Origin: Deltaproteobacteria bacterium
GTDB lineage: Bacteria; Desulfobacterota; GWC2-55-46; DRQE01
Length of the DNA stretch: 64,000 bases
NCBI GenBank assembly: GCA_029858205.1
Contig: JAOUFM010000006.1
Coordinates: 6,094 to 70,093 of the forward strand
Direction of reading: 5' to 3'
Shown here: piece after piece, positions 1 through 64,000 of the stretch
How positions within the stretch are numbered: position 1 is the first letter of the stretch
Layout: each line of letters begins with the position of its first letter
The notes under the pieces: generated by a model
The model's input: the letters and a program-made list of their open reading frames with translations, nothing else
Told to the model about the DNA's origin: nothing
Databases searched by the model: none
Made by a program: the position numbers and the translations under genes

Positions 1-623
1 AGCCTTGCCTGCTGTGTTGAGGACGGTTTTATTACCGGCGTGGTCGTTACAGGTTCTGGCTTTGGAGCAGCAGTTGTAACAGGAGGCTTTGGTGTCTCTA
101 TTGCCGCCGCAGGTACCGAAGGCGCTGTGACAGGCGTAGTAACCGTAGGCGCGGCCTTTGCCTTCTCCCTTGCAGCCTGCGAGAACTTAGAGCCTGTTCC
201 GGTTATGTCTATGACTATTCTGTAGGGGTTTGGAAGGACAAACACCTTGTACGAATCAATGCTCTCGATATCGAGCACTATGCGCGCGGTGTCTGCCGAG
301 AACTGCCCTGCTCTCACCACCTTTAGAAGCGCGTTGTTTATGGGGATGCTTTTTTCAACACCTTTGGCAAGGGTCGAGTTCTTTATGTCCACGAAAAGGC
401 GGCGCGGCTTGTTTATCGTTTCATCCTCTTTTAAAAGGTGGTCTGTGTACTCCCCGGGCTTTGCATTCAAGTCTACTACCACTCGCGTGTAGTTTGGCCC
501 GGACCAGTAGCGTATGCCCTCGACGCGCAGACCGGTCTTTGCGCCTGATAAGACAGGCATAGGTATTGCCACGAAAATGAGAGCGGCAATAACTGCAGAT
601 GCGGCTAGTATCTTTTTGGGCAT
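1..623 (-). CDS. AMIN-domain protein, probably an N-acetylmuramoyl-L-alanine amidase (AmiC-like) N-terminus; the 3' end runs off the window
   Basis: Minus-strand ORF from ATG at 621-623 with no stop before the window edge. Translation MPKKILAASAVIAALIF...GIRYWSGPNYTRVVVDL...RLFVDIKNS has a signal peptide and an AMIN-domain signature, followed by a Pro/Thr-rich linker. It is absent from the ORF track because it lacks a stop. Confidence 0.5.
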   Translation of the reverse strand, partial: MPKKILAASAVIAALIFVAIPMPVLSGAKTGLRVEGIRYWSGPNYTRVVVDLNAKPGEYTDHLLKEDETINKPRRLFVDIKNSTLAKGVEKSIPINNALLKVVRAGQFSADTARIVLDIESIDSYKVFVLPNPYRIVIDITGTGSKFSQAAREKAKAAPTVTTPVTAPSVPAAAIETPKPPVTTAAPKPEPVTTTPVIKPSSTQQAR

Positions 624-631
624 GGTCATTA

Positions 632-3235
632 TCAGTCGCCAGCGAGGTCCTTTAATTCGTTTAGTATGTTTAGCGCCTCGATGGGCGTAATCAAGTCTGC
701 GTCCACTGCCTTGAGGCGTTCCTTTAGGGCATCTGTTTTTTTGTATGACAGAGGAAGATTACCCTGCCTTGCGTCGTCCTTGCCGGCAATCCTCGGAGAG
801 CCGGAAGAGTTAAGTTCGCCGTTCTCGATGTTACGAAGTATTTCCTTTGCCCTCGCGATTACCTCTTTTGGCAGCCCCGCAAGCTTCGCTACCTGTATGC
901 CGTAGCTTTTACTGGCCCCTCCCGGGACGACGCGGCGAAGGAAGGTGATCTTGTCGCCCCATTCCTTTATAGCCATATTATAATTTTTGACGCGCTCCTT
1001 TGTCAAGGAAAGCTCTGTGAGCTCGTGGTAATGGGTGGCGAAGAGAGTTTTACAGCCAAGAGAGACTGAGTCGTGAAGATGCTCTGCAACCGCCCAGGCG
1101 ATGCTAAGGCCGTCGAATGTGGCCGTGCCCCGCCCTATCTCGTCGAGGATGACGAGGCTTCTTGGAGTTGCGTTATTTAAGATGTTCGCTGTTTCGTTCA
1201 TCTCGACCATGAAGGTGGAATGTCCTTTGGAGATGTCATCCGACGCGCCTACGCGGCTAAAGATCCTGTCCACTATGCCGATAGTAGCCTTCTTTGCCGG
1301 AACAAAGCAGCCGCACTGCGCAAGTATCGTGATTAACGCGACCTGTCTTATGAAGGTCGATTTGCCTGCCATGTTCGGGCCGGTTAGTATGACGATTTGC
1401 GTGGCCACGGTGTCGAGTGCAGTGTCGTTTGGCACGAACTCGGCCCTTATTCCAGCCTCTATGACCGGGTGGCGGCCTTCCTCTATAGTAAGCTCGGTGC
1501 CGCTGTTTATCTTAGGCTTTACGTAGTTATTGTCCTCTGATACCGACGCAAACGATATGAGGGAATCAAGTGTAGCCACGGCCTCGGAGGTCTTCTGTAT
1601 CCTTTCAACATAAGCGGCCACTGTCTTTACGATATCGGAGAAAAGCTCGGCCTCGAGGCTCTTTGCCTTTTCTTCTGACGTTAGTATTTTCGATTCCCAC
1701 TCTTTAAGCTCAGGAGTTACGAACCTCTCGGCGTTCGCGAGTGTCTGCTTACGCGAGTACTCTGGCGGCAGACAGGCGTTCTTCATCGCGCTCTGTGTTA
1801 TCTCGATATAGTAGCCAAAAACGCGGTTATACCCGACCTTTAGCGTATTGATGCCGGTTTTTTTTCTTTCCGAGCTCTCGAGCCCGGCTACCCACTCTTT
1901 TCCTCCTCCGCCGATCTTTCTAAGTTCGTCTAACTCGGCCGAGTACCCGTCGGCGATAACGCCGCCGTCCTTTAGCGTTGCAGCTGTGTTTTCTCTAACA
2001 GATCTTGCGATGAGCCCTGCTGCCTCCGGCACCGCGTCGATAGAACCGGTAATATTTTTTATCAGCGGCGAAGAAAAGTTTTTACTAAGCAGTTCTTTTA
2101 GTTCCCCTGCCCTCTCAAGCGATGCCTTTAGCGCCACCATATCGCGCGGCGAGGACATCCTTACCGCAACCTTTGCGCCAAGGCGCTCGAGGTCATAGGT
2201 CTTATCCAGGGTGTCGGCAGCCTCTACCCTCGCCCGCCGCGCCTCGATTAATTCGCCCACAGCGTCGAGCCTGGCCTTTACCCCGGCTTCGTCGATAAGC
2301 GGGCTGATGAGCCAAGAGCGAAGCGTCCTTGCGCCCATGCTCGTACGCGTTCTGTCAAGGTGGCTAAGGAGCGAGCCTTTTTTGTCGGTTGACCTTGAGT
2401 TTTCAATTAGCTCTAGACTTTTCCGCGTTGCCGCGTCCATCATCAATGCGCTGTCGGTTCTAAGACGGACAAGCTTTTTTACGTGCGTAAGCTCTGTCTT
2501 CTGCGCGTCTTTAACGTACAAGAGCAGCGCCCCTGCCGCTACGGTAGCCGCGCCTTCTGTATCAAAGCCAAAACCCTCGAGGCTTACGACCCCGAAGTGC
2601 TCCTTTAGTGCCTCTATAGCCGCTTTCTTCGAGAACTTATCCGGCGCTGCTATGATAAGCGGCCCTGCCCCGTTATCTTCCGCTCTTGCAACAGCCGCTT
2701 TGTCGCCAACGATTATCTCCGAGGGCGTAAGCTTTGCTATCTCGTCCTCGAGCACTGCGGCGCTCTCGAACTCCGAGGCCCGAAACTCCCCTGTTGATAC
2801 GTCCATGAAGGCAATCCCGTGCGTCTTGCCGCTCACACTTATTGCGGCGATAAAGTTATTCAACTTCGCATCTACTATTTCGTCCTCGAGCGCCGTGCCC
2901 GGGGTGACAACCCGCACGACCTTGCGTTCGACAACGCCCTTTGCCTCTGCCGGGTTCTCGGTCTGCTCGCATATTGCGACCTTGTGCCCTGCCTTCACGA
3001 GTTTTGCGACATATAAAGCCGCTGCATGATAGGGCACGCCGCACATGGGGATTTTTTTCTCCTTGTCCCTCGATGTAAGCGCTACCCCCATGACCTTCGA
3101 GCCCACGAGCGCGTCCTCGTAGAACATTTCGTAGAAGTCACCCATACGAAAGAACACGACCGCGTCCTTGTGCCTCTCCTTTATCTCGAGGTACTGGCGC
3201 ATCGCAGGGGTTGCGTTTTCGATATCCATAGCCAT
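632..3235 (-). CDS. mutS: DNA mismatch repair protein MutS
   Basis: 868-aa ORF with an N-terminal mismatch-binding motif (TPAMRQYLEIK...GDFYEMF), a Walker A (GPNMAGKST) and a full-length MutS architecture. The start is probably the ATG that overlaps the upstream stop. Confidence 0.95.
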   Translation of the reverse strand: MAMDIENATPAMRQYLEIKERHKDAVVFFRMGDFYEMFYEDALVGSKVMGVALTSRDKEKKIPMCGVPYHAAALYVAKLVKAGHKVAICEQTENPAEAKGVVERKVVRVVTPGTALEDEIVDAKLNNFIAAISVSGKTHGIAFMDVSTGEFRASEFESAAVLEDEIAKLTPSEIIVGDKAAVARAEDNGAGPLIIAAPDKFSKKAAIEALKEHFGVVSLEGFGFDTEGAATVAAGALLLYVKDAQKTELTHVKKLVRLRTDSALMMDAATRKSLELIENSRSTDKKGSLLSHLDRTRTSMGARTLRSWLISPLIDEAGVKARLDAVGELIEARRARVEAADTLDKTYDLERLGAKVAVRMSSPRDMVALKASLERAGELKELLSKNFSSPLIKNITGSIDAVPEAAGLIARSVRENTAATLKDGGVIADGYSAELDELRKIGGGGKEWVAGLESSERKKTGINTLKVGYNRVFGYYIEITQSAMKNACLPPEYSRKQTLANAERFVTPELKEWESKILTSEEKAKSLEAELFSDIVKTVAAYVERIQKTSEAVATLDSLISFASVSEDNNYVKPKINSGTELTIEEGRHPVIEAGIRAEFVPNDTALDTVATQIVILTGPNMAGKSTFIRQVALITILAQCGCFVPAKKATIGIVDRIFSRVGASDDISKGHSTFMVEMNETANILNNATPRSLVILDEIGRGTATFDGLSIAWAVAEHLHDSVSLGCKTLFATHYHELTELSLTKERVKNYNMAIKEWGDKITFLRRVVPGGASKSYGIQVAKLAGLPKEVIARAKEILRNIENGELNSSGSPRIAGKDDARQGNLPLSYKKTDALKERLKAVDADLITPIEALNILNELKDLAGD

Positions 3236-5463
3236 CACACTATCCAGTGCGTCTGTTCGTAGTCGGTATCAGGAGCCTCTATCGAGAGATACCCTCTTGC
3301 CGGCCAGCGCTCGCTTTTTTTGCCGCTCTCGTAAGAGACCTCTATAAAGAGCCTCAGCTCGTCCCTTGCCTTTGCGCCGAATACGGAAAACGGCACTGCC
3401 ATCTCGACAACGCTTTGCGACTTGATTGTCTCTAACTGCACGGCATCTCCCCATGTATTGGAGCCGACGTCTTTTTGATATATGTTCGCCGAAGAGCTTG
3501 CTCCCTCGACATTCACCTCAATTTTAACCTCGCGCGGGCTAAGCGCCGTTATCTCAAAGCTCCAGGGCTTCTCGTACACGCCGTCGCTGTCAGTGAGTTC
3601 TTTTTTGTAATCGAACCTGAGAAACAATCTATCGATGCTAAAGCCGTAGAGTATTTTACCCAGCAGCCCGCCCTTTAGTTCCGAGACCTGGTGCATTGCG
3701 CCGCCTGTCTTTTGCGCCTCTATAGCTGCGGCAGAGAGCCATTCGAAATAATTTGTGACCTTGCCGTCTATCACAGGTTCCATAAAGGCGTGCGGCAATG
3801 CAGAGGGCACGAACCCGCGTTCTTCGGAGATGATGGGTATGTCGAGTGATGAAGGAGGCTCTTCGCCAAGGAGCGCGTAGACCTTTTTAAGATAAGACCG
3901 GAAAAGAAGGTCGAACTGTTTGTCGTTCATGGATGCGTGCTCGTCGCCGTACCACCAGAACCAGTCGCTGCCTTCCGCCGCGTAGAGCGCGTTCCACGCG
4001 CCTTGGATGTCCTCGTTCTCAGAGCTCGACCGTAAGGCGTGTTTCTTTATCATGTCTCTTGCGCCGCTTATCGCGTCCCACGCCGAGTTATCCTCCTGAT
4101 GCCCTATCCAGATCTTGAAGTTCCCGTTTATCCACGACCCGCTCGCTATGCGCTCAAGGGGCTCAGCTGAGCCGTAAGAATTAAGGAACTCGGAAACAGT
4201 TACCGTGCGAGCGAAATCGGAGTCGGAAAGACGCGAGTAAAGTTCGCGGAAAAAATCGTTACCGTCGTTAGGATAGGACTCCCATGCGTTCTCGCCGTCG
4301 AGTATTACCGATACAAGAGAGCGTGCCGGGTCTTTTGTGACAGCGTGTATCTTTTTAATCCGCTCCATGAAATCAGCGGCAGCGTCCTTTGCCCCGAACT
4401 TCGAGTAATCGAAGCCGATTCTGTCGGAGATGACGCGGTCGCGAAATATCATGTTCATGCTGGAAGCGCCCTGCCCGACCCTGTAGGGCTTGTATATCAT
4501 GTCGGTTGTCGGATGTCCGTACTTATCTCTCTCGGCCCTCTGCCTAAGAGAGGCCTCGAGTATCGCCTCGTCGGTAGCTATCCAATTTATCCCTTCCTCT
4601 GCCATTATCTTGACGGCCTCCATACTGACCGAGCCTTCGCTTGGCCACATGCCTTTTGGAGCAAAGCCGAATGTGTCCTTGAAAGACTTGATTGCCCTTC
4701 TCACGTGCTCTCTTGCGTCCTCTGGCGTCAGCACGCGTGTTTTAGGGAGCGAAACTCCCGGCATTGCTTCCCTTGCGCTGTCGCTATCGCATAGAAGCGG
4801 CAGTATCGGATGAAAGTACGGCGAGACGGTAAGCTCGATTTGCCCCTTCTCGGCCATTTCCTTATACTTGGGGATGATGGCTCGCATGATAGCCGTCTGC
4901 TTTATAAGGAGCTTTGCCTTGTCGTCTTCGCTAAAGTTCCTGCCCTTTTCAGTCAGGGCTTTTAAGAATTCGTCCTTTTCGCGAAGCATTGGGTCTATCC
5001 ATGAGAGGAAAAATAGCACTTGCAGATCGCGGTACTCTTCAGTTGAGAAAAACCTTATTGCTGCCTCGGTATCTTCCCTTAGCCACGAGAACCCTCTCTT
5101 CACAAGAAGAGACCAGTACCGGCTAAACGGCCTTATGACAGTTTCCCAGTTGGCCTGGAAAAAACTTTCCAGTAAAAAGAACTTGTCGTCGGCGGTAAGC
5201 TCTTCCGAGCTCTTCGCAACGACTGCCCGGTATTTGTCGTTTACCGTATCGGACTCGTAATCCCTTATCTGTTCGATGAGAGACGGAACAAGGTTGAAGG
5301 TCTGCTTTATGCTTGGGAAGCCCTCGAGCATGGAGGGCATGTCGAGGTAGTCTTTGGTGCCGTGGAGAAGCACCCATGGAAGTATGTACTCGCCGCTAAA
5401 AGGGTCTTTGTATATCGGCTGGTGCATATGCCATACAAAGGCTATGTTGAGCCGTTTATCCAT
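3235..5463 (-). CDS. Glycoside hydrolase family 57 protein (alpha-amylase/alpha-glucanotransferase-like) with a C-terminal extension
   Basis: The NIAFVWHMHQPIYKDPF...ILPWVLLHGTKDY motifs are typical of GH57. The start is most likely the internal MDKRL, immediately after the upstream stop. Confidence 0.8.
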   Translation of the reverse strand: MDKRLNIAFVWHMHQPIYKDPFSGEYILPWVLLHGTKDYLDMPSMLEGFPSIKQTFNLVPSLIEQIRDYESDTVNDKYRAVVAKSSEELTADDKFFLLESFFQANWETVIRPFSRYWSLLVKRGFSWLREDTEAAIRFFSTEEYRDLQVLFFLSWIDPMLREKDEFLKALTEKGRNFSEDDKAKLLIKQTAIMRAIIPKYKEMAEKGQIELTVSPYFHPILPLLCDSDSAREAMPGVSLPKTRVLTPEDAREHVRRAIKSFKDTFGFAPKGMWPSEGSVSMEAVKIMAEEGINWIATDEAILEASLRQRAERDKYGHPTTDMIYKPYRVGQGASSMNMIFRDRVISDRIGFDYSKFGAKDAAADFMERIKKIHAVTKDPARSLVSVILDGENAWESYPNDGNDFFRELYSRLSDSDFARTVTVSEFLNSYGSAEPLERIASGSWINGNFKIWIGHQEDNSAWDAISGARDMIKKHALRSSSENEDIQGAWNALYAAEGSDWFWWYGDEHASMNDKQFDLLFRSYLKKVYALLGEEPPSSLDIPIISEERGFVPSALPHAFMEPVIDGKVTNYFEWLSAAAIEAQKTGGAMHQVSELKGGLLGKILYGFSIDRLFLRFDYKKELTDSDGVYEKPWSFEITALSPREVKIEVNVEGASSSANIYQKDVGSNTWGDAVQLETIKSQSVVEMAVPFSVFGAKARDELRLFIEVSYESGKKSERWPARGYLSIEAPDTDYEQTHWIV

Positions 5464-5467
5464 GGCG

Positions 5468-6742
5468 TCATACGGGGGCCTTGAAGACGTAGAGACGCCC
5501 TTTTCTGTCGATGAATGCCGCGCCGCCGTTAAACAGCGCCGGCTCCGATAGCATATATGTCCCGAACTTTTTCTCCCACACAACGGTTCCGTCCGTTGCA
5601 GAATAGACCGTGATATACGATACGTCCTTTTCGAGCCTCTTTATGCCAAGCGGCCTGTGCTTGGCGTTTCTGAAGACAAATATATGATTGCCGGACATTG
5701 CGAGGAAACTTACGGTCGAATCCTTTGGCATATCGGATATCCAGAGCACCTCTCCGGTAGAGGCCGTCATGGCCGTCATTCGCTCGTTGGTTGCCGCGTA
5801 GAACACGCCGTCCTTGATGGCAAAGTCCGAGACCCCGGTTATATCATAGCGTATTTTTTTCTCCCCGCTAATAGCGTCGTATGCAGTGACGTACCCGCCG
5901 TAGTCTATGGCATAGACCATGGAGCCGCCAAGCAGCGGGGCGTGTCTTGCGCCCCTGTCAGCCAGGTAATTGCCTGTAGAACGCGCTTGCCAGAGTTCTC
6001 GCCCTGTCGAAGCGTCAAGCGCTGCCAGGTATCCATCAGAGAACATTACATAGAGACGTCCGTCTGCGTACGCAGGCGAGTTGACGAGGCGCGGCAGCAC
6101 TGTTTCGCCAGACGGGCTCGAAGCCCCCCAGAGCTTCTTGCCTGTTGCGGCGTCAAGGGCGTAGAGACGGTTATCTTCGGAAAGCATGAAAACGCGACCC
6201 TCGGCAATGACCGGGGCCGCAAGTATCTCGGCCTTGGCGTCCATTTTCCAAAGCTCTGCCCCGCTTTTACGGTCAAGGCAGTGAAATACCGTATTGACCG
6301 TTCCAAAACATACCTTATCGCCATCGACCGTAGGCGCTCCGTTTACCGGGCTCTTCGGCTTGAACTTCCACACGGTCTTGCCGCTTGTCAGATCAAAGGC
6401 GAAAAACCGGTTACCGGGTGAACCGGCGTAGAGGATGTTATCGTAGACAATCGGGCTCGATGACGTATCGGGAACGCTTAGCTTGAAAAAGCGCTGGTAA
6501 AACGTCCTGACCGAGCGTTTCCAGGTCTTTTTTAGCGGCACGTCGATGGGGCCGGGATGCATGGAATCCCTCTTATAATCGCTGTGGTGAGTGCCCCATG
6601 CCGTTTCTATAGGTGCTGCGCTTTCCGTGTCAGCCTTAGGCGCTACAGCGCCGGCGCAGCCGGATACGAAGAAAATAAAACATAAGACCAGTACTAAATT
6701 AAATCGTCTATCCAAGTATTTTCTCAAGCAAAGTTTCGGCAT
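5468..6742 (-). CDS. PQQ-like beta-propeller repeat lipoprotein (BamB-like)
   Basis: Signal peptide with a lipobox-like Cys (LVLVLCFIFFVSGC), followed by repeated W/Y-rich beta-propeller blades (YAGSPGNRFFAFDLTSGKTVWKF...). Confidence 0.55.
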   Translation of the reverse strand: MPKLCLRKYLDRRFNLVLVLCFIFFVSGCAGAVAPKADTESAAPIETAWGTHHSDYKRDSMHPGPIDVPLKKTWKRSVRTFYQRFFKLSVPDTSSSPIVYDNILYAGSPGNRFFAFDLTSGKTVWKFKPKSPVNGAPTVDGDKVCFGTVNTVFHCLDRKSGAELWKMDAKAEILAAPVIAEGRVFMLSEDNRLYALDAATGKKLWGASSPSGETVLPRLVNSPAYADGRLYVMFSDGYLAALDASTGRELWQARSTGNYLADRGARHAPLLGGSMVYAIDYGGYVTAYDAISGEKKIRYDITGVSDFAIKDGVFYAATNERMTAMTASTGEVLWISDMPKDSTVSFLAMSGNHIFVFRNAKHRPLGIKRLEKDVSYITVYSATDGTVVWEKKFGTYMLSEPALFNGGAAFIDRKGRLYVFKAPV

Positions 6743-7355
6743 TTTTTCTGGCTATTTTAAACTCCTCTTCCGTCATATTGGCGCCAATGGCAACGCGTCT
6801 GGCAGTATCGACCGTTATAAGGTCGCCCGGCGAATGCGTATCGGTATTTACGATAAGACCGACACCGTGCTTTCTTGCGGCTGCCGCCACGTGGCCGTTT
6901 GTGAGGCTGTGGCCTTTTCTGGAGGTTATCTCGAAATATACGCCTGCCTTTGCCGCAAGCACAGCGTCTTCGGCGCTAACGAGCCCCGGATGCGCGAGTA
7001 TGTCCACCCCTGCCCTTATGGCAGCACTGTTGGTTCCGGCCTCCACAGGCTCTACAATTGTCTCTCCGTGGCAAACGACTATTTTTGCGCCAAGCTTACG
7101 TGCCCTGGCTGCAAGCGGCCCTATGGCCTCCGGGGCAACGTGCGTTATCTCAACGCCAGGGACGACCTTTACCCTGCCGCCTTTGTATGATGCCGTGAAG
7201 CGAAGCGTCTGCTCTATTACTTCTTCCATATTGGATTCATCCACATGGTCGGTGATTGCAAGCGCCCTGTACCCTGCGGCAGCGGCCCTGGCCGCGAGCT
7301 CGGAGGCAATGAGCTCGCCGTCCGAGTTAAAGGTGTGCGTGTGAAAATCTATCAT
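6708..7355 (-). CDS. PHP-domain phosphoesterase (histidinol-phosphatase-like)
   Basis: MIDFHTHTFNSDG...ITDHVD...HSPGDL is a PHP metal-binding His/Asp pattern. Confidence 0.6.
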   Translation of the reverse strand: MIDFHTHTFNSDGELIASELAARAAAAGYRALAITDHVDESNMEEVIEQTLRFTASYKGGRVKVVPGVEITHVAPEAIGPLAARARKLGAKIVVCHGETIVEPVEAGTNSAAIRAGVDILAHPGLVSAEDAVLAAKAGVYFEITSRKGHSLTNGHVAAAARKHGVGLIVNTDTHSPGDLITVDTARRVAIGANMTEEEFKIARKNAETLLEKILG

Positions 7356-8908
7356 GCGCCTCCGCTTGAGGCGAAGTCGGTTGCCGAGATATGGCTCATG
7401 AAGGCCTTGAGCACCTTTATGATGCTCTCCTTCTGGTCCGTGCCGCCCTTTAACACGTTTAACTCGTCCGAGGGCTTCATGGCCGCAAGACGCTTGAAGT
7501 TCGCAGTCTGTTCGGCCGATATATCGCTGTTTGCGACAGCGACGTTTAATACCGGCACCCGCCTGTTCGTTACGATGCGTTCCTTGAACTTGTTCATGTC
7601 ACCGAATGTGGCGGTATTCTCGTCCATGAGTATTATCGCGCCGATAAGGTTCGGATAGAACGTTATCATCAGCGGCACCATCGCGAGGTTGCACGGCACG
7701 GAGTAAAAGGCGATATCCAAGTCTCCGTAGACCCTTATGGCCCCTATCTCGCCGAGTATGAAGTCCTCTATCTTCGAGCCGCCTTTAAGGTCCAACGGGC
7801 TTCTAAAGTCCGGAAGTTTCGAACACGCGGCCACGAAGTCCTTTGCAAGTGCCGGGGACGGAGATGCCACGAACACGCGGCCAAAGTTCACGTTCAGGTT
7901 CTCGCCCCACTTGCCTATGACCTGTTCCTTTATCCTCACGGCCTGTGCAGGAGTCACAATGCTAAGCTTGTCGGTATCAGGGCCGCCGGTGTCCTTTACC
8001 TCGGATAAGATATTTCTCTGTATAAGATTCCTTATGGTCGTGTATGCGTCGTAATCCGGGAAGGAGCAGTGGTCGACAAGCTCCTTTACCGTCGAGTAGT
8101 ACTTCGTAAGGAATATTATTTCTGAAATGGCCGGCTTTAGCCCCTTTGGAAGCGTTGCGGTGTCGACGTTAACCTTGATAAGGGAATTATCGCGCGGGAA
8201 CTTGTCTTTATCCCTCTCGAACTCATCGAAGAGCCTGGCGCCTTCCATTAGAAGGTTTCCTGTCGGCACGTCGATTTTTTGCGGCACGTTAACAGGCTCC
8301 GGCACGAACTCAAAGGCCCCTTTGGGCCACATGAAGAAGCGGTAGAGGGCCTTTTCCTTCTCGGCCTCGGCAACGGTAGCGTTAAACACCTGGCCGCCCT
8401 TCATGTATATCTTGCCGACGTGCTTGTCGCCCTGTATGGTAAGGACGCCTTCCTTCTGGTTAAAGTGCAATACCTGAAGAAGATCCACAAGCGACATCTG
8501 CGCCAGGTCTCCCCTGATGTGCCCTGCCGCGTCCGCGCCGGAAGCTATAAACATGCCCTGCTTTACTACGCCGTAGAGCTCGCCCCAGTGGAATGGACGT
8601 ACGAGTATCGTGTCAGTGCCAGGACGGTAGCCCTTTACGTCGGTCTGCTTGTCCGCTATGAAGACAAACGGCACGGACGCCGTCTTAGGGTTGCTTTTTA
8701 CCATCTGAAGGAGCCTGTCTGCGGTAACGCCTGCGATGTTTACGTCGCATATTATGACGCCAGGGGCACGCTTTATGACCTCTTCCATGGTCTTTGCGCC
8801 GTCATTCGTAACGACGTGCTCGAGGGCGTTTTCCTTTAGCCCTTTTGTAATGGAGGAGGTATCCTCGTCGTTTTTCAGCGCGAGCAGTATGTATTTGGTC
8901 TCGGCCAT
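7352..8908 (-). CDS. Receiver (REC) - PATAN/DUF4388 - C-terminal degenerate Ras-like (P-loop-less) domain protein
   Basis: N-terminal CheY-like fold (GVIICDVNIAG...FVFIADKQ). The central GDLAQMSLVDLLQVLHFNQKEGVLTI segment is the DUF4388/PATAN signature. The C-terminal ~200 aa resemble a small GTPase fold (DIAFYSVP..., ...NVAVANSD) but lack a GxxxxGK[ST] P-loop. Confidence 0.5.
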   Translation of the reverse strand: MAETKYILLALKNDEDTSSITKGLKENALEHVVTNDGAKTMEEVIKRAPGVIICDVNIAGVTADRLLQMVKSNPKTASVPFVFIADKQTDVKGYRPGTDTILVRPFHWGELYGVVKQGMFIASGADAAGHIRGDLAQMSLVDLLQVLHFNQKEGVLTIQGDKHVGKIYMKGGQVFNATVAEAEKEKALYRFFMWPKGAFEFVPEPVNVPQKIDVPTGNLLMEGARLFDEFERDKDKFPRDNSLIKVNVDTATLPKGLKPAISEIIFLTKYYSTVKELVDHCSFPDYDAYTTIRNLIQRNILSEVKDTGGPDTDKLSIVTPAQAVRIKEQVIGKWGENLNVNFGRVFVASPSPALAKDFVAACSKLPDFRSPLDLKGGSKIEDFILGEIGAIRVYGDLDIAFYSVPCNLAMVPLMITFYPNLIGAIILMDENTATFGDMNKFKERIVTNRRVPVLNVAVANSDISAEQTANFKRLAAMKPSDELNVLKGGTDQKESIIKVLKAFMSHISATDFASSGGA

Positions 8909-9966
8909 TAGAGCTGCTCCTGCAGATACATGTCTCTCTGGAACTTGGTGATAAGACCCTCGACGATATACGGGTTAGCAGTGTGGAAACAGTTATACGT
9001 CTCCCCCCAGCTCTCTTTGCATATAAGCGCATAAGCCGCGTGCTCGGTAAGGAAGAACGTAAAGAGCATCTCGGTTACTCGCGGGTCGTTTATGGTAATG
9101 GCAATGGCATTACGGATGTCGGCGTTCTTGTCGACGTGCTCGCCGACGAGAAAGACTTTTGTAGAGCTCCTGCCCATGTTCTTTATGGTCTTTAGTATCG
9201 GCAGGTCTGCGGATATGTTCTTTGCGCCTATGTAAAGCACGCCGCGCCTGTCGGGGTTTCGTATGATCTCTTTTATGATAGCGTCGTTGATGCGGCCGAT
9301 ATAGTCCATGTTAAAATCGCTATTGCCGCCGGCATCGAAGGTCTGGAAGTCGTAGCCCGAGAGGCTCCCGGAGGTAAGAAGCGCAACTACCTCCCAGAAG
9401 AGCTTTGTCTTTAGCTGCTTTTGCTCCCAAAACGATGTCTTTATCTCGTGGAGCCTTGTGGTGGCCATGTTAACGAGCTCGCCGTACCCGACCGAATCCT
9501 TCGGGAACGTGGACTGCGACACCACGACAGATGCATGCGGGTCGCCCTTGTGCGTGTAGGGCTCGAGCGCCTTGGTGAGCTTCTTTAGCGTTATCAGGGA
9601 GCCGAAGTAATCGGTATTGGGAAGCACCATCAGCACGCGCCGCTCATCGAGCTTTCCGGCAACGTCGCAGTTGCGGATTACCTTGATGACGATGTCGGAA
9701 ACTATCTTCATGAAGGACTCGAGCTCCGCGCCCTCGGCCTTTCTCGCGCCGCTAGCGAAGCTGTCTACCTGAAGAAGTATCACCGAAAACGACATGCCGT
9801 AGCGCTCGGCCCTTACGCTCTCTATCTTTCCGTACTCGTTTACGAAGAAAGAGTCGTAGATGCGCCCTTCGATGCTCTTGGTCATTTCCTCGAGCCTCGA
9901 TGGCTTTGACGCTGCGGCCTCTTCGGCCTCGGAAAGTTTTTCGAAATCTACGAAATTATCGGACAT
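8908..9966 (-). CDS. Degenerate (catalytically inactive) GGDEF-like domain protein with an uncharacterized C-terminal domain
   Basis: RAERYGMSFSVILLQVDSF...KLDERRVLMVLP follows the GGDEF-domain skeleton (RxGxxFSxxxxDxDxF...RxGGxEFxxLLP) with the GG[DE]EF motif replaced by DERRV. The probable start is the internal MSDNFVDF, at about 9966. Confidence 0.5.
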   Translation of the reverse strand: MSDNFVDFEKLSEAEEAAASKPSRLEEMTKSIEGRIYDSFFVNEYGKIESVRAERYGMSFSVILLQVDSFASGARKAEGAELESFMKIVSDIVIKVIRNCDVAGKLDERRVLMVLPNTDYFGSLITLKKLTKALEPYTHKGDPHASVVVSQSTFPKDSVGYGELVNMATTRLHEIKTSFWEQKQLKTKLFWEVVALLTSGSLSGYDFQTFDAGGNSDFNMDYIGRINDAIIKEIIRNPDRRGVLYIGAKNISADLPILKTIKNMGRSSTKVFLVGEHVDKNADIRNAIAITINDPRVTEMLFTFFLTEHAAYALICKESWGETYNCFHTANPYIVEGLITKFQRDMYLQEQL

Positions 9967-9982
9967 TATTCTCTCTGCCCCG

Positions 9983-10477
9983 CTACATCTTGTACTTCCC
10001 GAAAGATTCGGGAGTAAGGTTCTCAAGCGTTTCACCGCCGGCCTTAGAGCCGTCGGCGGTCTTCGGCGCCTTGGAATAATCCACCGAGCGCGACTTTTCT
10101 ATTATGGACGCCTCCACGAATATCGGCGACGACATCCGAAGCGCAAGCGCTATGGCATCGCTTGGCCTCGCGTCCACGGCTATGACAGCTCCGGCGTGGT
10201 TTAGATGTATTGTCGCGTAGTAGACGTTTTCCCTCAAGTCGTTTACCTCTATCCTCTTTAGCGAGACATCGACCTTATCGAGCACGTTCCTGAAAAGGTC
10301 GTGCGTCATCGGGCGCGTAAACTTCATCTTCTCTACCTCCGAGGCTATCGCGCTTGCCTCGAGCACGCCTATCCAGATGGGAAGCGTATTGTCGGAGTTT
10401 ACGTCCCTAAGTATCACTATCGGCGCATTTGTCATGGGGTCTACGGTAATGCCAGCCACGCGCATCTCTATAAACAC
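9983..10477 (-). CDS. Bifunctional nuclease family protein (BFN/DUF151)
   Basis: 164 aa; ...PIWIGVLEASAIA...ARPSDAIALALR... is typical of the DUF151 nuclease fold. Confidence 0.55.
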   Translation of the reverse strand: MFIEMRVAGITVDPMTNAPIVILRDVNSDNTLPIWIGVLEASAIASEVEKMKFTRPMTHDLFRNVLDKVDVSLKRIEVNDLRENVYYATIHLNHAGAVIAVDARPSDAIALALRMSSPIFVEASIIEKSRSVDYSKAPKTADGSKAGGETLENLTPESFGKYKM

Positions 10478-11838
10478 GGCACAATCCCCCTTTCATCCTT
10501 TGCTTCTACTGTAACGGCCGCTCCGCGTAGCGAATTCGCGTACGCCTTCTCTATTCTCACGCCGACCTCATCCCCTGCCGCTATCCCCTTTGCCTTCGGA
10601 AAGTTTACGGCCCTCGAGCACGGAGACCTTCCGGTTAAATCGTCTGCCGAGACCTTGCTTTCGCCCTCGACAAGAACTTTCACAGTTTTACCTTCGAGCG
10701 CCCTGCTCTTTTCAAACGATATGGCGCGCTGGAGCGTCTGTATCTCTTCGAGCCGTATTGCCTTCACGTCCTCGTCTACCTGGGCATCAAATGCAGCTGC
10801 CTCTGTGCCCGGGCGCGGCGAGTACTTGAAGGAAAATATATTGTCAAAGCGAACGTTCTTTAAGAGCCTTATCGTTGCCGCGTGGTCCTCATCAGTTTCT
10901 CCGGGGAATCCGGCTATTATGTCTGTTGTAAGCGCCATGTCCGGGTAAAGGGTCTTTAGCCTCTCGACCTTTGCCATGTAGGACTCGATTGTATACCCGC
11001 GCTTCATTGCCTTTAGCACGTTATTGGAGCCCGACTGCGCCGGAAGGTGCAGCGCCCTCTGGAGCTTTTCTTCTTTGCCAAAAAGCTCGATTAATTCATC
11101 CGACATGTCCTTGGGGTGCGATGTGACGAACCTTACGCGCTTTATGCCGTCGACATTCGCGACCATGCGTAGCAGCTCGGGAAAGCTCTTTTCCCCTGCG
11201 TAGGAGTTGACGTTTTGCCCGACAAGCGTTACCTCTCTTGTGCCCTTGTTGGAGAGTTGTTTGACCTCGTCGATTATCTCGCTAACGCTTCTGCTTGCCT
11301 CCCTGCCCCTTACATACGGCACGATGCAATAGGCGCAGAAGTTGTCGCACCCGCGCATGATGCTAACGAATGCCTTTACTCCCGCTTCTTCTGCAACCTC
11401 GTACTCGTCTCTGTCGATGCCTTCCTTAAAGTCCGTGTACGCTGCCCTTATGCCTGTTTCAGCGCCTTTTACTATGTCGCCTATCTTGTGGATGTTGTGC
11501 GTGCCAACGACCACATCCAGAAACGGCGCCCTCTTTAGAAGCTCCTCGCCAGATTGCTGCGCAACACAGCCGCTAACGCCGATAAGGAGCCCGGGCTTAT
11601 CCTTCTTCATGAGCTTATAGCGTCCAAGTGTCGAGTACACCTTGTGCTCGGCCTTGTCCCTTATGCTGCAGGTGTTTACGAGGATTAAATCAGCTTTCTC
11701 GGCGTCTTCGGTTGGAATGTAGTTATTCCTACGAAGCCGCTCGAGCATCCTTACCGAATCGTCCTCGTTCATCTGGCAGCCGAAGGTCTCTATGTAGACG
11801 CATTTGCTTGATTTTTCGGCTTTTTCGACAATGTCCAT
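10468..11838 (-). CDS. miaB: tRNA-2-methylthio-N6-dimethylallyladenosine synthase (radical SAM methylthiotransferase)
   Basis: N-terminal MTTase domain (YIETFGCQMNEDDS), radical SAM CxxxCxxC (MRGCDNFCAYC) and a C-terminal TRAM domain; 456 aa. Confidence 0.9.
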   Translation of the reverse strand: MDIVEKAEKSSKCVYIETFGCQMNEDDSVRMLERLRRNNYIPTEDAEKADLILVNTCSIRDKAEHKVYSTLGRYKLMKKDKPGLLIGVSGCVAQQSGEELLKRAPFLDVVVGTHNIHKIGDIVKGAETGIRAAYTDFKEGIDRDEYEVAEEAGVKAFVSIMRGCDNFCAYCIVPYVRGREASRSVSEIIDEVKQLSNKGTREVTLVGQNVNSYAGEKSFPELLRMVANVDGIKRVRFVTSHPKDMSDELIELFGKEEKLQRALHLPAQSGSNNVLKAMKRGYTIESYMAKVERLKTLYPDMALTTDIIAGFPGETDEDHAATIRLLKNVRFDNIFSFKYSPRPGTEAAAFDAQVDEDVKAIRLEEIQTLQRAISFEKSRALEGKTVKVLVEGESKVSADDLTGRSPCSRAVNFPKAKGIAAGDEVGVRIEKAYANSLRGAAVTVEAKDERGIVPCL

Positions 11839-11931
11839 AAGTCAATAAATTAACCCGAAACAGGGCTATTAGTCAAGGATTGTAAAAGGTATAGAAAACC
11901 CGCACAGATAGGTACAGAACCCGGCCCTGCC

Positions 11932-13347
11932 TCAGTACACACCCATGGCATGGTAAGCGCGTTCTATTTTCTCTATGGCAATGTAATACGCCGCGGTTCT
12001 GTAGTCGGTTATGGCAGGGTTTTGCGCCATGACTTCGCGAATTTCCTGCCATGCTGTACGCATCGTATCGTCAAGGCCAGAGTACACGAGGTCAAGCTCG
12101 TCAGCTCCGCGAAGCAGTTCCTTATACGCCCATTCAGGGAGCTTCTTACCGGTGATTTCCTCGATTGCCTTTGTGATGTGCTGGCCCCTTAGCTCGTCGA
12201 AGCGCCTGCCCATCCTGCCAAACCGTATGTGCCCGATGTTCCTTACCCATTCAAAGTAGCTGACTGTAACGCCGCCGGAGTTAAGGAACGCGTCCGGGAT
12301 GACTGTGATGCCGCGCTTTCTAAGTATCTCGTCTGCCTCGAATGTGGTCGGGCCGTTTGCAGCCTCGGCAACTATCTTAGCGTTTATCCTTCCCGCGTTC
12401 TCTTCGGTGATTACGCCTTCCATCGCAGCTGGCATGAGTATGTCGCATTCAATCGTCATGGCCCCGGCCCTGTCCTCGCCAAATGAGCCGCCTGAGAAGC
12501 CTTTTACTCCGCCTGCCTTGATTATGTGCGCCCTCAGGTCGTCTATGTTGATGCCCTTGGGGTTGGTTATAACGCCATCACGCTCGATTACTGCGATGAC
12601 CTTGACCCCATCTTCCTCTGAAAGGAACTTTGCCGCGTGGTAGCCGACGTTGCCGAGCCCTTGCACGACCATGCGCTTATTGGAAAGGTCTCCGGAGAGG
12701 CCGCATTTCTCGACATCATCGATAAACCTAAAGAGCTCGCGAAGCGCGTACTGTATGCCCTTTCCCGTTGCCTCTGTCCTGCCCCTTACACCTCCAAGGT
12801 GCACTGGCTTTCCGGTAACGCACGCGATGTAGTTTATGTCCTCTGGATATAAATTCTTATAGGTGTCCATTATCCAGGCCATTTCCCTCGGGCCTGTGCC
12901 CATGTCCGGGGCCGGGACGTTTGTTGCGGGGCTTAAAAAGCCGCGGATTGCGAGCTCTCTTGCGTACGCGCGCGTGATTCGCTGAAGCTCGTCGCGTTCG
13001 TATTTTAGCGGGTCTACACAGAGCCCGCCCTTTGCGCCGCCAAAGGGCACGTCAACGATTGCGCACTTGTATGTCATTAAGGAAGCAAGCGCCTCGACCT
13101 CGTCCTGATTAACGTCGGATGAGTACCTGATGCCGCCCTTTACAGGGAGCATGTGGGAGCTATGTGTTGCGCGATATCCGGTGAACATCTCGGTCTTGCC
13201 TTTGATTTCCACCGGGAACTGGACTTTGATAACAGCGTTACACTGCTTAATAGCTGCCGCAAGGCCGGGGCTTAATTTTTTTACAATCATCGCCCTGTCG
13301 ACCATCAGGTCTACGTTCTCGCGAAAGCTTTTCTTTTTATTTGGCAT
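11932..13347 (-). CDS. gdhA: NAD(P)-dependent glutamate dehydrogenase
   Basis: GGAKGGLCVDP, the Glu/Leu/Phe/Val dehydrogenase active-site motif; 471 aa. Confidence 0.9.
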   Translation of the reverse strand: MPNKKKSFRENVDLMVDRAMIVKKLSPGLAAAIKQCNAVIKVQFPVEIKGKTEMFTGYRATHSSHMLPVKGGIRYSSDVNQDEVEALASLMTYKCAIVDVPFGGAKGGLCVDPLKYERDELQRITRAYARELAIRGFLSPATNVPAPDMGTGPREMAWIMDTYKNLYPEDINYIACVTGKPVHLGGVRGRTEATGKGIQYALRELFRFIDDVEKCGLSGDLSNKRMVVQGLGNVGYHAAKFLSEEDGVKVIAVIERDGVITNPKGINIDDLRAHIIKAGGVKGFSGGSFGEDRAGAMTIECDILMPAAMEGVITEENAGRINAKIVAEAANGPTTFEADEILRKRGITVIPDAFLNSGGVTVSYFEWVRNIGHIRFGRMGRRFDELRGQHITKAIEEITGKKLPEWAYKELLRGADELDLVYSGLDDTMRTAWQEIREVMAQNPAITDYRTAAYYIAIEKIERAYHAMGVY

Positions 13348-13359
13348 ATGGAAGTGTCC

Positions 13360-14050
13360 TTTTTAGTTTGCCCCTGCGGGGCGGCTTTGAAGTATTAGAC
13401 CTGCGAGTCAAAATGACAACTTCTTCGTCATTCCCGGCAGGCCGAGGGCCTGCACCCAAATGTAAAAACAATTCCTCCCACCACGTCATTCCCGCGCTCA
13501 TTTGGGCGGGAATCCAGCGTCTTACCTTATTTCCTCCCCTTTACAAGGGGCTGGGCTCCCGTTGCGCGAAGCCATTGCAACGGGAAGCGGAGGGGTAAAA
13601 TCTGTCTGTCATCCTGAACTTGATTCAGGATCCATTTTTAAAAAATCGAGATGCTGAAATGAATTCAGCATGACAAAAAGTTTCGTCATTCCCGCAGAAG
13701 CAGAAATCCATTTTTCTAAAAAAACTTTGCGCTGGCCGCGCGGCTTTGGCCGTAAGGTCTGCAAGGCTGCGACCCCGCCGCATAACCACCTCACGTATTG
13801 CCCCGCTTAAATCGCTTCGCTCATGCAACCCCGGCAATACGTCCGCCCCTTATGCGGCCCGCTTAAGCCTTGCCTGGCCTCACGGCCGGGGTTTGAAAAG
13901 AATCAAGCGCCGTAACCCCTCACCTTTATCCTCTCCCCAATGCGATTGGGGAGAGGAAATTCTTCTGCTGGTTCGGGTTTATAACCCGAACCGAAAAGTT
14001 TTGGTTCAAGTTGCAAACTTGAACCAGCGAAATAAAAGATGGGCAATGCC
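13360..14050. repeat. Mosaic block of short palindromic repeat modules (W-Y-Z-X), first copy
   Basis: Many perfect hairpins, including GCCCCTGCGGGGC, attcccgcgctcatttgggcgggaat, cctctccccaatgcgattggggagagg (12-bp stem) and ggttcgggtttataacccgaacc. Modules Y (~13640-13700), Z (~13768-13925) and X (~13960-14035) recur downstream at 14535-14890. Confidence 0.7.
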
Positions 14051-14092
14051 CGCCCTACGCCGAATAGATGGTGGGCCGTGCCACCCTACTAA

Positions 14093-14455
14093 CTACCCAT
14101 CTTTTACATTCTCAGCTTTCATTCTTTTAATTTTCTCGTCACGCCACGCCTCGTATTCTTCCCGTAATTTTGTCAAAACAACATAAGGGTCTTCGCTATA
14201 GTTTATACCTTTCACTATTGAACTTATACTAGCAGTAGTGCCAAAACCTTTTTCTGAAGCAATAAAGTAATTCCAGCCTAAATCAGTTCCAACCGATTCT
14301 ATATCATTTAAAACAAAAAAAATCAGGTCCAATGTTTGCCACATAGATTCAAGCACCTCAAGAGATCCGTACATTGATCCTCTTTTTTTAGATGCTTCCA
14401 TGATTCCATCTATAAGCCGTTTTATTTTAACTATTTTTTCTTCTGGCTCGCCCAC
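14093..14455 (-). CDS. Hypothetical protein, about 120 aa, in a low-GC island
   Basis: ORF with a GTG start 7 nt after AGAGGAG. GC is about 35% against about 60% flanking. It is bounded by the two repeat blocks. No recognisable motif. Confidence 0.4.
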   Translation of the reverse strand: MGEPEEKIVKIKRLIDGIMEASKKRGSMYGSLEVLESMWQTLDLIFFVLNDIESVGTDLGWNYFIASEKGFGTTASISSIVKGINYSEDPYVVLTKLREEYEAWRDEKIKRMKAENVKDG

Positions 14456-14529
14456 AAACAACTCCTCTAATAATTACCTTGTCCATTACAACACAGTCTT
14501 AACAACTGGGGTGGCACCACCTAAAACTT

Positions 14530-14900
14530 GGGTAGAAAACTTCTGCTGGTTCGGGTTTATAACCCGAACCGAAAAAGTTTTGGTTCAAGTTGCAAACTTG
14601 AACCAGCGAAAAATCGAGATGCTGAAATGAATTCAGCATGACAAAAAGTTTCGTCATTCCCGAGGTATTAATCGGGAATCCAGCGTCTTTGAAGCTTTAC
14701 CCCTGCGGGGCGGCTTTTGGGTATGAGGCCTGCAAGGCTGCGACCCCGCCGCACGGCCTCCTCGCATCAAACCCTGCCTTAAATCGCTGCGCTCATGCTC
14801 CCCCGGTTTGCCGCCCTCCTCCCGTGCGGCCCGCTTAAGCCTTGCATGGCCCCATACCCGGGGATTTGAAAAAATCAAGATGACATGCTTTATAAAACAC
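14530..14900. repeat. Mosaic block of short palindromic repeat modules (X-Y-W'-Z), second copy
   Basis: Modules X (14538-14608), Y (14609-14665) and Z (14728-14890) are 85-100% identical to the first copy but arranged in a different order. Confidence 0.7.
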
Positions 14901-14919
14901 TTTATGCGCCATGTCTTTT

Positions 14920-15567
14920 TTACCAAGCCTCGGCATCTTTCAGTCGCTCGACATCATAAGTTAATTGTTTAATCATTTGACGTACATACCAATAAAGACC
15001 TTCGACCTTTAGCAATATTGCATAGCCATGCGTTCTTCTGACTTTAATTATTGCGCCAGACATACCTTCAGGACGAATGTCAGTTTCCAATTGTTGGATA
15101 GCCAACTCGTCCATGCCTGGAGAGTCCCGATCAATTTTTAATGCAACAATTGCTCTATTACCAGGAAAAATTTCCTTTATTAAGTCAAAATCGAGCTTAG
15201 CCGCATTATGTATCAATGGATTCCTAAAAACGTGATAAATTATTCTTGCAGCATACTCTGGTGCTACTCCGCTTTCTTTGGGTCCCCCGTCCCAAGGAAA
15301 GTACTCTTTTACTACTTTTTTAAAGTTATCACTAGAATCCTGTTTTTGCTCTTGGTTATAAAAAACTACGGAACATCCTGCTATAACCGAAAAAAGAATT
15401 GTAGCAATTGAAAAATTTAATCCTGCTTTAATCCCATGCTCTGGCATTGGAAGTCGCAACATTGCATGTATATCTTTTAAAGAATTGTTCTCTATATTTC
15501 CCCTTATGAATTTTCTTAGTTTCTCTGAAATTTCAGGATTAATATTTAACTCCGAATAACTCACTTT
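14920..15567 (-). CDS. Hypothetical membrane-anchored protein, about 216 aa, in a low-GC island
   Basis: A GGAGG SD lies 3 nt before a GTG start (VSYSELNI...). There is one TM helix (LNFSIATILFSVIAGCSVVF). The sequence is AT-rich. No recognisable family. Confidence 0.4.
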   Translation of the reverse strand, partial: KVSYSELNINPEISEKLRKFIRGNIENNSLKDIHAMLRLPMPEHGIKAGLNFSIATILFSVIAGCSVVFYNQEQKQDSSDNFKKVVKEYFPWDGGPKESGVAPEYAARIIYHVFRNPLIHNAAKLDFDLIKEIFPGNRAIVALKIDRDSPGMDELAIQQLETDIRPEGMSGAIIKVRRTHGYAILLKVEGLYWYVRQMIKQLTYDVERLKDAEAW

Positions 15568-15728
15568 CCCTCCACCCCCAAAAACCGCCAAGTTTGCCGT
15601 CAGGCGAGGCAGCGGGCGGTTTTGCTCCGCAGGCGTATTCGACAATACGTCGAGGAAGTAAAAACGCCCGCTAACGACGCATCACGGCAAAATCGGCGGT
15701 TTCCTTTTGTCCAAAGGTTGCGCTTGCA

Positions 15729-16808
15729 TCAAACCGCCTTCGCCGCCTTCCTCTCCTCAACAAGCGATAAAACTTCTCTTACCATCCTCTCAACAATTTC
15801 GTCTTCCTTTATTTTCGCAACCACCTCGCCGCTGCGGTAGATGAGCGCAACACCGTCGCCCCCTGCCATTGCAACGTCGGCTTCTTTTGCCTCTCCGGGG
15901 CCGTTCACAACGCACCCCATTACTGCTACTGTGACGGGCTCTTCAACGTGCGAAAGGCGTTTTTCGATTTCAAGCGCGATTTTTTCAGAGTTAAGCCTTA
16001 TGCGGCCGCATGTGGGGCAGGAAATGATGTTTATGCCGCGCTTTCTGATTTCAAGGGCCTTTAGTATCTCCCACGCAACGCGCACCTCTTCGACCGGGTC
16101 TGCTGTAAGAGAGACCCGAAGTGTAGAGCCGATGCCCATATGTAAGAGCACTCCGATGCCGACCGAGGACTTGATTGTGCCGGAGAAAAGTGTTCCTGCC
16201 TCGGTGATGCCAAGGTGGAGAGGATAGTCCGATACCTTTGAGAACGCCTCGTACGCTGCTATTGTCGAGTTCACGTTTGAGGACTTAAGGGAGACTTTTA
16301 TATCGTGGAAGCCTTCATCTTCGAGAAGCTTTATATGGCGTAGCGCGCTCTCGACCATTGCCTCGGGTGTCGGGTGGCCGTACTTTTGGAGAATGTCCTT
16401 TTCTAAAGACCCTGAGTTAACGCCTATGCGTATGGGCGCTTTTCTGCTGTTTGCCGCGCGCGCGACCTCTCTAACCCTGTCCTTGCCGCCGATGTTACCG
16501 GGGTTAAGCCTTAGTCCGTCTGCGCCTGAATCTAGAGAAAGAAGCGCGAGTTTGTGGTCAAAATGAATGTCCGCGATGAGCGGTATGGAGATGTTCTTCT
16601 TTATTTCCTTTATCGCCTTTGCTGCTACCTCATCTGGCACTGCCACGCGCACTATTTCGCACCCTGCCTTTTCGAGCTTTAGGATTTGCTCGATAGTTGC
16701 GGCAGTGTTCGAGGTATCGGTGTTTGTCATGGACTGCACGCGCACGGGAGCGCCTCCGCCAACAGTAACCCCGCCTATGGAAATTTGTCTTGTTTTCCTC
16801 TTTGCCAT
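15729..16808 (-). CDS. ispG: 4-hydroxy-3-methylbut-2-en-1-yl diphosphate synthase (IspG/GcpE)
   Basis: Full-length GcpE: RQISIGGVTVGG...RVQSMTNT...IADIHFD, and a C-terminal CxxC...C cluster (ISCPTCGR). Confidence 0.95.
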   Translation of the reverse strand: MAKRKTRQISIGGVTVGGGAPVRVQSMTNTDTSNTAATIEQILKLEKAGCEIVRVAVPDEVAAKAIKEIKKNISIPLIADIHFDHKLALLSLDSGADGLRLNPGNIGGKDRVREVARAANSRKAPIRIGVNSGSLEKDILQKYGHPTPEAMVESALRHIKLLEDEGFHDIKVSLKSSNVNSTIAAYEAFSKVSDYPLHLGITEAGTLFSGTIKSSVGIGVLLHMGIGSTLRVSLTADPVEEVRVAWEILKALEIRKRGINIISCPTCGRIRLNSEKIALEIEKRLSHVEEPVTVAVMGCVVNGPGEAKEADVAMAGGDGVALIYRSGEVVAKIKEDEIVERMVREVLSLVEERKAAKAV

Positions 16809-16931
16809 GTGCTTAAAAACCCCGAAATCCGTAATATTATTAAGATACTACATAACAAGATAAAGTTAAAGTAAAAAAACGGCTGCGTTTGTGGCTATAA
16901 CCTCCCTAATTTCAAGGGATTTCTTGCATTT

Positions 16932-18032
16932 GTGCCGATTATGATGTATATTTTAACAATGGAGAGAACCAAGCCATTTCTCGACGAGGCCACGCGGGAG
17001 GCCATCGAGGCAATACGCCATTCCGACCGTATCCTTGAGCTAAAGACCTTTAGCGAAATAGGCAAGGCGCTTACGTCCTCTGTCTCTCTAAACGAGGTCA
17101 TGGAGGTCGCGCTCGAGCAAATCACAAAACTTCTAAGGGCAAAGTACTGGTCGCTTCTCCTGATAGACGAGGTAGCAGGAGAACTGAAATTCGAGATAGC
17201 CGTTGGTGAAGGCGCTGACAAGCTAAAGGAAATGCGGCTAAAGCTTGGCGAAGGAATCGCCGGCTGGGTCGCGGAAAAAGGCGTTCCGCTGCTTGTCCCG
17301 GACGTTCGCAGAGACCCGAGGTTTACGAAAAAAGGCGACAATGTGACGAACTTCCAGACGCGCTCAATCATCTGCGTCCCTCTTGTCACAAAGGGCAAAA
17401 CACTTGGCGTAATAGAGCTTATAAACAAAGTCGAAGAGGACTTCTACGGCGAGCAGGACCTCTTTCTCCTCACCACCATGGCCGACTATACGGCCATAGC
17501 AATAGAGAACGCCCTGCTCTTCGACAAGATACAGCAATTGACCGTCACAGACGATTTGACGCAGCTTGGGAACTCGAGGTTCCTGCACACGTTCCTCGAC
17601 CAGGAAGTCGAGCGCGCAAAGCGCTACGACGAGCACATATCCATGATATTCATCGACATGGACCACTTTAAGCAGATAAACGACGTGCACGGCCATCTCT
17701 GCGGCAGCAAGATGCTAACCGAGTTCGCGGGCATATTGAAGCGGGTTTTGAGAAAGGTCGACATCGCGTGCCGCTACGGCGGTGACGAGTTCGTAATAGT
17801 TTTACCGGCCACGCCAAAGGACAAGGCAAAAATCGTTGCAGAAAAAATTCTCACCGCGTGCAACGAGCACGTGTTCCTCAAAGAAGAAGGCCTCAATAAA
17901 AAAATGACGGCCAGCATCGGGGTCGCTTCCTTTCCAGTGGACGCCAAAAGCAAGCTCGAACTCATACAGCTTGCCGACCATGCCATGTACCGCGTAAAGA
18001 ACCGATCGAGAAACGCGGTGGAGGTGGCGTAA
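16932..18032 (+). CDS. GAF-domain diguanylate cyclase (active GGDEF)
   Basis: GAF domain followed by a GGDEF domain with an intact RYGGDEF and an upstream RxxD-like element. The start may be the internal MERTK. Confidence 0.85.
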   Translation: MPIMMYILTMERTKPFLDEATREAIEAIRHSDRILELKTFSEIGKALTSSVSLNEVMEVALEQITKLLRAKYWSLLLIDEVAGELKFEIAVGEGADKLKEMRLKLGEGIAGWVAEKGVPLLVPDVRRDPRFTKKGDNVTNFQTRSIICVPLVTKGKTLGVIELINKVEEDFYGEQDLFLLTTMADYTAIAIENALLFDKIQQLTVTDDLTQLGNSRFLHTFLDQEVERAKRYDEHISMIFIDMDHFKQINDVHGHLCGSKMLTEFAGILKRVLRKVDIACRYGGDEFVIVLPATPKDKAKIVAEKILTACNEHVFLKEEGLNKKMTASIGVASFPVDAKSKLELIQLADHAMYRVKNRSRNAVEVA

Positions 18033-18162
18033 AGCCTGCCTTAGATACGGAATATTTGCTTGACACAATCACATTAATTCCAAAAAGTAACGTATGCCGC
18101 TTATTCATCGGGAAGCGGCAAGTAAAGTATATTGTGTTAAAAAGAGGTCACGAGGAGGAACA

Positions 18163-20361
18163 GTGAAGTTCAACGTTAAAAGAGCAGTGTTCGTGTTGTT
18201 TTTCGTTTCCGGTTTCTGCGGTCTTCTCTATCAGGTAGTCTGGCTGCGCCTTGCCTTCCGTCATTTCGGCATAATAACGCCTGTGATGTCGGTTGTCCTG
18301 TCGGTTTTCATGCTGGGCCTTGCAATCGGCAGTTGGAGCGGCGGAAGATGGATAGCTACGTTGCACAAAAAAACCGGGATATCGCCGATAAGTTTCTACG
18401 CAATAACGGAACTGCTCATAGGCGTCGGCGCCGTGGCCGTGCCAAAGCTGTTTTTAATCTCGGAATCCTACCTTCTCTCTCTTGGCGATATGAACTCGGC
18501 CTCTTACCTGCTCGTATCGGCAATGTTTATGATGGCATGCATACTTCCGTGGTGTGTTTTCATGGGTTTCACCTTCCCGTTCATGATGGCATACCTCAAA
18601 AGCATTGATGCCTCCGAACGCACGAGCTTTAGCTTTCTCTACCTTGCAAACGTCATAGGCGCCATGACAGGCACGCTCATAACGGCATTTATCCTGATAG
18701 AGGTGCTTGGGTTCAAAAGCACGCTTTACGCAGCAGCAGCCGCGAACGTGGTCGTTGCCGCCGTAGCCTTTACAATAGGACGAAACGCCCCTTCCCCGTA
18801 CACAAAGGCCGAAGCCGAAGAAGTTCCGGTAACAGCGCAGGCGCAGGCCGGAGAAAAGCCGGCGCTCTTCCCGTTGATACTGTTCATAACCGGCTTTATT
18901 TCCATGGCCATCGAAGTAGTCTGGGTCAGGGCCTTCACACCTGTGCTTGCCACAACGGTGTACGCCTTTGCATCCCTTCTCGCGGCATACCTGCTGGCGA
19001 CCTTTGCCGGTTCGGCCCTGTACCGGCGGCATTCGACACAGGGCAGCGTTTTGACAAACGCCGCTCTCTTCGGAATTCTGGCGATAACGGCCTTCCTTCC
19101 TATAGTAATAAACGATCCGAGAATAAACTATAATCCGTTCGTCTTGCTGCTTTCCGTGATGCCGGTATGCGCCGTTATGGGATACCTTACCCCAAAGCTG
19201 ATTGATGCATACTCGAATGGCGGCGCAAAAAGCGCCGGACGCGCGTATGCCGTCAACATAGCCGGGTGCATTGCAGGTCCGCTCTTCGCATCATACGTCC
19301 TGCTTGCTAATTTCGGGGCGCGCCTCTCCATGGTAATTCTCGCGCTGCCTTTCTTGATACTCTATGTCGCGTACCTGCGCAGCGCGTCTATCGGGAAAAC
19401 GGCAAAGGCTGCGATGTTGTCGCTGTCGGCCGTGCTGCTCGTTGTGACAATATTCGCAAGCGCCTCGTATGACGAAAGAAGCCGGCATGTAAATTACACA
19501 AAGGACGCCGCCGTGCTCCACGATTACACGGCTACGGTCATTGCTCACGGCGAAGGTATGAACAAGCAACTGCTTGTAAACGGTAAAGGCATGACAGCGC
19601 TGGTGCCTGTGACAAAAATGCTCGCCCACTGGCCAATCCTTTTGCACGACGGCAAGCCCGAGTCGGCACTTATCATATGTTTTGGCATGGGCACAACATA
19701 CAGGTCACTTCTAAGCTGGCCTGTGGATGTCACGGCCGTCGAGCTTGTTCCGAGCGTGCGCGATCTTTTTTGGTACTTTCATGCCGATACCGAAACGGTG
19801 CTGAAAGATCCCCGCGGAAAAATAGTGATCGACGACGGAAGGCGCTTTCTGTCGAGAACCAACAAGAAGTACGACATCATAACCATAGACCCGCCGCCGC
19901 CGATGACGGCGGCAGGCACGGGATTCCTGTATTCGCGCGAATTTTTCGAAACGGCCAAGGCGCATCTTAACGATGACGGCCTTCTTCAGCTCTGGATGTG
20001 GCCGGAAGAAGCCGATTTATACACTAGCATCGCGATAAACCAATCTATCACCGATGCGTTCCCTTATGTGAAATTATTCAACGCCTTCGACATGAAGAGA
20101 GGATTCCTGTATATAGCCTCTATGAAGCCGATAAATGTGCCCACGGTTAACGAGATGCTCAAGAAAATGCCGCAGGCTGCGCAAAAAGACATGGTAGAAT
20201 GGACGCCCAATCTTTCACCGGCACAGATACTCGAACTGACGCGCAAAAATTCCGCCGATGCTCCCAAAACGCCTCTTACCGCCGCAAACAATATCATGCT
20301 AACCGACGACCGCCCTGCAAACGAATACTTCCTGGTGCGGCAAATATTGGGCGGCAAATAA
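18163..20361 (+). CDS. Polytopic membrane protein fused to a spermidine-synthase-like domain
   Basis: About 12 predicted TM helices, then ...YDIITIDPPPP...GFLYSREFF, the aminopropyltransferase fold. The probable start is a GTG 3 nt after GGAGGA at about 18163. Confidence 0.7.
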   Translation: MKFNVKRAVFVLFFVSGFCGLLYQVVWLRLAFRHFGIITPVMSVVLSVFMLGLAIGSWSGGRWIATLHKKTGISPISFYAITELLIGVGAVAVPKLFLISESYLLSLGDMNSASYLLVSAMFMMACILPWCVFMGFTFPFMMAYLKSIDASERTSFSFLYLANVIGAMTGTLITAFILIEVLGFKSTLYAAAAANVVVAAVAFTIGRNAPSPYTKAEAEEVPVTAQAQAGEKPALFPLILFITGFISMAIEVVWVRAFTPVLATTVYAFASLLAAYLLATFAGSALYRRHSTQGSVLTNAALFGILAITAFLPIVINDPRINYNPFVLLLSVMPVCAVMGYLTPKLIDAYSNGGAKSAGRAYAVNIAGCIAGPLFASYVLLANFGARLSMVILALPFLILYVAYLRSASIGKTAKAAMLSLSAVLLVVTIFASASYDERSRHVNYTKDAAVLHDYTATVIAHGEGMNKQLLVNGKGMTALVPVTKMLAHWPILLHDGKPESALIICFGMGTTYRSLLSWPVDVTAVELVPSVRDLFWYFHADTETVLKDPRGKIVIDDGRRFLSRTNKKYDIITIDPPPPMTAAGTGFLYSREFFETAKAHLNDDGLLQLWMWPEEADLYTSIAINQSITDAFPYVKLFNAFDMKRGFLYIASMKPINVPTVNEMLKKMPQAAQKDMVEWTPNLSPAQILELTRKNSADAPKTPLTAANNIMLTDDRPANEYFLVRQILGGK

Positions 20362-20382
20362 AAATAAATCTTGAAATAAAAT

Positions 20383-20416
20383 ATGCCTGCAAGGCCGCTG
20401 TGGCCTTGCAGGCATT
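20383..20416. terminator. Bidirectional rho-independent terminator between convergent genes
   Basis: A perfect 14-bp stem (atgcctgcaaggcc GCTGT ggccttgcaggcat) is flanked by T-rich runs on both strands. Confidence 0.55.
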
Positions 20417-20453
20417 ATATTTTGCCAGCTTGATATACCTTTTGTTCGCGCGC

Positions 20454-20936
20454 TTAGTGCTTATAGCGCTCGTGGCACGCGTTGCAGCTTTTTGTGAGAG
20501 CGGCAAGGGACTTAAGCGCCGCCTCCCTGTCGCCTTTTGCCGCGTTCTCAGAAAGCTCGTCCGCTTTCTTATGGGTATCCATGCCGAGAGTGAAAAGCTC
20601 TGCCTCGCCGCTCTTATCCGAAAGTTTTCTGCACATTACCGCTTCTTCTTCGCTCGTGCCGAGGTTTTCCTTGGCTATCTTTGCGGCCTTGTCGAGTTCG
20701 TTGGCCGATATGGCAGCCGTTATCTCCGCGAGGCTGTCCATATGCTTTACCATCATTCTCTTTTGCATGGCCTTTAGCTCATGCGGAAGCTTTAGCGTAA
20801 TGCGCTCATCGGGCGTTGAGATGCCGTGGTGGCCGTGCATGTCGCCGCTCTCAGCGTGATGGCCGCCTTGATGGTGGCAGGCGGCAAAAGTAGCTGCCGC
20901 GCCGGCAATAAGTACTGCAGTAAATATCCTTTTCAT
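20454..20936 (-). CDS. Class II cytochrome c (cytochrome c'-like) lipoprotein with a His-rich N-terminal segment
   Basis: A GGAGGT SD precedes MKRIFTAVLIAGAAATFAAC (signal peptide with lipobox). CHHQGGHHAESGDMHGHHG follows. The helical core ends in C-terminal CNACHERYKH (CXXCH followed by Y-K), typical of cytochrome c'. Confidence 0.6.
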   Translation of the reverse strand: MKRIFTAVLIAGAAATFAACHHQGGHHAESGDMHGHHGISTPDERITLKLPHELKAMQKRMMVKHMDSLAEITAAISANELDKAAKIAKENLGTSEEEAVMCRKLSDKSGEAELFTLGMDTHKKADELSENAAKGDREAALKSLAALTKSCNACHERYKH

Positions 20937-21030
20937 CCGTGTTACCTCCGTGGTTTTGATTTGATTATTATACCTTGCCAACGCGCGTTTTAAGATGACA
21001 AAAATCATGTTCTGCCGTAAACGGCATTCT

Positions 21031-21480
21031 TTAAAACGCTTTTTTACTGTCCAAAAGTATTGTCACAGGGCCGTCGTTAACAAGAGCAACCTCCATATGC
21101 GCGCCAAAGGCCCCTTCTTTGGTATCGATGCCGAGAGAGCGCGTTTCGCTAAGGAGTTCCTCATAAAGACGTTTTGCAGCATCAGGACCTTCCGCATTAT
21201 CAAATGACGGCCTCCTGCCCTTACGCGCATCGGCAAGGAGCGTGAACTGCGAGACTATTATTACCTTGCCGCCGGCTTCCTTTACATCCAGGTTCATTTT
21301 GCCTGAGTTGTCGTAGAATATCCTTAAAGCTGCAAGCTTCGTGGCAATGTACTTGATATCCTCCAAGGTGTCGCCTTTCTCCACCCCTGCAAGAACAAGA
21401 AGCCCCTTGCCTATGGAGGAGATTATATTACCTTCGACACTAATACTTGCAGAACTTACCCGCTGGATTACGGCTCTCAT
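21031..21480 (-). CDS. dtd: D-aminoacyl-tRNA deacylase
   Basis: 149 aa with MRAVIQRV...SQFTL...NDGPVT motifs. Confidence 0.9.
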   Translation of the reverse strand: MRAVIQRVSSASISVEGNIISSIGKGLLVLAGVEKGDTLEDIKYIATKLAALRIFYDNSGKMNLDVKEAGGKVIIVSQFTLLADARKGRRPSFDNAEGPDAAKRLYEELLSETRSLGIDTKEGAFGAHMEVALVNDGPVTILLDSKKAF

Positions 21481-21529
21481 ACGCTTCTCCTATTAGCGCA
21501 CATCAAAGATGAAAGTATCATTAAAACCG

Positions 21530-21949
21530 CTACTCGCCGATTATCTTTACAAGCACCCTTTTCTTTCTTTTGCCGTCGAATTCGCCGTAAAATATTTCTT
21601 CCCACGGCCCGAAGTCGAGCTTGGCGCCGGTAACCGCGACAACTACTTCTCTGCCCATGACCGTTCTTTTAAGGTGAGCATCCCCGTTGTCTTCTCCGGT
21701 AAGATTGTGCTTATAGTTTGCAGTCGGCTCGTGCGGTGCGAGTTTTTCAAGCCACTTCTCGAAGTCAGCGTGCAGGCCCGACTCGTTGTCGTTTATGAAA
21801 ACGCTTGCAGTAATGTGCATGGCGTTTACGAGGCAAAGGCCCTCCTTTATGCCGGACTCCTTCAGGCATTTCTCCACCTCGCCGGTAATGCAGACAAAGC
21901 CGCGCCTCTCGGGCACATTGAACCAGAGTTCCTTACGAAAGTTCTTCAT
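21530..21949 (-). CDS. YjbQ/UPF0047 family protein (secondary thiamine-phosphate synthase-like)
   Basis: 139 aa with the conserved ...[21 protein letters not shown]...[10 protein letters not shown].... Confidence 0.7.
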
Positions 21950-21973
21950 AGCTCTCCTCGAATAAATTTGTCG

Positions 21974-22600
21974 TTAATCGCCTGTTGTCTCAGCTTCGAA
22001 CTTTCCGTCGGTATAATAATGCACTCCCACGGCCCTCTCGTAGACCTCGCTGCCAATAGCGTCCACATTAAGCACCATCCGCGCCACATGTGTCCACTCG
22101 CCCCCAGGCTTATCAGGCGCAAGATAATCGAACTCCTTATTTTTGGGGTAAACATGTATAAAGTCGCCTCCGCCCCCGGCCAACTCGTGCTCCTCATACA
22201 CAGCGTTTTTGTTCCTGATAAAAGCCAGTAATTTACCACCTTGCCTTCCTGAAATACGTATAAGAATTGCATAGTCGTCGTTCTTATTATCTCCGTCGAA
22301 GTCGGCACGCAAGACATTGGTGTCATAAAGCTCCCGGCCTGCGTTGTGCATGTCGCCGATTATGTACTTATCTACCGGCTGCGCCTCCCATCCGGTGTAT
22401 TTTGCGTCGAGTATCTTGATTACGGCCCCCGGAAGCTTATCTGCGGTTATTGCATACTTGCTTCGTTTGGATTTACGCCCTTCTTCGGCAAAAGATTCTG
22501 GGCCAGCCATTAAAAGCACTACGCATGTCGCTGCCGCAGCGATAAGCGCGAACGCCTTTTGCAACGGTCCGGCACATACCAGTTCTCTCCAAAGATTCAT
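21974..22600 (-). CDS. Secreted hypothetical protein
   Basis: Signal peptide (AFALIAAAATCVVLLMAGPESFA); no recognised domain. Confidence 0.45.
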   Translation of the reverse strand: MNLWRELVCAGPLQKAFALIAAAATCVVLLMAGPESFAEEGRKSKRSKYAITADKLPGAVIKILDAKYTGWEAQPVDKYIIGDMHNAGRELYDTNVLRADFDGDNKNDDYAILIRISGRQGGKLLAFIRNKNAVYEEHELAGGGGDFIHVYPKNKEFDYLAPDKPGGEWTHVARMVLNVDAIGSEVYERAVGVHYYTDGKFEAETTGD

Positions 22601-22624
22601 AAGTCATCTCCTCATACCGGCAAG

Positions 22625-22663
22625 TAAAAACAAAAGCCCGGCCCTTTTTACAAGGCCGGGCTC
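22625..22663 (-). terminator. Rho-independent terminator downstream of tRNA-Gly
   Basis: On the minus strand, a GCCCGGCC..GGCCGGGC hairpin is followed by TTTTGTTTTT. Confidence 0.55.
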
Positions 22664-22673
22664 GTTATGTTCA

Positions 22674-22747
22674 TGGAGCGGGCGAAGGGAATCGAACCCT
22701 CGTATGAAGCTTGGGAAGCTTCCATTCTACCATTGAATTACGCCCGC
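22674..22747 (-). tRNA. tRNA-Gly (anticodon CCC), CCA encoded
   Basis: The minus-strand sequence GCGGGCGTAATTCAATGGTAGAATGGAAGCTTCCCAAGCTTCATACGAGGGTTCGATTCCCTTCGCCCGCTCCA has a 7-bp acceptor stem, an anticodon loop uuCCCaa, a T-arm GGTTCGATTCC, and is 74 nt long. Confidence 0.85.
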
Positions 22748-22815
22748 GCTACCCGTTAATTATATTGCCAATGCGTTTTCCAAGTCAAGCGCATTAAATG
22801 CCTGCAAAGAACGTC

Positions 22816-23967
22816 CTACATCCCTCTCGACTTCATCCACTTCTTGTATTCCGCGCTCTTTACGAAGCCTGAGTACGCCTCTATCTTTGTCAGGTCCTCG
22901 AATTCCATCTTGAAGTCCTTTTCGAGCTTCGTTAAAAGAGTAGCCGTTTCCTTATAGTTCTTCTCCTGAAGCGATATGCTCACAAGCGCCCAGTACGCGT
23001 CGAGCATGTACGGGTCGGCGGCAATGGCCTTGGTGGCGGAGGCCTTGGCCCCGGCATAATCGCCTGCCACCATGTACACGCTGGAACGCAGATAATAAAG
23101 GTACGGGTCTTCGCCAATACGCTTATTCAGGCTGTCTATGGAGGCGATTGCCTCCTTGTATTTCTCTTTAATGGTATAGTAATCTATAAGGAGCAGGTCG
23201 CGCGCCGGGTCTCCCGGGTAAAACTTCTCGAAATCAGTGAGCGCCTTCATATACTCCTTCGTATCTTCTGTTGCGGAGGCATACCTGATCCTAAGAAGCA
23301 TTATGGTCTTGTCTTTTTTAACGGATGCCGGAAGAGCGTAATACTCGGTAAGGGCGCCGTCTATATCGCCGTTGTTGCCAAGTGTCTGCATCTTCTTGAT
23401 GTCCGGCAGATGTTTAACGAAGTCGGATTCCCAGCCCAAGGTCTTTCCGATGAGGCCCTTCTTTTCCTCGTAGATTATGGGCACAAGAACGCGCCTGAAG
23501 GTGTCGCTCGTGCGCTCGCCGTTAGAGAAAACGTACATGTCCTCGATTTTCACGGAATCGCCACCTTCGCCAAGATAGAGCTCGTAGTAATTGACGCCGC
23601 CATCATTCGTTATCATCCTGAAGAGCGCCTTATCCTTGGCGCGCATCTTTAAAAAGGTAAAGCTGCCTTTTTCGCCCATCATCGCAATGATGGTTGTTCC
23701 GACCGGGTTCGTTTTAAGCCCTTTTGTCATGCTCTCTATCAACGACTTCATCATCTTGTCGTCCACGTCGTAGCCGGAGACCGCCTTCCTGGTCAACCCT
23801 TCCATATCCAGGCTCTCGTTGAATAACTCAGGGTCACGCTCGTTCATGGACTGCTCGAGCTTTTCCAGAAATTCCTGAAAACCGGCATTTGCGGCATTGC
23901 TCATGTTGACGCTAAGCAGCACGCAAAAAACCGCTATAAGCGCCGTTAAAACAATCTTCGTTCTCAT
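22816..23967 (-). CDS. Secreted TPR-like repeat protein
   Basis: Signal peptide, with a helical-repeat (TPR-like) C-terminal half. Confidence 0.5.
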   Translation of the reverse strand: MRTKIVLTALIAVFCVLLSVNMSNAANAGFQEFLEKLEQSMNERDPELFNESLDMEGLTRKAVSGYDVDDKMMKSLIESMTKGLKTNPVGTTIIAMMGEKGSFTFLKMRAKDKALFRMITNDGGVNYYELYLGEGGDSVKIEDMYVFSNGERTSDTFRRVLVPIIYEEKKGLIGKTLGWESDFVKHLPDIKKMQTLGNNGDIDGALTEYYALPASVKKDKTIMLLRIRYASATEDTKEYMKALTDFEKFYPGDPARDLLLIDYYTIKEKYKEAIASIDSLNKRIGEDPYLYYLRSSVYMVAGDYAGAKASATKAIAADPYMLDAYWALVSISLQEKNYKETATLLTKLEKDFKMEFEDLTKIEAYSGFVKSAEYKKWMKSRGM

Positions 23968-24093
23968 TTCGTAACATTCTCCTTTATTTGATTTAACAGC
24001 AATCCACGCAGTGCGTTAGCGAACGTAACTGACATATTCTATATGAACCGGGCTGAAAAATAAAGCGTAAACACAGCCGATTGGCAGCGAAGC

Positions 24094-24122
24094 TTGCCGC
24101 GTAAAAGCTTCTCTGCTATACT
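24094..24122 (+). promoter_or_regulatory. Sigma70-like promoter upstream of the aldehyde dehydrogenase gene
   Basis: TTGCCG - 17 nt - TATACT. A GGAGGA SD precedes the ATG at 24163. Confidence 0.4.
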
Positions 24123-24162
24123 GTGTTTATCCGCACCCTGACATTCCTTTGGAGGAAGCAGC

Positions 24163-25653
24163 ATGCCGAAAAAATACAAAAACCTCATAAACGGCAGATG
24201 GGCCGATGCCTCAAGCAAAGAAACCATCGAGAGCAGTAACCCGGCAAACGATTCCGACATCGTCGGTATAGTGCCCTCCTCCGGCAAAAAAGACATAGAC
24301 GCTGCAGTTGACGCCGCGAGAAAGGCGTTTAATTCGTGGCGTCTTGTCCCTGCCCCAAAGCGCGGAGAGATCATATTCAAGGCAGCAGAAGCGCTCGTTA
24401 AACGTAAGGCCGAGCTTGGCAAGCTCGTCACTAAAGAAATGGGAAAAGTCCTTAAGGAAGGCCTTGGCGATGTGCAGGAAGCAATCGACATGGCCTACTT
24501 TATGGCAGGCGAAGGCCGCCGCTTATCGGGCGAGACCGTGCCCTCGGAACTTTCTAACAAAGACTGTAAGAGTATCCGCGTGCCAAAGGGAGTATTTGGC
24601 CTCATAACACCGTGGAACTTCCCTACAGCCATACCAGCGTGGAAGATATTTCCGGCGCTCATTAGCGGCAATACAGTTGTATTCAAGCCTTCGAGCTACA
24701 CGCCTGTATCCGCAACAGTGCTCGTTGACATTATAAACAGCGCCGGGCTGCCGCCCGGTGTTTTGAACCTTGTACACGGCTTGGGAGAGGCTACGGGCGA
24801 ATACCTTGCCTCGCATAAGGGGCTTGACGGCGTGTCGTTTACAGGCTCGAGCTCGGTTGGAGCAAAGCTTGCTTCGATATGCGCGCTAAGCGGCACGGAA
24901 ATCACATGCGAGATGGGAGGGAAAAACCCCATCATAATAATGCACGACGCTGACCTCTCGCTTGCGCTCGAAGGCGCTCTATGGGCAGCATTTGGAACTA
25001 CTGGGCAGCGCTGCACTGCAGCAAGCCGCATTATCGTGCATGAGAAGGTCTACAATAAGTTCCTCGCGCTCTTCACTGCAAAGGCGAAGAAGCTAAGGCT
25101 CGGTGACGGGCTTAAGCCGACGACCGACGTCGGCCCCCTTATAAATGAAGGCCAGATGCAGCGCGTGCTGCGTTATATCGACATCGGCAAAAAAGAAGGC
25201 GCAAGGCTCATGTGCGGCGGCAAGAGGGCTGCTGGCGGCGCGCTAAAAAAAGGCTTTTTCATCGAGCCCACGGTATTTGCCGACGTCGCTCCTTCCATGC
25301 GCATAGCAAAGGAGGAAATATTTGGCCCTGTAGTGTCGGTAATAAAGGTAAAAAGCCTTAAGGAAGCAATCGACACTGCAAACGGCACTGACTACGGGCT
25401 TTCGTCATCCATATACACTCGCGACGTGAACGCATCGGCTGTTGCGGAGCGCGATTTAAATAGCGGCATCGTGTACATAAATGCGCCGACAATCGGCGCG
25501 GAGATACAGCTTCCATTTGGCGGCATAAAGAAGAGCGGGCTCGGGCATAAAGAAGCAGGCGGCAGAGGCGGCGCGCTCGATACTTTTACGACCTGGAAGG
25601 TCGTGTACAGGGACTTCTCTGGCTCGCTTCAAAAGGCGCAGATAGAGGATTGA
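24163..25653 (+). CDS. NAD(P)-dependent aldehyde dehydrogenase (possibly 1-pyrroline-5-carboxylate dehydrogenase)
   Basis: ALDH signatures: [10 protein letters not shown], the catalytic ...GQRCTAAS... and the glutamate motif. Confidence 0.85.
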
Positions 25654-25670
25654 AATAGTTTTACTTTTAC

Positions 25671-25691
25671 GGTGATTTTGTTATAATCACC
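25671..25691. promoter_or_regulatory. AT-centred palindrome overlapping a -10-like TATAAT upstream of the ferritin-like gene
   Basis: GGTGATT-ttgttata-AATCACC, 37 nt upstream of the ATG at 25730. Confidence 0.3.
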
Positions 25692-25729
25692 ACACACCAA
25701 ATTTCTCCCTACGGAGGTTTAGTAGACGC

Positions 25730-26227
25730 ATGGATCCGGTACATTTTTCAGCAGAAGAAATACTCGATATGGCCATCCGCATAGAAGAGAACGGGGAAAA
25801 GTTCTACGCCGCTGCGGCAAAGAGCGCGAAGAACCCGAAGCTTAAGGAACTCTTCGAGTTCCTCGTGAAAGAAGAACTAAAGCACGCAGCGTACTTCGGA
25901 AAACTTAAAAAGCTCGTTGCCGAGTACACCCCGCACGGCGCGGCAGACCCGTACCTCGACGAAGCGTCCATGTACATAAAGGCACTCTCGGATGCAAAGG
26001 TCTTCCATAGAGAGACCGACCCTAAAGAGCTTGCCAGAAAGACCGAGAACGAGGAAAAGGCAATTGATTTCGCAATAGAGGCTGAAAAGGAATCGCTCCT
26101 CTTCTACTACGAGATACAGAAGTCGATACGCGATAAGGACAGAAAGATAGTAGACGACATCATCATAGAGGAAAAGGACCACCTCCAGCGCCTTACAGCC
26201 ATTAAGCACGAATTCTACGGCAAATAA
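25730..26227 (+). CDS. Ferritin-like diiron domain protein (rubrerythrin-family core without a rubredoxin domain)
   Basis: Two ExxH motifs (EELKHAAY, EEKDHLQR) in a four-helix-bundle spacing; 165 aa. Confidence 0.7.
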   Translation: MDPVHFSAEEILDMAIRIEENGEKFYAAAAKSAKNPKLKELFEFLVKEELKHAAYFGKLKKLVAEYTPHGAADPYLDEASMYIKALSDAKVFHRETDPKELARKTENEEKAIDFAIEAEKESLLFYYEIQKSIRDKDRKIVDDIIIEEKDHLQRLTAIKHEFYGK

Positions 26228-26250
26228 CTTTTAGCAGAGGAGATACTGCC

Positions 26251-26499
26251 ATGACAGAATACGTAAAAACATACAAGTGTTCCAAGTGCGGCACAATGAC
26301 CAGCGGCCGCGGGCATCTTTGCCACCCAAACCCCGAGGCAGGCCCGCATAAGTGCGAGTACTGCAAAAAGACCGTAACAGACGTGAGGCACGTGTGTAAG
26401 GAGATGCTCGACTCTGTCGAGTACATCTGCAAGAAGTGCGGACGCCTCTCGGCCTACAGCTCGCTTCTTTGCGAGCCCGAGCTCGTATCAGGGGACTAA
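26251..26499 (+). CDS. Small Cys-rich metal-binding protein (three CxxC plus extra Cys/His)
   Basis: CSKCG...CHPNPE...CEYCKK...CKEM...CKKCG...C. It starts 23 nt after the ferritin-like gene. Confidence 0.5.
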   Translation: MTEYVKTYKCSKCGTMTSGRGHLCHPNPEAGPHKCEYCKKTVTDVRHVCKEMLDSVEYICKKCGRLSAYSSLLCEPELVSGD

Positions 26500-26520
26500 A
26501 AAACTACCAAAGGACGCGGC

Positions 26521-27819
26521 GTGGCTAAACCAAAGAGCGTCAAAAATATGCGGCGCCACCTGACCCCTGCGCTCTTCTTCCACACGAAGATAACGGCGAA
26601 GAAGGCAAAAGGCGCGTGGGTCTATTCAAAAGACGGTAAAAAGTACCTCGACCTCGCGGCCGGGCTCGCCACCTTATCCACCGGCCACTCTCACCCGACC
26701 ATCATAAAGGCCGCGACAAAGCAAATACAGAACTTCGTCCACTCGGGCTGCATATTCTACTACGACCCGATCATCGAACTTTCAAAGAAACTCGCCTCCA
26801 TAACGCCTGGCTCCATAGACATGTTCTTTTTCTCGAACTCCGGGGCCGAGGCTGTCGAAGGCGCAATCAAACTCGCCCGCCACTATACCGGGCGCCAGGG
26901 CGTCATAGGGTTTACCGGAGGGTTCCACGGCCGCACGTACGGCGCAGCCACACTTACAACGTCTTCTGTGAAGTACAGGCGGCGCTACCATCCGCTCGTT
27001 CCGTCCTTTTATCATGCCCCCTACCCGTACTGCTACCGCTGCTTCATGGGCAGGGAGACAAACACCTGTTCGGTCGAATGCTTCACCTACTTCGAGCGTA
27101 TGCTCGATCACCTCATCGCCTCAGATGAAGTCGCCTGCGTTATCATAGAGCCGGTGCTTGGCGAAGGCGGCTACGCCCCTGCTCCGCTAAAGTATATGAA
27201 GAAGCTTGCCGAGTACTGCAAGAAACACGGCATACTAATCGTCTCCGACGAAGTGCAAACGGGGTTTGGCAGAACTGGAAAGTGGTTTGCCATAGAGCAC
27301 TACGGCATAAAGCCTGACATCATAACCCTTGGCAAGGGAATCGCCTCCGGGTTCCCGCTTAGCGCCGTAGGAGCTTCGAGCCGCATAATGGGCAAGTGGC
27401 CGGTTGGCGCGCACGGCACGACTTTTGGAGGAAACCCTGTTTCATGCGCAGCGGCTCTTGCCACTATCGGCGTCATAGAAAAAGAACGTCTTATAGATAA
27501 CGCGCGCTCCCTTGGCGAGTACGGGCTAAAGCGCCTTCTCGAAATAAAGCGCAAACATCCCGGCACAATCGGCGACGTGCGGGGCCTCGGGCTGATGCTT
27601 GGAGCGGAGCTGATTACGGAAAACGAAAAGCCTGACCACGCGCTTACGATGCGCGTTGTCGAAGAGGCCGAGCGTCAAGGCCTAATAATAGTCGAATGCG
27701 GCATACACAAAAACATCATCCGCTTCATGCCTCCGCTAAACATCAAACGCGCGGAGATGAGCCTGGCGCTCGATATATTCGAGGCTGCTTTGAAGAAATC
27801 CTCGCGCCAAAGGAAATAG
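26521..27819 (+). CDS. Class III pyridoxal-phosphate aminotransferase (ornithine/acetylornithine/GABA aminotransferase family)
   Basis: ...YLDLAAGLATLSTGHSHP..., SDEVQTGFGRTGKWFA (PLP lysine motif) and GKGIASGFP. Confidence 0.85.
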   Translation: MAKPKSVKNMRRHLTPALFFHTKITAKKAKGAWVYSKDGKKYLDLAAGLATLSTGHSHPTIIKAATKQIQNFVHSGCIFYYDPIIELSKKLASITPGSIDMFFFSNSGAEAVEGAIKLARHYTGRQGVIGFTGGFHGRTYGAATLTTSSVKYRRRYHPLVPSFYHAPYPYCYRCFMGRETNTCSVECFTYFERMLDHLIASDEVACVIIEPVLGEGGYAPAPLKYMKKLAEYCKKHGILIVSDEVQTGFGRTGKWFAIEHYGIKPDIITLGKGIASGFPLSAVGASSRIMGKWPVGAHGTTFGGNPVSCAAALATIGVIEKERLIDNARSLGEYGLKRLLEIKRKHPGTIGDVRGLGLMLGAELITENEKPDHALTMRVVEEAERQGLIIVECGIHKNIIRFMPPLNIKRAEMSLALDIFEAALKKSSRQRK

Positions 27820-27822
27820 GCC

Positions 27823-29145
27823 GTGGCAAAAAAAAGAAGAATCATCATCATGGGGGCCGCGGGGCGCGACTTTCATAACTTTAACGTCATCTATAAAAAC
27901 GACCAGACTGTAGAGGTCGTTGCCTTTACCGCAGCGCAAATCCCATACATAAGTAACCGCACGTATCCCCTTGCCGGAGATCTTTACCCGGACGGCATAC
28001 CGATATACCCCGAAGAACAGCTCCCGGAGCTTATAAAGCGCCTTAAGGCCGATGCCGTTGTGTTCTCGTACTCGGACATCTCGCACATAGACCTGATGCA
28101 CAAGGCCTCGGCAGTAATCGCGCTCGGCGCTGACTTTATCCTTCTTGGCTCGACAAGGACCATGCTAAAGTCCGTAAAGCCGGTGATATCCGTGTGCGCT
28201 GTGAGAACGGGCTCCGGGAAAAGCGGTGTTACGAAGCTTATCGTAAAAAGGCTCTCGACCCTCGGGCTAAAGACCGTGACGGTGCGCCACCCCATGCCCT
28301 ACGGAGATCTTAGAAAAGAACGCGTGCAGCGCTTTGCAACTACCGCTGATATGACGGAGGCCGGATGCACGCTCGAGGAAATGGAGGAGTACGAGCACCT
28401 GATAGAGGCCGGGATAGTCGTCTACGCAGGCGTTGATTACGCGGCCATACTAAAAGAGGCCGAACAAGAAGCTGACGTGATAGTGTGGGACGGCGGCAAT
28501 AACGACTTTCCGTTCTTCGAGCCGTCATTGGAGATTGTGGTTACTGACCCGCTTCGCCCCGGGCACGAGATAACGTATCATCCGGGCGAGGTAAACCTAA
28601 GGCGCGCAGACGTCATTATTATAAACAAGGTGAACACAGCGTTAACTACCGACGCCGAGACCGTAAGAAAAAACGCCGCTACCGTCAACCCGAAGGCCGT
28701 TATAATAAGTACCGAGTCAGTCGTGACCGTCGACGGCGCGCTCGACATAGCCGGGAAAAAGGCCGTTATCATCGAGGACGGCCCGACCCTCACCCACGGC
28801 GAGATGACCTACGGCGCCGGAATAATTGCGGCAAAGGAAATGAAGGCAGTGCCTGTAGATGCCAGAGAGTACGCCGTCGGCGCGATAAAGGACGTATTCG
28901 CGAAGTATCCGGCCCTCGATTCCGTAATACCGGCCATGGGGTACTCGCCGGAACAGGTCAAGGATCTCGAGACAAGCGTAAACAATACGCCTGCCGACAT
29001 TGTCATGATAGCGACCCCGGTGGACCTATCGAGAATAATAAAGTTCAACAAGCCAGCGGTACGCGTAAGGTACGAGGTAAAGGAAACCTCGGAGCCCGGG
29101 CTTGGCGGCATCGTAGCGGACTTTATCGCATCGTTTAAGAGCTAA
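27823..29145 (+). CDS. P-loop NTPase with an N-terminal Rossmann-like domain (cyclic 2,3-diphosphoglycerate synthetase-like / DUF1611-related)
   Basis: RIIIMGAAGRDFHNF (Rossmann-like), a variant Walker A (CAVRTGSGKSGVT) and later DGGNNDFPF. The family call is from memory only. Confidence 0.4.
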   Translation: MAKKRRIIIMGAAGRDFHNFNVIYKNDQTVEVVAFTAAQIPYISNRTYPLAGDLYPDGIPIYPEEQLPELIKRLKADAVVFSYSDISHIDLMHKASAVIALGADFILLGSTRTMLKSVKPVISVCAVRTGSGKSGVTKLIVKRLSTLGLKTVTVRHPMPYGDLRKERVQRFATTADMTEAGCTLEEMEEYEHLIEAGIVVYAGVDYAAILKEAEQEADVIVWDGGNNDFPFFEPSLEIVVTDPLRPGHEITYHPGEVNLRRADVIIINKVNTALTTDAETVRKNAATVNPKAVIISTESVVTVDGALDIAGKKAVIIEDGPTLTHGEMTYGAGIIAAKEMKAVPVDAREYAVGAIKDVFAKYPALDSVIPAMGYSPEQVKDLETSVNNTPADIVMIATPVDLSRIIKFNKPAVRVRYEVKETSEPGLGGIVADFIASFKS

Positions 29146-29146
29146 A

Positions 29147-29992
29147 ATGCTAAAGCGCGTTCTTAACTACTTCGCCAAGCGCTACATTGCCGGAGATACG
29201 CGCGAGGATGCCGTTGAGGCCGTGCGCGCGCTAAACGGCCAAAACGTGCTTGGCATAATCGACCATCTTGGCGAAAACGTCACAAAAAAAGAAGACGCTG
29301 ATAAAAGTGTTGCCGAATATGTCTCGCTTCTTCGAGCAATAGAAAAATCCGGCGTAAAAAGCACTGTATCGCTAAAGCTCACTCACCTCGGGCTCGATAT
29401 CGGAGACAGCCTTGCCATGGAAAATCTCGAGCTGATCCTTTCGAAGGCCGGGACAAACTTCGTGCGTATTGACATGGAATCATCGGTCTATACTGGACGC
29501 ACAATCGAGATTTTTCTTAAACTGTGCGAAAGACACCCTAACCTCGGCATTGCCGTGCAAGCATATCTTAAACAGAGCGAGCATGACATCGACATTCTCA
29601 TAAAGCACAACTCAAGCGTAAGGCTCGTAAAGGGCGCGTACAAGGAGCCTTTGGATATCGCCTTTGCCGATAAAACCGATACCGACAAAAACTTCCTCAA
29701 ACTGATGAAGAAACTTTTAAAGGCAAAGGGCAGGACGGCAATTGCGACACATGATGAGAAAATAATAACCGAGGCAATAAGGTTTTGCGAAGAAGAAAGC
29801 ATACCAAAAGACACATTCGACTTCGAGATGCTCCTTGGCATCAAGCGCAAACTGCAAAAGGAACTTGCTTCCCGTGGTTTTAGCGTTCGCGTCTACGTGC
29901 CCTACGGAACAGAGTGGCTGCCCTATATGCTAAGGCGCCTTACCGAGAGAAAAGAAAATCTCTGGTTCGTGCTAAAGAATATCGTGGGATAA
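29147..29992 (+). CDS. Proline dehydrogenase (monofunctional PutA-like)
   Basis: ...VRLVKGAYKEP... and ...LLGIKRKLQ... are hallmark proline dehydrogenase barrel motifs; 281 aa. Confidence 0.75.
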   Translation: MLKRVLNYFAKRYIAGDTREDAVEAVRALNGQNVLGIIDHLGENVTKKEDADKSVAEYVSLLRAIEKSGVKSTVSLKLTHLGLDIGDSLAMENLELILSKAGTNFVRIDMESSVYTGRTIEIFLKLCERHPNLGIAVQAYLKQSEHDIDILIKHNSSVRLVKGAYKEPLDIAFADKTDTDKNFLKLMKKLLKAKGRTAIATHDEKIITEAIRFCEEESIPKDTFDFEMLLGIKRKLQKELASRGFSVRVYVPYGTEWLPYMLRRLTERKENLWFVLKNIVG

Positions 29993-29994
29993 GC

Positions 29995-32247
29995 TCATGA
30001 CGGCTCGGATGCCTCTACAAGCGGCCTTGTAAGCGCCCTCTCAAGAATGTCAGCGTAGGTTTCGCCGTCGCCGGGAAAGCATGCGTACCCGTAGAACATG
30101 CCTGCCTTGAACTCGCGTGGCGCATCCGACAATATATCGCGGTTAAAAACATCGACAACGCGCCTGTCGGTTTCAAGAAAAAGTATGCCGACTGTGTCGT
30201 CATCGAGCATGGCAACGGAATCGAATATGCGGATCTTGCCTCTTACGTACGTAAGAAGCCTCTTTATAAATTCCTTTTTTGCAAACCCCTTTATGCCGGT
30301 GAGCTCTCCGGCCCTTGCCGTAACGAACACAAACTGTTTGCCAAACCTTGCAGCTCTCTTTAGTTCCTCCTCCACCCTTCTCTCGAAGAGCCCGGGGGTT
30401 ACGATATCCCATGCGTCTTTTGTCTCGGCGCTGTCGCGTATGGCCGCGAGCACGCGCTCGACGTATGCAACGAACCTGGCTATGACTTCGGTGTCGTTTT
30501 TGGAGAACGGCTGCGCGTAAGGGCTTTCCTCGTCAAAGCGGTTAAAGAGCGATATAAACCCCTCGACATTCCCGTCGGTAAGGATTGGAAAGGTAAGCAT
30601 GCCTCTGATTACGGGGTTAGAGTCTTCGGAGAACTCTCTACGAACCGGCTCCTTTCTTCGCTGGACTTCCTTTACGGTCTCGTCCTCGAGCGGCAGAAAC
30701 GACTCCTTCTTTTTCATGTTCTCGATGCCGAAGGTGGCGACGCGCTCGAACCCCGCGTCAGGCGAACTGCTCTTGATACGCAGCACCGCGCCCTCGGCAT
30801 TTAGAATGTCCACGGCAGCTATCGTTATCATTGGATAGAGCTTTTCTGTATCGCGTATGGCAATCAGCTTTAACCCGGCCTCGTCGGCTGCGACAAGACG
30901 CTTGGATTTTGCCATGTCCTCGTCGTTACGCCTGTTGACGTAGATGCTTTCGGAAAGAAGCGCTGTCATCTCCTTTAAAAACGCCTCATTATATTTCGAC
31001 AACCCGCGTTTAGATGATATCTCGGCAACGAACACGCCTACGGTCTGTTCCTTTGCTGTCATAGGAATGGCCATCAAAACGCGCTTTAGCCTTTTTTCCG
31101 GCAGCCTGTCGACAAGAACCACTTCCTTCATTGCCTCGATTGCCGCGCCTACAACGCCCTCACCGGAGGCAAAGCTCACGTGCCCGGTCGAAGGCGGTGT
31201 CTTTGCGCTGGAAGAATAAATAACGAGCCGCTTCATGTCCTCGTTATAAAGGTATATCGTGCACGTAAGCCCGGGGATGAGCTCCGAAAGCTTTCTGCAC
31301 ACGGTATTAAGGCGCGTGTGAAGCGGCTTATGGTCCGACATGCTGAACTCGAGCTTTTTCCAGAGGTCGAACTTCGCCGCCTCTATCCTCATCTTCTCGA
31401 ACTCTCCGGCGCGGTTTATGACCTCTGCCGCTAGCCCGGAAAGGTTCTTTAGCAGTTCCATGTCGGCATCGGTGAAGGTCTTCTTCGAGCCCGATGAGTT
31501 GACGTTCAAAACGCCTATGACGCCGCTTTCTATAGTAAGAGGCACACATATCGCGCTCGATGCGCCGCGCCTTGTGCCGAGGCGGCCAAACTCCTCTTCC
31601 TTTGCCCTGCCGTTTATCAGTATGGGCCTGCCGTCCTTGGCGACCTTTCCGGAAACGCCATCGCCGAGCTTTACGTTTACCTTACGGATGATTTCCTCAT
31701 CCATCCCTCTTGCAACTTCGATCTTGAGTGCCCCCTCGGCCTTGTCAACGAGCATTATGGAACCGGCATCCGCGCCGCTTGTCTCTATTGCAATGTCAAG
31801 AAGGCTTCCAAGGAGCTCGTCTCTATCGCTTGTGAGCTTTACGCCGTTCACTATCTCGCGTAGCGGCCCCAGGTAATTTGGCGAGGCATGTCCCGCAACA
31901 GCTCCTCTTACACCCCAGAGGAGGCGCGCGCTCAAGGCAGATAGCTTCTCGACATCGTCGAACTCGGAGGAATCGAGGAACTTGGCGGTTGCCGCGTCGT
32001 CCACCGCGTTTATGATGACGTCAAGAGAATCTATGGCCTTTATATCCTCGAGCTCATAGGTAACGCTTATGCCAAGCTTCTTCGATATCCTGTAGCCAAG
32101 CTCCATGAGCTTATAGAGCATGGCATCGGGGTTCGGGTCGGCAATAAGCACGATGCGGTTACCTTTGTCCTTCAGGAGGTCCGGTAGAAGAGAAAGCGCT
32201 TCTTTATTGGCGCCGATGATGGCGATGTTCTTTTTATTCGAAGCCAT
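29995..32247 (-). CDS. Multi-GAF-domain protein with a C-terminal degenerate GGDEF-like domain
   Basis: An N-terminal Rossmann-like segment and at least two GAF-like regions (SIMLVDKAEGALKIEVARG...). The C-terminus RFGKQFVFVTARAGEL...MLDDDTVGILFLETD follows the GGDEF skeleton but lacks GG[DE]EF. Confidence 0.6.
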   Translation of the reverse strand: MASNKKNIAIIGANKEALSLLPDLLKDKGNRIVLIADPNPDAMLYKLMELGYRISKKLGISVTYELEDIKAIDSLDVIINAVDDAATAKFLDSSEFDDVEKLSALSARLLWGVRGAVAGHASPNYLGPLREIVNGVKLTSDRDELLGSLLDIAIETSGADAGSIMLVDKAEGALKIEVARGMDEEIIRKVNVKLGDGVSGKVAKDGRPILINGRAKEEEFGRLGTRRGASSAICVPLTIESGVIGVLNVNSSGSKKTFTDADMELLKNLSGLAAEVINRAGEFEKMRIEAAKFDLWKKLEFSMSDHKPLHTRLNTVCRKLSELIPGLTCTIYLYNEDMKRLVIYSSSAKTPPSTGHVSFASGEGVVGAAIEAMKEVVLVDRLPEKRLKRVLMAIPMTAKEQTVGVFVAEISSKRGLSKYNEAFLKEMTALLSESIYVNRRNDEDMAKSKRLVAADEAGLKLIAIRDTEKLYPMITIAAVDILNAEGAVLRIKSSSPDAGFERVATFGIENMKKKESFLPLEDETVKEVQRRKEPVRREFSEDSNPVIRGMLTFPILTDGNVEGFISLFNRFDEESPYAQPFSKNDTEVIARFVAYVERVLAAIRDSAETKDAWDIVTPGLFERRVEEELKRAARFGKQFVFVTARAGELTGIKGFAKKEFIKRLLTYVRGKIRIFDSVAMLDDDTVGILFLETDRRVVDVFNRDILSDAPREFKAGMFYGYACFPGDGETYADILERALTRPLVEASEPS

Positions 32248-32251
32248 TGTC

Positions 32252-32662
32252 TTAGCCTATCCTCTCGAGTATGCCGAGGTCGATTAATTTTCTTATAAGC
32301 GCGGCCTTTTCTATATCTGCGGTTTCTATGGCCGCGGCCTGCGTATCCGGCGCTGTAGTCTCGTTAAACCTTCTGGCAGCCTCTTTCATGAGCCAGTCGA
32401 AGTCCTCGATGATGGTCTCCTCTTTGGGAAGCTCTCCGGTGGCAACGTCGAATTCGCCTTCCTTCCATCCAAGGAGCCTGGATAGCGCGTCAACGCCCGT
32501 GAAGCCGCGGTAATCGGCGTGCACGATGTTGCCATCCTTGAAGTACACGTTACCGTACCCGTGCTCTGACCCAAGATGCACGGCAACGGTCTTGCCTTCG
32601 GCATGGAGAATCTGAAAGATGTCCTGAAGATTGAGATCTTTTAAACGTCCCTTTACGCTCAT
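32252..32662 (-). CDS. Stand-alone PATAN/DUF4388 domain protein
   Basis: GRLKDLNLQDIFQILHAEGKTVAVHL is the same signature as in the 7352-8908 protein; 136 aa. Confidence 0.6.
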   Translation of the reverse strand: MSVKGRLKDLNLQDIFQILHAEGKTVAVHLGSEHGYGNVYFKDGNIVHADYRGFTGVDALSRLLGWKEGEFDVATGELPKEETIIEDFDWLMKEAARRFNETTAPDTQAAAIETADIEKAALIRKLIDLGILERIG

Positions 32663-32814
32663 AGGCGCTCCTGTTCCCCGCTATATTCAATTTTACGAAC
32701 AAAAAAAGAGGCTGTTAAAGCTGCTTAAAGAACGTATAGTTACAGTATAGCAGAGTGCTGCGTATGGTCAAAAGACCGGCAAGGTGAAGTTCGGGTAGTT
32801 TTGGTGTTTTTTTA

Positions 32815-32843
32815 AGTATAGCAAAAATAGGCGGTTATGTCAA
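32815..32843 (-). promoter_or_regulatory. Sigma70-like promoter upstream of the PATAN gene
   Basis: On the minus strand: TTGACA - 17 nt - TATACT. Confidence 0.35.
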
Positions 32844-32889
32844 AGAAGGGCGGGGATGGCAACGATGTGTCACCATTATCAGGTAGGCC

Positions 32890-34146
32890 CTATTCCCTTA
32901 CCTGCCCGTCTCCGTACACGATGAACTTTTGTGTTGTGAGGCCTTCGAGGCCCATGGGGCCGTAGGCGTGTATCTTGGTCGTAGAGATGCCGATTTCAGC
33001 GCCAAGGCCAAACTGGTGTCCGTCGCTAAAGCGCGTTGAGGCATTCACCATAACACTCGATGAATTGACGGTATCGATAAAGCGCTGGGCATTGGTATAG
33101 TTCTCGGTGATAATGGATTCCGTATGCAAAGACCCGTAATTCTCAATATGTTCGATAGCTTCGTCCATATCCTTAACAATCTTTATAGCTATTATAAGGT
33201 CAAGGTACTCTGCTCCCCAGTCCTCTTCCTTTGCAGCGGTGATGTCCCTTAATATCTTCCTCGTAGCCTCGCACCCGCGCATCTCAACGCCTGCTTCTTT
33301 GTAGCGGCCGTGTATCAGGGGCAAAAACTCCTTTGCCACCCCCTCGTGCACAAGTAACGTCTCCATGGCATTACACACCCCCGGACGCTGCACCTTGGCG
33401 TTGAATGCGATGTTCACGGCCTTGTCCATGTCTGCAGCCTTGTCCACAAACACGTGGCAGACGCCCTTATAGTGCTTTATAACTGGTATCTTAGAGTTCT
33501 CGACTGTAAAGCGTATTAGCCCCTCGCCGCCCCTGGGGATAATAAGGTCTATGTATTCCTCGAGCTTTAGCATCGCAAGCACAGCCTCCCGCTCAACCGT
33601 TGGGATGACCTGCACTGCAGCCTCCGGCACGCCTGTTAAAGCGCATGCAGCGGAAAGGCATTCTGCTATGGCCCGGTTCGAGTGTATGGCCTCGCTTCCG
33701 CCCCTAAGTATTACGGCATTGCCTGACTTAAGGCAAAGTCCTGCCGCATCTGCAGTGACATTTGGCCTTGACTCATAGATTATGCCGATCACTCCGAGCG
33801 GAATCCTCATGCGGCCGATTTTAAGGCCGTTTGGCCTCTTCCACATGGATGTCACCTCGCCTATAGGGTCAGGTAGAGCCGCAACCTCTCTTAGTCCGTC
33901 GGCCATGCCTTTTATGACCTTATCGGAAAGTGTCAAGCGGTCTATCATTGCCTTTGAAAGACCGTTTTTCTCGGCAGCTTCCAAATCCTTTTGGTTTTCT
34001 TTTTTTAAGGTATTGGCTCGTTTTAAAAGCTCATCCGCCATGGCATGAAGCGCCTTGTTCTTTATATCGGTAGAGAGCCTGGCAACGAGCCTTGATGCTG
34101 CCCGTGCCTCTCTTGCTATTTTCTTTACGAGTTCGGCTGTGGACAT
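32890..34146 (-). CDS. proA: Gamma-glutamyl phosphate reductase
   Basis: Full-length ProA (418 aa) with an ALDH-like fold and a catalytic Cys ([12 protein letters not shown]). Confidence 0.95.
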
Positions 34147-34156
34147 ACGAATCCTC

Positions 34157-35320
34157 CTATAGCACTACCATGTCGTCACGGTGTATGACCTCATCCGAGA
34201 CCTTGTAGCCAAGGGCCTTCTCTATCTCCGAGGTCTTTAAGCCCTTTATCTTCTCTATCTCAACGGAGCTGTAGTTTACAACACCTCTGGCGAACTCCAT
34301 GCCCGAGGCATCCACGCAGTGTATTACATCGCCCGAGTCGAATGTGCCGCCGACACTCACAACACCGGAGGGTAGAAGCGACTTGCCGTTTAAGAGTAGC
34401 GCATTCTTCGCGCCGTCGTCGATAACCACCTTGCCAGTTGGCCTTGTCGAGTACTTTATCCAGTGTTCTTTGCTTGAAAGGTAACCTTCTTTCACTTTAA
34501 CAAACGTGCCAACGGAACTCACGGCAATACTTCCAGCAGCAGTGGCCGATTGTTCGAGAGTGTCCAGATCGAACCCTGATGTAATAACCGTCTCGCAGCC
34601 GTGATGGGCGGCGATTTTCGCGGCCGTAATCTTCGAGGAAATCCCGCCCGAGCCTGCCGCGCTCGTTGTGGCGCTCTTTTCCGCCAACTCGAATGCGTCT
34701 ATATCGCTTATCACCTCGATGCGTTTTGCATCTCGGTTGACCTTCGGGTCCTTGTCGAACACGCCGTCTATGTCAGAGAGAATTACGAGCCTGTCGGCGC
34801 CGACGAGATTTGCAACAAGCGCGGCGATTTTGTCGTTATCGCCGTACTTGATCTCCTCGACAGCAACCGTGTCGTTCTCATTTATAATGGGAAGTATGCC
34901 GCGCCCGAGAAGCTCGGTAAGAGTATTTCTGGCGTTAAGAAAGCGTTTTCTATCGCCCATGTCGTCGTGCGTAATAAGCAGTTGCGCGACATTTACGCCG
35001 GTCTTCGAGAACGCCTCGTCATACCTTGCCATAAGACGCGACTGCCCAACCGCCGCAACAGCCTGCCGCCCGGGTATGGTGGAGGGCCGCTCCTTCATAC
35101 CAAGCTTTTCCATGCCCATTGCGATTGCGCCGGAAGACACAAGAACGCACTTTGTGCCTGCCTTCATAAGAGCGGATATCTCGGTTGCAAGCTTGGAAAA
35201 TATGTCGCAGCGCTCGCCGCAATCCTTACCGCGTACGCTCCCCTTTACGCCCGTTACAACGGCGCTTCCAACCTTTATAACAACGCGCTCTATCTTATTA
35301 TTAGAAGTTTCCTTCCCCAT
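34157..35320 (-). CDS. proB: Glutamate 5-kinase with a C-terminal PUA domain
   Basis: An amino-acid kinase N-terminus ([13 protein letters not shown]) and a PUA C-terminus. Confidence 0.95.
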
Positions 35321-35324
35321 ACCG

Positions 35325-36338
<1,014 letters not shown>

Positions 36339-36344
36339 TTAAGT

Positions 36345-36398
36345 TCCCCGGAAAATAAAAAGGGCGAAAAAGAGACCAGAGGTTTCTTTTATCGCCCT
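36345..36398 (-). terminator. Rho-independent terminator/attenuator between rpmA and obg
   Basis: On the minus strand, an AGGGCGA...TCGCCCT hairpin is followed by TTTTTATTTTCC. Confidence 0.5.
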
Positions 36399-36448
36399 GA
36401 ATTTTACGAAACCGGAATATTGCCCGGTCGCAGCATCAAAGGGCCGGC

Positions 36449-36703
36449 TTACTGCACCGGCGCTACGTTTACGATTTTCTTCGAGCCGCTTTCCTTGAAC
36501 TCGACAACGCCGCGTACCTTGGAAAATAGCGTATAGTCCTTGCCCATGCCGACGTTTAGGCCGGGATATATCTTCGTGCCTACCTGGCGCACGATTATAG
36601 TGCCTGCGTTAATGACCTCGCCGCCGTAGCTCTTTACGCCGCGTCTTTGGCCGTTGCTGTCTCTGCCGTTTCTGGAACTTCCGCCCGCTTTTTTATGTGC
36701 CAT
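36449..36703 (-). CDS. rpmA: 50S ribosomal protein L27
   Basis: [16 protein letters not shown]...; 84 aa. Confidence 0.97.
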
Positions 36704-36721
36704 GGTGTCTAAAACCCTCCC

Positions 36722-37033
36722 TTAAGCCTTTATTTCCTTTACGCGTATGCCCGTAAGGTTCTGCCTGTGCCCCTGCTTCTTTGCGTAGCCCTTCCTTCTC
36801 CTCTTTTTAAAGAGAAGCACCTTCTTGGTCTTTTTCTGCTCGAGGATCTCGCAAACCACACTTGCGTTCTCGACAGTCGGCGCGCCTATCTTTATGTCAG
36901 CGCCCTCGCCGATAGCAATAACGTCCTTTATCTCAACTGTTGAGCCCACTGTGCCGTCGAGCTTTTCGACCTTTATCGTGTCGCCCTTGGCCACCTTGTA
37001 CTGTTTTCCGCCTGTCTTTATAACCGCATACAT
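36722..37033 (-). CDS. rplU: 50S ribosomal protein L21
   Basis: MYAVIKTGGKQYKV...; 103 aa. Confidence 0.97.
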   Translation of the reverse strand: MYAVIKTGGKQYKVAKGDTIKVEKLDGTVGSTVEIKDVIAIGEGADIKIGAPTVENASVVCEILEQKKTKKVLLFKKRRRKGYAKKQGHRQNLTGIRVKEIKA

Positions 37034-37068
37034 TTCTTAAGTTCCTCCGGGAATGATAGTAATAGGTA

Positions 37069-37097
37069 ATATTAACCGTTACTTCGCCGATTGTCAA
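37069..37097 (-). promoter_or_regulatory. Sigma70-like promoter of the rplU-rpmA-obg operon
   Basis: On the minus strand: TTGACA - 17 nt - TAATAT, about 35 nt upstream of the rplU SD/ATG. Confidence 0.45.
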
Positions 37098-37121
37098 GCA
37101 TTTTATAAGGGTTTTCTCCTT

Positions 37122-39254
37122 CTAATGCCCGGCTGCCCCGGCAGGTGTTGCGTGATGCGATTTTGCGTGGTGAACGCCTATTTTACGCTCTTTTAAGGCG
37201 TTTAGCCCCTCCTCCACATAGGCCTTAAGCTCCTTTGCCATTTTGCCCCTGCGCTCGGTTTCCTTACCCTCGGGTATGACAACGGACTTTGGCGGGTGCT
37301 TTGTGTCGTATTCATAGAGCACGGGCTTTTCCTTGGGTGCAACAATGTATATCCTGTTGTCCTCTACAATAGCGACATTTTCATCCCCGCCCGAATGCTT
37401 TATAACGGCAAAGCCCTTATCTTTCAATGCCTGGGAAAATAGATTTCTGCCCCAGCCCTGGTGCGGCGCATCGCTTCCGATGAGAGCAAGAACGCTTGGC
37501 CCGATGTCTACATGGCTTGCAACCGTATCGCGTCTTACGCCATGCGCCTTCAAAAGTTTCGGAGAATAGAAAAGAAGCGGCACATGGAGCTTATCGAGGC
37601 TCATGTGCGTTATCGGCCACTCGGTACCTATGCCGTGGTCCCCGGTTATGACAAAAAGCGTATTGTCGAAATATTTTTCCTTTGACGCGGCCTTGAAGAA
37701 CTCGCCAAGGGCCCAGTCCGCGTACTTCATGGCGTTGTATCTATTCTCCATTGCATCGCCGGACTTTATACGCTCAAACGGCAACGGCGGCAGATTAAAC
37801 GGCGAATGGTTCGTAAGCGTAAGGATTGCGCCGAAAAACGGCTTGTCCTTCGACATGTTCTTGAATTCCTCGTTGGCGCGCATGAAGACGTCGTAATCGG
37901 CGACACCCCACACCGGGTCGACGAACGTGGGGTTCACGTAATCGTCCGTGCCAACGAACTTATTTATGCCGTGCTGCCTGAAAAATCCCTCTTTATTGTC
38001 CCAGGAGAAAAGCCCGTTATAAAGGAAGATGCTATCGTAGCCTTTTGACGTAAGAATCGTCGGAAGCCCCGAGAACTCCTGGTACGCGTCCATGGTCTTC
38101 ATTAGATACTCATGCCCTGGAAGGTTCGGAAAAGACGTAAGCGAGGCGAACACGCCCTGGTGCGTATGAGAGCCGTTCGAGAAAGCGCGCTCGAAAAGCA
38201 CGCCGTCCTTTGCAAGTTTATCGAACGAAGGCGTTATGTTGTGCTCATCTCCAAGCGAGCCAACGAGACGGCCCGAGAAACTCTCCATTAGTATTATGAC
38301 GACGTTTACGGGCTTCTCCGGCTTTTTCACGAGATACGCATTGGCGGTCTCGGGGCCTTCTTTCCTAAGAAGAGGCAACTCAGCGCTCGCAAGGTCGGTC
38401 TCGGTAGTCTGTATAAGCATGTCATGCGTGATTTTTTCCGCGTCCTTTGCCGAATACGTCTTAGTCCAGTAATTCTCCTTTGTCGAAAGCTTTTCAAGAG
38501 AACTCCTGCCAAGCGTGAACACGGCATTTAAGGCAAGGTTATTTGCAAATGCCTCGTCCGAAAAATACGCATCCCCCCACCTAAGCGGCTCCTTGTAGAA
38601 CCCTCCCCGCATGCCAAACACCATGAGCGTGATAACGACAAACGTGCCGGCATACCCTGCTATGCGGTGATTTCTCGTTAGTTCCGGAATGTTGGTCTTT
38701 GAGCCAAGTAATTTCTTGTAAAGGACAAATACGGCAAAGGAAAAGAGCGCCATCACCACGGCCCAGAACAAGGCGTACTTCACTACCGGGTAGCCTTCCC
38801 ACACCATGCCACCTACTATCTCCGGGTGGGTCGCGTACTCGAATATGGCGGAGTTAAAGCGCATCTGAAGTTCGCGGTAGAACTCTACCTCTCCAAGGCA
38901 GAGAAAGAACAGGGCCGAGAAAAACGCGGTAAATGCCGCTAGTATGTGCGGCGAGAACCTCCGTGGAACAAAAAGCAAAAGCAATAGAAGCGGTATCAGA
39001 AGATACGAACTTATAGCGATATCGAACCTTAGGCCGTAGAAAAAGCTCTTCAAAAGAAGCGTAACCGGCAGGTGCTCGGCCAAACCGTAATTCCTGTAGA
39101 GCATGACGGCCCTTGCTGTCTCGAAGACGGCTATGAGCAGCACATACGCGGCGAGCACGAAATACACTTCGCGCCTTATTATATGACCGAGAATCGAGTT
39201 TGATTTGGTATTGCCCATGATGTTTGCTTGCGCGCGGAACAGTTCCCAGCGCAT
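37122..39254 (-). CDS. LTA-synthase/sulfatase-family membrane protein (alkaline-phosphatase superfamily)
   Basis: An N-terminal polytopic membrane region, then a sulfatase-like domain (VVIILMESFSG...NGSHTHQG...TGDHG). The start overlaps the hemerythrin stop (TGATG). Confidence 0.7.
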   Translation of the reverse strand: MRWELFRAQANIMGNTKSNSILGHIIRREVYFVLAAYVLLIAVFETARAVMLYRNYGLAEHLPVTLLLKSFFYGLRFDIAISSYLLIPLLLLLLFVPRRFSPHILAAFTAFFSALFFLCLGEVEFYRELQMRFNSAIFEYATHPEIVGGMVWEGYPVVKYALFWAVVMALFSFAVFVLYKKLLGSKTNIPELTRNHRIAGYAGTFVVITLMVFGMRGGFYKEPLRWGDAYFSDEAFANNLALNAVFTLGRSSLEKLSTKENYWTKTYSAKDAEKITHDMLIQTTETDLASAELPLLRKEGPETANAYLVKKPEKPVNVVIILMESFSGRLVGSLGDEHNITPSFDKLAKDGVLFERAFSNGSHTHQGVFASLTSFPNLPGHEYLMKTMDAYQEFSGLPTILTSKGYDSIFLYNGLFSWDNKEGFFRQHGINKFVGTDDYVNPTFVDPVWGVADYDVFMRANEEFKNMSKDKPFFGAILTLTNHSPFNLPPLPFERIKSGDAMENRYNAMKYADWALGEFFKAASKEKYFDNTLFVITGDHGIGTEWPITHMSLDKLHVPLLFYSPKLLKAHGVRRDTVASHVDIGPSVLALIGSDAPHQGWGRNLFSQALKDKGFAVIKHSGGDENVAIVEDNRIYIVAPKEKPVLYEYDTKHPPKSVVIPEGKETERRGKMAKELKAYVEEGLNALKERKIGVHHAKSHHATPAGAAGH

Positions 39255-39649
39255 CAGGATTTAAGTATGTGCCTGCCGAGCTTCTTGTCCTCTACGCTTA
39301 TATGGTTGGCCAGCCAGTCAAAGATATGCGTTTTCAAGTGCTCCATATCGAAGTTGCCACCACTTTCAAGACGCTTTCTGATATCCGATATTTCTTCTAT
39401 AAAGTGATGGTGCTCCTCGGTGTGCGCAACACTTTCGGCAAAAGAGGTATCGCTCATGGCCTTTTCCTCGTCATGAAAATGCACGACAGCGTAGTCGTCT
39501 AGAAAATCGAGGAACTTGATTGTCGTTGCCATATCCGCATGCGCCTCTACGGCATTCAGAAGCGCCTCGACCTTTTGAATAAGCTCGAGGTGCTGCTTGT
39601 CCTGCCACTGCACGCCTGTTTCCAGGTCCTTGGAGAACTCTATCTTCAT
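39254..39649 (-). CDS. Hemerythrin-like (bacteriohemerythrin) protein
   Basis: H...HFxxEE...H...H spacing (VVHFHDEEKAM...HTEEHHHFIEE...HIFDWLANHI); 131 aa. Confidence 0.7.
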   Translation of the reverse strand: MKIEFSKDLETGVQWQDKQHLELIQKVEALLNAVEAHADMATTIKFLDFLDDYAVVHFHDEEKAMSDTSFAESVAHTEEHHHFIEEISDIRKRLESGGNFDMEHLKTHIFDWLANHISVEDKKLGRHILKS

Positions 39650-39716
39650 GTCTTAAGTGATTAGCCTTTCAAACCGTATAAAAAGAGCCGAAAATTCCAT
39701 ATCCCGAAATGATAAC

Positions 39717-39756
39717 GTCACCGCCCTTGCTATAAAAGGACGGTGACGCCGTTAAA
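39717..39756 (-). terminator. Hairpin terminator just downstream of the extended rhodanese ORF
   Basis: On the minus strand, a GGCGTCACCG...CGGTGACG 8-10-bp stem is followed by a U-rich stretch. It sits after the TAA at 39774-39776 rather than after the internal TGA. Confidence 0.4.
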
Positions 39757-39773
39757 GTGTCCGTACCAGACTG

Positions 39774-40298
39774 TTATTGCTGCGCTGGCTTTGGCTCGAC
39801 AGGGCCGTTTGCCTGCAACCATGCCCCGAACCCTCCGAGAAGGGCCTTTACGTTCTTGTAACCGTGTTCGTTAAGGTAGAGCGCCGCACCGGCGCTCGAG
39901 TGTTCGTCGGGTCACGTGCAGTACGTGACTATCAGCGTCCTTTTGTCAAAGGGCAGCAGAGAAAGCTTGTTGCCAAGCTCCGTGTACACTATCCTAACAT
40001 CGCCCTTTATCTTTATCGTGCTGCCTGCGTACGAAGTAGGCGACCTCAAGTCGATTATCGTTACAGGCACGCCTTGCTTCTGGAGCTTTAACACCTCTTC
40101 GGCGCCGATACGCGCTACCACCGCAAGATCTTCCTTGGCGTAGACCTTGTAGGGCGCTTCCTGAGAAGCAGCGCCGGGGGCTGCCGAACCAGGCTGCACT
40201 ACCAGGTTACCGGGGGTATTATCCCCTGCCCAGGACTCATGCGCCAACACAAGAGCCATGGCCGCGGTCAAAGCAAAAGATATCCATTTTCTCATCAT
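39774..40298 (-). CDS. Periplasmic rhodanese-like sulfurtransferase, probable selenoprotein (in-frame UGA at 39912-39914 read as Sec)
   Basis: Signal peptide (MMRKWISFALTAAMALVLAHESWA), then a rhodanese fold ending ...TLIVTYCT-TGA. The same frame continues PDEHSSAGAALYLNEHGYKNVKALLGGFGAWLQANGPVEPKPAQQ* with no start codon or SD, and this matches the conserved rhodanese C-terminal segment. Total length about 174 aa. Confidence 0.6.
39879..39897 (-). other. Candidate bacterial SECIS hairpin
   Basis: In the mRNA, UGA + 14 nt, then GAGCGCCG-GUG-CGGCGCUC (8-bp GC stem with a loop containing GGU). Spacing and loop composition match those of bacterial SECIS elements. Confidence 0.45.
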
Positions 40299-40507
40299 CC
40301 ACCTCGAGCGGTATTTTATCTGTTCCTTACAGGCCCTTTAACGTCATGCCCGGGACAATCCTTGGCAACCCTCGCTACAGTGAGCCACCCTCGGAACCAT
40401 GAAACGGTTACACATGGCAATCACCTCCTTGGAACATGCGTCACATATATTATTATAACGCAAAAAAAGGCTTTTGGAAAGCCTTTTAGAGGCTAAATGC
40501 GCAGCTA

Positions 40508-41050
40508 TTAACGGGACTCCTTCTCGACACTGAACTCCATGAAGTCGCACCAGAAGCCGTCCTTTAAAAGCGCCTCGTGCTCCCACCTTAGAAGCTTAAG
40601 GTGCCCCTTCTCCATCTCGAGAAGGTTCGTAAGAAACACCTTTTGTTCCGGGGTTTCGGCCTCGTCCCTTAGCATCCTGTCATAGAAGGCAACGGCGTGC
40701 TCCTCGCTCTCTATTGCAACCGCTATCGCGCCTTCGTCAGACGGATTTTTCTTCAACTTCTTTATAAGCTCGTTTTCATCCGGGAATATGGCAAGCGCCT
40801 TCGTTCCCCTTACGACCGCCCCTGCCTCCTTTGCTTCCTTATAGCCTTTCCACGTGCCGGAACCTTTAAGAGAAGCGATGATGCCGGTTATGACGTCTAT
40901 ATGCTCGAGTTCCTCGGAAGCAAGATGGTTAAAAACGTTCTTGCCGTGCTCGTCCTTGGTCATCTCTGCCGCGTGCTTATAGAAACCGTATCCGTTCATC
41001 TCTGTCTTGTAAGCAATGGAAAGCTCATCCGCCAATTTGTTTTTAGACAT
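40508..41050 (-). CDS. Rubrerythrin-like ferritin-fold diiron protein lacking a rubredoxin domain
   Basis: ExxH pairs (ASEELEHIDV, ESEEHAVAFY, EMEKGHLKLL); 180 aa. Confidence 0.75.
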   Translation of the reverse strand: MSKNKLADELSIAYKTEMNGYGFYKHAAEMTKDEHGKNVFNHLASEELEHIDVITGIIASLKGSGTWKGYKEAKEAGAVVRGTKALAIFPDENELIKKLKKNPSDEGAIAVAIESEEHAVAFYDRMLRDEAETPEQKVFLTNLLEMEKGHLKLLRWEHEALLKDGFWCDFMEFSVEKESR

Positions 41051-41097
41051 TACGCAATGTCTCCTTTCGAAATTTGTATTCCGGTAAGCAGCGCGAG

Positions 41098-41268
41098 CTA
41101 CTTTCTGCCGGAATCGGTCTTTCCTGCCTTTTCAACGCCTCTTTTCTGCTCAAAGGCCTCGCCGCGTATCTTTTCCTCGCACGACTGGCATATCACCAGG
41201 TCGGATGGCTTGGCGCAGACCGAACAAACGTGCTTTTTCTTTTTCTCGTCCTTTTTTTCTTCTCCCAT
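41098..41268 (-). CDS. Small zinc-ribbon/rubredoxin-like protein (56 aa), not in the ORF track
   Basis: GGAGGTAG SD, then MGEEKKDEKKKKHVCSVCAKPSDLVICQSCEEKIRGEAFEQKRGVEKAGKTDSGRK* (CxxC...CxxC). It lies directly upstream of the ferritin-like gene on the same strand. Confidence 0.5.
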   Translation of the reverse strand: MGEEKKDEKKKKHVCSVCAKPSDLVICQSCEEKIRGEAFEQKRGVEKAGKTDSGRK

Positions 41269-41358
41269 GACCGTCTACCTCCGCTGTATTTTTTATATCC
41301 TAAAAAAGCGCCGAATACCGTTTCATAACGCCTGACGCCGAAAACTCATGCCCAAATA

Positions 41359-42498
41359 TTATAGCATATCCTGCATGTCATTTCCCGTAAAACCGGAAAG
41401 CCTCTGCTTCTTGTCAAACCCCTTGGCCTGGGCCAGTACCATCATCGTGTCGCTTATGCCGCCCGGCATGACGAGGTTCTTGACACTCTGATTCGTAAGC
41501 ACAGTGTCGGCGCTTACCTGCCCCTTTTCCGGCATCTCCGTTAGTTCATCGAGTATGCCAAGAGATAAAAGAAACTGCCTCTGGGTCGTAAACCCGGCTA
41601 CAGTGAGCCCGGCCGCGCTTCCCGCGTTTTTAAGGGCCGTGAAATCCACGTGCGCGGTTATGTCCTGCTCGCCGATGCGTTCATACGGCATGTTATTTAC
41701 CGTGTGCTTATAATGGCAGTGAAGTGTAGAGCCCCTGCCGGACGCATACAGCTTCGAAGCCGCTGCTCCGTAGTCTATCGTAACAACAAAGCCCTGGTCA
41801 AATGTTTTCGCGGCATTTCCCAGCCAAACAGAACAAAACGGCGACACCTCGAATCCAGAGCCCACAGGCAACCCCTTTGTAACCTCCATAAAACAGCGCC
41901 CGAGTTCCTCAAACGAAGGCTCCAGGATAACATCTCCAAAAGAACCGCTTGCCTTATCGAGCCCGACAAAAATCTCCTTTGGGCCCTCAGGCGTTACCAC
42001 CCCCCTATGAAACGGCAGCGCGTCGAATAGTTCGTTAGAGTAAACGCAGGCATTCATGAAATGCCCTGCTTTCGTAATATCCGAAACCCAAACGGCCTTA
42101 CTTCCGTGCGCCTGGTTTTCAACGTGCAGGGCCGCGTTTCTCTCGACCAAAACGGCGGTAGATGCCTCGTAAAGGGCCCCGTAGCGCTCCTTCATCACAT
42201 CGAGCACGCTAAACGTCAGCAGCCCCCTGCCTGCGCCGCCTTCTATAAGCGCAAAGTCCGAAGGGCTATTACAACGCTGCCAGCACTCGTAAATCTGGCG
42301 GCAAAGCGCGGCTGCGAAGATCCTTACCCCTGAGTCCAGGGAGGTAAAATAATCGCCTTTTTCGCCCCAGGGCGCGCCGGCCCTGTTGCCCAGGCGCATG
42401 TAATACCCGCCTTCTGCGTAAAGCGCGACATCCATAAACTCGGCAAACGGCATGGGGCCGCGCTTACGGATACGCCTCTTTATCTCTTCTACGACCAT
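41359..42498 (-). CDS. Class I SAM-dependent methyltransferase, MidA/NDUFAF7 (DUF185) family
   Basis: Family-typical N-terminus (PFAEFMDVALY...GYY) and a central methyltransferase fold; 379 aa. Confidence 0.7.
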   Translation of the reverse strand: MVVEEIKRRIRKRGPMPFAEFMDVALYAEGGYYMRLGNRAGAPWGEKGDYFTSLDSGVRIFAAALCRQIYECWQRCNSPSDFALIEGGAGRGLLTFSVLDVMKERYGALYEASTAVLVERNAALHVENQAHGSKAVWVSDITKAGHFMNACVYSNELFDALPFHRGVVTPEGPKEIFVGLDKASGSFGDVILEPSFEELGRCFMEVTKGLPVGSGFEVSPFCSVWLGNAAKTFDQGFVVTIDYGAAASKLYASGRGSTLHCHYKHTVNNMPYERIGEQDITAHVDFTALKNAGSAAGLTVAGFTTQRQFLLSLGILDELTEMPEKGQVSADTVLTNQSVKNLVMPGGISDTMMVLAQAKGFDKKQRLSGFTGNDMQDML

Positions 42499-42528
42499 AG
42501 GGCCGCTATCATCGCGCGGTTCACGGCG

Positions 42529-42648
42529 TTACTCGACCTCGACAAACGCCTCTCTGGTCGCAAAGCACTCGGGGCAGAACTCCGGGGGCTCCGGCCCTTC
42601 GTGCACATACCCGCACTCAACGCATCTCCATTTTTTCGCTTCCGCCAT
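42529..42648 (-). CDS. Stand-alone rubrerythrin-type rubredoxin-like domain protein (39 aa), not in the ORF track
   Basis: MAEAKKWRCVECGYVHEGPEPPEFCPECFATREAFVEVE* matches the C-terminal rubredoxin domain of rubrerythrins (WxCxxCGYxxEG..P..CPxC). It starts 2 nt after the bacterioferritin-like stop. Confidence 0.6.
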   Translation of the reverse strand: MAEAKKWRCVECGYVHEGPEPPEFCPECFATREAFVEVE

Positions 42649-42650
42649 AA

Positions 42651-43073
42651 TCAGTCGAGCACCGTCTCCCACTCATCGGCATGCCCTTCCTCGTCCTCGA
42701 GGATTGCCTCGAGCATGCATCTCGTAGTAACATCTCCGTGTTTGACGCAAAGTTCTATGTGCTTTTTATATCTCTCGATTGCCTCGTTCTCGGCCTCGAG
42801 GTCGTCCTTTATCATGTCCTTTAAGCTTCCGCCGCGCTTGGAGGGCGTGGGCTTTTGCACAGGAACGCCTCCGAGGTAGGCTATTCTCTCGGCCAGCATT
42901 TCCGCATGCTTCATTTCGTCTATGGCCGTTTTTTTGAAAATTTCGGCGATTGCCGGGCTCTCCATGCCCGAGCCCTCATAGTGGTGCCCCATGTACTGAA
43001 TAATGGCGCCGAGCTCGAATGCCCTGTCCAGGTTCAGCGCGTCTATAATCTCTTTGTTAACTTTCTTAGCCAT
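42651..43073 (-). CDS. Bacterioferritin-like protein (Bfr family, shortened)
   Basis: ...ELGAIIQY...IDEMKHAEML...AILEDEEGHADEWETVLD closely parallels the Bfr ferroxidase-centre motifs; 140 aa. Confidence 0.8.
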   Translation of the reverse strand: MAKKVNKEIIDALNLDRAFELGAIIQYMGHHYEGSGMESPAIAEIFKKTAIDEMKHAEMLAERIAYLGGVPVQKPTPSKRGGSLKDMIKDDLEAENEAIERYKKHIELCVKHGDVTTRCMLEAILEDEEGHADEWETVLD

Positions 43074-43165
43074 ATTTTTCCTCCTGTGTTTTTATTTTAC
43101 TGCGCAGTATCCAATACAGTATACCTCAAAACAGCGCATTTGCCGCACCGGCCCCGTAATGATAA

Positions 43166-43193
43166 GGCTATAATCTTATAACAGATTATAGCC
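43166..43193. promoter_or_regulatory. AT-rich 9-bp-arm palindrome upstream of the bfr-like operon (candidate PerR/Fur-family operator)
   Basis: GGCTATAAT-cttataacag-ATTATAGCC. The internal TATAATcTTATAA resembles Fur/PerR boxes. Confidence 0.3.
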
Positions 43194-43227
43194 GCTTGCA
43201 AATAAATTAAAAACAGCATAATCTGCC

Positions 43228-43256
43228 TTGACAAGACCAATAAACCACTTTAATAT
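43228..43256 (+). promoter_or_regulatory. Near-consensus sigma70 promoter
   Basis: TTGACA - 17 nt - TAATAT. It is divergent from the bfr-like operon and drives the transcript containing the HAMP-GGDEF gene. Confidence 0.5.
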
Positions 43257-43699
43257 AGAGGATAGGTCTTTTGACTCAGGCAAAACCGTCAAAAAGCGCA
43301 CATCGCAGCCAGACATCCGCTTACTCTGTACATTTTGAACGCGAAGAAGTCTTATACCGGTCCGGAAACAATCGGGCCGTAAGCTTGAATAAGTACAATT
43401 TGCGACAAAGGGCGTCGACATTGTCTAGAACCTCCATGACAGAAGCCATACTTAATAAGGTGTACACCTCAACCGGTTTTCTTAAACGGATATTTCTCGT
43501 GCTCGCAATCCCGGCAGCGAGAAAGATAGTCTGCTATGCCCGTGAGGCGCACCGCGTGCTGCTGCCCTACTTTACCCCTGCTCTAAATGCTCTCGAGCGG
43601 ACGGCCAACAAAGTAAGCATCTGGATATCCAGGCTCATAAGAAAAATACGGATAGCCCTTCGCCCGGTTTCAGAGTACCTAAGGGGACGCTTCCTGAAG

Positions 43700-45070
43700 A
43701 TGAACATGGCGAAGAAGATGCTGCTGGCGTATTTTCCGCTTGCCGTGCTCCTGATACTTATTTCCGTCTTCACGCTCTTTAGCTTCAAACGCATCAACGC
43801 CGTCATGAACTCGATGCTATACGCCGACGTGGCCGTCATAGAAGTTACCAACATGCTTACAGATACGCTCATAGACCAGGAGACCTACGGCCACCGCTAC
43901 CTGATACTTAAAAACCCCGACATGCTAAAGATATACAAGGAGAAGAGCGAAGAGTTCGCCAACACGGTGAGTGTGATGGCCATGATACCGGACTCATCGA
44001 AATTGCCAATCAAAGAACTCAGCACGCTGCACCACGAGTACGACAAGTTTTTCAAGAACATCTTTCACGCGTCTGAAAACGGATTGCCCACGGCAACGTT
44101 TGAGAGAAAAGCCGACTTGAAACGCGACGAGCTTGTTGTGCTGCTAAAGAAACTTACCGCCGACACCTTGAAATCCCAGAACGCGAAGATCCAGGGCATT
44201 GCCGACTTCGGCTCCAACGCCTTTGTTCTCACCGCAGGCATAGGCATACTCGGCCTTATAATAGGCATCGGCGCTGCGCTCTATATAACCAAGAACATCT
44301 CTACGTCCATAGAACAGCTCAAAATCGGCACCAGGAACGTCGCAAACGGCAACTTCCTCGACATTCCCAAGGTCGAGAGCGAGGACGAACTCGGCGACCT
44401 TTCGGTCGCGTTCATGGATATGGCCAACCGGCTAAAGCGGCTCGAAGAGATGTACCTCGACGCAAGTCCGCTTACGAGGCTTCCCGGCGGCATAGCCATC
44501 GAGAACGTGCTCAAAAAACGCGTTGAAGCGAACCTGCCGGTGGCATTTTGCTTCGCCGACATAGACAACTTCAAGGCCTACAACGACAGGCACGGATACG
44601 CAAAAGGAAGCGAACTCATCCTGGCGGTCTCCAAGATAATGAAGGATGTTATACGAGACTTCGGCACAAGCGAGGATTTCCTCGGTCATATAGGCGGCGA
44701 CGACTTCGTTATGATAACCACGCCGGCGCGCCACGACATGCTTTGCACCAAGATAATAGATAAGTTTGACATGGCAATTCCTTTCTTCTATACTGAAGAG
44801 GAAGTGAAACAAGGCTACATAGACGGCAAGTCGCGCCAGGGGCAGAAGATGAAGTTCCCTCTGGCAACGTTATCCATAGCGGTAGTAACCAACAAGCTTC
44901 GCCGCATCACAAACCACATCGAGTACGGCGAGATAGCGGCGGAATTGAAGGAATTCGCAAAGAGCATCCCGAAGAGCGCGTACGTCGTCGACAAGCGCAC
45001 AAACGAAAACATAGGCTACGCGCCGACCGCGCCGCATAACGTCAATTGGCAAAAAGAAAGGACTACATGA
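43700..45070 (+). CDS. Membrane sensor with periplasmic domain, HAMP and a GGDEF domain (motif variant GGDDF)
   Basis: TM1 (LLAYFPLAVLLILISVFTLFSF), a ~170-aa periplasmic region, TM2, HAMP (SEDELGDLSVAFMDMANRL), then ...FADIDNFKAYNDRHGYAKGSELI...HIGGDDFVMI. The start is taken at the ATG 14 nt after AAGGGGA. The ORF-track start at 43271 is a TTG. Confidence 0.75.
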   Translation: MNMAKKMLLAYFPLAVLLILISVFTLFSFKRINAVMNSMLYADVAVIEVTNMLTDTLIDQETYGHRYLILKNPDMLKIYKEKSEEFANTVSVMAMIPDSSKLPIKELSTLHHEYDKFFKNIFHASENGLPTATFERKADLKRDELVVLLKKLTADTLKSQNAKIQGIADFGSNAFVLTAGIGILGLIIGIGAALYITKNISTSIEQLKIGTRNVANGNFLDIPKVESEDELGDLSVAFMDMANRLKRLEEMYLDASPLTRLPGGIAIENVLKKRVEANLPVAFCFADIDNFKAYNDRHGYAKGSELILAVSKIMKDVIRDFGTSEDFLGHIGGDDFVMITTPARHDMLCTKIIDKFDMAIPFFYTEEEVKQGYIDGKSRQGQKMKFPLATLSIAVVTNKLRRITNHIEYGEIAAELKEFAKSIPKSAYVVDKRTNENIGYAPTAPHNVNWQKERTT

Positions 45071-45540
45071 AAAAACGCATCGGATTTACAGGGAAATCAC
45101 TGGTTTGGGCGCTGTTTTTCGCATTCACCTCATACGGATGCGTGCCGCCGCCAGTCCCTCCCCCGCAGCCTGAGGCAAAATGGTTCGACATCGAGACGGT
45201 CAAGCCGGAAGAGCACAATGCCTACATAAGCAAGTTCGAGGAACAGAAAAAGAAAACCACGGATAAAAAAGAGGTGGCGAAGCTGAACTACGCTCTCTAC
45301 GAACTTTATTCGTGCCACATGAACTCGAAGAGGGATTACAAGAAGGCGCTCTCGGCCATGAACGACTATATCGCGTCCAAGAAGCCCGAGAAGCCCTCTT
45401 ATATGGACATGCAGATGAAGGACCTTCTCGAGATTATTATAAAGCTACAAAGCGAAAATAAGGACTTGAAGGCCGCTATAGAGCAGATAGAAAAGCTCGA
45501 TAAGCGGATGCACGACATCAAGAAATCCATTTCACGCTAA
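45067..45540 (+). CDS. Coiled-coil lipoprotein, hypothetical
   Basis: Its ATG overlaps the upstream TGA (ATGA). Signal peptide with Cys (LVWALFFAFTSYGC), PPPVPPPQP, then a coiled-coil C-terminus. Confidence 0.5.
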   Translation: MKKRIGFTGKSLVWALFFAFTSYGCVPPPVPPPQPEAKWFDIETVKPEEHNAYISKFEEQKKKTTDKKEVAKLNYALYELYSCHMNSKRDYKKALSAMNDYIASKKPEKPSYMDMQMKDLLEIIIKLQSENKDLKAAIEQIEKLDKRMHDIKKSISR

Positions 45541-45570
45541 GCAGAGTCATTACAACGATAAAATTGCCAA

Positions 45571-45610
45571 AGCCGCGGCCAGGAGTACAAAGGCCGCGGC
45601 TTTTTAGTTT
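45571..45610 (+). terminator. Rho-independent terminator
   Basis: AGCCGCGGCC-aggagtacaaa-GGCCGCGGCT followed by TTTTTAGTTT. Confidence 0.55.
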
Positions 45611-45666
45611 ATGGCGAAAAACACGCCTGGCACAGCCGCAAGGCTTTGCCAAAGCCTGCTACTCTC

Positions 45667-46314
45667 TTAAAATATTATCGACTGCAGTTCTTCGAAGCCG
45701 TTGATTATTACCTTGCAACCCGCTCCTATAAGCTCATCTTTGCCCCTGAAGCCGTAGGCCGCGCCTATGGCCTCGACATTGGCAGCTCCGGCTGCCTCGA
45801 TATCTATGGCGCTATCGCCTATGTAAACGGCGCTATCTGCCTCTACGGCGCTATGCGTAAGCACGGCCAGTATTGGCTCCGGGTGCGGCTTCTTGTTGGC
45901 AAGAGAATCGCCGCCAAGCACCTTCGAGAAATACCTCTCCAGGCCGTAACTCTTTAGTATCGGCAGCGTCAGGCCCATAGGCTTATTGGTCACTACCGCC
46001 ATGGTCTTGCCGCGCTCCACAAACGCGTCTAGGGTTTCCATGACGCCCGAGTACAAAGCGCTCTCGACATCGAGGCGGCCCCCGTAAAATTCGAGGAACA
46101 CGGCCCTTGCCCGGTCCACATCCCCTGCCTTGGCCCCAGGCATGAGGCGTTCGAGAAGCGGCCTTACGCCCCAGCCTATGTTGGCCTTAACCGTATTTGT
46201 ATCCAGGGGCTCAAGCCCGATTGCCTCGAGCGTCTTGTTCGCAGCCCAGGCGATATCAGGGCTCGAATCGAGAAGCGTGCCGTCAAGGTCGAATATCAGG
46301 AGGTCTTTTTTCAT
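45667..46314 (-). CDS. HAD-superfamily phosphatase (phosphoglycolate phosphatase-like)
   Basis: HAD motif I (LLIFDLDGTLLDS), with further motifs downstream. The start is placed at MKKDLL, not at the upstream extension. Confidence 0.75.
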   Translation of the reverse strand: MKKDLLIFDLDGTLLDSSPDIAWAANKTLEAIGLEPLDTNTVKANIGWGVRPLLERLMPGAKAGDVDRARAVFLEFYGGRLDVESALYSGVMETLDAFVERGKTMAVVTNKPMGLTLPILKSYGLERYFSKVLGGDSLANKKPHPEPILAVLTHSAVEADSAVYIGDSAIDIEAAGAANVEAIGAAYGFRGKDELIGAGCKVIINGFEELQSIIF

Positions 46315-46465
46315 ATTACGCCGTAAGTAAACCGGTTTATTATAACATACTTTCGCCGTGACAAACAACAACGCACCGGCGGCATTTCGCAGTCCTTGCC
46401 AATAAAAGCGTTTTTTGTTATCCTATAACATTAAATAGCCTTACCCCGGAGAAAAGCACTTAAAG

Positions 46466-49084
46466 ATGTTTTACAGACAAAACAACGGTAACCCAGGGCT
46501 TCGCGAGCGCTTTTATAACTATATAAAAGAAACCCGCGCCTACAAATACGCCGAGCCGCGTATCCGTAACTCTAAAACACTGCAGGCTGCCTACAAGTGG
46601 CTCCAGAGCACAAGGGCATACCAGTACTTCACGACGAAGCTTCCGAAATGGGCGCAGGCCATTTGCCTTGTCTTTGCAGCCGGGTTCTTGTATACATTCC
46701 TTCTTTATATCTACTTCATACTTAGCCTTCCCTCGGTATCGGAATTAAGCAACTATTCGCCAAGCCTCGTAACAAAGGTCTATTCCGCGGACAAGGAACT
46801 CGTAGCCGAGTTCTTCGAGGAGCGCCGCGTAATGGTCTCCATCTCTCAGGTGCCGCAGCATGTGATAAACACCGTTCTCGCGGCCGAGGACAGGGACTTC
46901 TACAAACACGGCGGCATAAAGTACATAAGCATACTCAGGGCCCTCTATGTAAACCTGACCACCAACAGAACAGAGGGCGCAAGCACGATAACGCAGCAGG
47001 TCGCTAAGAACATACTGCTCACGCCCGAGCGCACCTACACGCGCAAATTCAAGGAAATGATACTTGCAAAGCGCATAGAGCGGGCATTCACAAAAGACCA
47101 GATACTTGAGCTCTATCTTAATCAGATATATTTTGGAAACGGAGCCTACGGCATACAGGCCGCGTGCGAGGCATACTTCGGCAAACACGTAAAGGACATC
47201 GACGTAGCCGAGGCCGCCATGCTCATGGGGCTTATCAGTAATCCGACAAAATACTCTCCGTACCAGAACCCGTCCATAGCAAAAGCCAGACAAGAGCGCG
47301 TAATAAGGCTCATGTTAGAAAACGGCTTTATAACCGAGGCTGAAGAGAAAAAAGCGGCAACAAAGGTGCTCGACATCAAGCCAAGCCGGCCAAAGACCGT
47401 CTGGATAGGCCCCTACTTCACCGAGCACGTAAGGCGCTACCTCGAAGAGAAATACGGAGAACGTCTCTATAAGGAAGGCCTTCGGGTATACACCACCTTG
47501 AACGTCAAGTTCCAGGTGGCCGCGAACGAGGCCGTGGAGGCGGGACTTCGAGCCTACGACAAACGTAACGGCTACAGGGGGCCCATTGGCAACCTAAAGG
47601 CCGCAAGCGACATGGAAAACTTCAAAATCGAGACGCAAAAACAGCTTGGAAAAAACCCGGTGGCTATCAACAAGATATACCGCGGCATAATCACCGAGAT
47701 TGACAAGACAAAAAAGACGCTCAAGGCCTATATCGGCACCACGCAGGGCACGATAACGCAGGAAAACTACGCCTGGGTAAAGCACTATAACCCAAAAGAC
47801 ATACCGGACGGCGCATATGACATGAAAAGCCCGCTCGATGTCCTGCATGCGGGAGATATCGTAGACCTCAAGGTGCTCAAGATAAACTACGAGGGAGACA
47901 ATACTGTTCTTTCCCTTGCCATAGAGCAGGAACCACAGGCAGAGGCAGCGCTTATCGCAATGGAGCCATCTACCGGGTACGTCAGGGCAATGGTTGGCGG
48001 CTCGGACTTCTATTCCACGCAGTTCATACGCCCTACCCAATCGAAAAGGCAGCCCGGTTCGGCATTCAAGCCGCTTATATACGCCGCTGCAATAGACAGC
48101 GGCAAGTACACGCCTGCGACAACGGTACTCGACTCTCCGATGGTGTTCGCGGAGATAAAAGACGTTGTAAAGGAACACGAAACTGATTCTAAAAACGATT
48201 CCTTCGAATGGAAGCCAAGGAACTACGACGGCAAGTTCCTTGGCCCAACTACCATCAGAAAGGCTGTGGCGCTATCTAGAAACGTCATCACAATCAAGGT
48301 CCTTCAGGATATCGGCGTTGACCCGGCAATAGAGTACGCCAGAAAATTCGGCATCGAGAGCCCGCTTGCAAAAGACCTTTCCATAGCTCTCGGGTCTTCG
48401 GCAGTGACGCTTGAAGAGCTTACCAGAGCCTTCTCGACGATTGCGAACCGCGGCGTCAAGACAAGGCCGATATATGTAACAAAGGTCACGGACAAAAACG
48501 GCGTTGTGCTCGAAGAATTCAAGCCGGAAACGGAAGAAGTGCTTAGCCCCCAGAGCGCGTACATCACGACGAGTCTTCTGCAAGGCGTTGTGGAGCACGG
48601 CACGGGATGGAGGGCTAAGGCGCTCGGGCGTCCGTCCGCAGGCAAGACAGGCACGACAAACAACTTAAACGACGCATGGTACATCGGCTACACCACCGAC
48701 ATGATAACCGGCGTATGGGTTGGCTACGACAAGGAACGCATGCTCGGGCACGGAGAAACAGGCTCCACCGCCGCCTCCCCCATCTGGGTGGATTTCATGA
48801 AGGTGGCAATCGAGGGCACCGCGCCAAAGAGTTTCCCCATCCCCGAGGACATAGAGTTCGTCAAGATAGATTCCGAAACAGGCCTTCTCGCCACCCCTAC
48901 GACAGTGAAACCTATATTCGAGGTCTTTAGAAAGGGCACTGCCCCAAAAGAGTTCTCTATCAAAAAACAATCAACCGGCTCAAGCGACTTTTTCAGGGAA
49001 GACCTCGGCGGAGACTCCCCGCCCCCAACACAAGGCGGCTCGATACCTGACGCAACGAAAAAACCCGTACCAGACGCCCTTTAA
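46466..49084 (+). CDS. mrcA: Penicillin-binding protein 1A (bifunctional transglycosylase/transpeptidase)
   Basis: GT51 motifs (EDRDFYKHGGI, ...ITQQVAKN), transpeptidase SAFKP (SxxK) and KTGTT; 872 aa with an N-terminal TM anchor. Confidence 0.9.
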   Translation: MFYRQNNGNPGLRERFYNYIKETRAYKYAEPRIRNSKTLQAAYKWLQSTRAYQYFTTKLPKWAQAICLVFAAGFLYTFLLYIYFILSLPSVSELSNYSPSLVTKVYSADKELVAEFFEERRVMVSISQVPQHVINTVLAAEDRDFYKHGGIKYISILRALYVNLTTNRTEGASTITQQVAKNILLTPERTYTRKFKEMILAKRIERAFTKDQILELYLNQIYFGNGAYGIQAACEAYFGKHVKDIDVAEAAMLMGLISNPTKYSPYQNPSIAKARQERVIRLMLENGFITEAEEKKAATKVLDIKPSRPKTVWIGPYFTEHVRRYLEEKYGERLYKEGLRVYTTLNVKFQVAANEAVEAGLRAYDKRNGYRGPIGNLKAASDMENFKIETQKQLGKNPVAINKIYRGIITEIDKTKKTLKAYIGTTQGTITQENYAWVKHYNPKDIPDGAYDMKSPLDVLHAGDIVDLKVLKINYEGDNTVLSLAIEQEPQAEAALIAMEPSTGYVRAMVGGSDFYSTQFIRPTQSKRQPGSAFKPLIYAAAIDSGKYTPATTVLDSPMVFAEIKDVVKEHETDSKNDSFEWKPRNYDGKFLGPTTIRKAVALSRNVITIKVLQDIGVDPAIEYARKFGIESPLAKDLSIALGSSAVTLEELTRAFSTIANRGVKTRPIYVTKVTDKNGVVLEEFKPETEEVLSPQSAYITTSLLQGVVEHGTGWRAKALGRPSAGKTGTTNNLNDAWYIGYTTDMITGVWVGYDKERMLGHGETGSTAASPIWVDFMKVAIEGTAPKSFPIPEDIEFVKIDSETGLLATPTTVKPIFEVFRKGTAPKEFSIKKQSTGSSDFFREDLGGDSPPPTQGGSIPDATKKPVPDAL

Positions 49085-49105
49085 CAGGCACTCCAGGGCT
49101 GCCCC

Positions 49106-49840
49106 ATGCTATACGCCTTTATATCGGACATACACTCGAACCTCGAGGCCCTCTCTGCCGTGCTTACGAAATGCGCGGACATCGGCGCTGATAATATCGT
49201 CTGTCTCGGCGACATAGTCGGCTACAACGCAAACCCAAACGAATGCATAGAACTCATACGTAAAAACAACATACGCTCGGTCATGGGCAACCACGACGAG
49301 AGGGCCGCAGGACTTTGCGAGCCTGACACCTTCAACGCCGAAGCGCAGGCAGCTATCTACTGGACAAGAGAGGCCATGAGCCGTGAACACAGGGCCTATC
49401 TCAAATCTCTACCGCAGCAAGTAGACGAGAAAAACGGTATCTCTGCGGTGCACGGAACGCTTAGAAGCCATGACGAGTACCTATTTAGCGCAGAGGATGC
49501 GCCGTTCGAGCTAAAGCTCGTGCAGAAGAGCGCGATAAAAATACTTTTCTTCGGGCACACGCACTCGCCTGCGCTCTACGGCACAAAGACAGTACCCGGA
49601 GCCTCGGTGTACTTGCAGCAGGAAACGATACTTGACCCTTCAGGCATTTACCTCGTAAACCCGGGAAGTGTCGGGCAGCCCAGAGACGGCGACCCGAGAG
49701 CGGCGTTTTGCACATTTGACAGTGAAAGCGGCGTGCTGAAGTTCCATCGTGTCGAATACGACATAAAAAAAGCCTCTCAAAAGGTTCTGGCAGCTGGGCT
49801 GCCCGAATACCTTGGCAAGAGGCTTTTTACCGGAAGATAG
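49106..49840 (+). CDS. Metallophosphoesterase (YfcE/MJ0936-like)
   Basis: ISDIHSN, LGDIVGY, GNHDE, GHTH metal-ligand motifs. Confidence 0.75.
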   Translation: MLYAFISDIHSNLEALSAVLTKCADIGADNIVCLGDIVGYNANPNECIELIRKNNIRSVMGNHDERAAGLCEPDTFNAEAQAAIYWTREAMSREHRAYLKSLPQQVDEKNGISAVHGTLRSHDEYLFSAEDAPFELKLVQKSAIKILFFGHTHSPALYGTKTVPGASVYLQQETILDPSGIYLVNPGSVGQPRDGDPRAAFCTFDSESGVLKFHRVEYDIKKASQKVLAAGLPEYLGKRLFTGR

Positions 49841-49876
49841 ATTTTCAAGCCGCGCCGTAGCAAAACGGCGCGCACA

Positions 49877-50188
49877 TCAATGGACAGTGCCCTTGGACTC
49901 CTCTACGACCTCTTGTTTCTCTTCAGCCTTGAACGGGTCTTTGGTGAACTTCTCGCGGCAATGCTTGCAAACGAGGTATATGCGCTCCCTGTAGACGTCC
50001 TCTTCTATATCCGACTGGTTCATGTGCTCCATGGCGTCGAGAAGCTCGTTCATGCGCTCCTCTATCTCGCCGCCCTCGACGTCCTCGAGATATCCGTCGA
50101 AATCAGCGAAACTTCTCACCTCGACCACGTATTTCAAGGCCCCGGCCGCGAGTTCCCTGCCGCAGCCGTGGCATCTCGTTATTTTCAT
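49877..50188 (-). CDS. Zinc-ribbon-containing acidic protein, hypothetical
   Basis: An SD precedes MKITRCHGCGRE...LVCKHCREKF (CxxC...CxxC). Confidence 0.4.
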   Translation of the reverse strand: MKITRCHGCGRELAAGALKYVVEVRSFADFDGYLEDVEGGEIEERMNELLDAMEHMNQSDIEEDVYRERIYLVCKHCREKFTKDPFKAEEKQEVVEESKGTVH

Positions 50189-50283
50189 TCGTATAAGCTC
50201 CTTCGATAATATCCTACACTGAAATGATACCTTCAATTAAGCCGCTTGTCAAACCAATTGAATCTAAGATAAAATAAGGAAAT

Positions 50284-51168
50284 ATGCAGATTGACGAACT
50301 TACGCTAAAGACAGCTTCGCTTCTGACATTCGAATACAGGCTCTACTGGATAGTGGCGCTCTCCTACGCCCTTTCCGCCCTGATATACCTAGCGCACGCG
50401 CTCTCGGGCTCTAAAAAGGCGGCTTCGAGCGCCAAAGGGCTCCTGATAACGGCCTTCATACTGCATGTCGGCCTGATAGCGGTAAGGACCTACGAGGTGG
50501 AAAGAGCGCCGTTCCAGACGCTTTATGAAACGCTCTCGTGGTTCGCGTTCACGGCAGTAGGCACGTATTTGCTGGTATCGAGAAAATGGAAGGACGTTCA
50601 CCTTCCGGCACTTTTTGTCACTACCCTTGCCGCCGGAGCCTGCGGCTACGCGCTTCTTACGAGGACCCCGGCTGCCGAACCCCTTAGTCCGCCGCTTCAG
50701 AGCTACTGGTTTGAGTCCCACGTCATACTGGCGTTTTTCTCCTACGCCGTGTTCATCGTAAGCTCGGCAATAGAGATATCGGCGGCAGTGGCATCGGGCT
50801 TTCTAAAGCGCGGCAGACAGTCGTTTCGCGGGTTCGAGGCCTCTGCCATGCACGGCTTCCATGCGACATCCTACAACCTTGTGCTCTTCGGGTTCCCTCT
50901 CCTGACCTTCGCGATATTTTCGGGCGCAGCATGGGCAAACGAGGCATGGGGCCGGTACTGGAGCTGGGACCCGAAGGAAACATGGTCGCTCATAACGTGG
51001 ACAGTGTTCACGATGTATCTCCACTCGGCAAGGGTCCCGGGCTGGAGCGAACGAGTTGCCCCTATCCTTAACATACTCGGCTTCGTATGCATGATGATGA
51101 CATTTCTTGGCGTAAACTGGCTCGCAAAGCTCCTTGGCATACCGAGCATGCACGTCTACGCCGTATAA
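50284..51168 (+). CDS. ccsA: Cytochrome c biogenesis protein CcsA/ResC (system II heme exporter)
   Basis: WWD domain (WGRYWSWDPKETWSLITW) and conserved His residues; 294 aa and polytopic. Confidence 0.85.
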   Translation: MQIDELTLKTASLLTFEYRLYWIVALSYALSALIYLAHALSGSKKAASSAKGLLITAFILHVGLIAVRTYEVERAPFQTLYETLSWFAFTAVGTYLLVSRKWKDVHLPALFVTTLAAGACGYALLTRTPAAEPLSPPLQSYWFESHVILAFFSYAVFIVSSAIEISAAVASGFLKRGRQSFRGFEASAMHGFHATSYNLVLFGFPLLTFAIFSGAAWANEAWGRYWSWDPKETWSLITWTVFTMYLHSARVPGWSERVAPILNILGFVCMMMTFLGVNWLAKLLGIPSMHVYAV

Positions 51169-51181
51169 AGGACTGCTTCCA

Positions 51182-52633
51182 ATGACCGCGGAACATAAAA
51201 CCAATTTGGCCGAAAAATCATACGCAGTCCTCACATCGCTTAAGACCTCGGTGTACCTGCTCCTTGTCCTTTGCGTGTTCTTCATGCTCGGAACGATATT
51301 TCCACAGGGCACGGAGTACGCTACTTACGAAAGCTCGGGCGGAAGGTTTCTTTTCCTGGTAAAGACCTTCGGCCTTTTAAATATCTTTAACGGCTCGGCC
51401 TTCCTTGCCGTATCGGGGCTACTTCTTATAAACCTCGCGTTTTGCTGCTATGAGAATTATTTTCGCGTAAAAGGCAGAAGAAGAAAAGGCTACGCTTCAC
51501 TAACTTCGCCAGACCTTGTCATCGCGCTAAACTCCAAGCCGGACAAGGCACAAAAAATAATCGAGCGCATGTTTCTCTCGCTCGGGTTCAGGGAAAAGCC
51601 GTCATCAGAAAAAAACGTAATTGTATACGAAAAAGGAATCTACTACAGGTGGCTCACGTGGCTCTACCATGCTGCAATAGCAGCTTGCTTTGCCGGATTT
51701 GTCTTGTCGGGCCTTTATGTGAAAGAAGGCATGCTTACATTAAAAAAGGATACGCCTGCAAAGATAGAATCCTCCATGATGCCTGAAACGCTTGGATGGA
51801 TGGCAAGCCCCGAGCCTCCGTCATATACAATCGTACTCGACAAGTTCTCTACCGAGTACGCCGAACACCCAAACCTCGACATGCCAGGTGACAAAATTGC
51901 AAGGCTCAAAGTGGCTTCGTGGCAAACTCCCCTTTCCTTTGACTTGTCAAAAGAAGGAATATTTCCAAAAGACTGGTTTTCGAAACTTAGAATCCTCGAG
52001 AACAGTTCTACAGCAACGGAGAAGACCATCGAGGTGAACGACCCTTTGAAATACAAGGGCTACACCTTCTACCAGGTCGGGTATGAGCAGGAACTCGAGC
52101 TTTCGGTAGAAGGCGCAAAAGAGAAAATCACGGTCACTGCCGGCCGCTCGGTTGATATCAAAGAGCTCGGGGTAAAACTTAAATTCGGAACACTTAGGAC
52201 AGGCAACCTTTTTCAGAAGGATGGCACGGTGCGCGCAATCGAGCCCTATGTCATGGCAAAAATAGCGCCCGATAAGAACGCAAAGAATAAAAAGCCCGAA
52301 TCCCGGAAAGAAGAAGCCCCGGTAAAGCTCGTTGTAAGTAAAGCGTCCGTTATTGCCGGGAAAAAGGTAACACTTACCGGGTACGACGAAAGCTCGATGC
52401 TAAGTTACCGCTACGACCCAGGTGTGCCGCTACTCTGGTTCTTTGGCTCGCTCGTGTTCATCATAATGACCCTAAGATGCCTGGGCTCGTGGCAGCGCGC
52501 CAGGTTTTCCATACGTGCAACGGATACAGGAAGTGTTGCAGAGATAAACGTAAAATGCATGGGGCTTTTCCGCTCAAAGGCCTCGCTTGTCTCGAACCTC
52601 GACTACGTGGCAAAGACCCGCATTTCGGAATGA
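51182..52633 (+). CDS. ccsB: Cytochrome c biogenesis protein CcsB/ResB
   Basis: ResB-family topology: N-terminal TM (VYLLLVLCVFFMLGTIFPQG), a large periplasmic domain and a C-terminal TM. The start is likely the internal MTAEHK. Confidence 0.8.
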   Translation: MTAEHKTNLAEKSYAVLTSLKTSVYLLLVLCVFFMLGTIFPQGTEYATYESSGGRFLFLVKTFGLLNIFNGSAFLAVSGLLLINLAFCCYENYFRVKGRRRKGYASLTSPDLVIALNSKPDKAQKIIERMFLSLGFREKPSSEKNVIVYEKGIYYRWLTWLYHAAIAACFAGFVLSGLYVKEGMLTLKKDTPAKIESSMMPETLGWMASPEPPSYTIVLDKFSTEYAEHPNLDMPGDKIARLKVASWQTPLSFDLSKEGIFPKDWFSKLRILENSSTATEKTIEVNDPLKYKGYTFYQVGYEQELELSVEGAKEKITVTAGRSVDIKELGVKLKFGTLRTGNLFQKDGTVRAIEPYVMAKIAPDKNAKNKKPESRKEEAPVKLVVSKASVIAGKKVTLTGYDESSMLSYRYDPGVPLLWFFGSLVFIIMTLRCLGSWQRARFSIRATDTGSVAEINVKCMGLFRSKASLVSNLDYVAKTRISE

Positions 52634-54882
52634 CTATCTCCGAGTTCATAGCGGAAATCAAAAAGCGCAAGGACTTAAAGGACGTCGCGTACCACGAGGT
52701 ATTTCCCATGTGCTCTGCCTCGTACGCCGACAGCGCAAAAAAAACCGACAAACGCATAGAAAAGGCGCTCAACACCCTTGGAATCAAGAAACTCTACACC
52801 CATCAGGCCGAGGCAATAAGCTCGATACGTGGCGGTAGCAATACGGTCGTGATGACCCCGACCGCAAGCGGCAAGAGCCTCATATACAACATCCCTGTAA
52901 TCGAAAACGCGTTAAAGGACAATGCATCGCGCGCCCTGTACTTATTTCCGCTTAAGGGGCTCGAGCAGGACCAGCTAAAGAACCTGAATGCCATGTTCGC
53001 GGAAATCGGCGACAAGGGCCTTAGCGCCGCTATTTACGACGGCGACACAACCGATTACAATAGGAAGAAAATAAGATCCAAGCCCCCTACCGTGCTCTTT
53101 ACCAACCCCGACATGCTGCATCTTGGAATCCTTGCCTTTCACGCGAAGTGGGAGAGTTTTTTCCAAAACCTACGTTACGTCGTTATAGACGAAATACACG
53201 CCTACAGAGGAGTGCTCGGCTCCCATGTAGCGCAGCTTCTTCGGCGTCTGCGGCGCATCTGCTCGAAGTACGGCTCTAATCCAGTGTTCATAGCAAGCTC
53301 TGCAACCATAGCTAACCCCGGAGAACTTGCAACGATGCTAACCGGGCTGCCTTTTACCGTCACAGACGAGAACGGAGCGCCTTCGGGAAGAAAACATTTT
53401 CTCCTGATAGATCCGGCAAAGGACTTAAGCCCCTACACCATCGCAACGAAGATATTTACCGAAAGTATCGAGAACGGGTTCAAGGCAATTTGTTTTACAA
53501 AGGCAAGGAAGATAACAGAGCTCATGCACACGTGGGTAAAGGAAGGCTCCCCGAAGCTTAGTCCGCTCATAAGCTCTTACCGCGCAGGATATCTTCCGGA
53601 GGAAAGGCGCGAGATAGAACGCCGCCTCTTCTCCGGCGAGCTCTCGGGCGTCATCACCACAAGCGCTCTCGAACTTGGCGTTGATATCGGCGGGTTGGAT
53701 GTCTGCGTGCTCGCAGGCTACCCAGGCTCCATAAGCTCCACGTGGCAGCGTGCCGGAAGGGTCGGCAGAGGCACAAAGGACTCTCTTGTCGTGATGGTGG
53801 CTCTCGAGGACGCGTTGGACAAGTACTTCATGCGTAGCGGCGAGGAGTTCTTCAATAAGAGCGCCGAGGCCGCTACACTCGATGCAGCAAACCCCGTGAT
53901 ACTGAAATCCCACCTTGCCTGCGCAGCCGCAGAAATGCCTGTACGATCGGCCGAGGCCGAATACGCGGAAAACGAGGACTCCGTCGAAACAGCGCTAAGC
54001 GAGCTTGTCGCTGAGAAAAAGCTCTGGAAGTCTGCGGTTAAAAGAACTTACAACCCGCGAAGCCGCTACCCTCACCGCGAAGTATCCATACGCGGCACAG
54101 GAGCGCCGTTTCGCATACTAAAGGAAATCAACTTAAAACCAATTGCCGAGAGCGGCACTTCGCGCGTAATGAGAGAGCTGCATCCGGGCGCAATCTACAT
54201 GCACAGGGGCGAGCAGTATCTCATAACTTCCCTGCACCTCTCTGACAAAGAAGCGACCGCCCGGCCCGTGAGCGTGAATTACTATACATCCGCCATAACG
54301 GATGAGGAAACCGAGATACTTTCCGAGAAAAAAGTAATGTCCTCGTTTGGCAGCGAGATGTCGATTGGACGGCTGCGTATTACCGAAACGGTCCTTGGCT
54401 TTCGGCGTAAAGAGCTCTACACGAGAAAGGTTATCGAGGAATTGGGGCTTGAACTCCCGCCAACCGTATTCACGACAGAGGGCATGTGGTTTATCGTGAG
54501 CGATGAGCTGATAAACGCGATATCCGCTAAAAAGTTCAGCATCCCCGGCTCCCTGCACGCGCTCGAACACGCGCTCATCGCGGCCCTTCCCCTGTTCGCG
54601 CTTTGCGACAGAAATGACCTTGGCGGCAGAAGCTACACGCTAAACCCGGCGCTCGGGGCGCCTTCTATATTCGTCTACGACGCGCACGAGGGCGGCGTGG
54701 GGCTCGCGAAAAAAGGCTTCGAGCTTGCGGAGGACTGGTTCATGTCTACGAGAAAGATGCTATCGGAGTGCCCCTGCGAGGTGTCGTGCCCTTCCTGCAC
54801 ACAGGACCCACACTGCGGCAACAACAACGAGCCGCTCGATAAGCGCGGAGCAATACTTATCCTCAACGCCTTTCTTGGATAA
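52630..54882 (+). CDS. DEAD/DEAH-box helicase with a C-terminal DUF1998 zinc-binding domain (MrfA/YprA-like)
   Basis: Helicase motifs (TPTASGKSL, VIDEIHAY, SSATIAN, TSALELGVD) and C-terminal CPCEVSCPSCTQDPHCGNNNEP. Its ATG overlaps the ccsB stop (ATGA). Confidence 0.8.
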   Translation: MTISEFIAEIKKRKDLKDVAYHEVFPMCSASYADSAKKTDKRIEKALNTLGIKKLYTHQAEAISSIRGGSNTVVMTPTASGKSLIYNIPVIENALKDNASRALYLFPLKGLEQDQLKNLNAMFAEIGDKGLSAAIYDGDTTDYNRKKIRSKPPTVLFTNPDMLHLGILAFHAKWESFFQNLRYVVIDEIHAYRGVLGSHVAQLLRRLRRICSKYGSNPVFIASSATIANPGELATMLTGLPFTVTDENGAPSGRKHFLLIDPAKDLSPYTIATKIFTESIENGFKAICFTKARKITELMHTWVKEGSPKLSPLISSYRAGYLPEERREIERRLFSGELSGVITTSALELGVDIGGLDVCVLAGYPGSISSTWQRAGRVGRGTKDSLVVMVALEDALDKYFMRSGEEFFNKSAEAATLDAANPVILKSHLACAAAEMPVRSAEAEYAENEDSVETALSELVAEKKLWKSAVKRTYNPRSRYPHREVSIRGTGAPFRILKEINLKPIAESGTSRVMRELHPGAIYMHRGEQYLITSLHLSDKEATARPVSVNYYTSAITDEETEILSEKKVMSSFGSEMSIGRLRITETVLGFRRKELYTRKVIEELGLELPPTVFTTEGMWFIVSDELINAISAKKFSIPGSLHALEHALIAALPLFALCDRNDLGGRSYTLNPALGAPSIFVYDAHEGGVGLAKKGFELAEDWFMSTRKMLSECPCEVSCPSCTQDPHCGNNNEPLDKRGAILILNAFLG

Positions 54883-54906
54883 AGGTCAAGACACGGCAAA
54901 ACAATA

Positions 54907-55395
54907 TTATTCGATGGATGAGAAAAGGGGCTGAAGCTTCTTTTTCGAGGACTCGAGGTGCTCGGGAAGCACCTTTGTCTCGGAGAGTACGGGCATGAAG
55001 TTCGTGTCCCCGTGCCACCTCGGCACTACGTGGCAGTGAAGGTGCTCGGCTATGCCCGCGCCTGCGGCAAAACCCAGGTTGAAGCCGACATTGAAGGCGT
55101 CTGGTTTATACAGTTCCTTTATTGCCTTTACCGAGTGCCTGATAAGCCGCCAGATGTCGATTGACTCGGCATCGCTTAAATTTTCCATATTCGCCTCGTG
55201 GCGCGACGGCGCCACCAGAAGGTGCGCGTTGTTGTAGGGGAATTTATTCAGTATGACTACGCTCGACTTGCCTGCGTAGAGGGTAAGACCATCATTTGAC
55301 TTTCCTATAGCTGCATCGCAAAAAATACAAGACGGCTTGGGCTCCCTCACGGTATCAACGTATTCCATTCTCCAGGGGGCCCAGAGATTCTTCAT
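54907..55395 (-). CDS. HIT-family (histidine triad) nucleotide hydrolase/transferase
   Basis: HLHCHVVPRW histidine triad; 162 aa. Confidence 0.8.
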   Translation of the reverse strand: MKNLWAPWRMEYVDTVREPKPSCIFCDAAIGKSNDGLTLYAGKSSVVILNKFPYNNAHLLVAPSRHEANMENLSDAESIDIWRLIRHSVKAIKELYKPDAFNVGFNLGFAAGAGIAEHLHCHVVPRWHGDTNFMPVLSETKVLPEHLESSKKKLQPLFSSIE

Positions 55396-55688
55396 GGCTT
55401 CTTAACTGTGTCCACCCTTTCCTTGAGTTCCTTGCCGGCCTTGAAAAACGGCACTTTTTTGGCGTCGACCTTTATGCCTTCGCCGGATTTGGGGTTCCTG
55501 CCCTGCCTCGAGTTCCGCTGCTTCACCTTGAAGCTGCCGAAACCGCGTATCTCTATTTTCTCGCCTTTTGCGAGGCTGTCGGCTATGCTGTCGAAGACGC
55601 TCGTTATGATTATCTCGACGTCCTTCTTGGTGAAGTTCGGCGCCTTCGCAGTTACTTCTTCGATAAGTTCGCTTCTGGTCATTCTCAT
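55392..55688 (-). CDS. Integration host factor / HU-family DNA-binding protein (IHF beta-like)
   Basis: ...LIEEV...KKDVE...GEKIEIRGFGSF.V..R..R.GRNP.TGE; 98 aa. Confidence 0.85.
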   Translation of the reverse strand: MRMTRSELIEEVTAKAPNFTKKDVEIIITSVFDSIADSLAKGEKIEIRGFGSFKVKQRNSRQGRNPKSGEGIKVDAKKVPFFKAGKELKERVDTVKKP

Positions 55689-55692
55689 CCTC

Positions 55693-56571
55693 CTAATGTT
55701 TAACGATACCCGGCATCATATACATTAAGCTAAAGGAAGAGGAAGCTTCGTTGACAAGCGTCCTCGCCCCCTCTTCCATCAATTCCTTGAAAAGCCCTTT
55801 CTTTCTCTCCGGATAAAGCACCCTCGGCTCTCCGGATATGCCCGCAAGCTTCCCGGCCTCGGTGATTGCGTCGCTAAGGTTGCCGAGCTTGTCAACGAGC
55901 CCGAGCCTCTTGGCCTCCGCCCCGGTGAACACGCGTCCGTTTGCAAGGAGCGCGGCCTCTTCCTTCTTTATCTTTCTTCCTTCCGAAACAGCGTCAACAA
56001 ACTGGGAATGCGCGTCGTTGATAACGGACTGCAGCAGCGCCCTCTCTTCTTTTGTCATGGGCCTTGACGGAGAGCCCGTGTCCTTGAATTCGCCGCTTTT
56101 TATGGTCTCTGTTCTAAGACCGATTGTGCCAAAGAGCTTTTCCATGTTAACGAAGTTCGCAATAACGCCGATACTGCCTGTGATTGTTCCCGGGTTCGCC
56201 ACTATCATATCGGCCGGAGCAGCTATATAGTAACCGCCAGATGCTGCCACGTTGCCCATGGAGATGACTACTTTTTTCTTCTCCTTTAGCCTCTTTACTT
56301 CCGTATATATCTCCTGCGAGGCCCCGACCGCGCCGCCCGGGCTGTTGACCCTCACAACAACGGCCTTGACGTCGTCTCTTCTCGCGTACTCGCGAAGCTT
56401 CTTGTTTATGGCGTAGGAATCGGTTATTACGCCTTCTATCTCGAGCACAGCGACCTTATCGCCAAAGCCGCCGCCTTCGTCATTCGAGAATATCGCGGTT
56501 ATTGCCGATATTACTATCAGCGCCGTAAATACCGCGCCCATTGCCATCAGAAACTTCTTGAACTTTCCCAT
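55693..56571 (-). CDS. sppA: Signal peptide peptidase SppA (36K type)
   Basis: An N-terminal TM, ...RVNSPGG... and an S49 peptidase fold; 292 aa. Confidence 0.85.
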   Translation of the reverse strand: MGKFKKFLMAMGAVFTALIVISAITAIFSNDEGGGFGDKVAVLEIEGVITDSYAINKKLREYARRDDVKAVVVRVNSPGGAVGASQEIYTEVKRLKEKKKVVISMGNVAASGGYYIAAPADMIVANPGTITGSIGVIANFVNMEKLFGTIGLRTETIKSGEFKDTGSPSRPMTKEERALLQSVINDAHSQFVDAVSEGRKIKKEEAALLANGRVFTGAEAKRLGLVDKLGNLSDAITEAGKLAGISGEPRVLYPERKKGLFKELMEEGARTLVNEASSSFSLMYMMPGIVKH

Positions 56572-56642
56572 AATATAGAATCAGCCGCAGGCCGAATTAT
56601 CCTCGTAAAGAATTAAATTACCGCCGTGCGCCGCCTGCCGCA

Positions 56643-56843
56643 CTAATCCCCGCCGCCGTCTCCACCGCATCCGCCGGAATCGCCGCAGCTGCCGCTATCG
56701 GAACCGCCCGAATCACCGCTGCCGCCGTCCCCTCGACTGCCCCTTTTGCCGCTTCTGCTGCCGGACCTGTGCGCCCAGATGGAGAATATCACGACAAGCA
56801 AAACAACATTAATTACCAATATCACGAATATTTTGCTTGTCAT
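56643..56843 (-). CDS. Possible small membrane protein with a Gly/Ser/Asp-rich tail
   Basis: A TM helix (IFVILVINVVLLVVIFSIWA), then SGSRSGKRGSRGDGGSGDSGG.... It could be a low-complexity artefact. Confidence 0.25.
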   Translation of the reverse strand: MTSKIFVILVINVVLLVVIFSIWAHRSGSRSGKRGSRGDGGSGDSGGSDSGSCGDSGGCGGDGGGD

Positions 56844-56879
56844 ACCAGTCCCGGTGACGTAGAAACTTTCTGCTGTCTG

Positions 56880-58469
56880 CTACGCGCCTTCGCCCTCGAT
56901 TACACGCCTAAGGCTAAGCCCTATTTTCCTGTCATCGGGGTTTACGTTAAGTATCTCGACCTCGACCTTATCGCCGGCCTTTATGCCCGAGCCCTTCTGT
57001 TTACTCCTGTTCAACTCGGAAACATGTATAAGCCCCTCAACACCGCTCTCTATTTCTATGAAAGCCCCGAAGTCCGCTGTGCTCGAAACCCTGCCCTCTA
57101 CGATATTTCCTGGGCTAAAACGCCCGGCAACCCCTGCCCACGGGTCATTCTCCGTAAGCCGTGTTGAGAGTGAGAAACGCTGCGCCGCCTTATCGACGTT
57201 CACCACAACGGCCTCGACCTCCTGGCCGCGCTTGAAGAGCTCAGAGGGATGCTTCACCTTTTTCCACGACATGTCTGATACGTGCACAAGGCCGTCGATA
57301 CCCTCCTCAACGCCTATAAACACGCCGAAGTCCGTGATGTTCTTTACCGTGCCCTTTATCTTAGTGCCCTTGGGATAACGCTCTTCGATAGAATCCCAGG
57401 GATTGGCCTCCACCTGCTTTAAGCCAAGCGATATGCGCTTATTTACCGGATCCACGTCGAGTATCATTGCATCGACCATGTCGCCCGGCTTCACCTTCTG
57501 CGACGGATGGCGAAGCTTTGTCCACGACATCTCGGAGATATGCACTAGCCCCTCGAGCCCCGGTTCTATCTCCACAAAAGCGCCGTAATCTGTGAGATTG
57601 ACGACCCTGCCCTTTATCCTCGCCTGCGGCTTGTAGCGGTCGGCTACACTTAGCCAGGGGTCAGAGGTAAGCTGCTTCATGCCAAGAGAAATCTTCTTTG
57701 TCTCGGCGTCGTATTTCAGTATTTTGACCTTCACTGCGTCGCCGACCTTCACGACCTGCGAGGGATGCGTAACCTTACCCCACGACATGTCGCTAAGATG
57801 CACGAGCCCGTCTATGCCGCCAAGATCAACGAACGCGCCGTAATCGGTGATGTTTTTAACAACCCCTTCAACGGCCTTGCCCTCTTCTATTTTGGAGAGC
57901 GTAACGCCCCTTAACGCATCCCTTTCCTCTTCGAGGATGACGCGCCTGGATATTATAAGATTGTTCTTTTTTCTGTTGTACTTGATTACCCTGAACTTGA
58001 ATGATTTGCCGACGAGTTCGTCCGGGGATTTTACGGGCTTAAGGTCCACCTGAGAGCTTGGAAGGAACGCGGTCACGCCCATGACGCTTACATGGAACCC
58101 TCCGTTTACTTTTTTATCTATTTTACCGTCGACCGGAGTTTTGTTGTCGTGTACCAGTATGAGGTCGTCCCACACATGAAGCTGGTCTGCCTTGCCTTTG
58201 GAAAGTATAATATATCCGCGGTCATCGTCCCAGCGTAGTATAAGTACAGTAACTTCCTGGCCTTCCTTGACCTCGACCTTGCCGTCAGCGCCTGTAAACT
58301 CGGCTATAGGCACTATACCCTCGGCCCTGTACCCGACATCGACAATGACCGAGTCGCTTGTTATCTTCACTACCGTGCCTTTTACAAGCTCTCCTGCATG
58401 AGGCTCCTTCATGCTCTTTTCCAAAAGAGCTTCGAATTCGCTCACGCCTTTGTTGTCGAGTTCGTTCAT
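56880..58469 (-). CDS. rpsA: 30S ribosomal protein S1
   Basis: Multiple S1 domains; 529 aa. Confidence 0.95.
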   Translation of the reverse strand: MNELDNKGVSEFEALLEKSMKEPHAGELVKGTVVKITSDSVIVDVGYRAEGIVPIAEFTGADGKVEVKEGQEVTVLILRWDDDRGYIILSKGKADQLHVWDDLILVHDNKTPVDGKIDKKVNGGFHVSVMGVTAFLPSSQVDLKPVKSPDELVGKSFKFRVIKYNRKKNNLIISRRVILEEERDALRGVTLSKIEEGKAVEGVVKNITDYGAFVDLGGIDGLVHLSDMSWGKVTHPSQVVKVGDAVKVKILKYDAETKKISLGMKQLTSDPWLSVADRYKPQARIKGRVVNLTDYGAFVEIEPGLEGLVHISEMSWTKLRHPSQKVKPGDMVDAMILDVDPVNKRISLGLKQVEANPWDSIEERYPKGTKIKGTVKNITDFGVFIGVEEGIDGLVHVSDMSWKKVKHPSELFKRGQEVEAVVVNVDKAAQRFSLSTRLTENDPWAGVAGRFSPGNIVEGRVSSTADFGAFIEIESGVEGLIHVSELNRSKQKGSGIKAGDKVEVEILNVNPDDRKIGLSLRRVIEGEGA

Positions 58470-58567
58470 GACCTGTCCCCCGCGCCTTAGTCTAGTTACG
58501 AAAATTTACTATATCACAGCCGTAAATAGAGTTCAACCTATTAATTTATATTAGGTTTTGCCCTCTA

Positions 58568-59442
58568 TTAAAGCTCTTTAATGACAGCCCCGTCGAAACT
58601 TTCCAACACTCTGTTTACGACCTCTTCGATTATCCAGTCCGGTGTAGACGCCCCTGCCGATATGCCAAGCTTATTGACACCCTTGAACCAGTCAGTTGAT
58701 ATCTCGGAAGCGATCTCGATATGGTGCGTATTGGGCTGTATACCCCTGCAAATCTCGGCCAAACGCCTTGTATTTGGCTGGTTTTTCCGCCAACTACTAT
58801 CACGCAGTCAACGAGCCTGGATATCTCTACACTGTCTTCCTGCCTGACGCTGGTAGCGCTGCAAATCGTGTTACAAACCTTCACCTCGTCTGCTATGGTG
58901 CGGCAGAACTCGGCAATTTCCCTGAACCTGGACTCTGACTGCGTTGTCTGCGCCACTATGCCGATTTTCTTTTTTCTTCCAATGGCTTTGAGCCCCTCGA
59001 CCCCGGCAACGACCACTATATCCGCGCTCGCGCCGTAGCTTACCATGCCCTGGACCTCGGGGTGCTCCTTTTCGCCAACAACCACCACAAAATAACCGTC
59101 CGCAGTCAACTCGGAGACAAGCTCGTGGGTCTTCTTGACGAACGGGCACGTGGCGTCCACGATATTTAGCCCTTTTCTCTTTGCCTCGTTTATCTCCTCG
59201 TACTTAACGCCGTGCGACCTGATTATGACCGTGCCGCCCTTTATGTCGTCGAGCGAGTCCTTGGCAGTTATGTTAGCCGTTTTCTCGAGCGTTTCAACGA
59301 CCTGAGGGTTGTGTATGATGGGCCCAAGCGTATGTATGTCGCCGCCCTTATTGGAGTCGGCGGAGGCAACCGCTATATTTATCGCCCTCTTGACTCCGAA
59401 GCAGAACCCGGCCGATTTGGCTATGTATATTTCCATGGTCAT
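58568..59442 (-). pseudogene. ispH: 4-hydroxy-3-methylbut-2-enyl diphosphate reductase (IspH/LytB) split by a -1/+2 frameshift near 58765-58790
   Basis: ORF 58630-59442 encodes IspH up to ...VVGGKTSQ and then reads out of frame. The conserved continuation NTRRLAEICRGIQPNTHHIE...GISAGASTPDWIIEEV lies in another frame (ORF 58568-58762). The shift falls within ggaaaaaccagccaaatacaagg. Confidence 0.6.
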
Positions 59443-60167
59443 TTTTTCTTCTCTACCACTTCGATTATCCTTGCAACAACATCATCGAATCCCATGCCGC
59501 TTGTGTCTATATTCACGGCGTCATCCGCCTTTTGAAGCGGCGAGTTCTTTCTCGATGAATCCCTCTCGTCACGCTTTGAGATATCGCATGCCACCTTGCC
59601 GATATCCTGCCCCTTCGAGAGCCCGAGCTCGTCAAGCTGGCCAAGCCGCCTCTTTGCCCTGACATCGCCCGAGGCGTCGATAAAGAACTTGAAATCCGCC
59701 GAGTCCTTCAATACGACCGTTCCGATGTCTCTACCTTCCATCACAACGCCATGCTTCGCGGCAATGGATTTCTGAAGCCCAACAAGACGCTCTCTTACCG
59801 CCTTCTTCGATGAATAGCGCGAGGCAAGCTCCCCTGCCTTCTCCGTTCGTATGACGCCGGTATAGTCCTTGCCGTTTACAGATACTTTGAGGCCGTCCTC
59901 GGACAAAACAACATCGGCCTGTCCTGCGTATTCAGAAAGCGCCGCTTCATTATCCGCAGCCACCCCGTTTTCATCTGCTGACACGGCAAAGGCCCTGTAC
60001 ATCGCCCCTGTGTCCACGTACCTTAAGCCGAGCTTCTTTGCAACCGCCTTACTTACACTGGACTTACCTGAACCGGACGGGCCGTCAATTGCTATACGCA
60101 GTTCTTTTTTCAGGCCGAGGCCTCCTTTAGTATTTCGAAAAACGACGGGAACGATACGTCCACGCAC
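59439..60167 (-). CDS. cmk: Cytidylate kinase
   Basis: IAIDGPSGSGKSS P-loop and a Cmk fold. The first ATG overlaps aroA by about 57 nt, so the true start may be a downstream non-ATG codon. Confidence 0.85.
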   Translation of the reverse strand: MRGRIVPVVFRNTKGGLGLKKELRIAIDGPSGSGKSSVSKAVAKKLGLRYVDTGAMYRAFAVSADENGVAADNEAALSEYAGQADVVLSEDGLKVSVNGKDYTGVIRTEKAGELASRYSSKKAVRERLVGLQKSIAAKHGVVMEGRDIGTVVLKDSADFKFFIDASGDVRAKRRLGQLDELGLSKGQDIGKVACDISKRDERDSSRKNSPLQKADDAVNIDTSGMGFDDVVARIIEVVEKKK

Positions 60168-61402
60168 GCAGGGTCTTCTATGTCTATGCCGTCCTTCGAA
60201 TTAAGCGCGGCTATGGCAAAGGCCATTGCTATCCTGTGATCACCACGGCTATGAATTTTACCGCCTCTCACTGTAGCGCCACCACTACCCTTTATGACTA
60301 TGCCGTCCTTTAGCTCCTCTGCATCTACGCCTATTGCAGTAAGAGATTCCTTCATGACCGTAATCCTGTCGCTCTCCTTTACCCTTAGCTCTTCAGCGCC
60401 GGTTATCTTAGTAGAACCTTCTGCAAAAGCAGCCGCTATGTTTATAATCGGGAACTCGTCTATTGCAGGCAAAAGCTCATCCCCGTTTATGTCGACACCA
60501 TTTAGCTTCGACGTTCTTACAAGAAGATCCCCTGTGGGCTCGTCGTCGTCGTTCATGTTAACCACTTCGATAGCCCCGTTCATTTTTAAAAGGATGTCTA
60601 TAATGCCGCGCCTGGTGGGGTTTAAGCCGACATTTTTAATCAGCAGCTCGGAGCCGGGCGTAATCATGGCTCCTACGATAAAGAACGCGGCAGAGGAAAT
60701 ATCTCCTGGCACTTTTATGTCAGCGGCCTTTAGCGAAGCCGCTCTCTTAACCGTTGCCTTGTTGCCGTCTACCCTTATATCAACGCCAAACTTCTTGAAC
60801 ATGCGCTCGGTATGGTCTCTGCTCTTTGCAGGTTCTTCTACCGAGGTCTCGCCCTCTGCAAAAAGCCCGGCAAGGAGTATAGAGGACTTTACCTGCGCGC
60901 TAGCGATTTTACTTTTATACGCAATGCCTTTTAAGGCCTTGCCCTTCACTGTCATGGGCAAAAGCTTATCGTCAAGCGCGCTTATATCAGCGCCCATCAT
61001 TCTTAGCGGCTCTATTACGCGCTTCATAGGGCGCTTTCTTAGAGAATCATCTCCGTCTATTACCGACGTAAACGATTGTGCCGCAAGTATGCCTGTTAAG
61101 AGCCTTGCCGTGGTGCCGGAATTGCCCGCATCTATTACGCCAGATGGGGCCTTTAAGCCGTTTAACCCAACGCCGTGCACGATGAGGCGCGACTTTGACG
61201 GGCTCTCTATCTTGACGCCCATTGCCCTGAAAGCGCCGGCTGTGTGCAGGTTATCGTCGCCTTCGAGAAAGTTCGTTACCTCGGTAGTGCCGTCCGCAAT
61301 GGAACCCAGCATAACGGCCCTGTGCGAGATGGACTTATCGCCGGGAACCTCGATAGAGCCGGAAAGAGATTTTATTGGATTTATTTTTCTTATCTTCAAC
61401 AA
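60110..61402 (-). CDS. aroA: 3-phosphoshikimate 1-carboxyvinyltransferase (EPSP synthase)
   Basis: ...LSGSIEVPGDKSISHRA...; 430 aa and full-length. Confidence 0.95.
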   Translation of the reverse strand: MLKIRKINPIKSLSGSIEVPGDKSISHRAVMLGSIADGTTEVTNFLEGDDNLHTAGAFRAMGVKIESPSKSRLIVHGVGLNGLKAPSGVIDAGNSGTTARLLTGILAAQSFTSVIDGDDSLRKRPMKRVIEPLRMMGADISALDDKLLPMTVKGKALKGIAYKSKIASAQVKSSILLAGLFAEGETSVEEPAKSRDHTERMFKKFGVDIRVDGNKATVKRAASLKAADIKVPGDISSAAFFIVGAMITPGSELLIKNVGLNPTRRGIIDILLKMNGAIEVVNMNDDDEPTGDLLVRTSKLNGVDINGDELLPAIDEFPIINIAAAFAEGSTKITGAEELRVKESDRITVMKESLTAIGVDAEELKDGIVIKGSGGATVRGGKIHSRGDHRIAMAFAIAALNSKDGIDIEDPACVDVSFPSFFEILKEASA

Positions 61403-61422
61403 TACACCAACCGATATATTAA

Positions 61423-61881
61423 TTATGACCCCTGAATTCTTTCGGCAGACGCGGCCTGTTCCTTACCTTTATTGGCATAAACCAGGTTAATAACGACCAA
61501 GGCCAGCACCAACACTGCGTTCAAAACAAGGAAAAAATCTAACGCGCCGCCGTATATCTTTCCCCCGCTTCGCGCTCCGGTAAACTTCATAAGCGCAAGC
61601 ATCGAATATGGAAATAGGAATATGATAACAACTTGGCAAAAAAGCCACGGCGAAAATCTTTTACGCCACTGCCTGATTATAACCGTAATAAAAAAAACGA
61701 AATATAACAGATAAAAACAGACTTCCCACCAGGCAGGGTTGCCACGGCCCGAAAACACAAAATATACCACTAAAGCAAACAACCCCAACGCAATAAAACC
61801 AAAAACGCCGTACATGAATACGGCAATGCCGCTTAATATCCTATCGGGTTTGGTTAATGCCGCGTCCTCGTTCATCTTCAC
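61423..61881 (-). CDS. Hypothetical membrane protein (4 TM)
   Basis: Hydrophobic helices and no known motif. It sits between tyrA and aroA. Confidence 0.4.
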   Translation of the reverse strand: MKMNEDAALTKPDRILSGIAVFMYGVFGFIALGLFALVVYFVFSGRGNPAWWEVCFYLLYFVFFITVIIRQWRKRFSPWLFCQVVIIFLFPYSMLALMKFTGARSGGKIYGGALDFFLVLNAVLVLALVVINLVYANKGKEQAASAERIQGS

Positions 61882-62089
61882 GCATACCGTTACATACTGC
61901 AGAGAGCTTAGGCCATAACCTGCCGTTTAAATTGATATTTTTTTAGTATAGCATACTAACATATTGAATTTCCAGAGTTTTTTAGAATACAAAAAACTCT
62001 CAAAAATACGCGTTACGCTGAATATGTCTATAGTCTAAAAACGCAACAACAAGGCTGGGTTAGAGAATAAAATTAAGGAACGATATTAC

Positions 62090-62962
62090 CTATTTTTTAA
62101 GCGCGTCGCGTATGTCCTTGGCCCTCTGAAAGTCTGCCTTTATGGCATCGTACTCCCCTTTGGAGATATGACCCTTTATATTTGTAAGCACGCGCTCGAA
62201 CTTTTCTATGGTCGAGAGAATGGCTGCTTTATTCATGTCGCAGATATCGGCCCACATCTCGGGCGAGCTTGACGCGATACGCGTAAAGTCCTTAAAGCCT
62301 CCGGCAGTGTATTTTAGAATGTCGTGGTCCTTGATTTCCTCGTCAATGTCCTCTATAGCATTGACAAGCGAATAGGCTATTACGTGCGGAAGATGGCTTA
62401 TGGCAGCAAGCGCGATGTCGTGTGTTTTCGCATCCATTATAACGACCTCCGAGCCCGCAGCCTCCCAGAGCGCCCTTACCTTCTGAAGCGCTTCTTTGTC
62501 GGTCTTGTCCGTGGGGGTCAGGATGCATTTACGCTTTACGTAAAGGTCTCGCACCGCAAACTCTGCTCCCGAGTTCTCGGTGCCCGCAATCGGGTGCGCT
62601 GCGACAAAATGCGCGCCCTTCGGCATCAAAGGCTCGACCGCCTTCACAACCTCTTCCTTGACGCTTCCAACGTCCGTGACGATAGCGCCTGGCTTCAAAT
62701 TTCTGGCAAATGAAGAAACAATCGAGGCAATGCTTTTGACAGGAACGCAGACAACTACAAGGTCTGCGTCTTTTACGCCCTCGTTTACGTCATGGGTATA
62801 GGAATCGATAAGCCCCATGGACACGGCGGTCTTTAGGTTCTTCTCACCCCTGCCCACGCCGACTATGGTGCCGGCAAGCTTCTTATCCTTTAGCGTATAG
62901 CAGAGCGAGCCGCCGATCAGCCCTACCCCTATTATGGCAACCTTTTTAAAAAAGGGTTCCAT
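62090..62962 (-). CDS. tyrA: Prephenate dehydrogenase
   Basis: NAD-binding VAIIGVGLIGGS and the TyrA catalytic-domain pattern. Confidence 0.85.
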   Translation of the reverse strand: MEPFFKKVAIIGVGLIGGSLCYTLKDKKLAGTIVGVGRGEKNLKTAVSMGLIDSYTHDVNEGVKDADLVVVCVPVKSIASIVSSFARNLKPGAIVTDVGSVKEEVVKAVEPLMPKGAHFVAAHPIAGTENSGAEFAVRDLYVKRKCILTPTDKTDKEALQKVRALWEAAGSEVVIMDAKTHDIALAAISHLPHVIAYSLVNAIEDIDEEIKDHDILKYTAGGFKDFTRIASSSPEMWADICDMNKAAILSTIEKFERVLTNIKGHISKGEYDAIKADFQRAKDIRDALKK

Positions 62963-62983
62963 CAGCCGAGAGCCCCGCCGCTC

Positions 62984-63997
62984 TTAGAGCGTCCTTCCGA
63001 TTGCCTTGGCAATTGCGCGAAGCTCGTTCATGAGCACGTCGAACTTCTTGGGCTTTAACGACTGCGCTCCGTCGCATAGCGCGTTCTCGGGGTCAGAGTG
63101 GACTTCTATCAAAAGCCCGTCCGCGCCGATAGCGACCGCTGCCTTTGAGAGCGCGGAAACAAAGTTCCATTTTCCTGCCGCGTGGCTCGGGTCTATGAAC
63201 ACGGGTAGATGCGTCTCCTCTTTAAGAACCGGCACGGCGCTAAAGTCGAGCGTGTTCCTTAGCGCTGTTTCGAAGGTCCTTATGCCTCTTTCGCAGAATA
63301 TGATATTGGAATTGCCCTGCGAAGCAACGTACTCAGCGCTCATCAGGAGCTCTGCGATGGTGTTTGCAAGGCCGCGCTTAAGTAGCACGGGCTTCCCTGC
63401 CTTGCCTGCCTCCAGCAGAAGGCGGAAGTTCTGCATATTCCTCGCGCCTATTTGAATGATGTCGACATACTTGCAAAGTAGGTCGATGTCTCTTGGGTCC
63501 ATAAGTTCGCTAACGAGCGGCAGCCCGGTTGCCTTCTTTGCCTCTGCCATGAGCTTAAGGCCATCTTCGCCAAGCCCCTGGAATGTGTAAGGAGACGTTC
63601 TCGGCTTGAATGCGCCGCCGCGAAGCATCGTCGCGCCGCTCTTCTTCACCTTCTCTGCGCAGTCGAGCATAAGCTCTCTTGTCTCAACACTGCACGGGCC
63701 TGCGATTACCTGCACCTTCTCGCCGCCTATCTTCACGCCACCAATGTCAAGAACGGTCGTCTCTTTCTTAAACTCACGGCTAACTAGCTTATAAGGCTTT
63801 AAGATGGGCATCACGTTCTCGACACCCGGTATTGCAGAGAGCGGAGCCTCCGCAAGCTTTGCCTCGTCTCCGATTGCGCCGATTATCGTTCTCTCTTTGC
63901 CCTTGGATATGTGCACCGCGAGCCCGAGCGCCTTTATCCTTTCTACAACGTGCTCGATTTCCTGCTCGGTCGCGTCCTTCTTGAGTACTATTATCAT
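62984..63997 (-). CDS. aroF: 3-deoxy-7-phosphoheptulonate (DAHP) synthase, type I-beta, with an N-terminal ferredoxin-like regulatory domain
   Basis: An N-terminal regulatory domain (MIIVLKKDATEQEIEHVVERIKALG), a KDO8P/DAHP synthase barrel (VIAGPCSVE...GAFKPRTSPY) and a conserved C-terminus. The start is at the window edge. Confidence 0.85.
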   Translation of the reverse strand: MIIVLKKDATEQEIEHVVERIKALGLAVHISKGKERTIIGAIGDEAKLAEAPLSAIPGVENVMPILKPYKLVSREFKKETTVLDIGGVKIGGEKVQVIAGPCSVETRELMLDCAEKVKKSGATMLRGGAFKPRTSPYTFQGLGEDGLKLMAEAKKATGLPLVSELMDPRDIDLLCKYVDIIQIGARNMQNFRLLLEAGKAGKPVLLKRGLANTIAELLMSAEYVASQGNSNIIFCERGIRTFETALRNTLDFSAVPVLKEETHLPVFIDPSHAAGKWNFVSALSKAAVAIGADGLLIEVHSDPENALCDGAQSLKPKKFDVLMNELRAIAKAIGRTL

Positions 63998-64000
63998 GAA

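Follow-up and report, generated by a model that had tools for sequence, protein, structure and literature searches.

A conserved, translationally coupled gene pair encoding a degenerate GGDEF protein and a PATAN–pseudo-GTPase fusion protein

What can two signalling proteins do together when none of their enzyme-type domains carries its catalytic motifs? This question is raised by two adjoining genes in a deltaproteobacterial DNA stretch of 64,000 nucleotides (the window). An original prediction from the sequence alone had described a receiver–PATAN–Ras-like fusion protein beside a degenerate GGDEF protein, and had proposed a c-di-GMP-binding or scaffold pair. The genes and their junction are:

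8908..9966, minus strand: gene for a 352-aa degenerate-GGDEF plus PLD-like protein (P0047, protein 1), from the open reading frame and homologues
7352..8908, minus strand: gene for a 518-aa pseudo-REC/PATAN/winged-helix/pseudo-GTPase protein (P0001, protein 2), from the open reading frame
8906..8910, minus strand: TAATG junction with one base common to the stop and start codons, from the sequence

The junction reads …CTC TAATG GCC…, which bears out the predicted 1-nt overlap between the stop of the 8908–9966 gene and the start of the 7352–8908 gene, along with their coordinates and strand. Protein 2 has an identical counterpart among NCBI MAG proteins, annotated as 'DUF4388 domain-containing protein'. 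The start of protein 1 at ATG 9966, located 16 nt past the stop of the BFN gene, gives 352 aa and agrees with the NCBI model P0047 and with homologues of 330–350 aa. The surrounding genes are closely packed, with overlaps of 10 nt (miaB/BFN) and of 4 nt each (PATAN/PHP and GH57/MutS), and are real, having homologues in hundreds of genomes. Promoter and terminator scans gave chance-level results that do not delimit the transcript, and Rfam and tRNA scans found nothing close to the gene pair.

Related loci were searched for with a 22-sequence alignment of the family. The family falls into 376 clusters at 50% identity. A PATAN relative is encoded in up to 363 species-level genomes; the best 80 loci span about 50–100% of the query (mostly more than 80%). 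Comparison of the neighbourhoods showed that the adjacency recurs: the GGDEF-like gene lies directly upstream of the PATAN fusion gene in 66 of 71 species-level loci, usually downstream of miaB, and the two genes overlap in 34 of these 66 (by 1 nt in 30, by 4 nt in four). The pairing persists at about 26–29% identity; in those relatives the upstream protein has additional REC domains. Even at that distance miaB and, in most loci, BFN precede the pair and PHP often follows it; in a handful of the most distant loci miaB occurs without a detectable BFN gene, and in distant relatives the downstream gene encodes a cNMP-binding protein instead. In closer relatives synteny extends over the entire miaB-to-mutS block, so that much of the linkage may reflect lineage gene order. 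The conserved neighbours miaB, BFN nuclease, PHP, GH57 and mutS are housekeeping genes and uninformative on motility. The pair is present in hundreds of uncultured genomes, and the cultivable Sorangium (S. cellulosum, P0032 family) carries an orthologue. The two genes constitute a conserved, translationally coupled module, and its recognisable enzyme-type domains all lack catalytic motifs.

Protein 1 was modelled with AF2 at a mean pLDDT of 89.6 (pTM 0.82) and consists of two domains:

9436..9861, minus strand: GGDEF-fold domain, residues 36–177
9664..9675, minus strand: I-site motif R98-N-C-D101 (RxxD), by alignment to 3ign
9634..9648, minus strand: dead active-site motif D107-E-R-R-V111 replacing GG[DE]EF, by alignment to the GGEEF of 3ign
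8929..9411, minus strand: PLD-superfamily-like C-terminal domain, residues 186–346, without HKD motif and without a Pfam family

The GGDEF fold predicted for this protein is real, and its active site, predicted to be replaced by DERRV, is dead according to the 3ign alignment and to the consensus of 116 relatives, [DE][DE][RKG][RQK][IVL]. Its score against PF00990 stayed below threshold (19.6 bits, cut-off 23.8), as did that against TIGR00254 (22.8 against 37.4). The RxxD motif is located five residues ahead of the GGDEF position, like RQSD in 3ign, and R98 and D101 are kept in all 116 family members. About 31 residues downstream follows a basic residue (K129 in protein 1, R128-K129 in the consensus), at what we take to be the place of R390 in PleD. 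The second domain, missing from the original prediction, resembles the sugar-binding domain of TrmB and has invariant residues of its own, and the catalytic motif HxKxxxxD is absent from it. When searched as a profile by itself, the PLD-like domain brought up only fragments from its own family; no different architecture appeared.

Protein 2 (mean pLDDT 91.6 in the AF2 model) begins with three domains:

8543..8896, minus strand: degenerate receiver (REC) domain, residues 5–122
8201..8518, minus strand: PATAN/DUF4388 domain, residues 131–236, from a match to PF14332
7997..8182, minus strand: winged-helix-like domain, residues 243–304, with D285 invariant, from AF2 and weak Pfam matches

The CheY-like receiver is correct as a fold but not as a phosphorylation site: D55 is present, yet the Mg-binding acidic pair is replaced by L11 and N13, the Thr/Ser position by A85 and the Lys position by R104. 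Its Response_reg (PF00072) score is 24.6 bits, under the cut-off of 30.2, and 44 of 102 relatives retain the phosphoacceptor Asp. The PATAN domain matches PF14332 with an E-value of 2.7e-24 and 86 bits (cut-off 25) over residues 132–229, covering profile positions 1–120 of 122. The winged helix, absent from the predicted domain list, was modelled as a strand, three helices and a strand; over 28 members it drew weak but recurrent matches to the wHTH families DnaD_N (13), TrmB (8) and MarR_2 (2), all sub-threshold. A fusion of CvnC (DUF742) with CvnD was rejected as the identity of the winged helix and the domain that follows it, DUF742 having no match in the 28 members at E-values up to 10.

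The C-terminal part carries the central finding:

7379..7891, minus strand: pseudo-GTPase (Ras-like fold) domain, residues 340–510, from AF2, hhalign, PDB profile matches and Foldseek
7841..7864, minus strand: P-loop-equivalent position, S349-P-S-P-A-L-A-K356 replacing GxxxxGK[ST], in the hhalign register
7688..7702, minus strand: G3-equivalent position (DxxGQ, in MglA TxxGQ), S403-V-P-C-N407, aligned with GIPGD of P0311

Structure prediction returned the expected Ras-like fold at high confidence (pLDDT >90), with the full G-domain topology b1-a1-b2-b3-a2-b4-a3-b5-a4-b6-a5. The domain is homologous to small Ras-superfamily NTPases. In hhalign it aligned with stand-alone small NTPases from b1 to a5 over 165 columns (98.8%, E 5e-17), and its profile retrieved the stand-alone NTPases P0281 (E ~2e-13), P0298 (~1e-11) and P0311 (~3e-10). 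In the reverse search, the best match of the NTPase profile in the six-frame translation of the window was the gene 7352–8908. Against the PDB, the C-terminal profile reached Arf GTPases at E 0.02, around switch II/b4; with Foldseek, 9edr_G (E 1.6e-5) was the single solved GTPase matched by the G-like domain among the matches listed, receiver-domain matches filling both listings. Two further short pseudo-GTPase matches, P0293 and P0297, lie on contigs of less than 2 kb, the latter cut by the contig end, and their contexts are uninformative.

The nucleotide-binding motifs are missing from this fold, as had been supposed for the P-loop: G1, G3 and G4 are absent in all 102 aligned full-length relatives. 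The C-terminal domain contains no GxxxxGK[ST]. SPSPALAK aligns with GPSASGKS of P0311, no column of the stretch holds a conserved Gly, Lys, Ser or Thr among the 102 relatives, and DSSP on the model leaves just two loop residues between b1 and a1. At the G3 position, P405 is kept in 97 of 102 relatives, and at the glycine position the five most frequent residues, A, T, P, V and S, account for 83 of 102 and do not include Gly; neither DxxG(Q) nor [NT]KxD was found, and V458 occupies the G4 position. Two motif assignments of the original prediction have to be withdrawn: the equivalent of DxxG is S403-V-P-C-N407 and not 'DIAFYSVP', and 'VANSD' is no remnant of NKxD, its N460 column being gapped in 51 of 102 relatives and two residues out of register with G4. 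GLPPSGKT in the relative P0262, the sole match to the P-loop expression in the family, was considered as a sign of an intact fused GTPase and rejected; it precedes strand b1 and is therefore a chance match. The loss of the motifs is ancient and family-wide and not particular to the gene 7352–8908.

The origin of the fusion can be followed through the stand-alone relatives. P0311 exceeds the Pfam thresholds of Ras and ATP_bind_1, P0298 that of ATP_bind_1, and a joint profile of P0281, P0298 and P0311 matches PDB structures of Ras with an E-value of 2e-5; P0281 alone had no matches there, so that the three-sequence profile was required to reach Ras. Two of the three are partly degenerate (P0298 reads GxxxxGTT), and none has NKxD. 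In all three contexts examined, the stand-alone NTPase gene lies directly 3' of a PATAN gene in a PilB/PilC/pilin cluster, with PilT in two of them, and the adjoining ATPases are of the PilB type (MshEN-T2SSE). The pilus-cluster PATAN protein aligns with residues 131–310 of protein 2, that is, with PATAN and winged helix. This placement of stand-alone small NTPases directly after PATAN–winged-helix genes is a new observation. These adjacent genes have their fused counterpart in the PATAN–winged-helix–G part of protein 2; because its nearest P-loop-type relatives directly follow a PATAN–winged-helix gene beside PilB, PilC and pilin, the fusion serves as a Rosetta stone for the pair, and it appears to derive from a PATAN plus small-GTPase pair of type IV pilus clusters.

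The pseudo-GTPase domain has its fold and element order in common with the MglA- and CvnD-type Ras-like GTPases (ATP_bind_1, Ras), homology being detectable via the stand-alone intermediates, and retains the G3-region proline of the MglA sequence T-V-P-G-Q. In contrast to them it lacks the P-loop, the G3 glycine and glutamine and NKxD, and should not be called a GTPase. The association of PATAN with MglA-type GTPases that had been invoked is documented: PATAN genes occur near mglA and mglB (PMC4316618), a genomic association (Wuichet and Sogaard-Andersen 2014; Makarova et al. 2006) that is here a physical linkage. Unlike MglA, the G-like domain is not free but fused to PATAN and winged helix. 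No MglB/Roadblock gene was seen beside it in the related loci examined, nor among the scanned open reading frames of the window, and no pilus, mglA or mglB gene was seen in these 64 kb. The PatA-type response regulators (PatA, PixG, PixE, LsiR and SgnC of M. xanthus) likewise combine PATAN with a receiver-fold domain. Protein 2 differs from them in its REC–PATAN instead of PATAN–REC order, in its degenerate receiver, in the added winged helix and pseudo-GTPase and in lacking a chemosensory operon context. PATAN binds PilB1 and PilC in Synechocystis (10.1101/2021.06.11.447907), and the split relatives, with PATAN encoded beside PilB, are in line with the PATAN–PilB1 interaction reported for PatA-type proteins. 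Protein 1 resembles the degenerate-GGDEF c-di-GMP receptors PelD, PopA, SgmT and Bdellovibrio CdgA in its GGDEF fold, dead motif and RxxD, and resembles CdgA, which acts in the MglA–RomR hub, in its association with a partner of the polarity-GTPase type. It differs from all four in being a putative receptor with a family-specific, PLD-like C-terminal domain, and from CdgA, which interacts with an active MglA, in its translational coupling to a pseudo-GTPase. The non-catalytic PLD-superfamily members (sugar-binding domain of TrmB, DUF1669 of FAM83) are comparable to this domain without sequence-level family membership. The eukaryotic pseudo-GTPases pG1 and pG2 of p190RhoGAP and CENP-M are likewise motif-less G-domain folds in multidomain scaffolds; the domain of protein 2 has an independent bacterial, MglA/CvnD-like origin and is related to them in sequence at the superfamily level only.

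The proposal of a c-di-GMP-binding or scaffold pair gains plausibility from the invariant RxxD and the conserved translational coupling. We somewhat favour the reading that the module is a c-di-GMP-responsive adaptor that acts via protein binding. Protein 1 would be a c-di-GMP receptor via its I-site, like other degenerate GGDEF proteins, and would pair with protein 2 in a stoichiometric complex. The G-like domain of protein 2, free of nucleotide, would be a fixed docking surface and no longer a GTP/GDP switch, with the conserved switch II/beta-4 region (P405, P412-L-W414, G423, D429) as the candidate docking patch. The regulation that came from the GTP cycle of the ancestral pair would now be supplied by c-di-GMP, and output would pass by protein–protein contact through PATAN, possibly with the winged helix, to a partner that by analogy could be a PilB/PilC-type or polar machine.

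Some eukaryotic pseudo-GTPases keep nucleotide binding, and the nearest stand-alone relatives of the C-terminal domain also lack NKxD; nevertheless, a domain that binds nucleotide non-canonically and cycles like a switch is highly improbable here, given a P-loop position without conserved Gly, Lys, Ser or Thr in 102 sequences, the absence of the G3 glycine and of G4, and a b1–a1 loop of two residues. The competing view of protein 1 replaces c-di-GMP by GTP or a different ligand, bound in what remains of the active site or in the PLD-like domain. Degenerate GGDEF domains that hold GTP at the A-site exist, for example in PdeA of C. crescentus, the PLD-like domain has its likeness to the TrmB sugar-binding domain and its own invariant residues, and the invariance of RxxD could be structural rather than functional. 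We regard this view as unlikely, as R98 and D101 are fully conserved while the whole GG[DE]EF motif drifted, and K129 stands at the presumed place of PleD R390.

Distinctly improbable, too, is a role of the module in nucleic-acid or tRNA metabolism together with MiaB, the BFN nuclease, the PHP phosphoesterase and MutS, in which the PLD-fold domain would act on nucleic acids. The fold includes nucleases such as NucT and the linkage to miaB/BFN, with PHP frequently downstream, reaches down to 26–29% identity; however, the HKD motif is missing, every other domain of the pair belongs to a signalling family, much of the linkage may be lineage gene order, given the miaB–mutS synteny of closer relatives, and the downstream gene switches to a cNMP-binding protein in distant relatives. 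Protein 2 might also be a transcription factor, its winged helix binding DNA and the remaining domains modulating it, as the position of this fold between PATAN and the G-like domain and the weak matches to DNA-binding families (TrmB, MarR_2, and HTH_5 in a split homologue) would allow. We consider this very unlikely: all matches fall short of the Pfam thresholds, the most frequent of them is to DnaD_N, a winged helix of the protein-interaction type, the same winged helix follows PATAN in pilus-cluster proteins, and a DNA-binding role of PatA-type proteins was deemed unlikely by the authors of the Synechocystis study (10.1101/2021.06.11.447907).

A full-text literature search of incomplete coverage found no description of the REC–PATAN–winged-helix–pseudo-GTPase fusion. 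Pseudo-GTPases are established for eukaryotes and scarcely discussed for bacteria; the protein 2 family is a widespread bacterial example whose likely ancestry can be traced. As a Rosetta stone, the fusion moreover supports independently that PATAN–winged-helix proteins and the small MglA-like NTPases of pilus clusters are directly linked in function, a connection so far noted just as an occasional gene neighbourhood. As long as neither a phenotype nor a binding partner has been established, the practical weight of the finding is modest. For the adaptor reading, the module would join c-di-GMP and Ras-like polarity signalling in one operon. A bolder version, possible but doubtful, sees an MglA/CvnD-like polarity switch that was fused to PATAN and winged helix, lost nucleotide binding and passed its regulation to c-di-GMP via a co-translated dead-GGDEF/PLD-like receptor, which would make this the first described bacterial pseudo-GTPase family. 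If this is true, the GTP cycle gave way to a second messenger, within a conserved module composed of pseudo-enzyme domains alone.

The GGDEF-like gene (protein 1, 352 aa) and the PATAN gene (protein 2, 518 aa) are members of a tightly packed gene run on the minus strand of the window:

11932-13347 (-), glutamate dehydrogenase
10468-11838 (-), MiaB
9983-10477 (-), BFN-domain protein
8908-9966 (-), GGDEF-like protein (protein 1)
7352-8908 (-), PATAN protein (protein 2)
6708-7355 (-), PHP phosphoesterase
5468-6742 (-), PQQ/BamB-like propeller protein
about 3235-5460 (-), GH57 enzyme
632-3238 (-), MutS

The gene pair lies at the coordinates and on the strand originally predicted, and its one-base overlap is correct too (the junction reads CTC TAATG GCC); the start codon of the GGDEF-like gene is the ATG at 9966. 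With longest-ORF starts, the GH57 and PQQ genes overlap by 116 nt (5468-5583) and the PQQ and PHP genes by 35 nt (6708-6742). The former overlap appears to be an ORF-calling artefact, since GH57 translation probably begins at the internal Met preceding 'DKRLNIAFVWHMHQP'. Identical copies of both target proteins are present on a 491-kb contig of an uncultured 'Deltaproteobacteria bacterium' MAG, where the database labels are 'DUF4388 domain-containing protein' and 'hypothetical protein', and nothing more. The segment 14001-16000 has a G+C content of 0.44 (about 0.52 elsewhere) and contains a 241-aa ORF (14920-15645 (-)) without a Pfam match.

Scanning a single genome for each GTDB species yielded 363 loci encoding a PATAN relative. 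The best 80 of these all came from MAGs, whose labels include Deltaproteobacteria, Thermodesulfobacteriota and Myxococcota; a protein of the same architecture is present in cultured Sorangium species. In 71 loci the upstream sequence extended to 1.1 kb or more, and in 66 of these the immediately preceding gene, on the same strand, was the GGDEF-like one; the overlap comprised one base in 30 loci and four bases in 4 loci, a conserved translational coupling. Upstream of the pair lies miaB, in most loci together with the BFN gene, and this holds even at 26-29% identity; in closer relatives, the downstream genes encode PHP, the PQQ propeller protein, GH57 and MutS. The block 632-11838 (-), from miaB to MutS, is syntenic across many MAGs (L001, L003 and L007-L059) with protein identities of 30-60%, and is followed by AMIN-amidase and GlnD in L001 and L003. 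The upstream protein of distant relatives has 616-624 aa, carries extra REC domains and aligns over the GGDEF-like and PLD-like domains (hhalign 99.9% and 98.8%). A small cNMP-binding-domain protein occupies the place of the PHP gene in two of these distant loci, directly after the PATAN gene in L005 (9524-9958) and one gene further in L006 (2631-3086), a hint that another nucleotide messenger may act on the module as well.

The AlphaFold2 model of protein 2, calculated from a 102-sequence alignment, was confident (mean pLDDT 91.6) and comprised four domains, an N-terminal pseudo-receiver being followed by:

residues 131-236, PATAN domain
residues 243-304, small winged helix, also seen in weak, recurrent matches to wHTH families
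residues 340-510, G-domain-like C-terminal domain

Pfam strongly supported the PATAN domain; the receiver was matched as well, but under the curated threshold. The winged helix gave no DUF742 signal. Elsewhere in the window, PATAN/DUF4388 also occurs as a stand-alone gene (32252-32662 (-), 136 aa, Pfam E 3.2e-19). It is followed, 4 nt downstream, by the gene for a 750-aa double-GAF protein (29995-32247 (-)), and the two could be another PATAN signalling pair of the same genome.

The Ras-like fold claimed for the C-terminal domain was borne out by the modelled order b1-a1-b2-b3-a2-b4-a3-b5-a4-b6-a5, that of a G domain. A profile built on residues 318-518 of 20 relatives matched Arf GTPases in the PDB weakly (E 0.02), and all of these matches were confined to the switch II/b4 segment (PLW…G-l-i-f-V-v-D). 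From 1.84 billion representative proteins it retrieved 376, nearly all sharing an architecture of roughly 500-530 aa; three were free proteins of 170-180 aa (P0281, P0311 and P0298). P0311 scored above the Pfam cut-offs of both Ras and ATP_bind_1, P0298 above that of ATP_bind_1, and a joint profile of the three matched Ras structures at E 2e-5. Profile-profile comparison aligned the C-terminal domain with these free NTPases from b1 to a5 (98.8% probability, E 5e-17, 165 columns). In the reverse search of the six-frame window translation, the three-NTPase profile ranked the PATAN gene first, before MutS and Obg. Foldseek with the full 518-aa model returned one non-receiver row of interest, chain G of 9edr (191 residues; E 1.6e-5, 211 aligned columns), which we take to be the Arl2-type GTPase of the TBC-DEG complex.

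The nucleotide-binding motifs of this fold are lost. In the hhalign register, SPSPALAK of protein 2 aligned with the P-loop GPSASGKS, S-V-P-C-N with the G3 motif G-I-P-G-D (T-V-P-G-Q in MglA), and V458 occupied the position of the G4 asparagine; the 'DIAFYSVP' and 'VANSD' elements of the original prediction are not the true motif equivalents. Among 102 full-length relatives, neither Gly, Lys, Ser nor Thr was conserved in the P-loop columns, none of the five residues most frequent at the G3 glycine position was Gly, and gaps and variability marked the G4 region, so the loss is ancient and family-wide. Judged from its sequence, the domain is a pseudo-GTPase, as originally proposed. Its conserved residues are K/R344 before b1, G386 and G389 in b2, P405, P412-L-W414, G423 and D429, and map mainly to the interswitch, switch II and b4 region, a partner-binding surface in real small GTPases.

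For protein 1, a GGDEF fold with a replaced active site had been proposed. The Pfam match to the fold exists but is under the curated threshold; the replacement was confirmed by alignment to 3ign, in which DERRV sits on GGEEF. In the same alignment, R98-N-C-D101 sits on the RxxD I-site for c-di-GMP, five residues upstream of the GGDEF position. R98 and D101 are invariant in 116 family members, and the active-site motif reads [DE][DE][RKG][RQK][IVL]. An invariant RxxD with a drifted active site marks degenerate-GGDEF c-di-GMP receptors, and protein 1 is a putative one. Its PLD-like domain has neither an HKD motif nor a Pfam family, and the profile search detected it solely in the protein 1 family. 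The genome can make c-di-GMP, since the gene at 16932-18032 (+) encodes a genuine diguanylate cyclase of the GAF-GGDEF type (PF00990 E 9e-45). A HAMP-GGDEF protein at 43271-45070 (+), whose GGDEF match is limited to profile positions 5-94, may be a further degenerate GGDEF.

The contexts of the free NTPases point to the origin of protein 2. All three genes are directly preceded by a PATAN-domain gene (gap 0-7 nt), two in the order PilB-like (MshEN+T2SSE), PATAN, NTPase, PilB-like, PilT, PilC, pilin, and the third in the order PATAN, NTPase, PilB-like, PilC, pilin, prepilin peptidase. A 363-aa PATAN protein from one such pilus cluster (L089) aligned with residues 131-310 of protein 2, that is PATAN plus winged helix (98.2%, E 2.9e-14). 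Separate PATAN-winged helix and NTPase genes thus correspond to the single chain in the window, and by these alignments the chain is a Rosetta-stone fusion of a pilus-cluster gene pair. Such an origin agrees with the occurrence of mglA and mglB as occasional neighbours of PATAN genes (PMC4316618) and with the binding of the PATAN domain of Synechocystis regulators to PilC and the N-terminal part of PilB1 (10.1101/2021.06.11.447907). In the pilus clusters L087-L091 of other metagenomic bacteria (e.g. L089 2220-10161), the PATAN-winged helix gene and the following small Ras-like NTPase gene lie between or beside PilB paralogues with a c-di-GMP-binding MshEN domain. The pilus-cluster NTPase P0298 has GxxxxGTT in place of GK[ST].

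We propose that proteins 1 and 2 would form a complex, with c-di-GMP bound at the I-site of protein 1. A ligand other than c-di-GMP has less support beside the invariant RxxD. The nucleotide-free G-like domain would act as a fixed docking module and not as a switch; residual non-canonical nucleotide binding is the less supported reading of a domain whose motifs have disappeared throughout the family. The PATAN domain, perhaps with the winged helix, would relay the signal through target binding. For the winged helix, a DNA-binding role is less well supported, as is a nucleic-acid role of the whole pair tied to its miaB, BFN, PHP and mutS neighbours. The analogy with the pilus clusters suggests a PilB/PilC-type machine as a possible target of the proposed complex; the 64-kb window itself holds no pilus, mglA or mglB genes.

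PATAN proteins, pseudo-receivers, degenerate GGDEF receptors and the PATAN-MglA neighbourhood are already known. Searches of the accessible literature gave no description of a P-loop-less Ras-like domain fused to PATAN-winged helix, of its traceable origin from pilus-cluster gene pairs, or of a dead-GGDEF/PLD-like protein as its obligate partner. On sequence grounds, the pair presents a neat and widely distributed bacterial pseudo-GTPase that lends itself to testing.

What the first reader, a model, noticed from the sequence alone, without database searches (positions are those of the whole stretch)
14093..15567. Low-GC two-gene island of orphan ORFs embedded in the repeat mosaic between gdhA and ispG
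Both ORFs (about 120 aa and about 216 aa; the larger has one TM helix) are about 35-40% GC against about 60% for the surrounding genes. Both start with GTG a few nt after a strong SD (AGAGGAG, GGAGG). Neither has a recognisable motif. Each is flanked by the structured repeat blocks. This looks like a horizontally acquired cassette at a repeat-rich hotspot. A two-gene toxin/immunity or anti-phage module is possible, but I cannot assign a function from sequence alone.
Basis: partly seen in the sequence, partly recalled or inferred. Interest (0 to 1): 0.6.

Follow-up and report, generated by a model that had tools for sequence, protein, structure and literature searches.

The report
Orphan Rhs immunity gene plus HEPN-like gene
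The low-GC patch between ispG and gdh holds two unrelated accessory genes, not a toxin/immunity pair: a stranded immunity gene from the genome's own Rhs toxin array, and a member of a widespread unnamed family that looks like a HEPN-type RNase.

Summary
Two intact minus-strand ORFs of 36% GC (GC3 29%) lie in a 52% GC window, not 60%. Both have an SD plus GTG start, and both adjoin modular hairpin repeats.

The two-gene cassette interpretation is not supported.

ORF1 (14093-14455, 120 aa):
- It has two paralogues (64-67% aa) on another contig of the same MAG.
- Each paralogue sits 12-22 nt after a homologous Rhs C-terminal toxin domain that follows PxxxxDPxGL.
- The window keeps about 19 decayed codons of that toxin's 3' end upstream of ORF1.
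- The downstream repeat block is collinear with the Rhs array.
- ORF1 is therefore best read as an orphan Rhs immunity gene.

ORF2 (14920-15564, 214 aa):
- It is not an orphan. A full HMMER scan finds 425 family clusters, none named in Pfam, NCBIfam, PADLOC or PHROGs.
- The family has an invariant R-N-P-x-x-H motif.
- In a confident AlphaFold model (pLDDT 91) the motif sits at the end of helix 3 of a helical bundle.
- Homologues are solitary genes in variable regions; one lies inside a defence island.
- I read it as a stand-alone HEPN-like RNase and a candidate abortive-infection toxin. This is moderately supported and untested.

The parts
14093..14455 (-). ORF1, 120 aa, GTG start. Orphan immunity gene of an Rhs polymorphic-toxin module.
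   Evidence: 64% and 67% aa identity to L001:743-1099 and L001:4370-4723. Both lie directly after homologous Rhs-CT toxin domains in the same MAG. dN/dS against the paralogues is 0.16-0.26. No Pfam, NCBIfam, PADLOC or PHROG hit.
14462..14468 (-). Shine-Dalgarno AGAGGAG of ORF1
   Evidence: Read directly from the sequence. It lies 6 nt before the GTG at 14455. The paralogue alignment supports this start over the automated 83-aa call.
14475..14540 (-). Vestige of the 3' end of the Rhs-CT toxin gene (KFSTQVLGGATPVVKTVL*), cut off at the edge of the repeat block
   Evidence: It aligns in frame and collinearly with the last ~20 residues of both L001 toxins. BLOSUM62 local score is 44, against 23.5 +/- 3.4 for shuffles; 1 of 3000 shuffles and 1 of 2842 real window 90-mers reach it.
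14920..15564 (-). ORF2, 214 aa, GTG start. Member of an unnamed ~210-aa family with an invariant RNPxxH motif; predicted HEPN-like RNase.
15569..15573 (-). Shine-Dalgarno GGAGG of ORF2
   Evidence: Read directly from the sequence.
15582..15702 (-). Imperfect ~120-nt palindrome with a U-run after ispG: a terminator-like structure abutting the ORF2 ribosome-binding site
   Evidence: RNA fold of -75.6 kcal/mol, z -4.6, with 0 of 200 shuffles as stable. Arms listed. Unique in the window.
14528..14879 (.). Repeat block 2 between ORF2 and ORF1. Units in order: h1-h2-h3-h4-u6-u7-u8-u9.
   Evidence: 93% identical (88 nt) and 77% identical (277 nt) to parts of block 1. h2 and h3 score as terminator-like on the minus strand.
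13348..14032 (.). Repeat block 1 between ORF1 and gdh. Units in order: u7-u6-h3-h4-u8-u9-h5-h1-h2.
   Evidence: Window 13485-13964 is 74% identical over 481 nt to L001:4943-5341, the block that follows the paralogous immunity gene in the Rhs array. It is collinear with ORF1.

Best explanation
The ispG-gdh spacer is a small dumping ground for foreign DNA. It holds two independent accessory genes, not an operon.

(1) ORF1 is an orphan immunity gene.
- It descends from a 'Rhs-CT toxin + immunity' module like those stacked in the same genome's Rhs array.
- The toxin gene was lost up to its last ~19 codons, at the point where a hairpin-repeat unit now abuts it. The immunity gene stayed intact.
- Inferred mechanism: the 120-aa protein binds and neutralises the cognate Rhs C-terminal toxin when a neighbouring cell, or the cell's own paralogous modules, delivers it. 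This gives protection without the cost of the weapon.

(2) ORF2 is a stand-alone member of a widespread, unnamed family that I assign to the HEPN superfamily.
- The model is a four-helix bundle with an extra helix between H2 and H3.
- The invariant R114-N-P-x-x-H119 motif lies at the end of H3.
- A ~65-residue alpha/beta insert sits before the last helices.
- Inferred mechanism: a metal-independent RNase that uses the R/H pair, kept inactive or at very low level. Its start codon lies just after a strong terminator hairpin. It would be activated under infection or stress, as in single-gene abortive-infection HEPN proteins.

Shown: the homologies, contexts, vestige, motif conservation, fold model and composition.
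Inferred: immunity activity, RNase activity, a defence role, and how the segment arrived (recombination between repeat units).
For: ORF1:
- A paralogue sits 12 nt after an Rhs fragment ending '...NPVNYTDPWGL' plus a 150-aa CT. A second paralogue sits 22 nt after a homologous CT.
- Both are in the same MAG as the window (locus tags OEV59_05270 and OEV59_06260).
- PxxxxDPxGL as the Rhs-CT boundary, and orphan toxin/immunity modules, are described in PMC3150448.
- A toxin-tail vestige lies upstream of ORF1.
- The downstream repeat block is collinear with L001.
- These repeat units are absent from the rest of the 64-kb window but present between Rhs modules.
- dN/dS is 0.16-0.26.
- CT/immunity modules in L001 are also low-GC at 30-45%, against 54% for the Rhs core.

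ORF2:
- 425 family clusters.
- R is 149/149, H 146/148 and N 128/149.
- AF2 pLDDT is 90.7, with the motif at the end of helix 103-121 and an extra helix at 78-89.
- This matches the published HEPN description: motif at the end of helix 3, N/D/H after the R, inserts between H2 and H3 (PMC3710099).
- There is no conserved neighbour in six contexts.
- Contexts seen are: next to HicAB, next to an IS256-type transposase, at the edge of an integrative-element-like region, and between an Hma system and PDC-S54 in a defence island.

Not a pair:
- The gap is 465 nt and contains terminator-like hairpins.
Against: ORF1:
- The immunity role rests on gene order only.
- The family is known from three copies in one MAG.
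- The toxin domain has no Pfam or PDB match, so its activity is unknown.
- The vestige is short, and DNA-level alignment alone is not significant.
- dN/dS mostly reflects history before the copy was stranded.

ORF2:
- No HMM match to any Pfam HEPN family for any of 50 members.
- No PDB sequence-profile hit.
- Foldseek against PDB finds nothing.
- The HEPN Ex3[KR] acidic motif was not seen.
- Helix 2 is hydrophobic enough to be read as a TM segment.
- No homologue was found on known plasmids or phages.
- Only one of six contexts is a clear defence island.
- No promoter was detected for either gene.
Confidence: 0.6

Rival explanations
1. ORF2 (toxin or effector) and ORF1 (immunity or antitoxin) form one horizontally acquired two-gene toxin/immunity or anti-phage cassette.
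For: The two genes share a strand, a similar 36% GC and GC3, and adjacency in one spacer. ORF2 may be a toxin-type RNase and ORF1 is an immunity-type protein.
Against: ORF1's paralogues pair with Rhs-CT toxins unrelated to ORF2 (tblastn of ORF2 on L001 gives only E>=3). ORF2 homologues have no ORF1-like or any other conserved neighbour. A 465-nt repeat block with terminator-like hairpins separates the genes. A toxin-gene vestige sits between them.
Confidence: 0.07
2. ORF2 is not an enzyme. It is an orphan immunity, adaptor or membrane-associated protein whose helical bundle only superficially resembles HEPN. The interval is then a small 'immunity island' of two orphan immunity genes.
Against: Strictly invariant R and H in an RNxxxH motif across 150 diverged sequences (30-40% identity) point to catalysis. 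The motif's position matches the HEPN rule. No toxin gene lies next to any homologue.
Confidence: 0.2
3. Both ORFs are decaying, unexpressed relics of old insertions and have no present function.
For: No promoter-like site was found for either gene. ORF2 starts right after a strong terminator. The toxin partner of ORF1 is already destroyed. One ORF2 homologue elsewhere is a split pseudogene.
Against: Both reading frames are intact, with good SD sequences and starts matching their homologues. All family-invariant residues of ORF2 are kept. ORF1 is under purifying selection relative to its paralogues.
Confidence: 0.13

Closest known systems
Orphan Rhs / CdiA-CT toxin-immunity modules and orphan immunity genes (Poole et al. 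2011, PMC3150448)
   Same: A small low-GC gene homologous to genes that immediately follow Rhs-CT domains after PxxxxDPxGL. A remnant of the toxin's 3' end is retained, as in displaced or silent cassettes.
   Different: It lies outside any rhs locus, between housekeeping genes, and has lost essentially the whole toxin. It is bracketed by hairpin repeat units. The immunity and toxin families have no Pfam or PDB match and are so far seen in one MAG only.
HEPN superfamily RNases, especially stand-alone abortive-infection members (AbiV, ApeA, Abi2/AbiD/AbiF types; Anantharaman et al. 2013, PMC3710099)
   Same: Helical bundle; invariant Rx4H with N after the R, at the end of helix 3; an extra element between H2 and H3; solitary gene in variable or defence regions.
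   Different: No sequence-profile match to any described HEPN family. A ~65-residue alpha/beta insert between the motif and the last helices. No Ex3[KR] motif seen. An unusually hydrophobic helix 2. No experimental data for any member.
HepT/MntA (HEPN/MNT) type II/VII toxin-antitoxin pairs
   Same: Among the best structural matches (7ae2, 5yep, 8xdj), and they carry the Rx4H motif.
   Different: No MNT nucleotidyltransferase or any other conserved partner gene lies next to ORF2 or its homologues. ORF2 is about 80 residues longer.

Membership tests
Rhs polymorphic-toxin immunity protein (orphan) | Homologues are encoded immediately downstream of an Rhs C-terminal toxin domain | tested here: met
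   L001:743-1099 lies 12 nt after Rhs-CT 3-731. L001:4370-4723 lies 22 nt after Rhs-CT 3466-4347. RHS_repeat/YD-shell Pfam hits are found on the array.
Rhs polymorphic-toxin immunity protein (orphan) | The partner toxin is demarcated from the Rhs core by PxxxxDPxGL | tested here: met
   'PVNYTDPWGL' and 'PVNYTDPWGE' precede the variable CT in L001. The motif definition is from PMC3150448.
Rhs polymorphic-toxin immunity protein (orphan) | The window copy derives from such a module (a trace of the toxin gene upstream) | tested here: met
   A 19-codon in-frame vestige, score 44 against 23.5 +/- 3.4 for shuffles, reached by 1 of 3000. It is short, so support is moderate.
Rhs polymorphic-toxin immunity protein (orphan) | The protein neutralises the cognate toxin | not testable with these tools
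   Needs co-expression or binding experiments.
HEPN superfamily | Conserved Rx4-6H motif with a polar N/D/H after the R | tested here: met
   R114-N-P-L-I-H119. In 150 family sequences R is 149/149, H 146/148 and N 128/149. The criterion is from PMC3710099.
HEPN superfamily | The motif lies at the end of helix 3 or the start of the H3-H4 loop of a four-helix up-down bundle, often with an insert between H2 and H3 | tested here: met
   The AF2 model (pLDDT 90.7) has helices 15-36, 51-70, [78-89 insert] and 103-121, with the motif at 114-119, then later helices 188-214. This is based on a predicted structure, and the coordinates were not inspected.
HEPN superfamily | Structural similarity to solved HEPN domains | tested here: inconclusive
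HEPN superfamily | Sequence-profile match to a described HEPN family | tested here: not met
   No Pfam hit at E<=10 for 50 members. No PADLOC, NCBIfam or PHROG hit. No PDB profile hit. HHpred-type profile-profile search against HEPN families could not be run.
HEPN superfamily | Second conserved acidic residue (Ex3[KR]) in helix 2 | tested here: not met
   Helix 2 is 'aGCNFAxAxxLLxxISGxS', with no conserved acidic residue. D31 (83%) in helix 1 and E160 (89%) in the insert are the only conserved acidic residues. This feature is present in many HEPN families but not all.
Type II toxin-antitoxin / two-gene defence cassette (ORF2 + ORF1) | The two genes co-occur and are adjacent across genomes | tested here: not met
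   There is no shared neighbour of ORF2 homologues within +/-2.5 kb in six contexts. ORF1 paralogues sit next to Rhs-CTs, not ORF2-like genes.
Known anti-phage defence systems (PADLOC-DB v2) | HMM match to a catalogued defence protein | tested here: not met
   No hit for ORF1, ORF2 or the L011 homologue.

The most novel reading that the evidence does not exclude
The ORF2 family (at least 425 clusters, unnamed in every library searched) is a new stand-alone HEPN-type abortive-infection RNase. Its alpha/beta insert would act as the phage sensor. Separately, the hairpin-repeat units are shared only by this spacer and the Rhs array. They may be the recombination substrate that moves toxin/immunity modules out of rhs loci and seeds orphan-immunity sites around the chromosome.
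Probability: 0.25. Interest if true: 0.6.

Novelty: new member of a known kind. Interest (0 to 1): 0.4.

Why it matters
Orphan immunity genes show which toxins a bacterium has had to survive. Here one is caught outside the rhs locus with a scar of its lost toxin. It shares repeat units with the Rhs array, which hints at how such modules move.

ORF2 gives a handle on a sizeable uncharacterised protein family that current defence-system and domain catalogues miss. If its RNase and defence role is confirmed, it adds a new single-gene HEPN system and a marker for variable or defence regions in poorly sampled anaerobes. Neither point changes a paradigm.

Tried and rejected
- Pfam, NCBIfam, PADLOC and PHROGs on both proteins gave nothing. 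Pfam on 50 ORF2-family members and on 10 longer members gave no domain or fusion clue.
- The word-indexed homologue search made ORF2 look like an ORFan. The exhaustive HMMER scan overturned that.
- Single-sequence AF2 of ORF2 was useless at pLDDT 37. The alignment-based model was good.
- Foldseek against PDB gave nothing. BFVD gave only two marginal uncharacterised phage proteins. afdb50 was not installed.
- tblastn of ORF2 against plasmid and phage collections found no match.
- The search for related loci with the family alignment failed because no stretch was conserved enough.
- Synteny test: an IspG scan of species genomes (best 65% identity) and a GAF-GGDEF scan of metagenomes (best 59%) gave no relative with the gdh-ispG arrangement. 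Presence or absence could not be judged.
- Rfam and tRNA scans of the interval gave nothing meaningful.
- DNA-level alignment of the toxin vestige was not significant under strict scoring. Only the protein-level, position-constrained test was.
- The Rhs-CT toxin domain has no PDB or Pfam match. My impression of a Cys/His papain-like toxin is unverified and is not claimed.
- I considered ORF2 as a paralogue of something in the Rhs array and rejected it.

Full report
**1. What is there**

Between ispG (15729-16808, minus) and a glutamate dehydrogenase gene (11932-13347, minus) lies a 2.4-kb spacer with two intact minus-strand ORFs.

- ORF1 runs 14455->14093. It starts at a GTG 6 nt after AGAGGAG and encodes 120 aa.
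- ORF2 runs 15564->14920. It starts at a GTG a few nt after GGAGG and encodes 214 aa.
Homologues start at the residue encoded at 15564.

Composition:

| Feature | GC | GC3 |
|---|---|---|
| ORF1 | 36.1% | 30% |
| ORF2 | 36.6% | 28% |
| Neighbouring genes | 52-54% | 58-67% |
| Whole window | 51.9% (400-nt sd 3.7%) | - |

The low-GC signal is real, about 4 sd below the mean, and only one other such spot exists in 64 kb. The contrast is with about 52% GC, not 60%.

**2. The repeats**

The rest of the spacer is built from at least nine short units. Several are perfect hairpins, for example GGTTCGGGTTTATAACCCGAACC and TGGTTCAAGTTGCAAACTTGAACCA. They are arranged in two blocks in different orders:

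- Block 1, 13348-14032: u7-u6-h3-h4-u8-u9-h5-h1-h2
- Block 2, 14528-14879: h1-h2-h3-h4-u6-u7-u8-u9

ORF1 is bracketed by both blocks. ORF2 has block 2 on its 3' side. On its 5' side is a separate ~120-nt imperfect palindrome plus U-run (15582-15702; RNA fold -75.6 kcal/mol, z -4.6). This structure looks like the ispG terminator and ends about 10 nt before the ORF2 SD.

None of the repeat units occurs elsewhere in the 64-kb window. Rfam and tRNA scans found nothing.

**3. ORF1 is a stranded Rhs immunity gene**

The only homologue from the large protein search was P0003 (64% identity; NCBI MDH4227147.1, OEV59_05270, 'Deltaproteobacteria bacterium' MAG).

Its contig, L001, is an array of Rhs/YD-repeat 3' fragments, each followed by a small ORF.

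- P0003 lies 12 nt after an Rhs fragment whose core ends in 'NPVNYTDPWGL', followed by a ~150-aa variable domain.
- A second paralogue (L001:4370-4723, 67% identical to ORF1) lies 22 nt after a homologous variable domain.
- PxxxxDPxGL is the published boundary of Rhs C-terminal toxin domains. Toxin-CT/immunity 'orphan modules' stacked after rhs genes are a described arrangement (PMC3150448).
- ORF2 of the window is MDH4227340.1, OEV59_06260, so it comes from the same MAG. ORF1 is therefore a third, dispersed paralogue within one genome.

Two further observations tie ORF1 to such a module.

- The ~60 nt upstream of ORF1 translate, in frame and collinearly, to KFSTQVLGGATPVVKTVL*. This matches the last residues of the L001 toxins (MFGQRVLGGYAPIVEEVI...). 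The BLOSUM62 score is 44, against 23.5 +/- 3.4 for shuffles, reached by 1 of 3000 shuffles and by 1 of 2842 real 90-mers of the window. DNA-level scoring alone was not significant. Homology stops where repeat unit h1 begins.
- The repeat block downstream of ORF1 (13485-13964) is 74% identical over 481 nt to the block downstream of the L001 paralogue, in the same order and orientation.

About 1 kb, comprising toxin tail, immunity gene and repeat block, is thus a diverged copy of the tail of an Rhs module.

- The ORF is intact over its full length relative to the paralogues.
- dN/dS is 0.16-0.26.
- CT/immunity modules in L001 are also low-GC at 30-45%, against 54% for the Rhs core. The low GC of ORF1 is therefore the normal signature of such modules.
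- The toxin domain itself has no Pfam or PDB match, so its activity is unknown.
- The immunity function is inferred from gene order, not shown.

**4. ORF2 belongs to a large unnamed family that looks like HEPN**

The word-indexed search found only the protein itself. The exhaustive HMMER scan of 1.84 billion representatives found 425 clusters at E<=1e-3 and 157 at E<=1e-10. Most are 200-230 aa, 30-40% identical and aligned end to end.

No member matches Pfam, and ORF2 matches nothing in NCBIfam, PADLOC or PHROGs. NCBI calls it hypothetical.

Conservation across 150 sequences:

| Residue | Conservation |
|---|---|
| R114 | 149/149 |
| H119 | 146/148 |
| N115 | 128/149 |
| P116 | 132/149 |

Together these give the motif F-R-N-P-L-x-H. 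Also conserved are MLRLP, G63/S65, F81, YPW (89-91), E160 and YWGxR (191-195).

An AlphaFold2 model built with 50 homologues is confident (pLDDT 90.7, pTM 0.90). Its elements are:

- helices 15-36, 51-70, 78-89 and 103-121;
- an alpha/beta segment with strands 140-146, 173-178 and 181-187;
- helices 188-214.

The R...H motif sits at the C-terminal end of helix 103-121.

This matches the published definition of the HEPN RNase domain (PMC3710099):

- a four-helix up-down bundle;
- frequent inserts between H2 and H3;
- a residue after the R that is usually N, D or H.

Evidence that does not support HEPN:

- Foldseek against PDB found nothing.
- BFVD gave two marginal uncharacterised phage proteins.
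- The PDB sequence-profile search found nothing.
- The AFDB libraries were unavailable.
- The Ex3[KR] element is absent.

I therefore call ORF2 'HEPN-like, probably a new family of the superfamily', not a proven member.

A membrane anchor is not excluded, but the model does not require one.

**5. Context of ORF2 homologues**

Six independent contexts were read.

- In two, the gene lies 500 nt before a HicB/HicA pair, and the upstream genes differ between two otherwise syntenic genomes.
- In another it lies among small hypothetical ORFs.
- In another it lies after serS and beside an IS256-type transposase.
- In another it is a split pseudogene at the edge of a region of small ORFs, an excisionase-like HTH and IS fragments.
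- In L011 it lies between an Hma system (HmaA/HmaB) and PDC-S54 (E 5e-127, 15 nt downstream). A Mokosh-like helicase, AbiEii and a Schlafen-like gene are nearby.

An all-against-all comparison of every ORF within +/-2.5 kb found no shared neighbour. There are no homologues on catalogued plasmids or phages.

The gene is thus a solitary, patchy accessory gene of variable regions. Its link to defence rests on one clear island plus the TA and mobile-element neighbourhoods.

**6. Are the two genes a unit?**

No evidence says so, and several points argue against it.

- Each gene has its own evolutionary connections (sections 3-5).
- ORF2 has no relative on the Rhs contig.
- The genes are 465 nt apart.
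- The gap contains the toxin vestige and hairpins that score as intrinsic terminators on the coding strand.

No sigma-70-like promoter was detected for either gene. How, or whether, they are transcribed is open.

**7. Mechanism proposed**

ORF1 would bind and block its cognate Rhs-CT toxin, protecting the cell against neighbours or against its own paralogous modules.

ORF2 would be a metal-independent RNase using R114/H119. It would be held inactive or scarce, since it has to be read through a strong terminator, and would be released on infection or stress, as in single-gene HEPN Abi proteins. The 65-residue insert is a candidate regulatory or sensor element.

How the DNA arrived is inferred. 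The likeliest route is recombination between the hairpin units shared with the Rhs array.

**8. What could not be tested**

Presence or absence of the island in relatives could not be judged. The closest IspG among 185,579 species genomes is 65% identical, and the closest GAF-GGDEF neighbour in metagenomes is 59% identical. None shows the gdh-ispG arrangement.

**9. Verdict**

The 'island at a repeat hotspot' idea is reasonable. The 'two-gene toxin/immunity cassette of orphans' idea is not supported.

One gene is an ordinary though nicely documented orphan Rhs immunity gene. The other is a member of an uncatalogued, probably HEPN-type family that would be worth an experiment. Interest is moderate.

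Noticed in passing
window 15582-15702: The ispG-ORF2 spacer is almost entirely one ~120-nt imperfect palindrome ending in a U-run (RNA fold -75.6 kcal/mol, z -4.6). It is unique in the window and ends about 10 nt before the ORF2 Shine-Dalgarno sequence. ORF2 therefore has no room for a promoter of its own after the terminator.
   Followed up: partly
window 61423-61881 (minus): This is the third low-GC spot of the window (~38%). It is a 152-aa ORF with several hydrophobic segments, wedged between an EPSP-synthase-like gene (60110-61402) and a prephenate-dehydrogenase-like gene (62090-62962).
   Followed up: no
window 13348-14032 and 14528-14879; L001 4943-5341, 7627-7718, 10311-10366: The hairpin and short repeat units of the spacer occur nowhere else in the 64-kb window. 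They do recur between orphan Rhs toxin/immunity modules on another contig of the same MAG. This suggests they travel with such modules or mediate their rearrangement.
   Followed up: partly
L001 1-11099: This contig carries an array of at least five Rhs 3' fragments. They have four or more different C-terminal toxin domains, each followed by a small low-GC ORF (30-41% GC). Two modules are paralogous to each other. None of the toxin or immunity domains has a Pfam match beyond RHS repeats.
   Followed up: partly
L011 8001-9946: An ORF2 homologue lies 15 nt upstream of a PADLOC candidate defence gene, PDC-S54 (E 5e-127). It sits next to an Hma helicase/methylase system, with AbiEii and Schlafen-like genes nearby.
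   Followed up: partly
L005 vs L006, 1-8000: Two otherwise syntenic genomes share the ORF2 homologue, HicAB and the downstream genes, but have entirely different genes upstream of it. A recombination breakpoint therefore lies right beside the gene.
   Followed up: no
window 14093-14455: Automated gene calls (P0002, 83 aa) start ORF1 at an internal ATG. Alignment with the paralogues shows conserved residues through the upstream 37 codons, which supports the 120-aa GTG start.
   Followed up: yes
window 13391-13419 (minus): This is the only sigma-70-like promoter match on the coding strand of the spacer (TTGTCA-17-AATACT). It sits about 45 nt upstream of the gdh start codon and probably serves gdh, not the island genes.
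   Followed up: no

Follow-up and report, generated by a model that had tools for sequence, protein, structure and literature searches.

A conserved gene pair of a stand-alone PATAN protein and a degenerate GGDEF protein in one lineage of uncultured Deltaproteobacteria

A gene for a stand-alone PATAN protein and a gene for a 750-aa sensor protein ending in a catalytically degenerate GGDEF domain form a tight, conserved pair in the 64-kb window analyzed here (the window being the whole stretch of DNA). We tentatively favor the view that the pair is a lineage-specific, co-transcribed module in which a c-di-GMP receptor is joined to a PATAN adaptor; ligand binding, the protein complex and the output are what we infer. 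PATAN domains are widespread, and little is understood of their biochemistry except in a few regulators of cyanobacteria. Degenerate GGDEF proteins, for their part, are a known and under-annotated class of c-di-GMP receptors. Pfam and public annotation miss both examples described in this study, which are listed publicly as a 'GAF domain-containing protein' and a 'hypothetical protein' with the GGDEF domain overlooked.

Organization of the gene pair

The initial annotation had reported a 136-aa PATAN/DUF4388 open reading frame beside a 750-aa multi-GAF open reading frame, and both were found where it had placed them, on the reverse strand at 32252..32662 and 29995..32247, respectively. The gap between them had been given as 5 nt; the junction of the PATAN stop codon and the start of the 750-aa gene reads TAA-GACA-ATG, which leaves 4 nt. 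The 136-aa protein matches Pfam PF14332 with an E-value of 3.2e-19 and 69.6 bits (cut-off 25), covering positions 1-120 of the 122 in the model. Its PATAN domain spans residues 4-101 (32360-32653, reverse strand) and is followed by a conserved, helical tail (residues 102-136) whose C-terminal end reads ...LIDLGILERIG. In the Pfam analysis the protein consisted solely of the PATAN domain and this 35-residue tail, with no REC domain, and it was therefore rejected as a PatA-type response regulator (PATAN-REC). A protein lacking REC is not expected to be phosphorylatable, so its input would come from the neighboring sensor.

Ahead of the PATAN gene lies a Shine-Dalgarno sequence, AGGAG, positioned 7 nt from the ATG, and a 227-nt leader separates the gene from proA. 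A consensus scan of this leader on the reverse strand picked out three sigma-70-like matches within 32690..32843, one at 32843-32815 (11/12 with TG) and two more at 32771-32744 and 32718-32690. The scan returned five sites versus 1.7 expected in shuffles, all of them consensus matches only. The pair thus appears to have promoter-like sites and a leader of its own behind proA, which we counted in favor of a co-transcribed module. No Rfam family was matched between 32600 and 32950, so a c-di-GMP riboswitch does not seem to be present there, and a search of the region where the 750-aa and ProDH genes converge gave no intrinsic terminator. The pair's neighbors in the window are proA, ProDH and housekeeping genes, with no pel genes among them.

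Domain composition of the 750-aa protein

The 750-aa protein is made up of an NAD(P)-Rossmann-like N-domain, three GAF domains and a C-terminal GGDEF-fold domain. It is cytoplasmic, without transmembrane segments, and its N-terminus is the soluble Rossmann-like domain. This N-domain (residues 1-125; 31873..32247, reverse strand) was modeled by AF2 with a pLDDT of 79 as alternating strands and helices. The best Foldseek matches of the model in the PDB were Gfo/Idh/MocA-type NAD(P) domains and a Rex-family repressor (E 1e-4 to 4e-3, TM ~0.5-0.6), so that the predicted structure conforms to a Rossmann fold; sequence-level matches were weak. The domain carries the motif IIGANKE[GA], in which the equivalent of the dinucleotide loop reads G12-A-N14-K15-E-[GA], with an invariant Asn in place of the middle Gly of GxGxxG/A. 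D37 is also invariant and stands directly behind the predicted second strand (residues 30-36). Judged from the model, the N-domain possibly binds NAD(H).

Pfam gives three GAF stretches in the protein. GAF1 (residues about 135-287; 31387..31845, reverse strand) matches GAF_2 over residues 140-277 with an E-value of 8e-33. GAF2 (residues about 300-445; 30913..31350, reverse strand) and GAF3 (residues about 455-605; 30433..30885, reverse strand) were detected when the GAF1 profile was aligned by hhalign to the remainder of the protein, with probabilities of 95.3% (E 2e-8) and 95.0% (E 3.5e-8).

The C-terminal domain (residues 613-745; 30013..30411, reverse strand) had been described initially as a GGDEF fold without GG[DE]EF and with the string MLDDDTVGILF in its place. 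When the 750-aa protein was searched alone, no Pfam match to GGDEF was obtained even at E<=1, and none in NCBIfam. A profile of 28 orthologous C-termini searched against the PDB matched 6d9m with an E-value of 8.3e-11, with GGDEF proteins making up 17 of the best 20 matches, and PF00990 was matched by 26 of the 28 orthologues. Residues 613-750 were modeled by AF2 with a pLDDT of 85.8, and the model retrieved only GGDEF domains among its best 50 Foldseek matches in the PDB, the best at E 2e-6 and with TM values of 0.6-0.7. Whether the C-terminal domains adopt this fold had been singled out early as a check on the whole proposal. Family profile, AF2 model and Foldseek search agree that the domain of the 750-aa protein does, and the fold assignment, like the quoted string, is confirmed at the level of sequence profile and predicted structure.

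The active site is another matter. Within MLDDDTVGILF, the residues DDDTV (682-686; 30190..30204, reverse strand) sit at the position of GG[DE]EF in the alignment to 6d9m. The family consensus there is NEETF, and 'deetl' was aligned over the GGDEF of the cyclase. None of 51 orthologues has the motif, and both of its glycines are lost in all 51. When aligned to 6d9m by HMMER, the segment corresponding to DxDxFKxxND...GD reads 'atvriaglkeasaekk'; its DxD metal site and guanine-binding N/D residues are replaced or deleted, with R645 (47/51 orthologues) at the position of the first metal Asp. With GG[DE]EF, the metal-binding Asp and the guanine-binding Asn/Asp all missing, an active diguanylate cyclase was rejected. 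It is conceivable that the former active site instead binds a nucleotide such as GTP, making the protein a nucleotide sensor comparable to certain GGDEF-EAL proteins whose degenerate GGDEF domain binds GTP; the fold is intact, and a lysine is retained at the FK position (GLK). Nevertheless, we regard this as very improbable given the replacement or deletion of the metal Asp pair and the guanine-binding residues and the uniform loss of the glycines.

What has been retained is the allosteric RxxD motif, or I-site. It reads RIFD (R673-D676; 30220..30231, reverse strand), is set exactly five residues ahead of where GGDEF used to be and matches R-E-V-D in the alignment to the 6d9m cyclase. R673 is found in 50 of 51 orthologues, and F675 and D676 in all 51. 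Loss of the catalytic site together with retention of the I-site makes the 750-aa protein most likely a c-di-GMP receptor rather than a cyclase. The Bacillus cereus receptor PelD also requires R395, which lies on the next helix at +29 from the RxxD Asp and completes its I-site (PMC7112168). The best candidate for this third Arg in the 750-aa family is R699 (+23), present in 45/51 orthologues; the window protein has D at this position and arginines at R695, R696 and R703.

A second, unrelated pair in the window

A second locus at 7352-9966 again pairs PATAN with a degenerate GGDEF domain, as the initial annotation had claimed when it counted two independent loci. Gene 1 (8908..9966, reverse strand) is annotated as a 352-aa protein and matches Pfam GGDEF with an E-value of 8e-4, below the cut-off; its longest open reading frame encodes 375 aa and starts at 10035. 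LDE-RR replaces GGDEF at the active-site position, and the RxxD motif reads RNCD. The R and D of this motif are invariant in 116 of 116 homologues, and K/R is kept at ~+27/28. The retention of RxxD in both GGDEF families fits the idea, read from sequence, that they are c-di-GMP effectors. Gene 2 (7352..8908, reverse strand) encodes a 518-aa REC-PATAN protein (DUF4388 E 2.7e-24, REC E 3e-5), with REC N-terminal to PATAN, followed by a winged-helix-like segment and a small-GTPase-like domain that has no P-loop. A profile of its C-terminus matched Arf/Sar GTPases at E ~2e-3 (~50 matches). Its ATG overlaps the stop codon of gene 1 (TAATG), and neither protein has a GAF domain. The pair was conserved in 5 of 5 loci checked, with the same gene order in loci L060, L061, L144 and L145.

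Duplication of one ancestral pair was rejected as the origin of the two loci. Their PATAN domains share only 25 bits, and the GGDEF profile of one pair scored the family of the other at no more than 47.7 bits versus 39-45 bits for active cyclases. Gene order is also opposite, with PATAN first at 29995-32662 and GGDEF first at 7352-9966. By these sequence comparisons, the two pairs are independent and non-paralogous. In all, the window contains four GGDEF-family genes. One of them, at 16932-18032, encodes a GAF-GGDEF cyclase with both the GGDEF motif and RxxD, which indicates that the organism can probably make c-di-GMP.

Conservation of the pairs across genomes

Approximately 60 full-length orthologues of the 750-aa protein were found, all in MAGs of the Deltaproteobacteria/Thermodesulfobacteriota. 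In all 55 of the 55 orthologous loci the PATAN gene directly precedes the GAF gene; the gap has a median of 6 nt and is <=20 nt in 41/55, and several loci show 4-nt overlaps. Sensor identity falls as low as 37-51% among these orthologues, with the pair still intact. Gene order and spacing thus support the view that both PATAN/degenerate-GGDEF pairs are compact, operon-like units kept across many genomes, and this conservation rules out chance adjacency. The initial judgment that coincidence was unlikely also agrees with a rough calculation for ~55 genes, in which the chance of both PATAN genes lying next to a GGDEF gene came to ~2%.

The wider neighborhoods of both pairs are themselves syntenic. 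The first lies in a block of rplU-rpmA-obg-proB-proA / pair / ProDH, with obg-proB-proA-PATAN-GAF...ProDH syntenic in most loci, and the second in a block of BFN / pair / PHP-PQQ-GH57. The conserved adjacency must therefore partly reflect inherited gene order and shared ancestry. Taken to its limit, this would mean that the genes were placed together once in the ancestor of the lineage and, like the flanking housekeeping genes, were never separated, with no functional link between them. The restriction of all positive genomes to one lineage and the lack of enrichment in other PATAN subfamilies (see below) are in keeping with such a history. However, we consider it quite improbable as a full account. 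The gaps within the pair are operon-tight, whereas ProDH can be separated from the GAF gene by insertions and the distance from proA to PATAN varies between 90 and 700 nt; the pair has remained unbroken despite the divergence of the sensor; and the combination arose twice, from non-paralogous parts and in opposite order. The conserved functional coupling proposed at the outset is accordingly supported in part, in that both pairs were kept in every locus checked, and is qualified by their confinement to one lineage and by the share of inherited gene order in their adjacency.

In an exploratory mirror-tree analysis, in which shared phylogeny and a saturated GGDEF domain act as confounders, PATAN distances correlated best with those of GAF1 (r 0.92) and GAF3 (r 0.90) and least with those of the GGDEF domain (r 0.67), so contact between the two proteins, if any, may not involve the GGDEF domain. 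That domain is also the fastest-evolving part of the protein, with a mean distance of 0.98 versus 0.66 for the N-domain and 0.44 for GAF1, which evolves more slowly than the other three C-terminal domains. The short stretches best conserved in the family are in the N-domain and supplied the sole peptide patterns chosen for the locus scan. Together with the lack of a clear conserved counterpart of the third Arg of PelD in the window protein, these observations suit a scenario in which the operon is real and the dead GGDEF domain is a structural or dimerization remnant that does not bind c-di-GMP. The signals would then be the ligands of the GAF and Rossmann-like domains, and PATAN would partner the GAF region with the GGDEF domain incidental. 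We find this rather unlikely. The near-invariance of R673, F675 and D676 in a domain that otherwise averages ~35% identity is hard to explain without an I-site ligand or contact, and the second pair, which is unrelated and free of GAF domains, again joins PATAN to a dead GGDEF domain retaining RxxD.

Occurrence among other PATAN proteins

A PATAN query matched 2,830 clusters at 50% identity. In a Rosetta-stone test using Pfam and our own HMMs, GGDEF was fused to PATAN in none of the 150 best, diverse cluster representatives (0/150); fusions among these proteins involved MshEN (4) and HD_5/HD (6+3). No GGDEF-like open reading frame was found within ~5 kb in any of 80 metagenomic loci (430 kb) of other PATAN subfamilies, a sample representing two PATAN architecture classes of ~229 aa and ~360 aa; as a positive control, the neighborhood test recovered all GGDEF genes of the window. 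The cross-genome co-occurrence suggested as a check on the coupling was thus seen within the pairs' own lineage and did not extend to the other PATAN proteins sampled. These surveys indicate that the coupling is limited to one group of uncultured, sulfate-reducer-like Deltaproteobacteria/Thermodesulfobacteriota MAGs and is not a general property of PATAN proteins or their genes. A PATAN profile gave only spurious Snf7 matches in the PDB (E ~1e-3), with no solved structure found, and our search of the literature on PATAN with GGDEF or c-di-GMP turned up no description of a PATAN/degenerate-GGDEF gene pairing.

Discussion

In the receptor-adaptor module that we favor, the two genes would be co-transcribed and probably translationally coupled, yielding a cytoplasmic signaling module. 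The 750-aa protein would act as the c-di-GMP receptor, much as PelD, PopA or CdgA does, with additional inputs entering through its three GAF domains and its Rossmann-like N-domain, for which NAD(H) is a possible ligand. The 136-aa PATAN protein would be produced alongside this receptor and serve as its partner or adaptor. Ligand on the 750-aa protein would alter the holding, release or positioning of PATAN, which would in turn signal through direct protein contacts to machinery further down the pathway. Judging from other PATAN proteins, candidates for this machinery are an MglA/MglB-type polarity switch and the motor proteins of type IV pili.

The two operons suggest a more sweeping possibility, which we consider unlikely, that PATAN serves c-di-GMP receptors specifically as their output adaptor and that two unrelated dead-GGDEF receptors have each recruited their own PATAN here. 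One of them would integrate GAF ligands and possibly NAD(H), and the other would feed a REC-PATAN-pseudo-GTPase; PATAN-MshEN, PATAN-HD-GYP and PATAN-ComFB fusions would be other versions of the same arrangement. If true, this would constitute a previously unrecognized route from c-di-GMP to the cell-polarity or type IV pilus machinery. More immediately, the occurrence of two independent operons combining PATAN with an RxxD-retaining dead GGDEF domain provides a testable hypothesis for how c-di-GMP may reach PATAN-controlled processes, and the work identifies two specific proteins on which interaction and binding can be assayed.

Among known systems, PelD also combines GAF with a degenerate GGDEF domain and binds c-di-GMP at its RxxD I-site (PMC7112168). 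The 750-aa protein resembles it in having GAF directly upstream of a dead GGDEF domain and RxxD five residues ahead of the former motif, and by analogy would be expected to work post-translationally, by binding and not by catalysis. However, it has no membrane anchor and no pel operon, on which grounds membership in the PelD family proper was rejected, and its N-domain is Rossmann-like and followed by three GAF domains. The third Arg of PelD is not clearly conserved in its family, no sequence relationship to PelD was seen beyond the shared domains, and its putative partner is a PATAN protein, whereas that of PelD is a polysaccharide synthase.

PopA of Caulobacter and SgmT of Myxococcus are degenerate GGDEF proteins that function as c-di-GMP-dependent scaffolds with partners linked to polarity or type IV pili. 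CdgA of Bdellovibrio, whose degenerate motif is GVNEF, is a c-di-GMP receptor in a RomR/TPR/MglA polar hub (PMC3983030). PATAN proteins have been linked to MglA/MglB and to pilus motors (PMC4316618; bioRxiv 10.1101/2021.06.11.447907). The 750-aa protein may be analogous to CdgA, PopA and SgmT in pairing a degenerate GGDEF domain with presumed action through a protein partner, here of a class tied to polarity and pili. It differs in that the partner domain is PATAN, in contrast to RomR/TPR or REC, and in that the pair is known from its genes.

The cyanobacterial PATAN-REC proteins PixG, PixE and PatA share the PF14332 domain with the proteins described here and use it as a protein-interaction module. 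In that group PATAN binds PilB1/PilC, and the PatA-type gene slr1594 shares a transcript with an EAL gene, a hint that PATAN is linked to c-di-GMP (bioRxiv 10.1101/2021.06.11.447907). In contrast to the PatA type, the 136-aa protein lacks REC, and the 518-aa protein is REC-PATAN rather than PATAN-REC, with an extra GTPase-like domain. Finally, PATAN-ComFB fusions have been reported (PMC12448109), and these, like the PATAN-MshEN and PATAN-HD(-GYP-type) proteins, join PATAN to a domain for cyclic-dinucleotide reception or turnover. Whereas those are single-polypeptide fusions with other c-di-GMP domains, the link described here is made through an operon and with a degenerate GGDEF domain.

The PATAN/GAF gene pair

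The focal pair consists of a 136-aa PATAN/DUF4388 gene (32252-32662, minus strand) followed by a 750-aa gene (29995-32247, minus strand), and an ORF check placed both where the initial annotation had put them. Its assignment of the small protein to PATAN/DUF4388 was clear (PF14332, E 3.2e-19, residues 4-101), and its multi-GAF description of the larger one agrees with strong GAF matches; profile-profile comparison of the protein's own segments delimits three GAF domains (approximate residues 135-287, 300-445 and 455-605). The intergenic gap, given as 5 nt, had to be corrected to 4 nt based on the junction sequence (TAA-GACA-ATG from PATAN stop to 750-aa start). The 227-nt leader 5' of the PATAN gene contains three sigma-70-like promoter matches and no Rfam element, and the gene has a good Shine-Dalgarno sequence. 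Beyond its PATAN domain, the 136-aa protein carries a 35-residue C-terminal tail (32255-32359, minus strand) whose final helix, L[IF][DE]LGI[IL]E, is conserved. This helix also trails PATAN domains of unrelated proteins in other lineages (of the type of the PATAN protein P0192) and may be a docking element. At the far end of the pair, only 2 nt (29992-29995) separate the end of the 750-aa gene from that of the convergent ProDH gene. No terminator-like hairpin lies between the two, so each transcript would need to overlap the other or stop within the opposing gene. A 431-440-aa protein without a Pfam match is encoded between an aminotransferase gene and ProDH (27823-29145, plus strand) and is kept beside ProDH in most related loci.

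The best-conserved short stretches in the family lie in the N-terminal domain of the 750-aa protein (residues 1-125; 31873-32247, minus strand), and search patterns for the family were taken solely from this domain; by mean pairwise distance, the slowest-evolving domain is GAF1. An AF2 model of the N-terminal domain (pLDDT 79) matches Gfo/Idh/MocA-type NAD(P)-binding Rossmann domains as well as a Rex-family repressor. The domain has an invariant D37 after strand 2 and an atypical glycine-rich loop, G-A-N-K-E-G (IIGANKE[GA]). Nucleotide binding is possible, and the domain may provide a redox (NAD(H)) sensing input.

A degenerate GGDEF domain with a conserved I-site motif

The initial annotation held that the 750-aa protein ends in a GGDEF fold lacking the GG[DE]EF motif. 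Because Pfam gives no GGDEF match in this protein even at E<=1, the fold claim needed testing. Several orthologues already have a precomputed PF00990 match. When a profile built from 28 orthologous C-termini (A2) was compared with solved structures, it matched diguanylate cyclases (best 6d9m, E 8.3e-11), with GGDEF proteins making up 17 of the top 20 matches, and 26 of the 28 members match PF00990 individually. With the AF2 model of residues 613-750 (pLDDT 85.8) as Foldseek query, the 50 best PDB matches are all GGDEF domains. Together these results make the predicted GGDEF fold a sound assignment. The motif itself is absent, with GG[DE]EF found in 0/51 orthologues. In the alignment to 6d9m, DDDTV falls on the GGDEF motif (family consensus NEETF), and the DxD metal site and guanine-binding residues are lost. 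The RxxD motif of the I-site lies at canonical spacing, five residues upstream of the former GGDEF motif, and is conserved at R673 (50/51 orthologues), F675 and D676 (both 51/51).

Conservation of the pair

About 60 full-length orthologues of the 750-aa protein were found, every one of them from a MAG that carries the label Deltaproteobacteria or Thermodesulfobacteriota. Scanning one genome per GTDB species yielded 59 loci, from which we left out L059, a GAF-level match and no orthologue, and L012, L035 and L038, which start at or within the GAF gene without upstream DNA. Each of the 55 loci that remain has a PATAN orthologue directly upstream in the same orientation. These include L058, in which the orthologue (5593-5991) has an in-frame TAG stop, the sole such case, which could be a sequencing error or mark a pseudogene. 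The gap between the two genes has a median of 6 nt and is <=20 nt in 41/55 loci, with several 4-nt overlaps. The wider block is syntenic (rplU-rpmA-obg-proB-proA, followed by the pair and the convergent ProDH operon), so the conserved adjacency partly reflects shared ancestry. Other distances in the block vary, however: across loci the proA-PATAN spacer ranges from 90 to 700 nt and insertions occur between the GAF gene and ProDH, yet the pair remains tight despite sensor divergence to 37-51% identity.

A second, independent pair

The other pair is formed by a 352-aa protein (8908-9966, minus strand; start as annotated), whose Pfam GGDEF match is sub-threshold, and a 518-aa REC-PATAN protein encoded downstream with a TAATG overlap (7352-8908, minus strand). 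Across 116 homologues of the 352-aa protein, L[DE][DE]-[RK][RQ] stands in place of the GGDEF motif; RxxD never varies at its R or D, and ~27-28 positions downstream a basic residue is retained. An N-terminal REC domain is present in some homologues of the 352-aa protein. Gene order and the surrounding block (BFN, pair, PHP, PQQ, GH57) recur in 4/4 other genomes inspected. In two of them (L060, 1-2079; L144, 1-1206), type IV pilus genes (PilO, PilQ secretin) are found 3-5 kb upstream of the pair, whereas glutamate dehydrogenase and other genes occupy that position in the window. The 518-aa protein ends in a 270-residue region (7352-8164, minus strand) that contains a winged-helix-like segment and an Arf/Sar small-GTPase-like domain, the latter match being weak but consistent (E about 2e-3, about 50 matches). 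No P-loop is recognisable in the GTPase-like domain, which may therefore be a pseudo-GTPase.

The two PATAN domains share 25 bits only, and thousands of other PATAN clusters score far above this against the 136-aa protein. The A2 profile scores the second-pair GGDEF family no better than active cyclases, and gene order is opposite in the two pairs. With both domains distantly related and the order reversed, the combination seems, judging from sequence comparison, to have arisen twice, in line with the initial claim of two independent loci. We see no stronger argument than this that the link is functional.

Generality of the PATAN-GGDEF link

Among the best 150 representatives of 2,830 PATAN clusters, Pfam partners were REC (56), Roadblock (14), HD_5 (6), MshEN (4), CheB (4), HD (3), FHA (3) and cNMP-binding (2); neither Pfam nor our own GGDEF HMMs found a GGDEF domain fused to PATAN in this set. 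The same HMMs, which as a positive control picked up all GGDEF genes in the window, found no GGDEF-like ORF in 80 metagenomic PATAN loci (430 kb, two other architecture classes). At least in the samples taken, PATAN proteins in general do not share the link. What the initial annotation observed holds, and its interpretation holds in part: the pairing is conserved, apparently twice-evolved and lineage-restricted, but does not amount to a general PATAN-GGDEF module. In the survey PATAN is found repeatedly with other domains related to c-di-GMP, namely MshEN, a c-di-GMP-binding domain, and HD_5, which covers HD-GYP phosphodiesterases. PATAN-ComFB fusions and a PATAN-EAL co-transcript have also been reported (PMC12448109; bioRxiv 10.1101/2021.06.11.447907).

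A putative c-di-GMP receptor and its proposed adaptor

The interpretation we consider likeliest for the focal pair is a c-di-GMP receptor with a PATAN adaptor. The multi-input sensor would read c-di-GMP at the I-site of its dead GGDEF domain, and the PATAN protein would partner with the sensor and relay its state to a downstream machine. A canonical GAF-GGDEF cyclase (16932-18032, plus strand), predicted to be active and carrying a GGDEF motif and an RKVD I-site, indicates that c-di-GMP signalling is present and is itself a candidate source of the signal. Its GAF domain is the sole other window protein match to the 750-aa protein (phmmer E 1.6e-15). A fourth GGDEF-family gene (43271-45070, plus strand) encodes a HAMP protein of 599 aa. 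Its motif is a non-canonical GGDDF with no RxxD before it, Pfam covers only model positions 5-94 of 161, and the gene does not adjoin a PATAN gene. GC content falls to 0.438 at 14001-16000, compared with about 0.52 elsewhere in the window.

The main rival sees the GGDEF domain as a structural remnant and the GAF region as the part with which PATAN works. An exploratory mirror-tree comparison, confounded by phylogeny and saturation, leans this way (PATAN versus GAF1/GAF3, r about 0.9; versus GGDEF, 0.67), but a remnant leaves unexplained both the invariant RxxD and the second pair, in which there are no GAF domains.

The pairing is most aptly seen as a new variation on the degenerate-GGDEF receptor theme in which the partner is a PATAN protein. 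PelD needs an additional Arg (PMC7112168), for which the 750-aa family shows no clear counterpart, R699 being present in 45/51 orthologues and replaced by Asp in the window protein. PATAN has been associated with MglA/MglB-type systems (PMC4316618), and the GTPase-like domain of the 518-aa REC-PATAN protein fits this association.

Follow-up and report, generated by a model that had tools for sequence, protein, structure and literature searches.

The locus described here raises the question of whether the TGA that closes a rhodanese-like open reading frame (ORF) is a genuine stop codon or instead specifies selenocysteine (Sec) within a longer protein. The ORF lies on the minus strand of the window, a term that refers to the whole stretch of DNA that was analysed (64,000 nucleotides), and this window represents about 64 kb of the 491-kb contig ena:ERZ27296335:k141_805357. 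The ORF runs from 40298 to 39915, encodes 128 amino acids (aa) when counted from the first ATG and 127 aa from the second, and terminates in ...LIVTYCT before a TGA at 39914-39912. The same frame is open for 45 further codons, up to a TAA at 39776-39774, and within this extension (PDEHSSAGAALYLNEHGYKNVKALLGGFGAWLQANGPVEPKPAQQ, PDEHSS...PAQQ) no internal start was found from which at least 30 aa could be translated. The NCBI record of the product, located on the same contig, is MDH4227364.1, a protein of 127 aa designated 'MAG: rhodanese-like domain-containing protein [Deltaproteobacteria bacterium]', and the identical shortened product has been recorded from three contigs.

The rhodanese gene and its surroundings

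Features of the locus (positions in the window):

39774..40298, minus strand: putative full selenoprotein coding sequence of 174 codons, with UGA read as Sec at codon 129 and the stop TAA at 39776-39774
ATG at 40298, or ATG at 40295 as in the NCBI record, minus strand: start codon
40300..40305, minus strand: Shine-Dalgarno-like GAGGTG, separated from the first ATG by 1 nt and from the second by 4 nt (direct reading)
40227..40298, minus strand: predicted signal peptide, aa 1-24, composed of MMRK / WISFALTAAMALVLA / HESWA, with predicted cleavage before GDN
39813..40103, minus strand: rhodanese homology domain, aa 66-162 (PF00581; matches to PDB rhodaneses by sequence, and by the fold of a Cys homologue)
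39918..39920, minus strand: TGC codon of Cys127, first residue of the C-T-U dyad, kept in 79 of 80 relatives
39912..39914, minus strand: in-frame UGA, read as putative Sec residue 129; at the same column TGA in 67 loci and TGC or TGT in 12
39879..39897, minus strand: candidate SECIS hairpin, 8-bp stem GAGCGCCG/CGGCGCUC with the loop GUG, encoding S-A-G-A-A
39714..39750, minus strand: terminator-like hairpin of 15 bp, followed by UUAUCAUUU (-30.5 kcal/mol, z = -4.5)
40452..40480, minus strand: promoter-like site TTTCCA-17-TATAAT (10 of 12 consensus matches only)
40487-40465: terminator-like hairpin of the upstream rubrerythrin-like gene, partly overlapping the promoter-like site
40508-41050: rubrerythrin-like gene
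39254-39649: hemerythrin gene
43073-42529: ferritin-like gene and a separate rubredoxin-like mini-ORF

When the frame is translated through the TGA, the product matches the Pfam Rhodanese model (PF00581) at 40.2 bits versus a gathering threshold of 22.2, and this one match, covering aa 66-162, includes codon 129 and so extends across the TGA. Between the signal peptide and the rhodanese domain there is a linker of about 35 residues that is rich in Pro, Gly and Ala. The terminator-like hairpin at 39750-39714, which is missed by a simple terminator scan, follows the TAA and not the TGA. These observations bear out what the sequence-only reading had described for this gene, namely a 128-aa ORF that stops at the TGA, a 45-codon in-frame continuation that forms the C-terminal segment of a rhodanese, and a terminator placed after the final TAA.

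The promoter-like site, together with the terminator-like hairpin of the preceding gene, indicates that the rhodanese gene is probably its own transcription unit. Besides the rubrerythrin-like, hemerythrin and ferritin-like genes, an LTA-synthase-type sulfatase and housekeeping genes are encountered within the window. A conserved neighbourhood common to the window and to the exported relatives of the protein was not found; a Cache/HAMP/PAS hybrid histidine kinase is encoded upstream in five 'Deltaproteobacteria' loci and is absent upstream in the window. As the neighbourhood is not conserved, it provides no functional lead beyond a loose link to oxidative-stress genes.

Relatives and family membership

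Relatives were collected by a scan of a species-representative set (one genome per species, without the window's own genome), from which the best 80 of 189 were kept. Among these best 80 the codon at the UGA column is TGA in 67 and TGC or TGT in 12, and in one relative (L063), where both the Cys and the Sec/Cys positions have been lost, it is neither. That 67 of 80 independent genomes share a TGA at this column is not attributable to chance, and since one of the two search patterns demanded a Cys codon at this column, the share of TGA is, if anything, underestimated. The sequence-only reading had proposed aligning homologues to see whether Cys takes the place of the U, and this is the case in the 12 Cys forms. 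In a protein search six full-length homologues (110-121 aa) came up, each of which carries (I/V)TYCTCP[HN]E with Cys at the UGA column, together with the window product itself in the form of the 127-aa fragment.

The distribution of TGA forms is diverse, as they are found in Acidobacteriota (mostly Blastocatellia, Pyrinomonadaceae), 'Deltaproteobacteria', Thermodesulfobacteriota, Planctomycetota, Chloroflexota, Stenomitos, Obscuribacterales (Cyanobacteria-related), and the cultured Firmicute Acetoanaerobium pronyense DSM 27512. Conservation extends to both sides of the TGA, with TYCT upstream and P-x-E, GGFxAW and PVEPK downstream; GGFxAW and PVEPK are invariant, and the 41 aa that follow the UGA are among the best conserved of the family. 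Over these 41 aa the window protein shows a mean ungapped identity of 57% to the 67 TGA loci, and the nucleotide differences from the same loci after the UGA amount to 849, 711 and 1611 at codon positions 1, 2 and 3, respectively, an excess at third positions that constitutes a coding signature downstream of the UGA. An in-frame UGA with coding conservation on both sides, as expected of a bacterial selenoprotein gene, is present at this locus. The one-per-species genome scan and a scan of metagenomes gave no relative with more than about 50% identity, the latter yielding one relative, a Cys form that is 40% identical.

The NCBIfam model that matches best is NF041203 ('rhodanese_LYCAU', rhodanese-related (seleno)protein), with an alignment that spans profile positions 19-126 of 126, and the second is the GlpE model with 38 bits. 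With Cys entered at residue 129 the window protein reaches 76.6 bits against NF041203, and with X it reaches 69.7 bits, so that it misses the curated cut-off of 115. This cut-off is passed by L001 (122 bits), L008 (138.2 bits) and L010 (125.7 bits); L003 (114.6 bits) and L036 (114.1 bits) are borderline, exported acidobacterial forms reaching about 114, and the 110-aa cytoplasmic acidobacterial forms stay below it at 97-105 bits. It is because the window protein scores below the cut-off that the annotation pipeline stopped at the TGA, and many homologues from Acidobacteriota and other phyla have probably been truncated likewise for the same reason.

Like the proteins described by NF041203, the window protein possesses a single rhodanese domain in which a C-x-U/C motif lies at the end of the central strand and in the active-site loop, a C-terminal GGFxAW...PVEPK segment, and an N-terminal signal peptide as in the deltaproteobacterial members of that family. 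It differs in the additional linker that follows the signal peptide, and its motif reads T-Y-C-T-U versus L-Y-C-A-U in NF041203. Its nearest relatives are exported 'Deltaproteobacteria' proteins. The CxU form of rhodanese selenoproteins has been catalogued (PMC13188914, PMC9312934), and no biochemically characterised family member is described in the reviews that catalogue it. A UxU variant has been noted in the rhodanese-related sulfurtransferase selenoprotein family of a metagenome study (PMC1976440), which is probably the same family as that of the window gene. Judged by its sequence, the window gene belongs, as a divergent member, to a selenoprotein family that is already known and curated, in agreement with the earlier remark that rhodanese-type selenoproteins are not new in kind.

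The hairpin and the decoding of the UGA

Bacterial SECIS elements (bSECIS) have been modelled as hairpins with an apical loop of 3-9 nt, an upper stem of 4-16 bp, a distance of 16-37 nt between the UGA and the loop, a G within the first two positions of the loop and a G or U after it, and a minimum free energy of -7.5 kcal/mol or lower (PMC13188914). In the window the hairpin GAGCGCCG-GUG-CGGCGCUC begins 14 nt past the UGA, its apical loop starts 22 nt past the UGA, and it fits all of these published constraints (loop GUG, 8-bp stem, 22 nt, -15.4 kcal/mol). An alternative pairing, with a 7-bp stem and the loop G-GUG-C, fits the loop pattern N1-G-[G/U]-N-N2 in which N1 and N2 are paired. Folded alone, the hairpin at 39897-39879 has a z-score of -3.7 and is equalled by 2 of 200 shuffles; stretches of 54-76 nt around it fold no better than shuffles. 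The perfect 8-bp GC hairpin that had been reported 14 nt after the UGA is present, and the suggested SECIS geometry agrees with the published model and with a register that is conserved among TGA forms.

The element resembles the E. coli fdhF-type SECIS in that the hairpin is situated just past the UGA and inside the coding sequence, G-U opens a small apical loop, and the loop stands at a prescribed distance from the UGA. It is unlike the fdhF-type element in that there is no sequence similarity between the two and no bulged U was identified in the window hairpin. A search of Rfam gave no family above threshold on the window sequence; a 'sucC RNA' match on the stretch of the UGA and hairpin was sub-threshold (21.6 versus 50 bits) and is taken as chance.

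Comparison among relatives shows how the hairpin has been retained. All 68 TGA sequences have it in one register, at columns 16-38 after the UGA, and 64 of 66 distinct sequences among them can form its five core pairs. The pair 21-33 changes from C-G to U-A in 8 sequences, where both columns are synonymous third positions (AGC/AGU for Ser, GCG/GCA for Ala), and column 24 is invariant, although any base would encode Ala at this four-fold degenerate third position. In Acetoanaerobium (L049) an unrelated stem sequence forms the same hairpin shape with a GGU loop. For the TGA forms the number of paired cells, the number of double-change cells and the covariation score each exceed all of 500 shuffles and all slid controls, whereas of the 12 Cys forms only 6-9 can pair at the core columns, which is no more than is seen in shuffles. 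Among the forms that were parsed, the 63 nt downstream of the codon fold with a mean energy of -18.9 kcal/mol in 68 TGA forms and of -13.2 kcal/mol in 7 Cys forms. The TGA form L011 and the Cys form L019 both encode S-A-S-V-A, yet codons that build the stem are used only in L011. The hairpin is degraded in most Cys forms and is maintained in TGA forms by synonymous covariation.

Genes for Sec incorporation were sought at the locus and nearby. A tRNA-Sec gene was found neither in the 64-kb window and the 9 kb past its right edge nor in the loci of 60 relatives, and selA, selB and selD are missing from the 57 window ORFs (Pfam), from the same 9 kb and from the loci of relatives that were retrieved. 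An inspection of TGA-ended ORFs with extensions and of TGA-split frames outside long genes gave no second selenoprotein candidate, the extension of the rhodanese ORF being the only one that resembles protein. On the Acidobacteriota chromosome of L056, a molybdopterin formate-dehydrogenase-like gene with a TGA of its own at the classical CARV-U-HAPS site is followed, after about 370 nt, by the TGA-containing rhodanese gene; this genome, at least, shows a signature of Sec decoding. Taken together, the pairing of TGA with Cys codons, the coding conservation and the hairpin strongly suggest, with a probability of roughly 0.9, that the UGA at 39914-39912 encodes selenocysteine.

Other explanations of the TGA have to be weighed against this reading. 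The existence of Cys forms in the family, the single base change that separates TGY from TGA, and the public annotation, which takes the TGA as a stop, would all be compatible with a sequencing or assembly error or with a pseudogene, in which a sense codon (likeliest TGC or TGT) had been altered to TGA, leaving a gene that is dead or that in reality encodes a Cys protein. Such corruption is hard to reconcile with the TGA that 67 independent genomes have at precisely this column, followed by intact and conserved coding sequence, with the retention in the window of the full hairpin that is typical of TGA forms and eroded in most Cys forms, and with the record of the same product from three contigs, so that its probability is close to negligible. 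Genuine termination at the UGA, with a functional 128-aa fragment and the 45 codons as an untranslated remnant, is the model annotated in MDH4227364.1, and some truncated product is to be expected because release factor 2 (RF2) competes with SelB at every Sec-UGA. However, the fragment would be deprived of the active-site loop past Thr128 and of the last third of the rhodanese domain, the 41 aa past the UGA are highly conserved and their substitutions are biased towards third positions, and the terminator-like hairpin stands after the TAA. With TGA in 67 genomes, a downstream coding signature, a standard code and three contigs, error, pseudogene and true termination are each very unlikely.

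Read-through of the UGA could also proceed without Sec, if the codon were reassigned (to Trp or Gly), or if near-cognate decoding or a tRNA(Sec) carrying Cys placed Cys or Trp at position 129. The ability of the Sec pathway to deliver Cys when selenium is limiting would favour this explanation, as does the failure to find Sec machinery in the 64-kb window and the 9 kb beyond. Reassignment is contradicted by the 18 of 57 long ORFs of the window that end at TGA, none of which has a coding-like extension, which indicates a standard genetic code. Moreover, a structure-dependent element with a SelB-type loop is conserved downstream of the UGA, and the residue that the family uses as an alternative is Cys, not Trp or Gly. 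Read-through that leaves position 129 without Sec is accordingly given a small chance, and insertion of Sec is the preferred reading in what follows.

Active site, predicted export and proposed mechanism

The position of Sec129 relative to the catalytic Cys of known rhodaneses depends on the protein with which it is compared. In a BLASTP alignment with E. coli GlpE, Sec129 falls on Cys65, the catalytic residue, and Y-C127 becomes a two-residue insertion; an hhalign comparison of the 81-sequence family profile with GlpE likewise places Sec129 on Cys65, gapless onward to GGFxAW. A profile match to PDB 6mxv gives the same register. The opposite register is seen with BH2092 (3nhv; ITYCWGP), whose Cys aligns to Cys127, and it is favoured by an AF2 model of the Cys homologue P0002 (pLDDT 75), in which the strand ends just before the first Cys. 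The sequence-only reading had regarded Cys127 as the catalytic residue, with Sec two residues after it: the C-T-U spacing stands, and either residue may be the primary nucleophile, the GlpE and 6mxv alignments assigning the catalytic position to Sec129 and the 3nhv and AF2 comparisons favouring Cys127. Across these alignments Sec129 would occupy the canonical catalytic position of rhodaneses or a place beside it.

Several characterised or structurally resolved rhodaneses can be set beside the window protein. E. coli GlpE (PDB 1GMX), a single-domain thiosulfate sulfurtransferase, is similar in fold and length, but it is cytoplasmic and Cys-based, has no partner Cys at -2, and carries the loop CYHGNS. 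The best single-domain PDB match (E = 1.5e-13), an uncharacterised Bacillus halodurans rhodanese named BH2092 (PDB 3nhv, 3o3w), has I-T-Y-C-x-x-P in common with the window protein; it is not a selenoprotein and differs in having Gly at the Sec/Cys129 position and a second Cys three residues on. PspE and Sud function in the transfer of sulfur from thiosulfate or polysulfide. E. coli PspE and Wolinella Sud (PDB 2jtq, 1qxn) are exported single rhodanese domains, as the window protein is predicted to be, and give weak sequence matches; unlike the window protein they contain no Sec and only one catalytic Cys, and the relationship is distant.

Features of the active-site loop bear on the type of chemistry to be expected. 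In classical thiosulfate sulfurtransferases of the GlpE/PspE type the catalytic Cys opens a loop of six residues, which forms a positive or neutral cradle for the anionic sulfur donor. In the window protein the loop U-P-D-E-H-S is acidic and without the basic residues of thiosulfate sulfurtransferases, and in the family the corresponding loop, U-P-[DHN]-E-x-[ST]-S, is also acidic, unlike thiosulfate-binding loops. This makes a periplasmic redox or relay function likelier than classical thiosulfate:cyanide transfer. The invariance of Cys127 and Sec129, their joint loss in L063 and the UxU variant (if it belongs to the same family) suggest that the two residues may operate as a redox dyad.

The N-terminus of the window protein, MMRKWISFALTAAMALVLAHESWA followed by GD, is built like a Sec-type signal peptide, with the n/h/c pattern and a hydrophobic core of 15 residues, and contains neither a lipobox nor a twin-arginine motif. 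Equivalent signal peptides are present in 16 relatives, 14 of which are TGA forms (L001-L004, L007, L008, L010, L013, L016, L022, L024, L030, L036, L048, L063 and L078 being the 16), signal peptides having been judged by rule and by homology. In L001, L008, L010 and L036 the NF041203 alignment begins at position 3-7, so that the profile itself takes in the signal-peptide region. The export that had been proposed from the signal peptide thus finds counterparts elsewhere, and a subgroup of the family is predicted to be exported.

A mechanism consistent with these features can be proposed. One gene would give rise to a 174-residue exported selenoprotein of rhodanese fold with a Cys127-Thr-Sec129 active-site dyad. 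When the ribosome reaches the UGA at 39914-39912, the hairpin at 39897-39879, with its apical loop GGUGC/GUG, would act as a bacterial SECIS; SelB, with GTP and Sec-tRNA(Sec), would bind the hairpin, and Sec would be delivered in competition with RF2. The hairpin would then be melted by the ribosome and the last 45 codons translated, supplying the rest of the active-site loop, the next helix, and the GGFxAW...PVEPK end of the domain. The signal peptide (aa 1-24) would send the protein through the Sec translocon. Cys127 would serve as the partner of Sec129, the pair either cycling via a selenenylsulfide or carrying a persulfide/perselenide.

The function envisaged, that of a selenenylsulfide-forming redox protein or a sulfur/selenium relay protein in the periplasm, is put forward with much lower confidence than the assignment of Sec. 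A broader view is more speculative still and, taken with all its parts, rather doubtful. Here the window protein and more than 60 mostly acidobacterial homologues scoring below the cut-off would form a Sec-dominated branch (about 84% TGA) truncated by annotation pipelines, with Sec at the canonical catalytic position and a resolving Cys at -2. The fold would function as a selenenylsulfide oxidoreductase and not as a sulfurtransferase, and in the present case it would be exported unfolded via the Sec translocon to the periplasm.

On the reading of the UGA as Sec, MDH4227364.1 (127 aa) should be re-annotated as a selenoprotein of 173/174 aa. Sec forms far outnumber Cys forms in this family, and the family may serve as a clean test case for the evolution of SECIS elements and for the C-x-U dyad on a rhodanese scaffold.

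Diiron and other genes of the window

Several diiron or oxygen-related genes, comprising two rubrerythrin-like genes, one ferritin-like and rubredoxin-like pair and one hemerythrin gene, surround the predicted exported rhodanese selenoprotein gene within 17 kb:

25730-26227 (+), rubrerythrin-like gene
39254-39649 (-), hemerythrin gene
40508-41050 (-), rubrerythrin-like gene
42529-43073 (-), ferritin-like and rubredoxin-like pair, consisting of:
43073-42651 (-), ferritin-like/rubrerythrin diiron ORF, 140 aa, TGA stop
42648-42529 (-), rubredoxin-like ORF, 39 aa, Pfam match to PF21349, the rubredoxin-like domain of rubrerythrin (E = 7e-12)

The diiron and rubredoxin-like domains of rubrerythrin are usually part of one polypeptide; this pair is a "split rubrerythrin", with the two domains carried by two separate ORFs. 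UGA read-through was rejected for this pair because the TGA stop of the diiron ORF is followed, after a gap of 2 nt, by the rubredoxin-like ORF's own ATG in a different frame.

Elsewhere in the window, a 440-aa ORF at 27823-29145 (+) has no Pfam match. A class-III aminotransferase gene flanks it on one side and a proline dehydrogenase gene on the other, and the group resembles a cluster for amino-acid catabolism. An Rfam "sucC RNA" match at 39855-39915 (-) coincides exactly with the UGA and hairpin stretch of the selenoprotein gene; it is below threshold (21.6 versus 50 bits, E = 0.056) and was regarded as a chance similarity of a GC hairpin.

Gene neighbourhoods of related rhodaneses

In five "Deltaproteobacteria" loci (L001, L002, L008, L030 and L048), the gene for the exported rhodanese selenoprotein is directly preceded by one for a large hybrid histidine kinase of Cache/HAMP/PAS type that also has a receiver domain; no such kinase gene stands beside the selenoprotein gene in the window. 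Upstream of the cytoplasmic rhodanese gene, 11 acidobacterial loci (L056, L009, L018, L027, L039, L045, L055, L057, L061, L072 and L076) share a conserved run encoding a formate-dehydrogenase-like molybdopterin oxidoreductase, a GAF-domain protein and pirin. In L056 (about 1050-2829 and 3001-3324 of that locus), the oxidoreductase gene carries TGA where the classical CARV-U-HAPS motif has its selenocysteine, a codon visible in this locus alone, as the flanks of the other 10 end short of it.

Relatives lacking selenocysteine

In L063, an exported member from a Blastocatellia MAG, the motif reads Y-G-T-T-P-N-E (around locus position 3286), such that the Cys and the Sec/Cys position are both lost while the remaining domain and the signal peptide are kept. 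Among relatives with Cys at the Sec codon, the SECIS-type hairpin is gone except in L028 (AGCGCC-AAU-GUGGCGC, at 3229-3282 of the locus), L055 and L057, where its nearly intact state suggests a recent Sec-to-Cys conversion.
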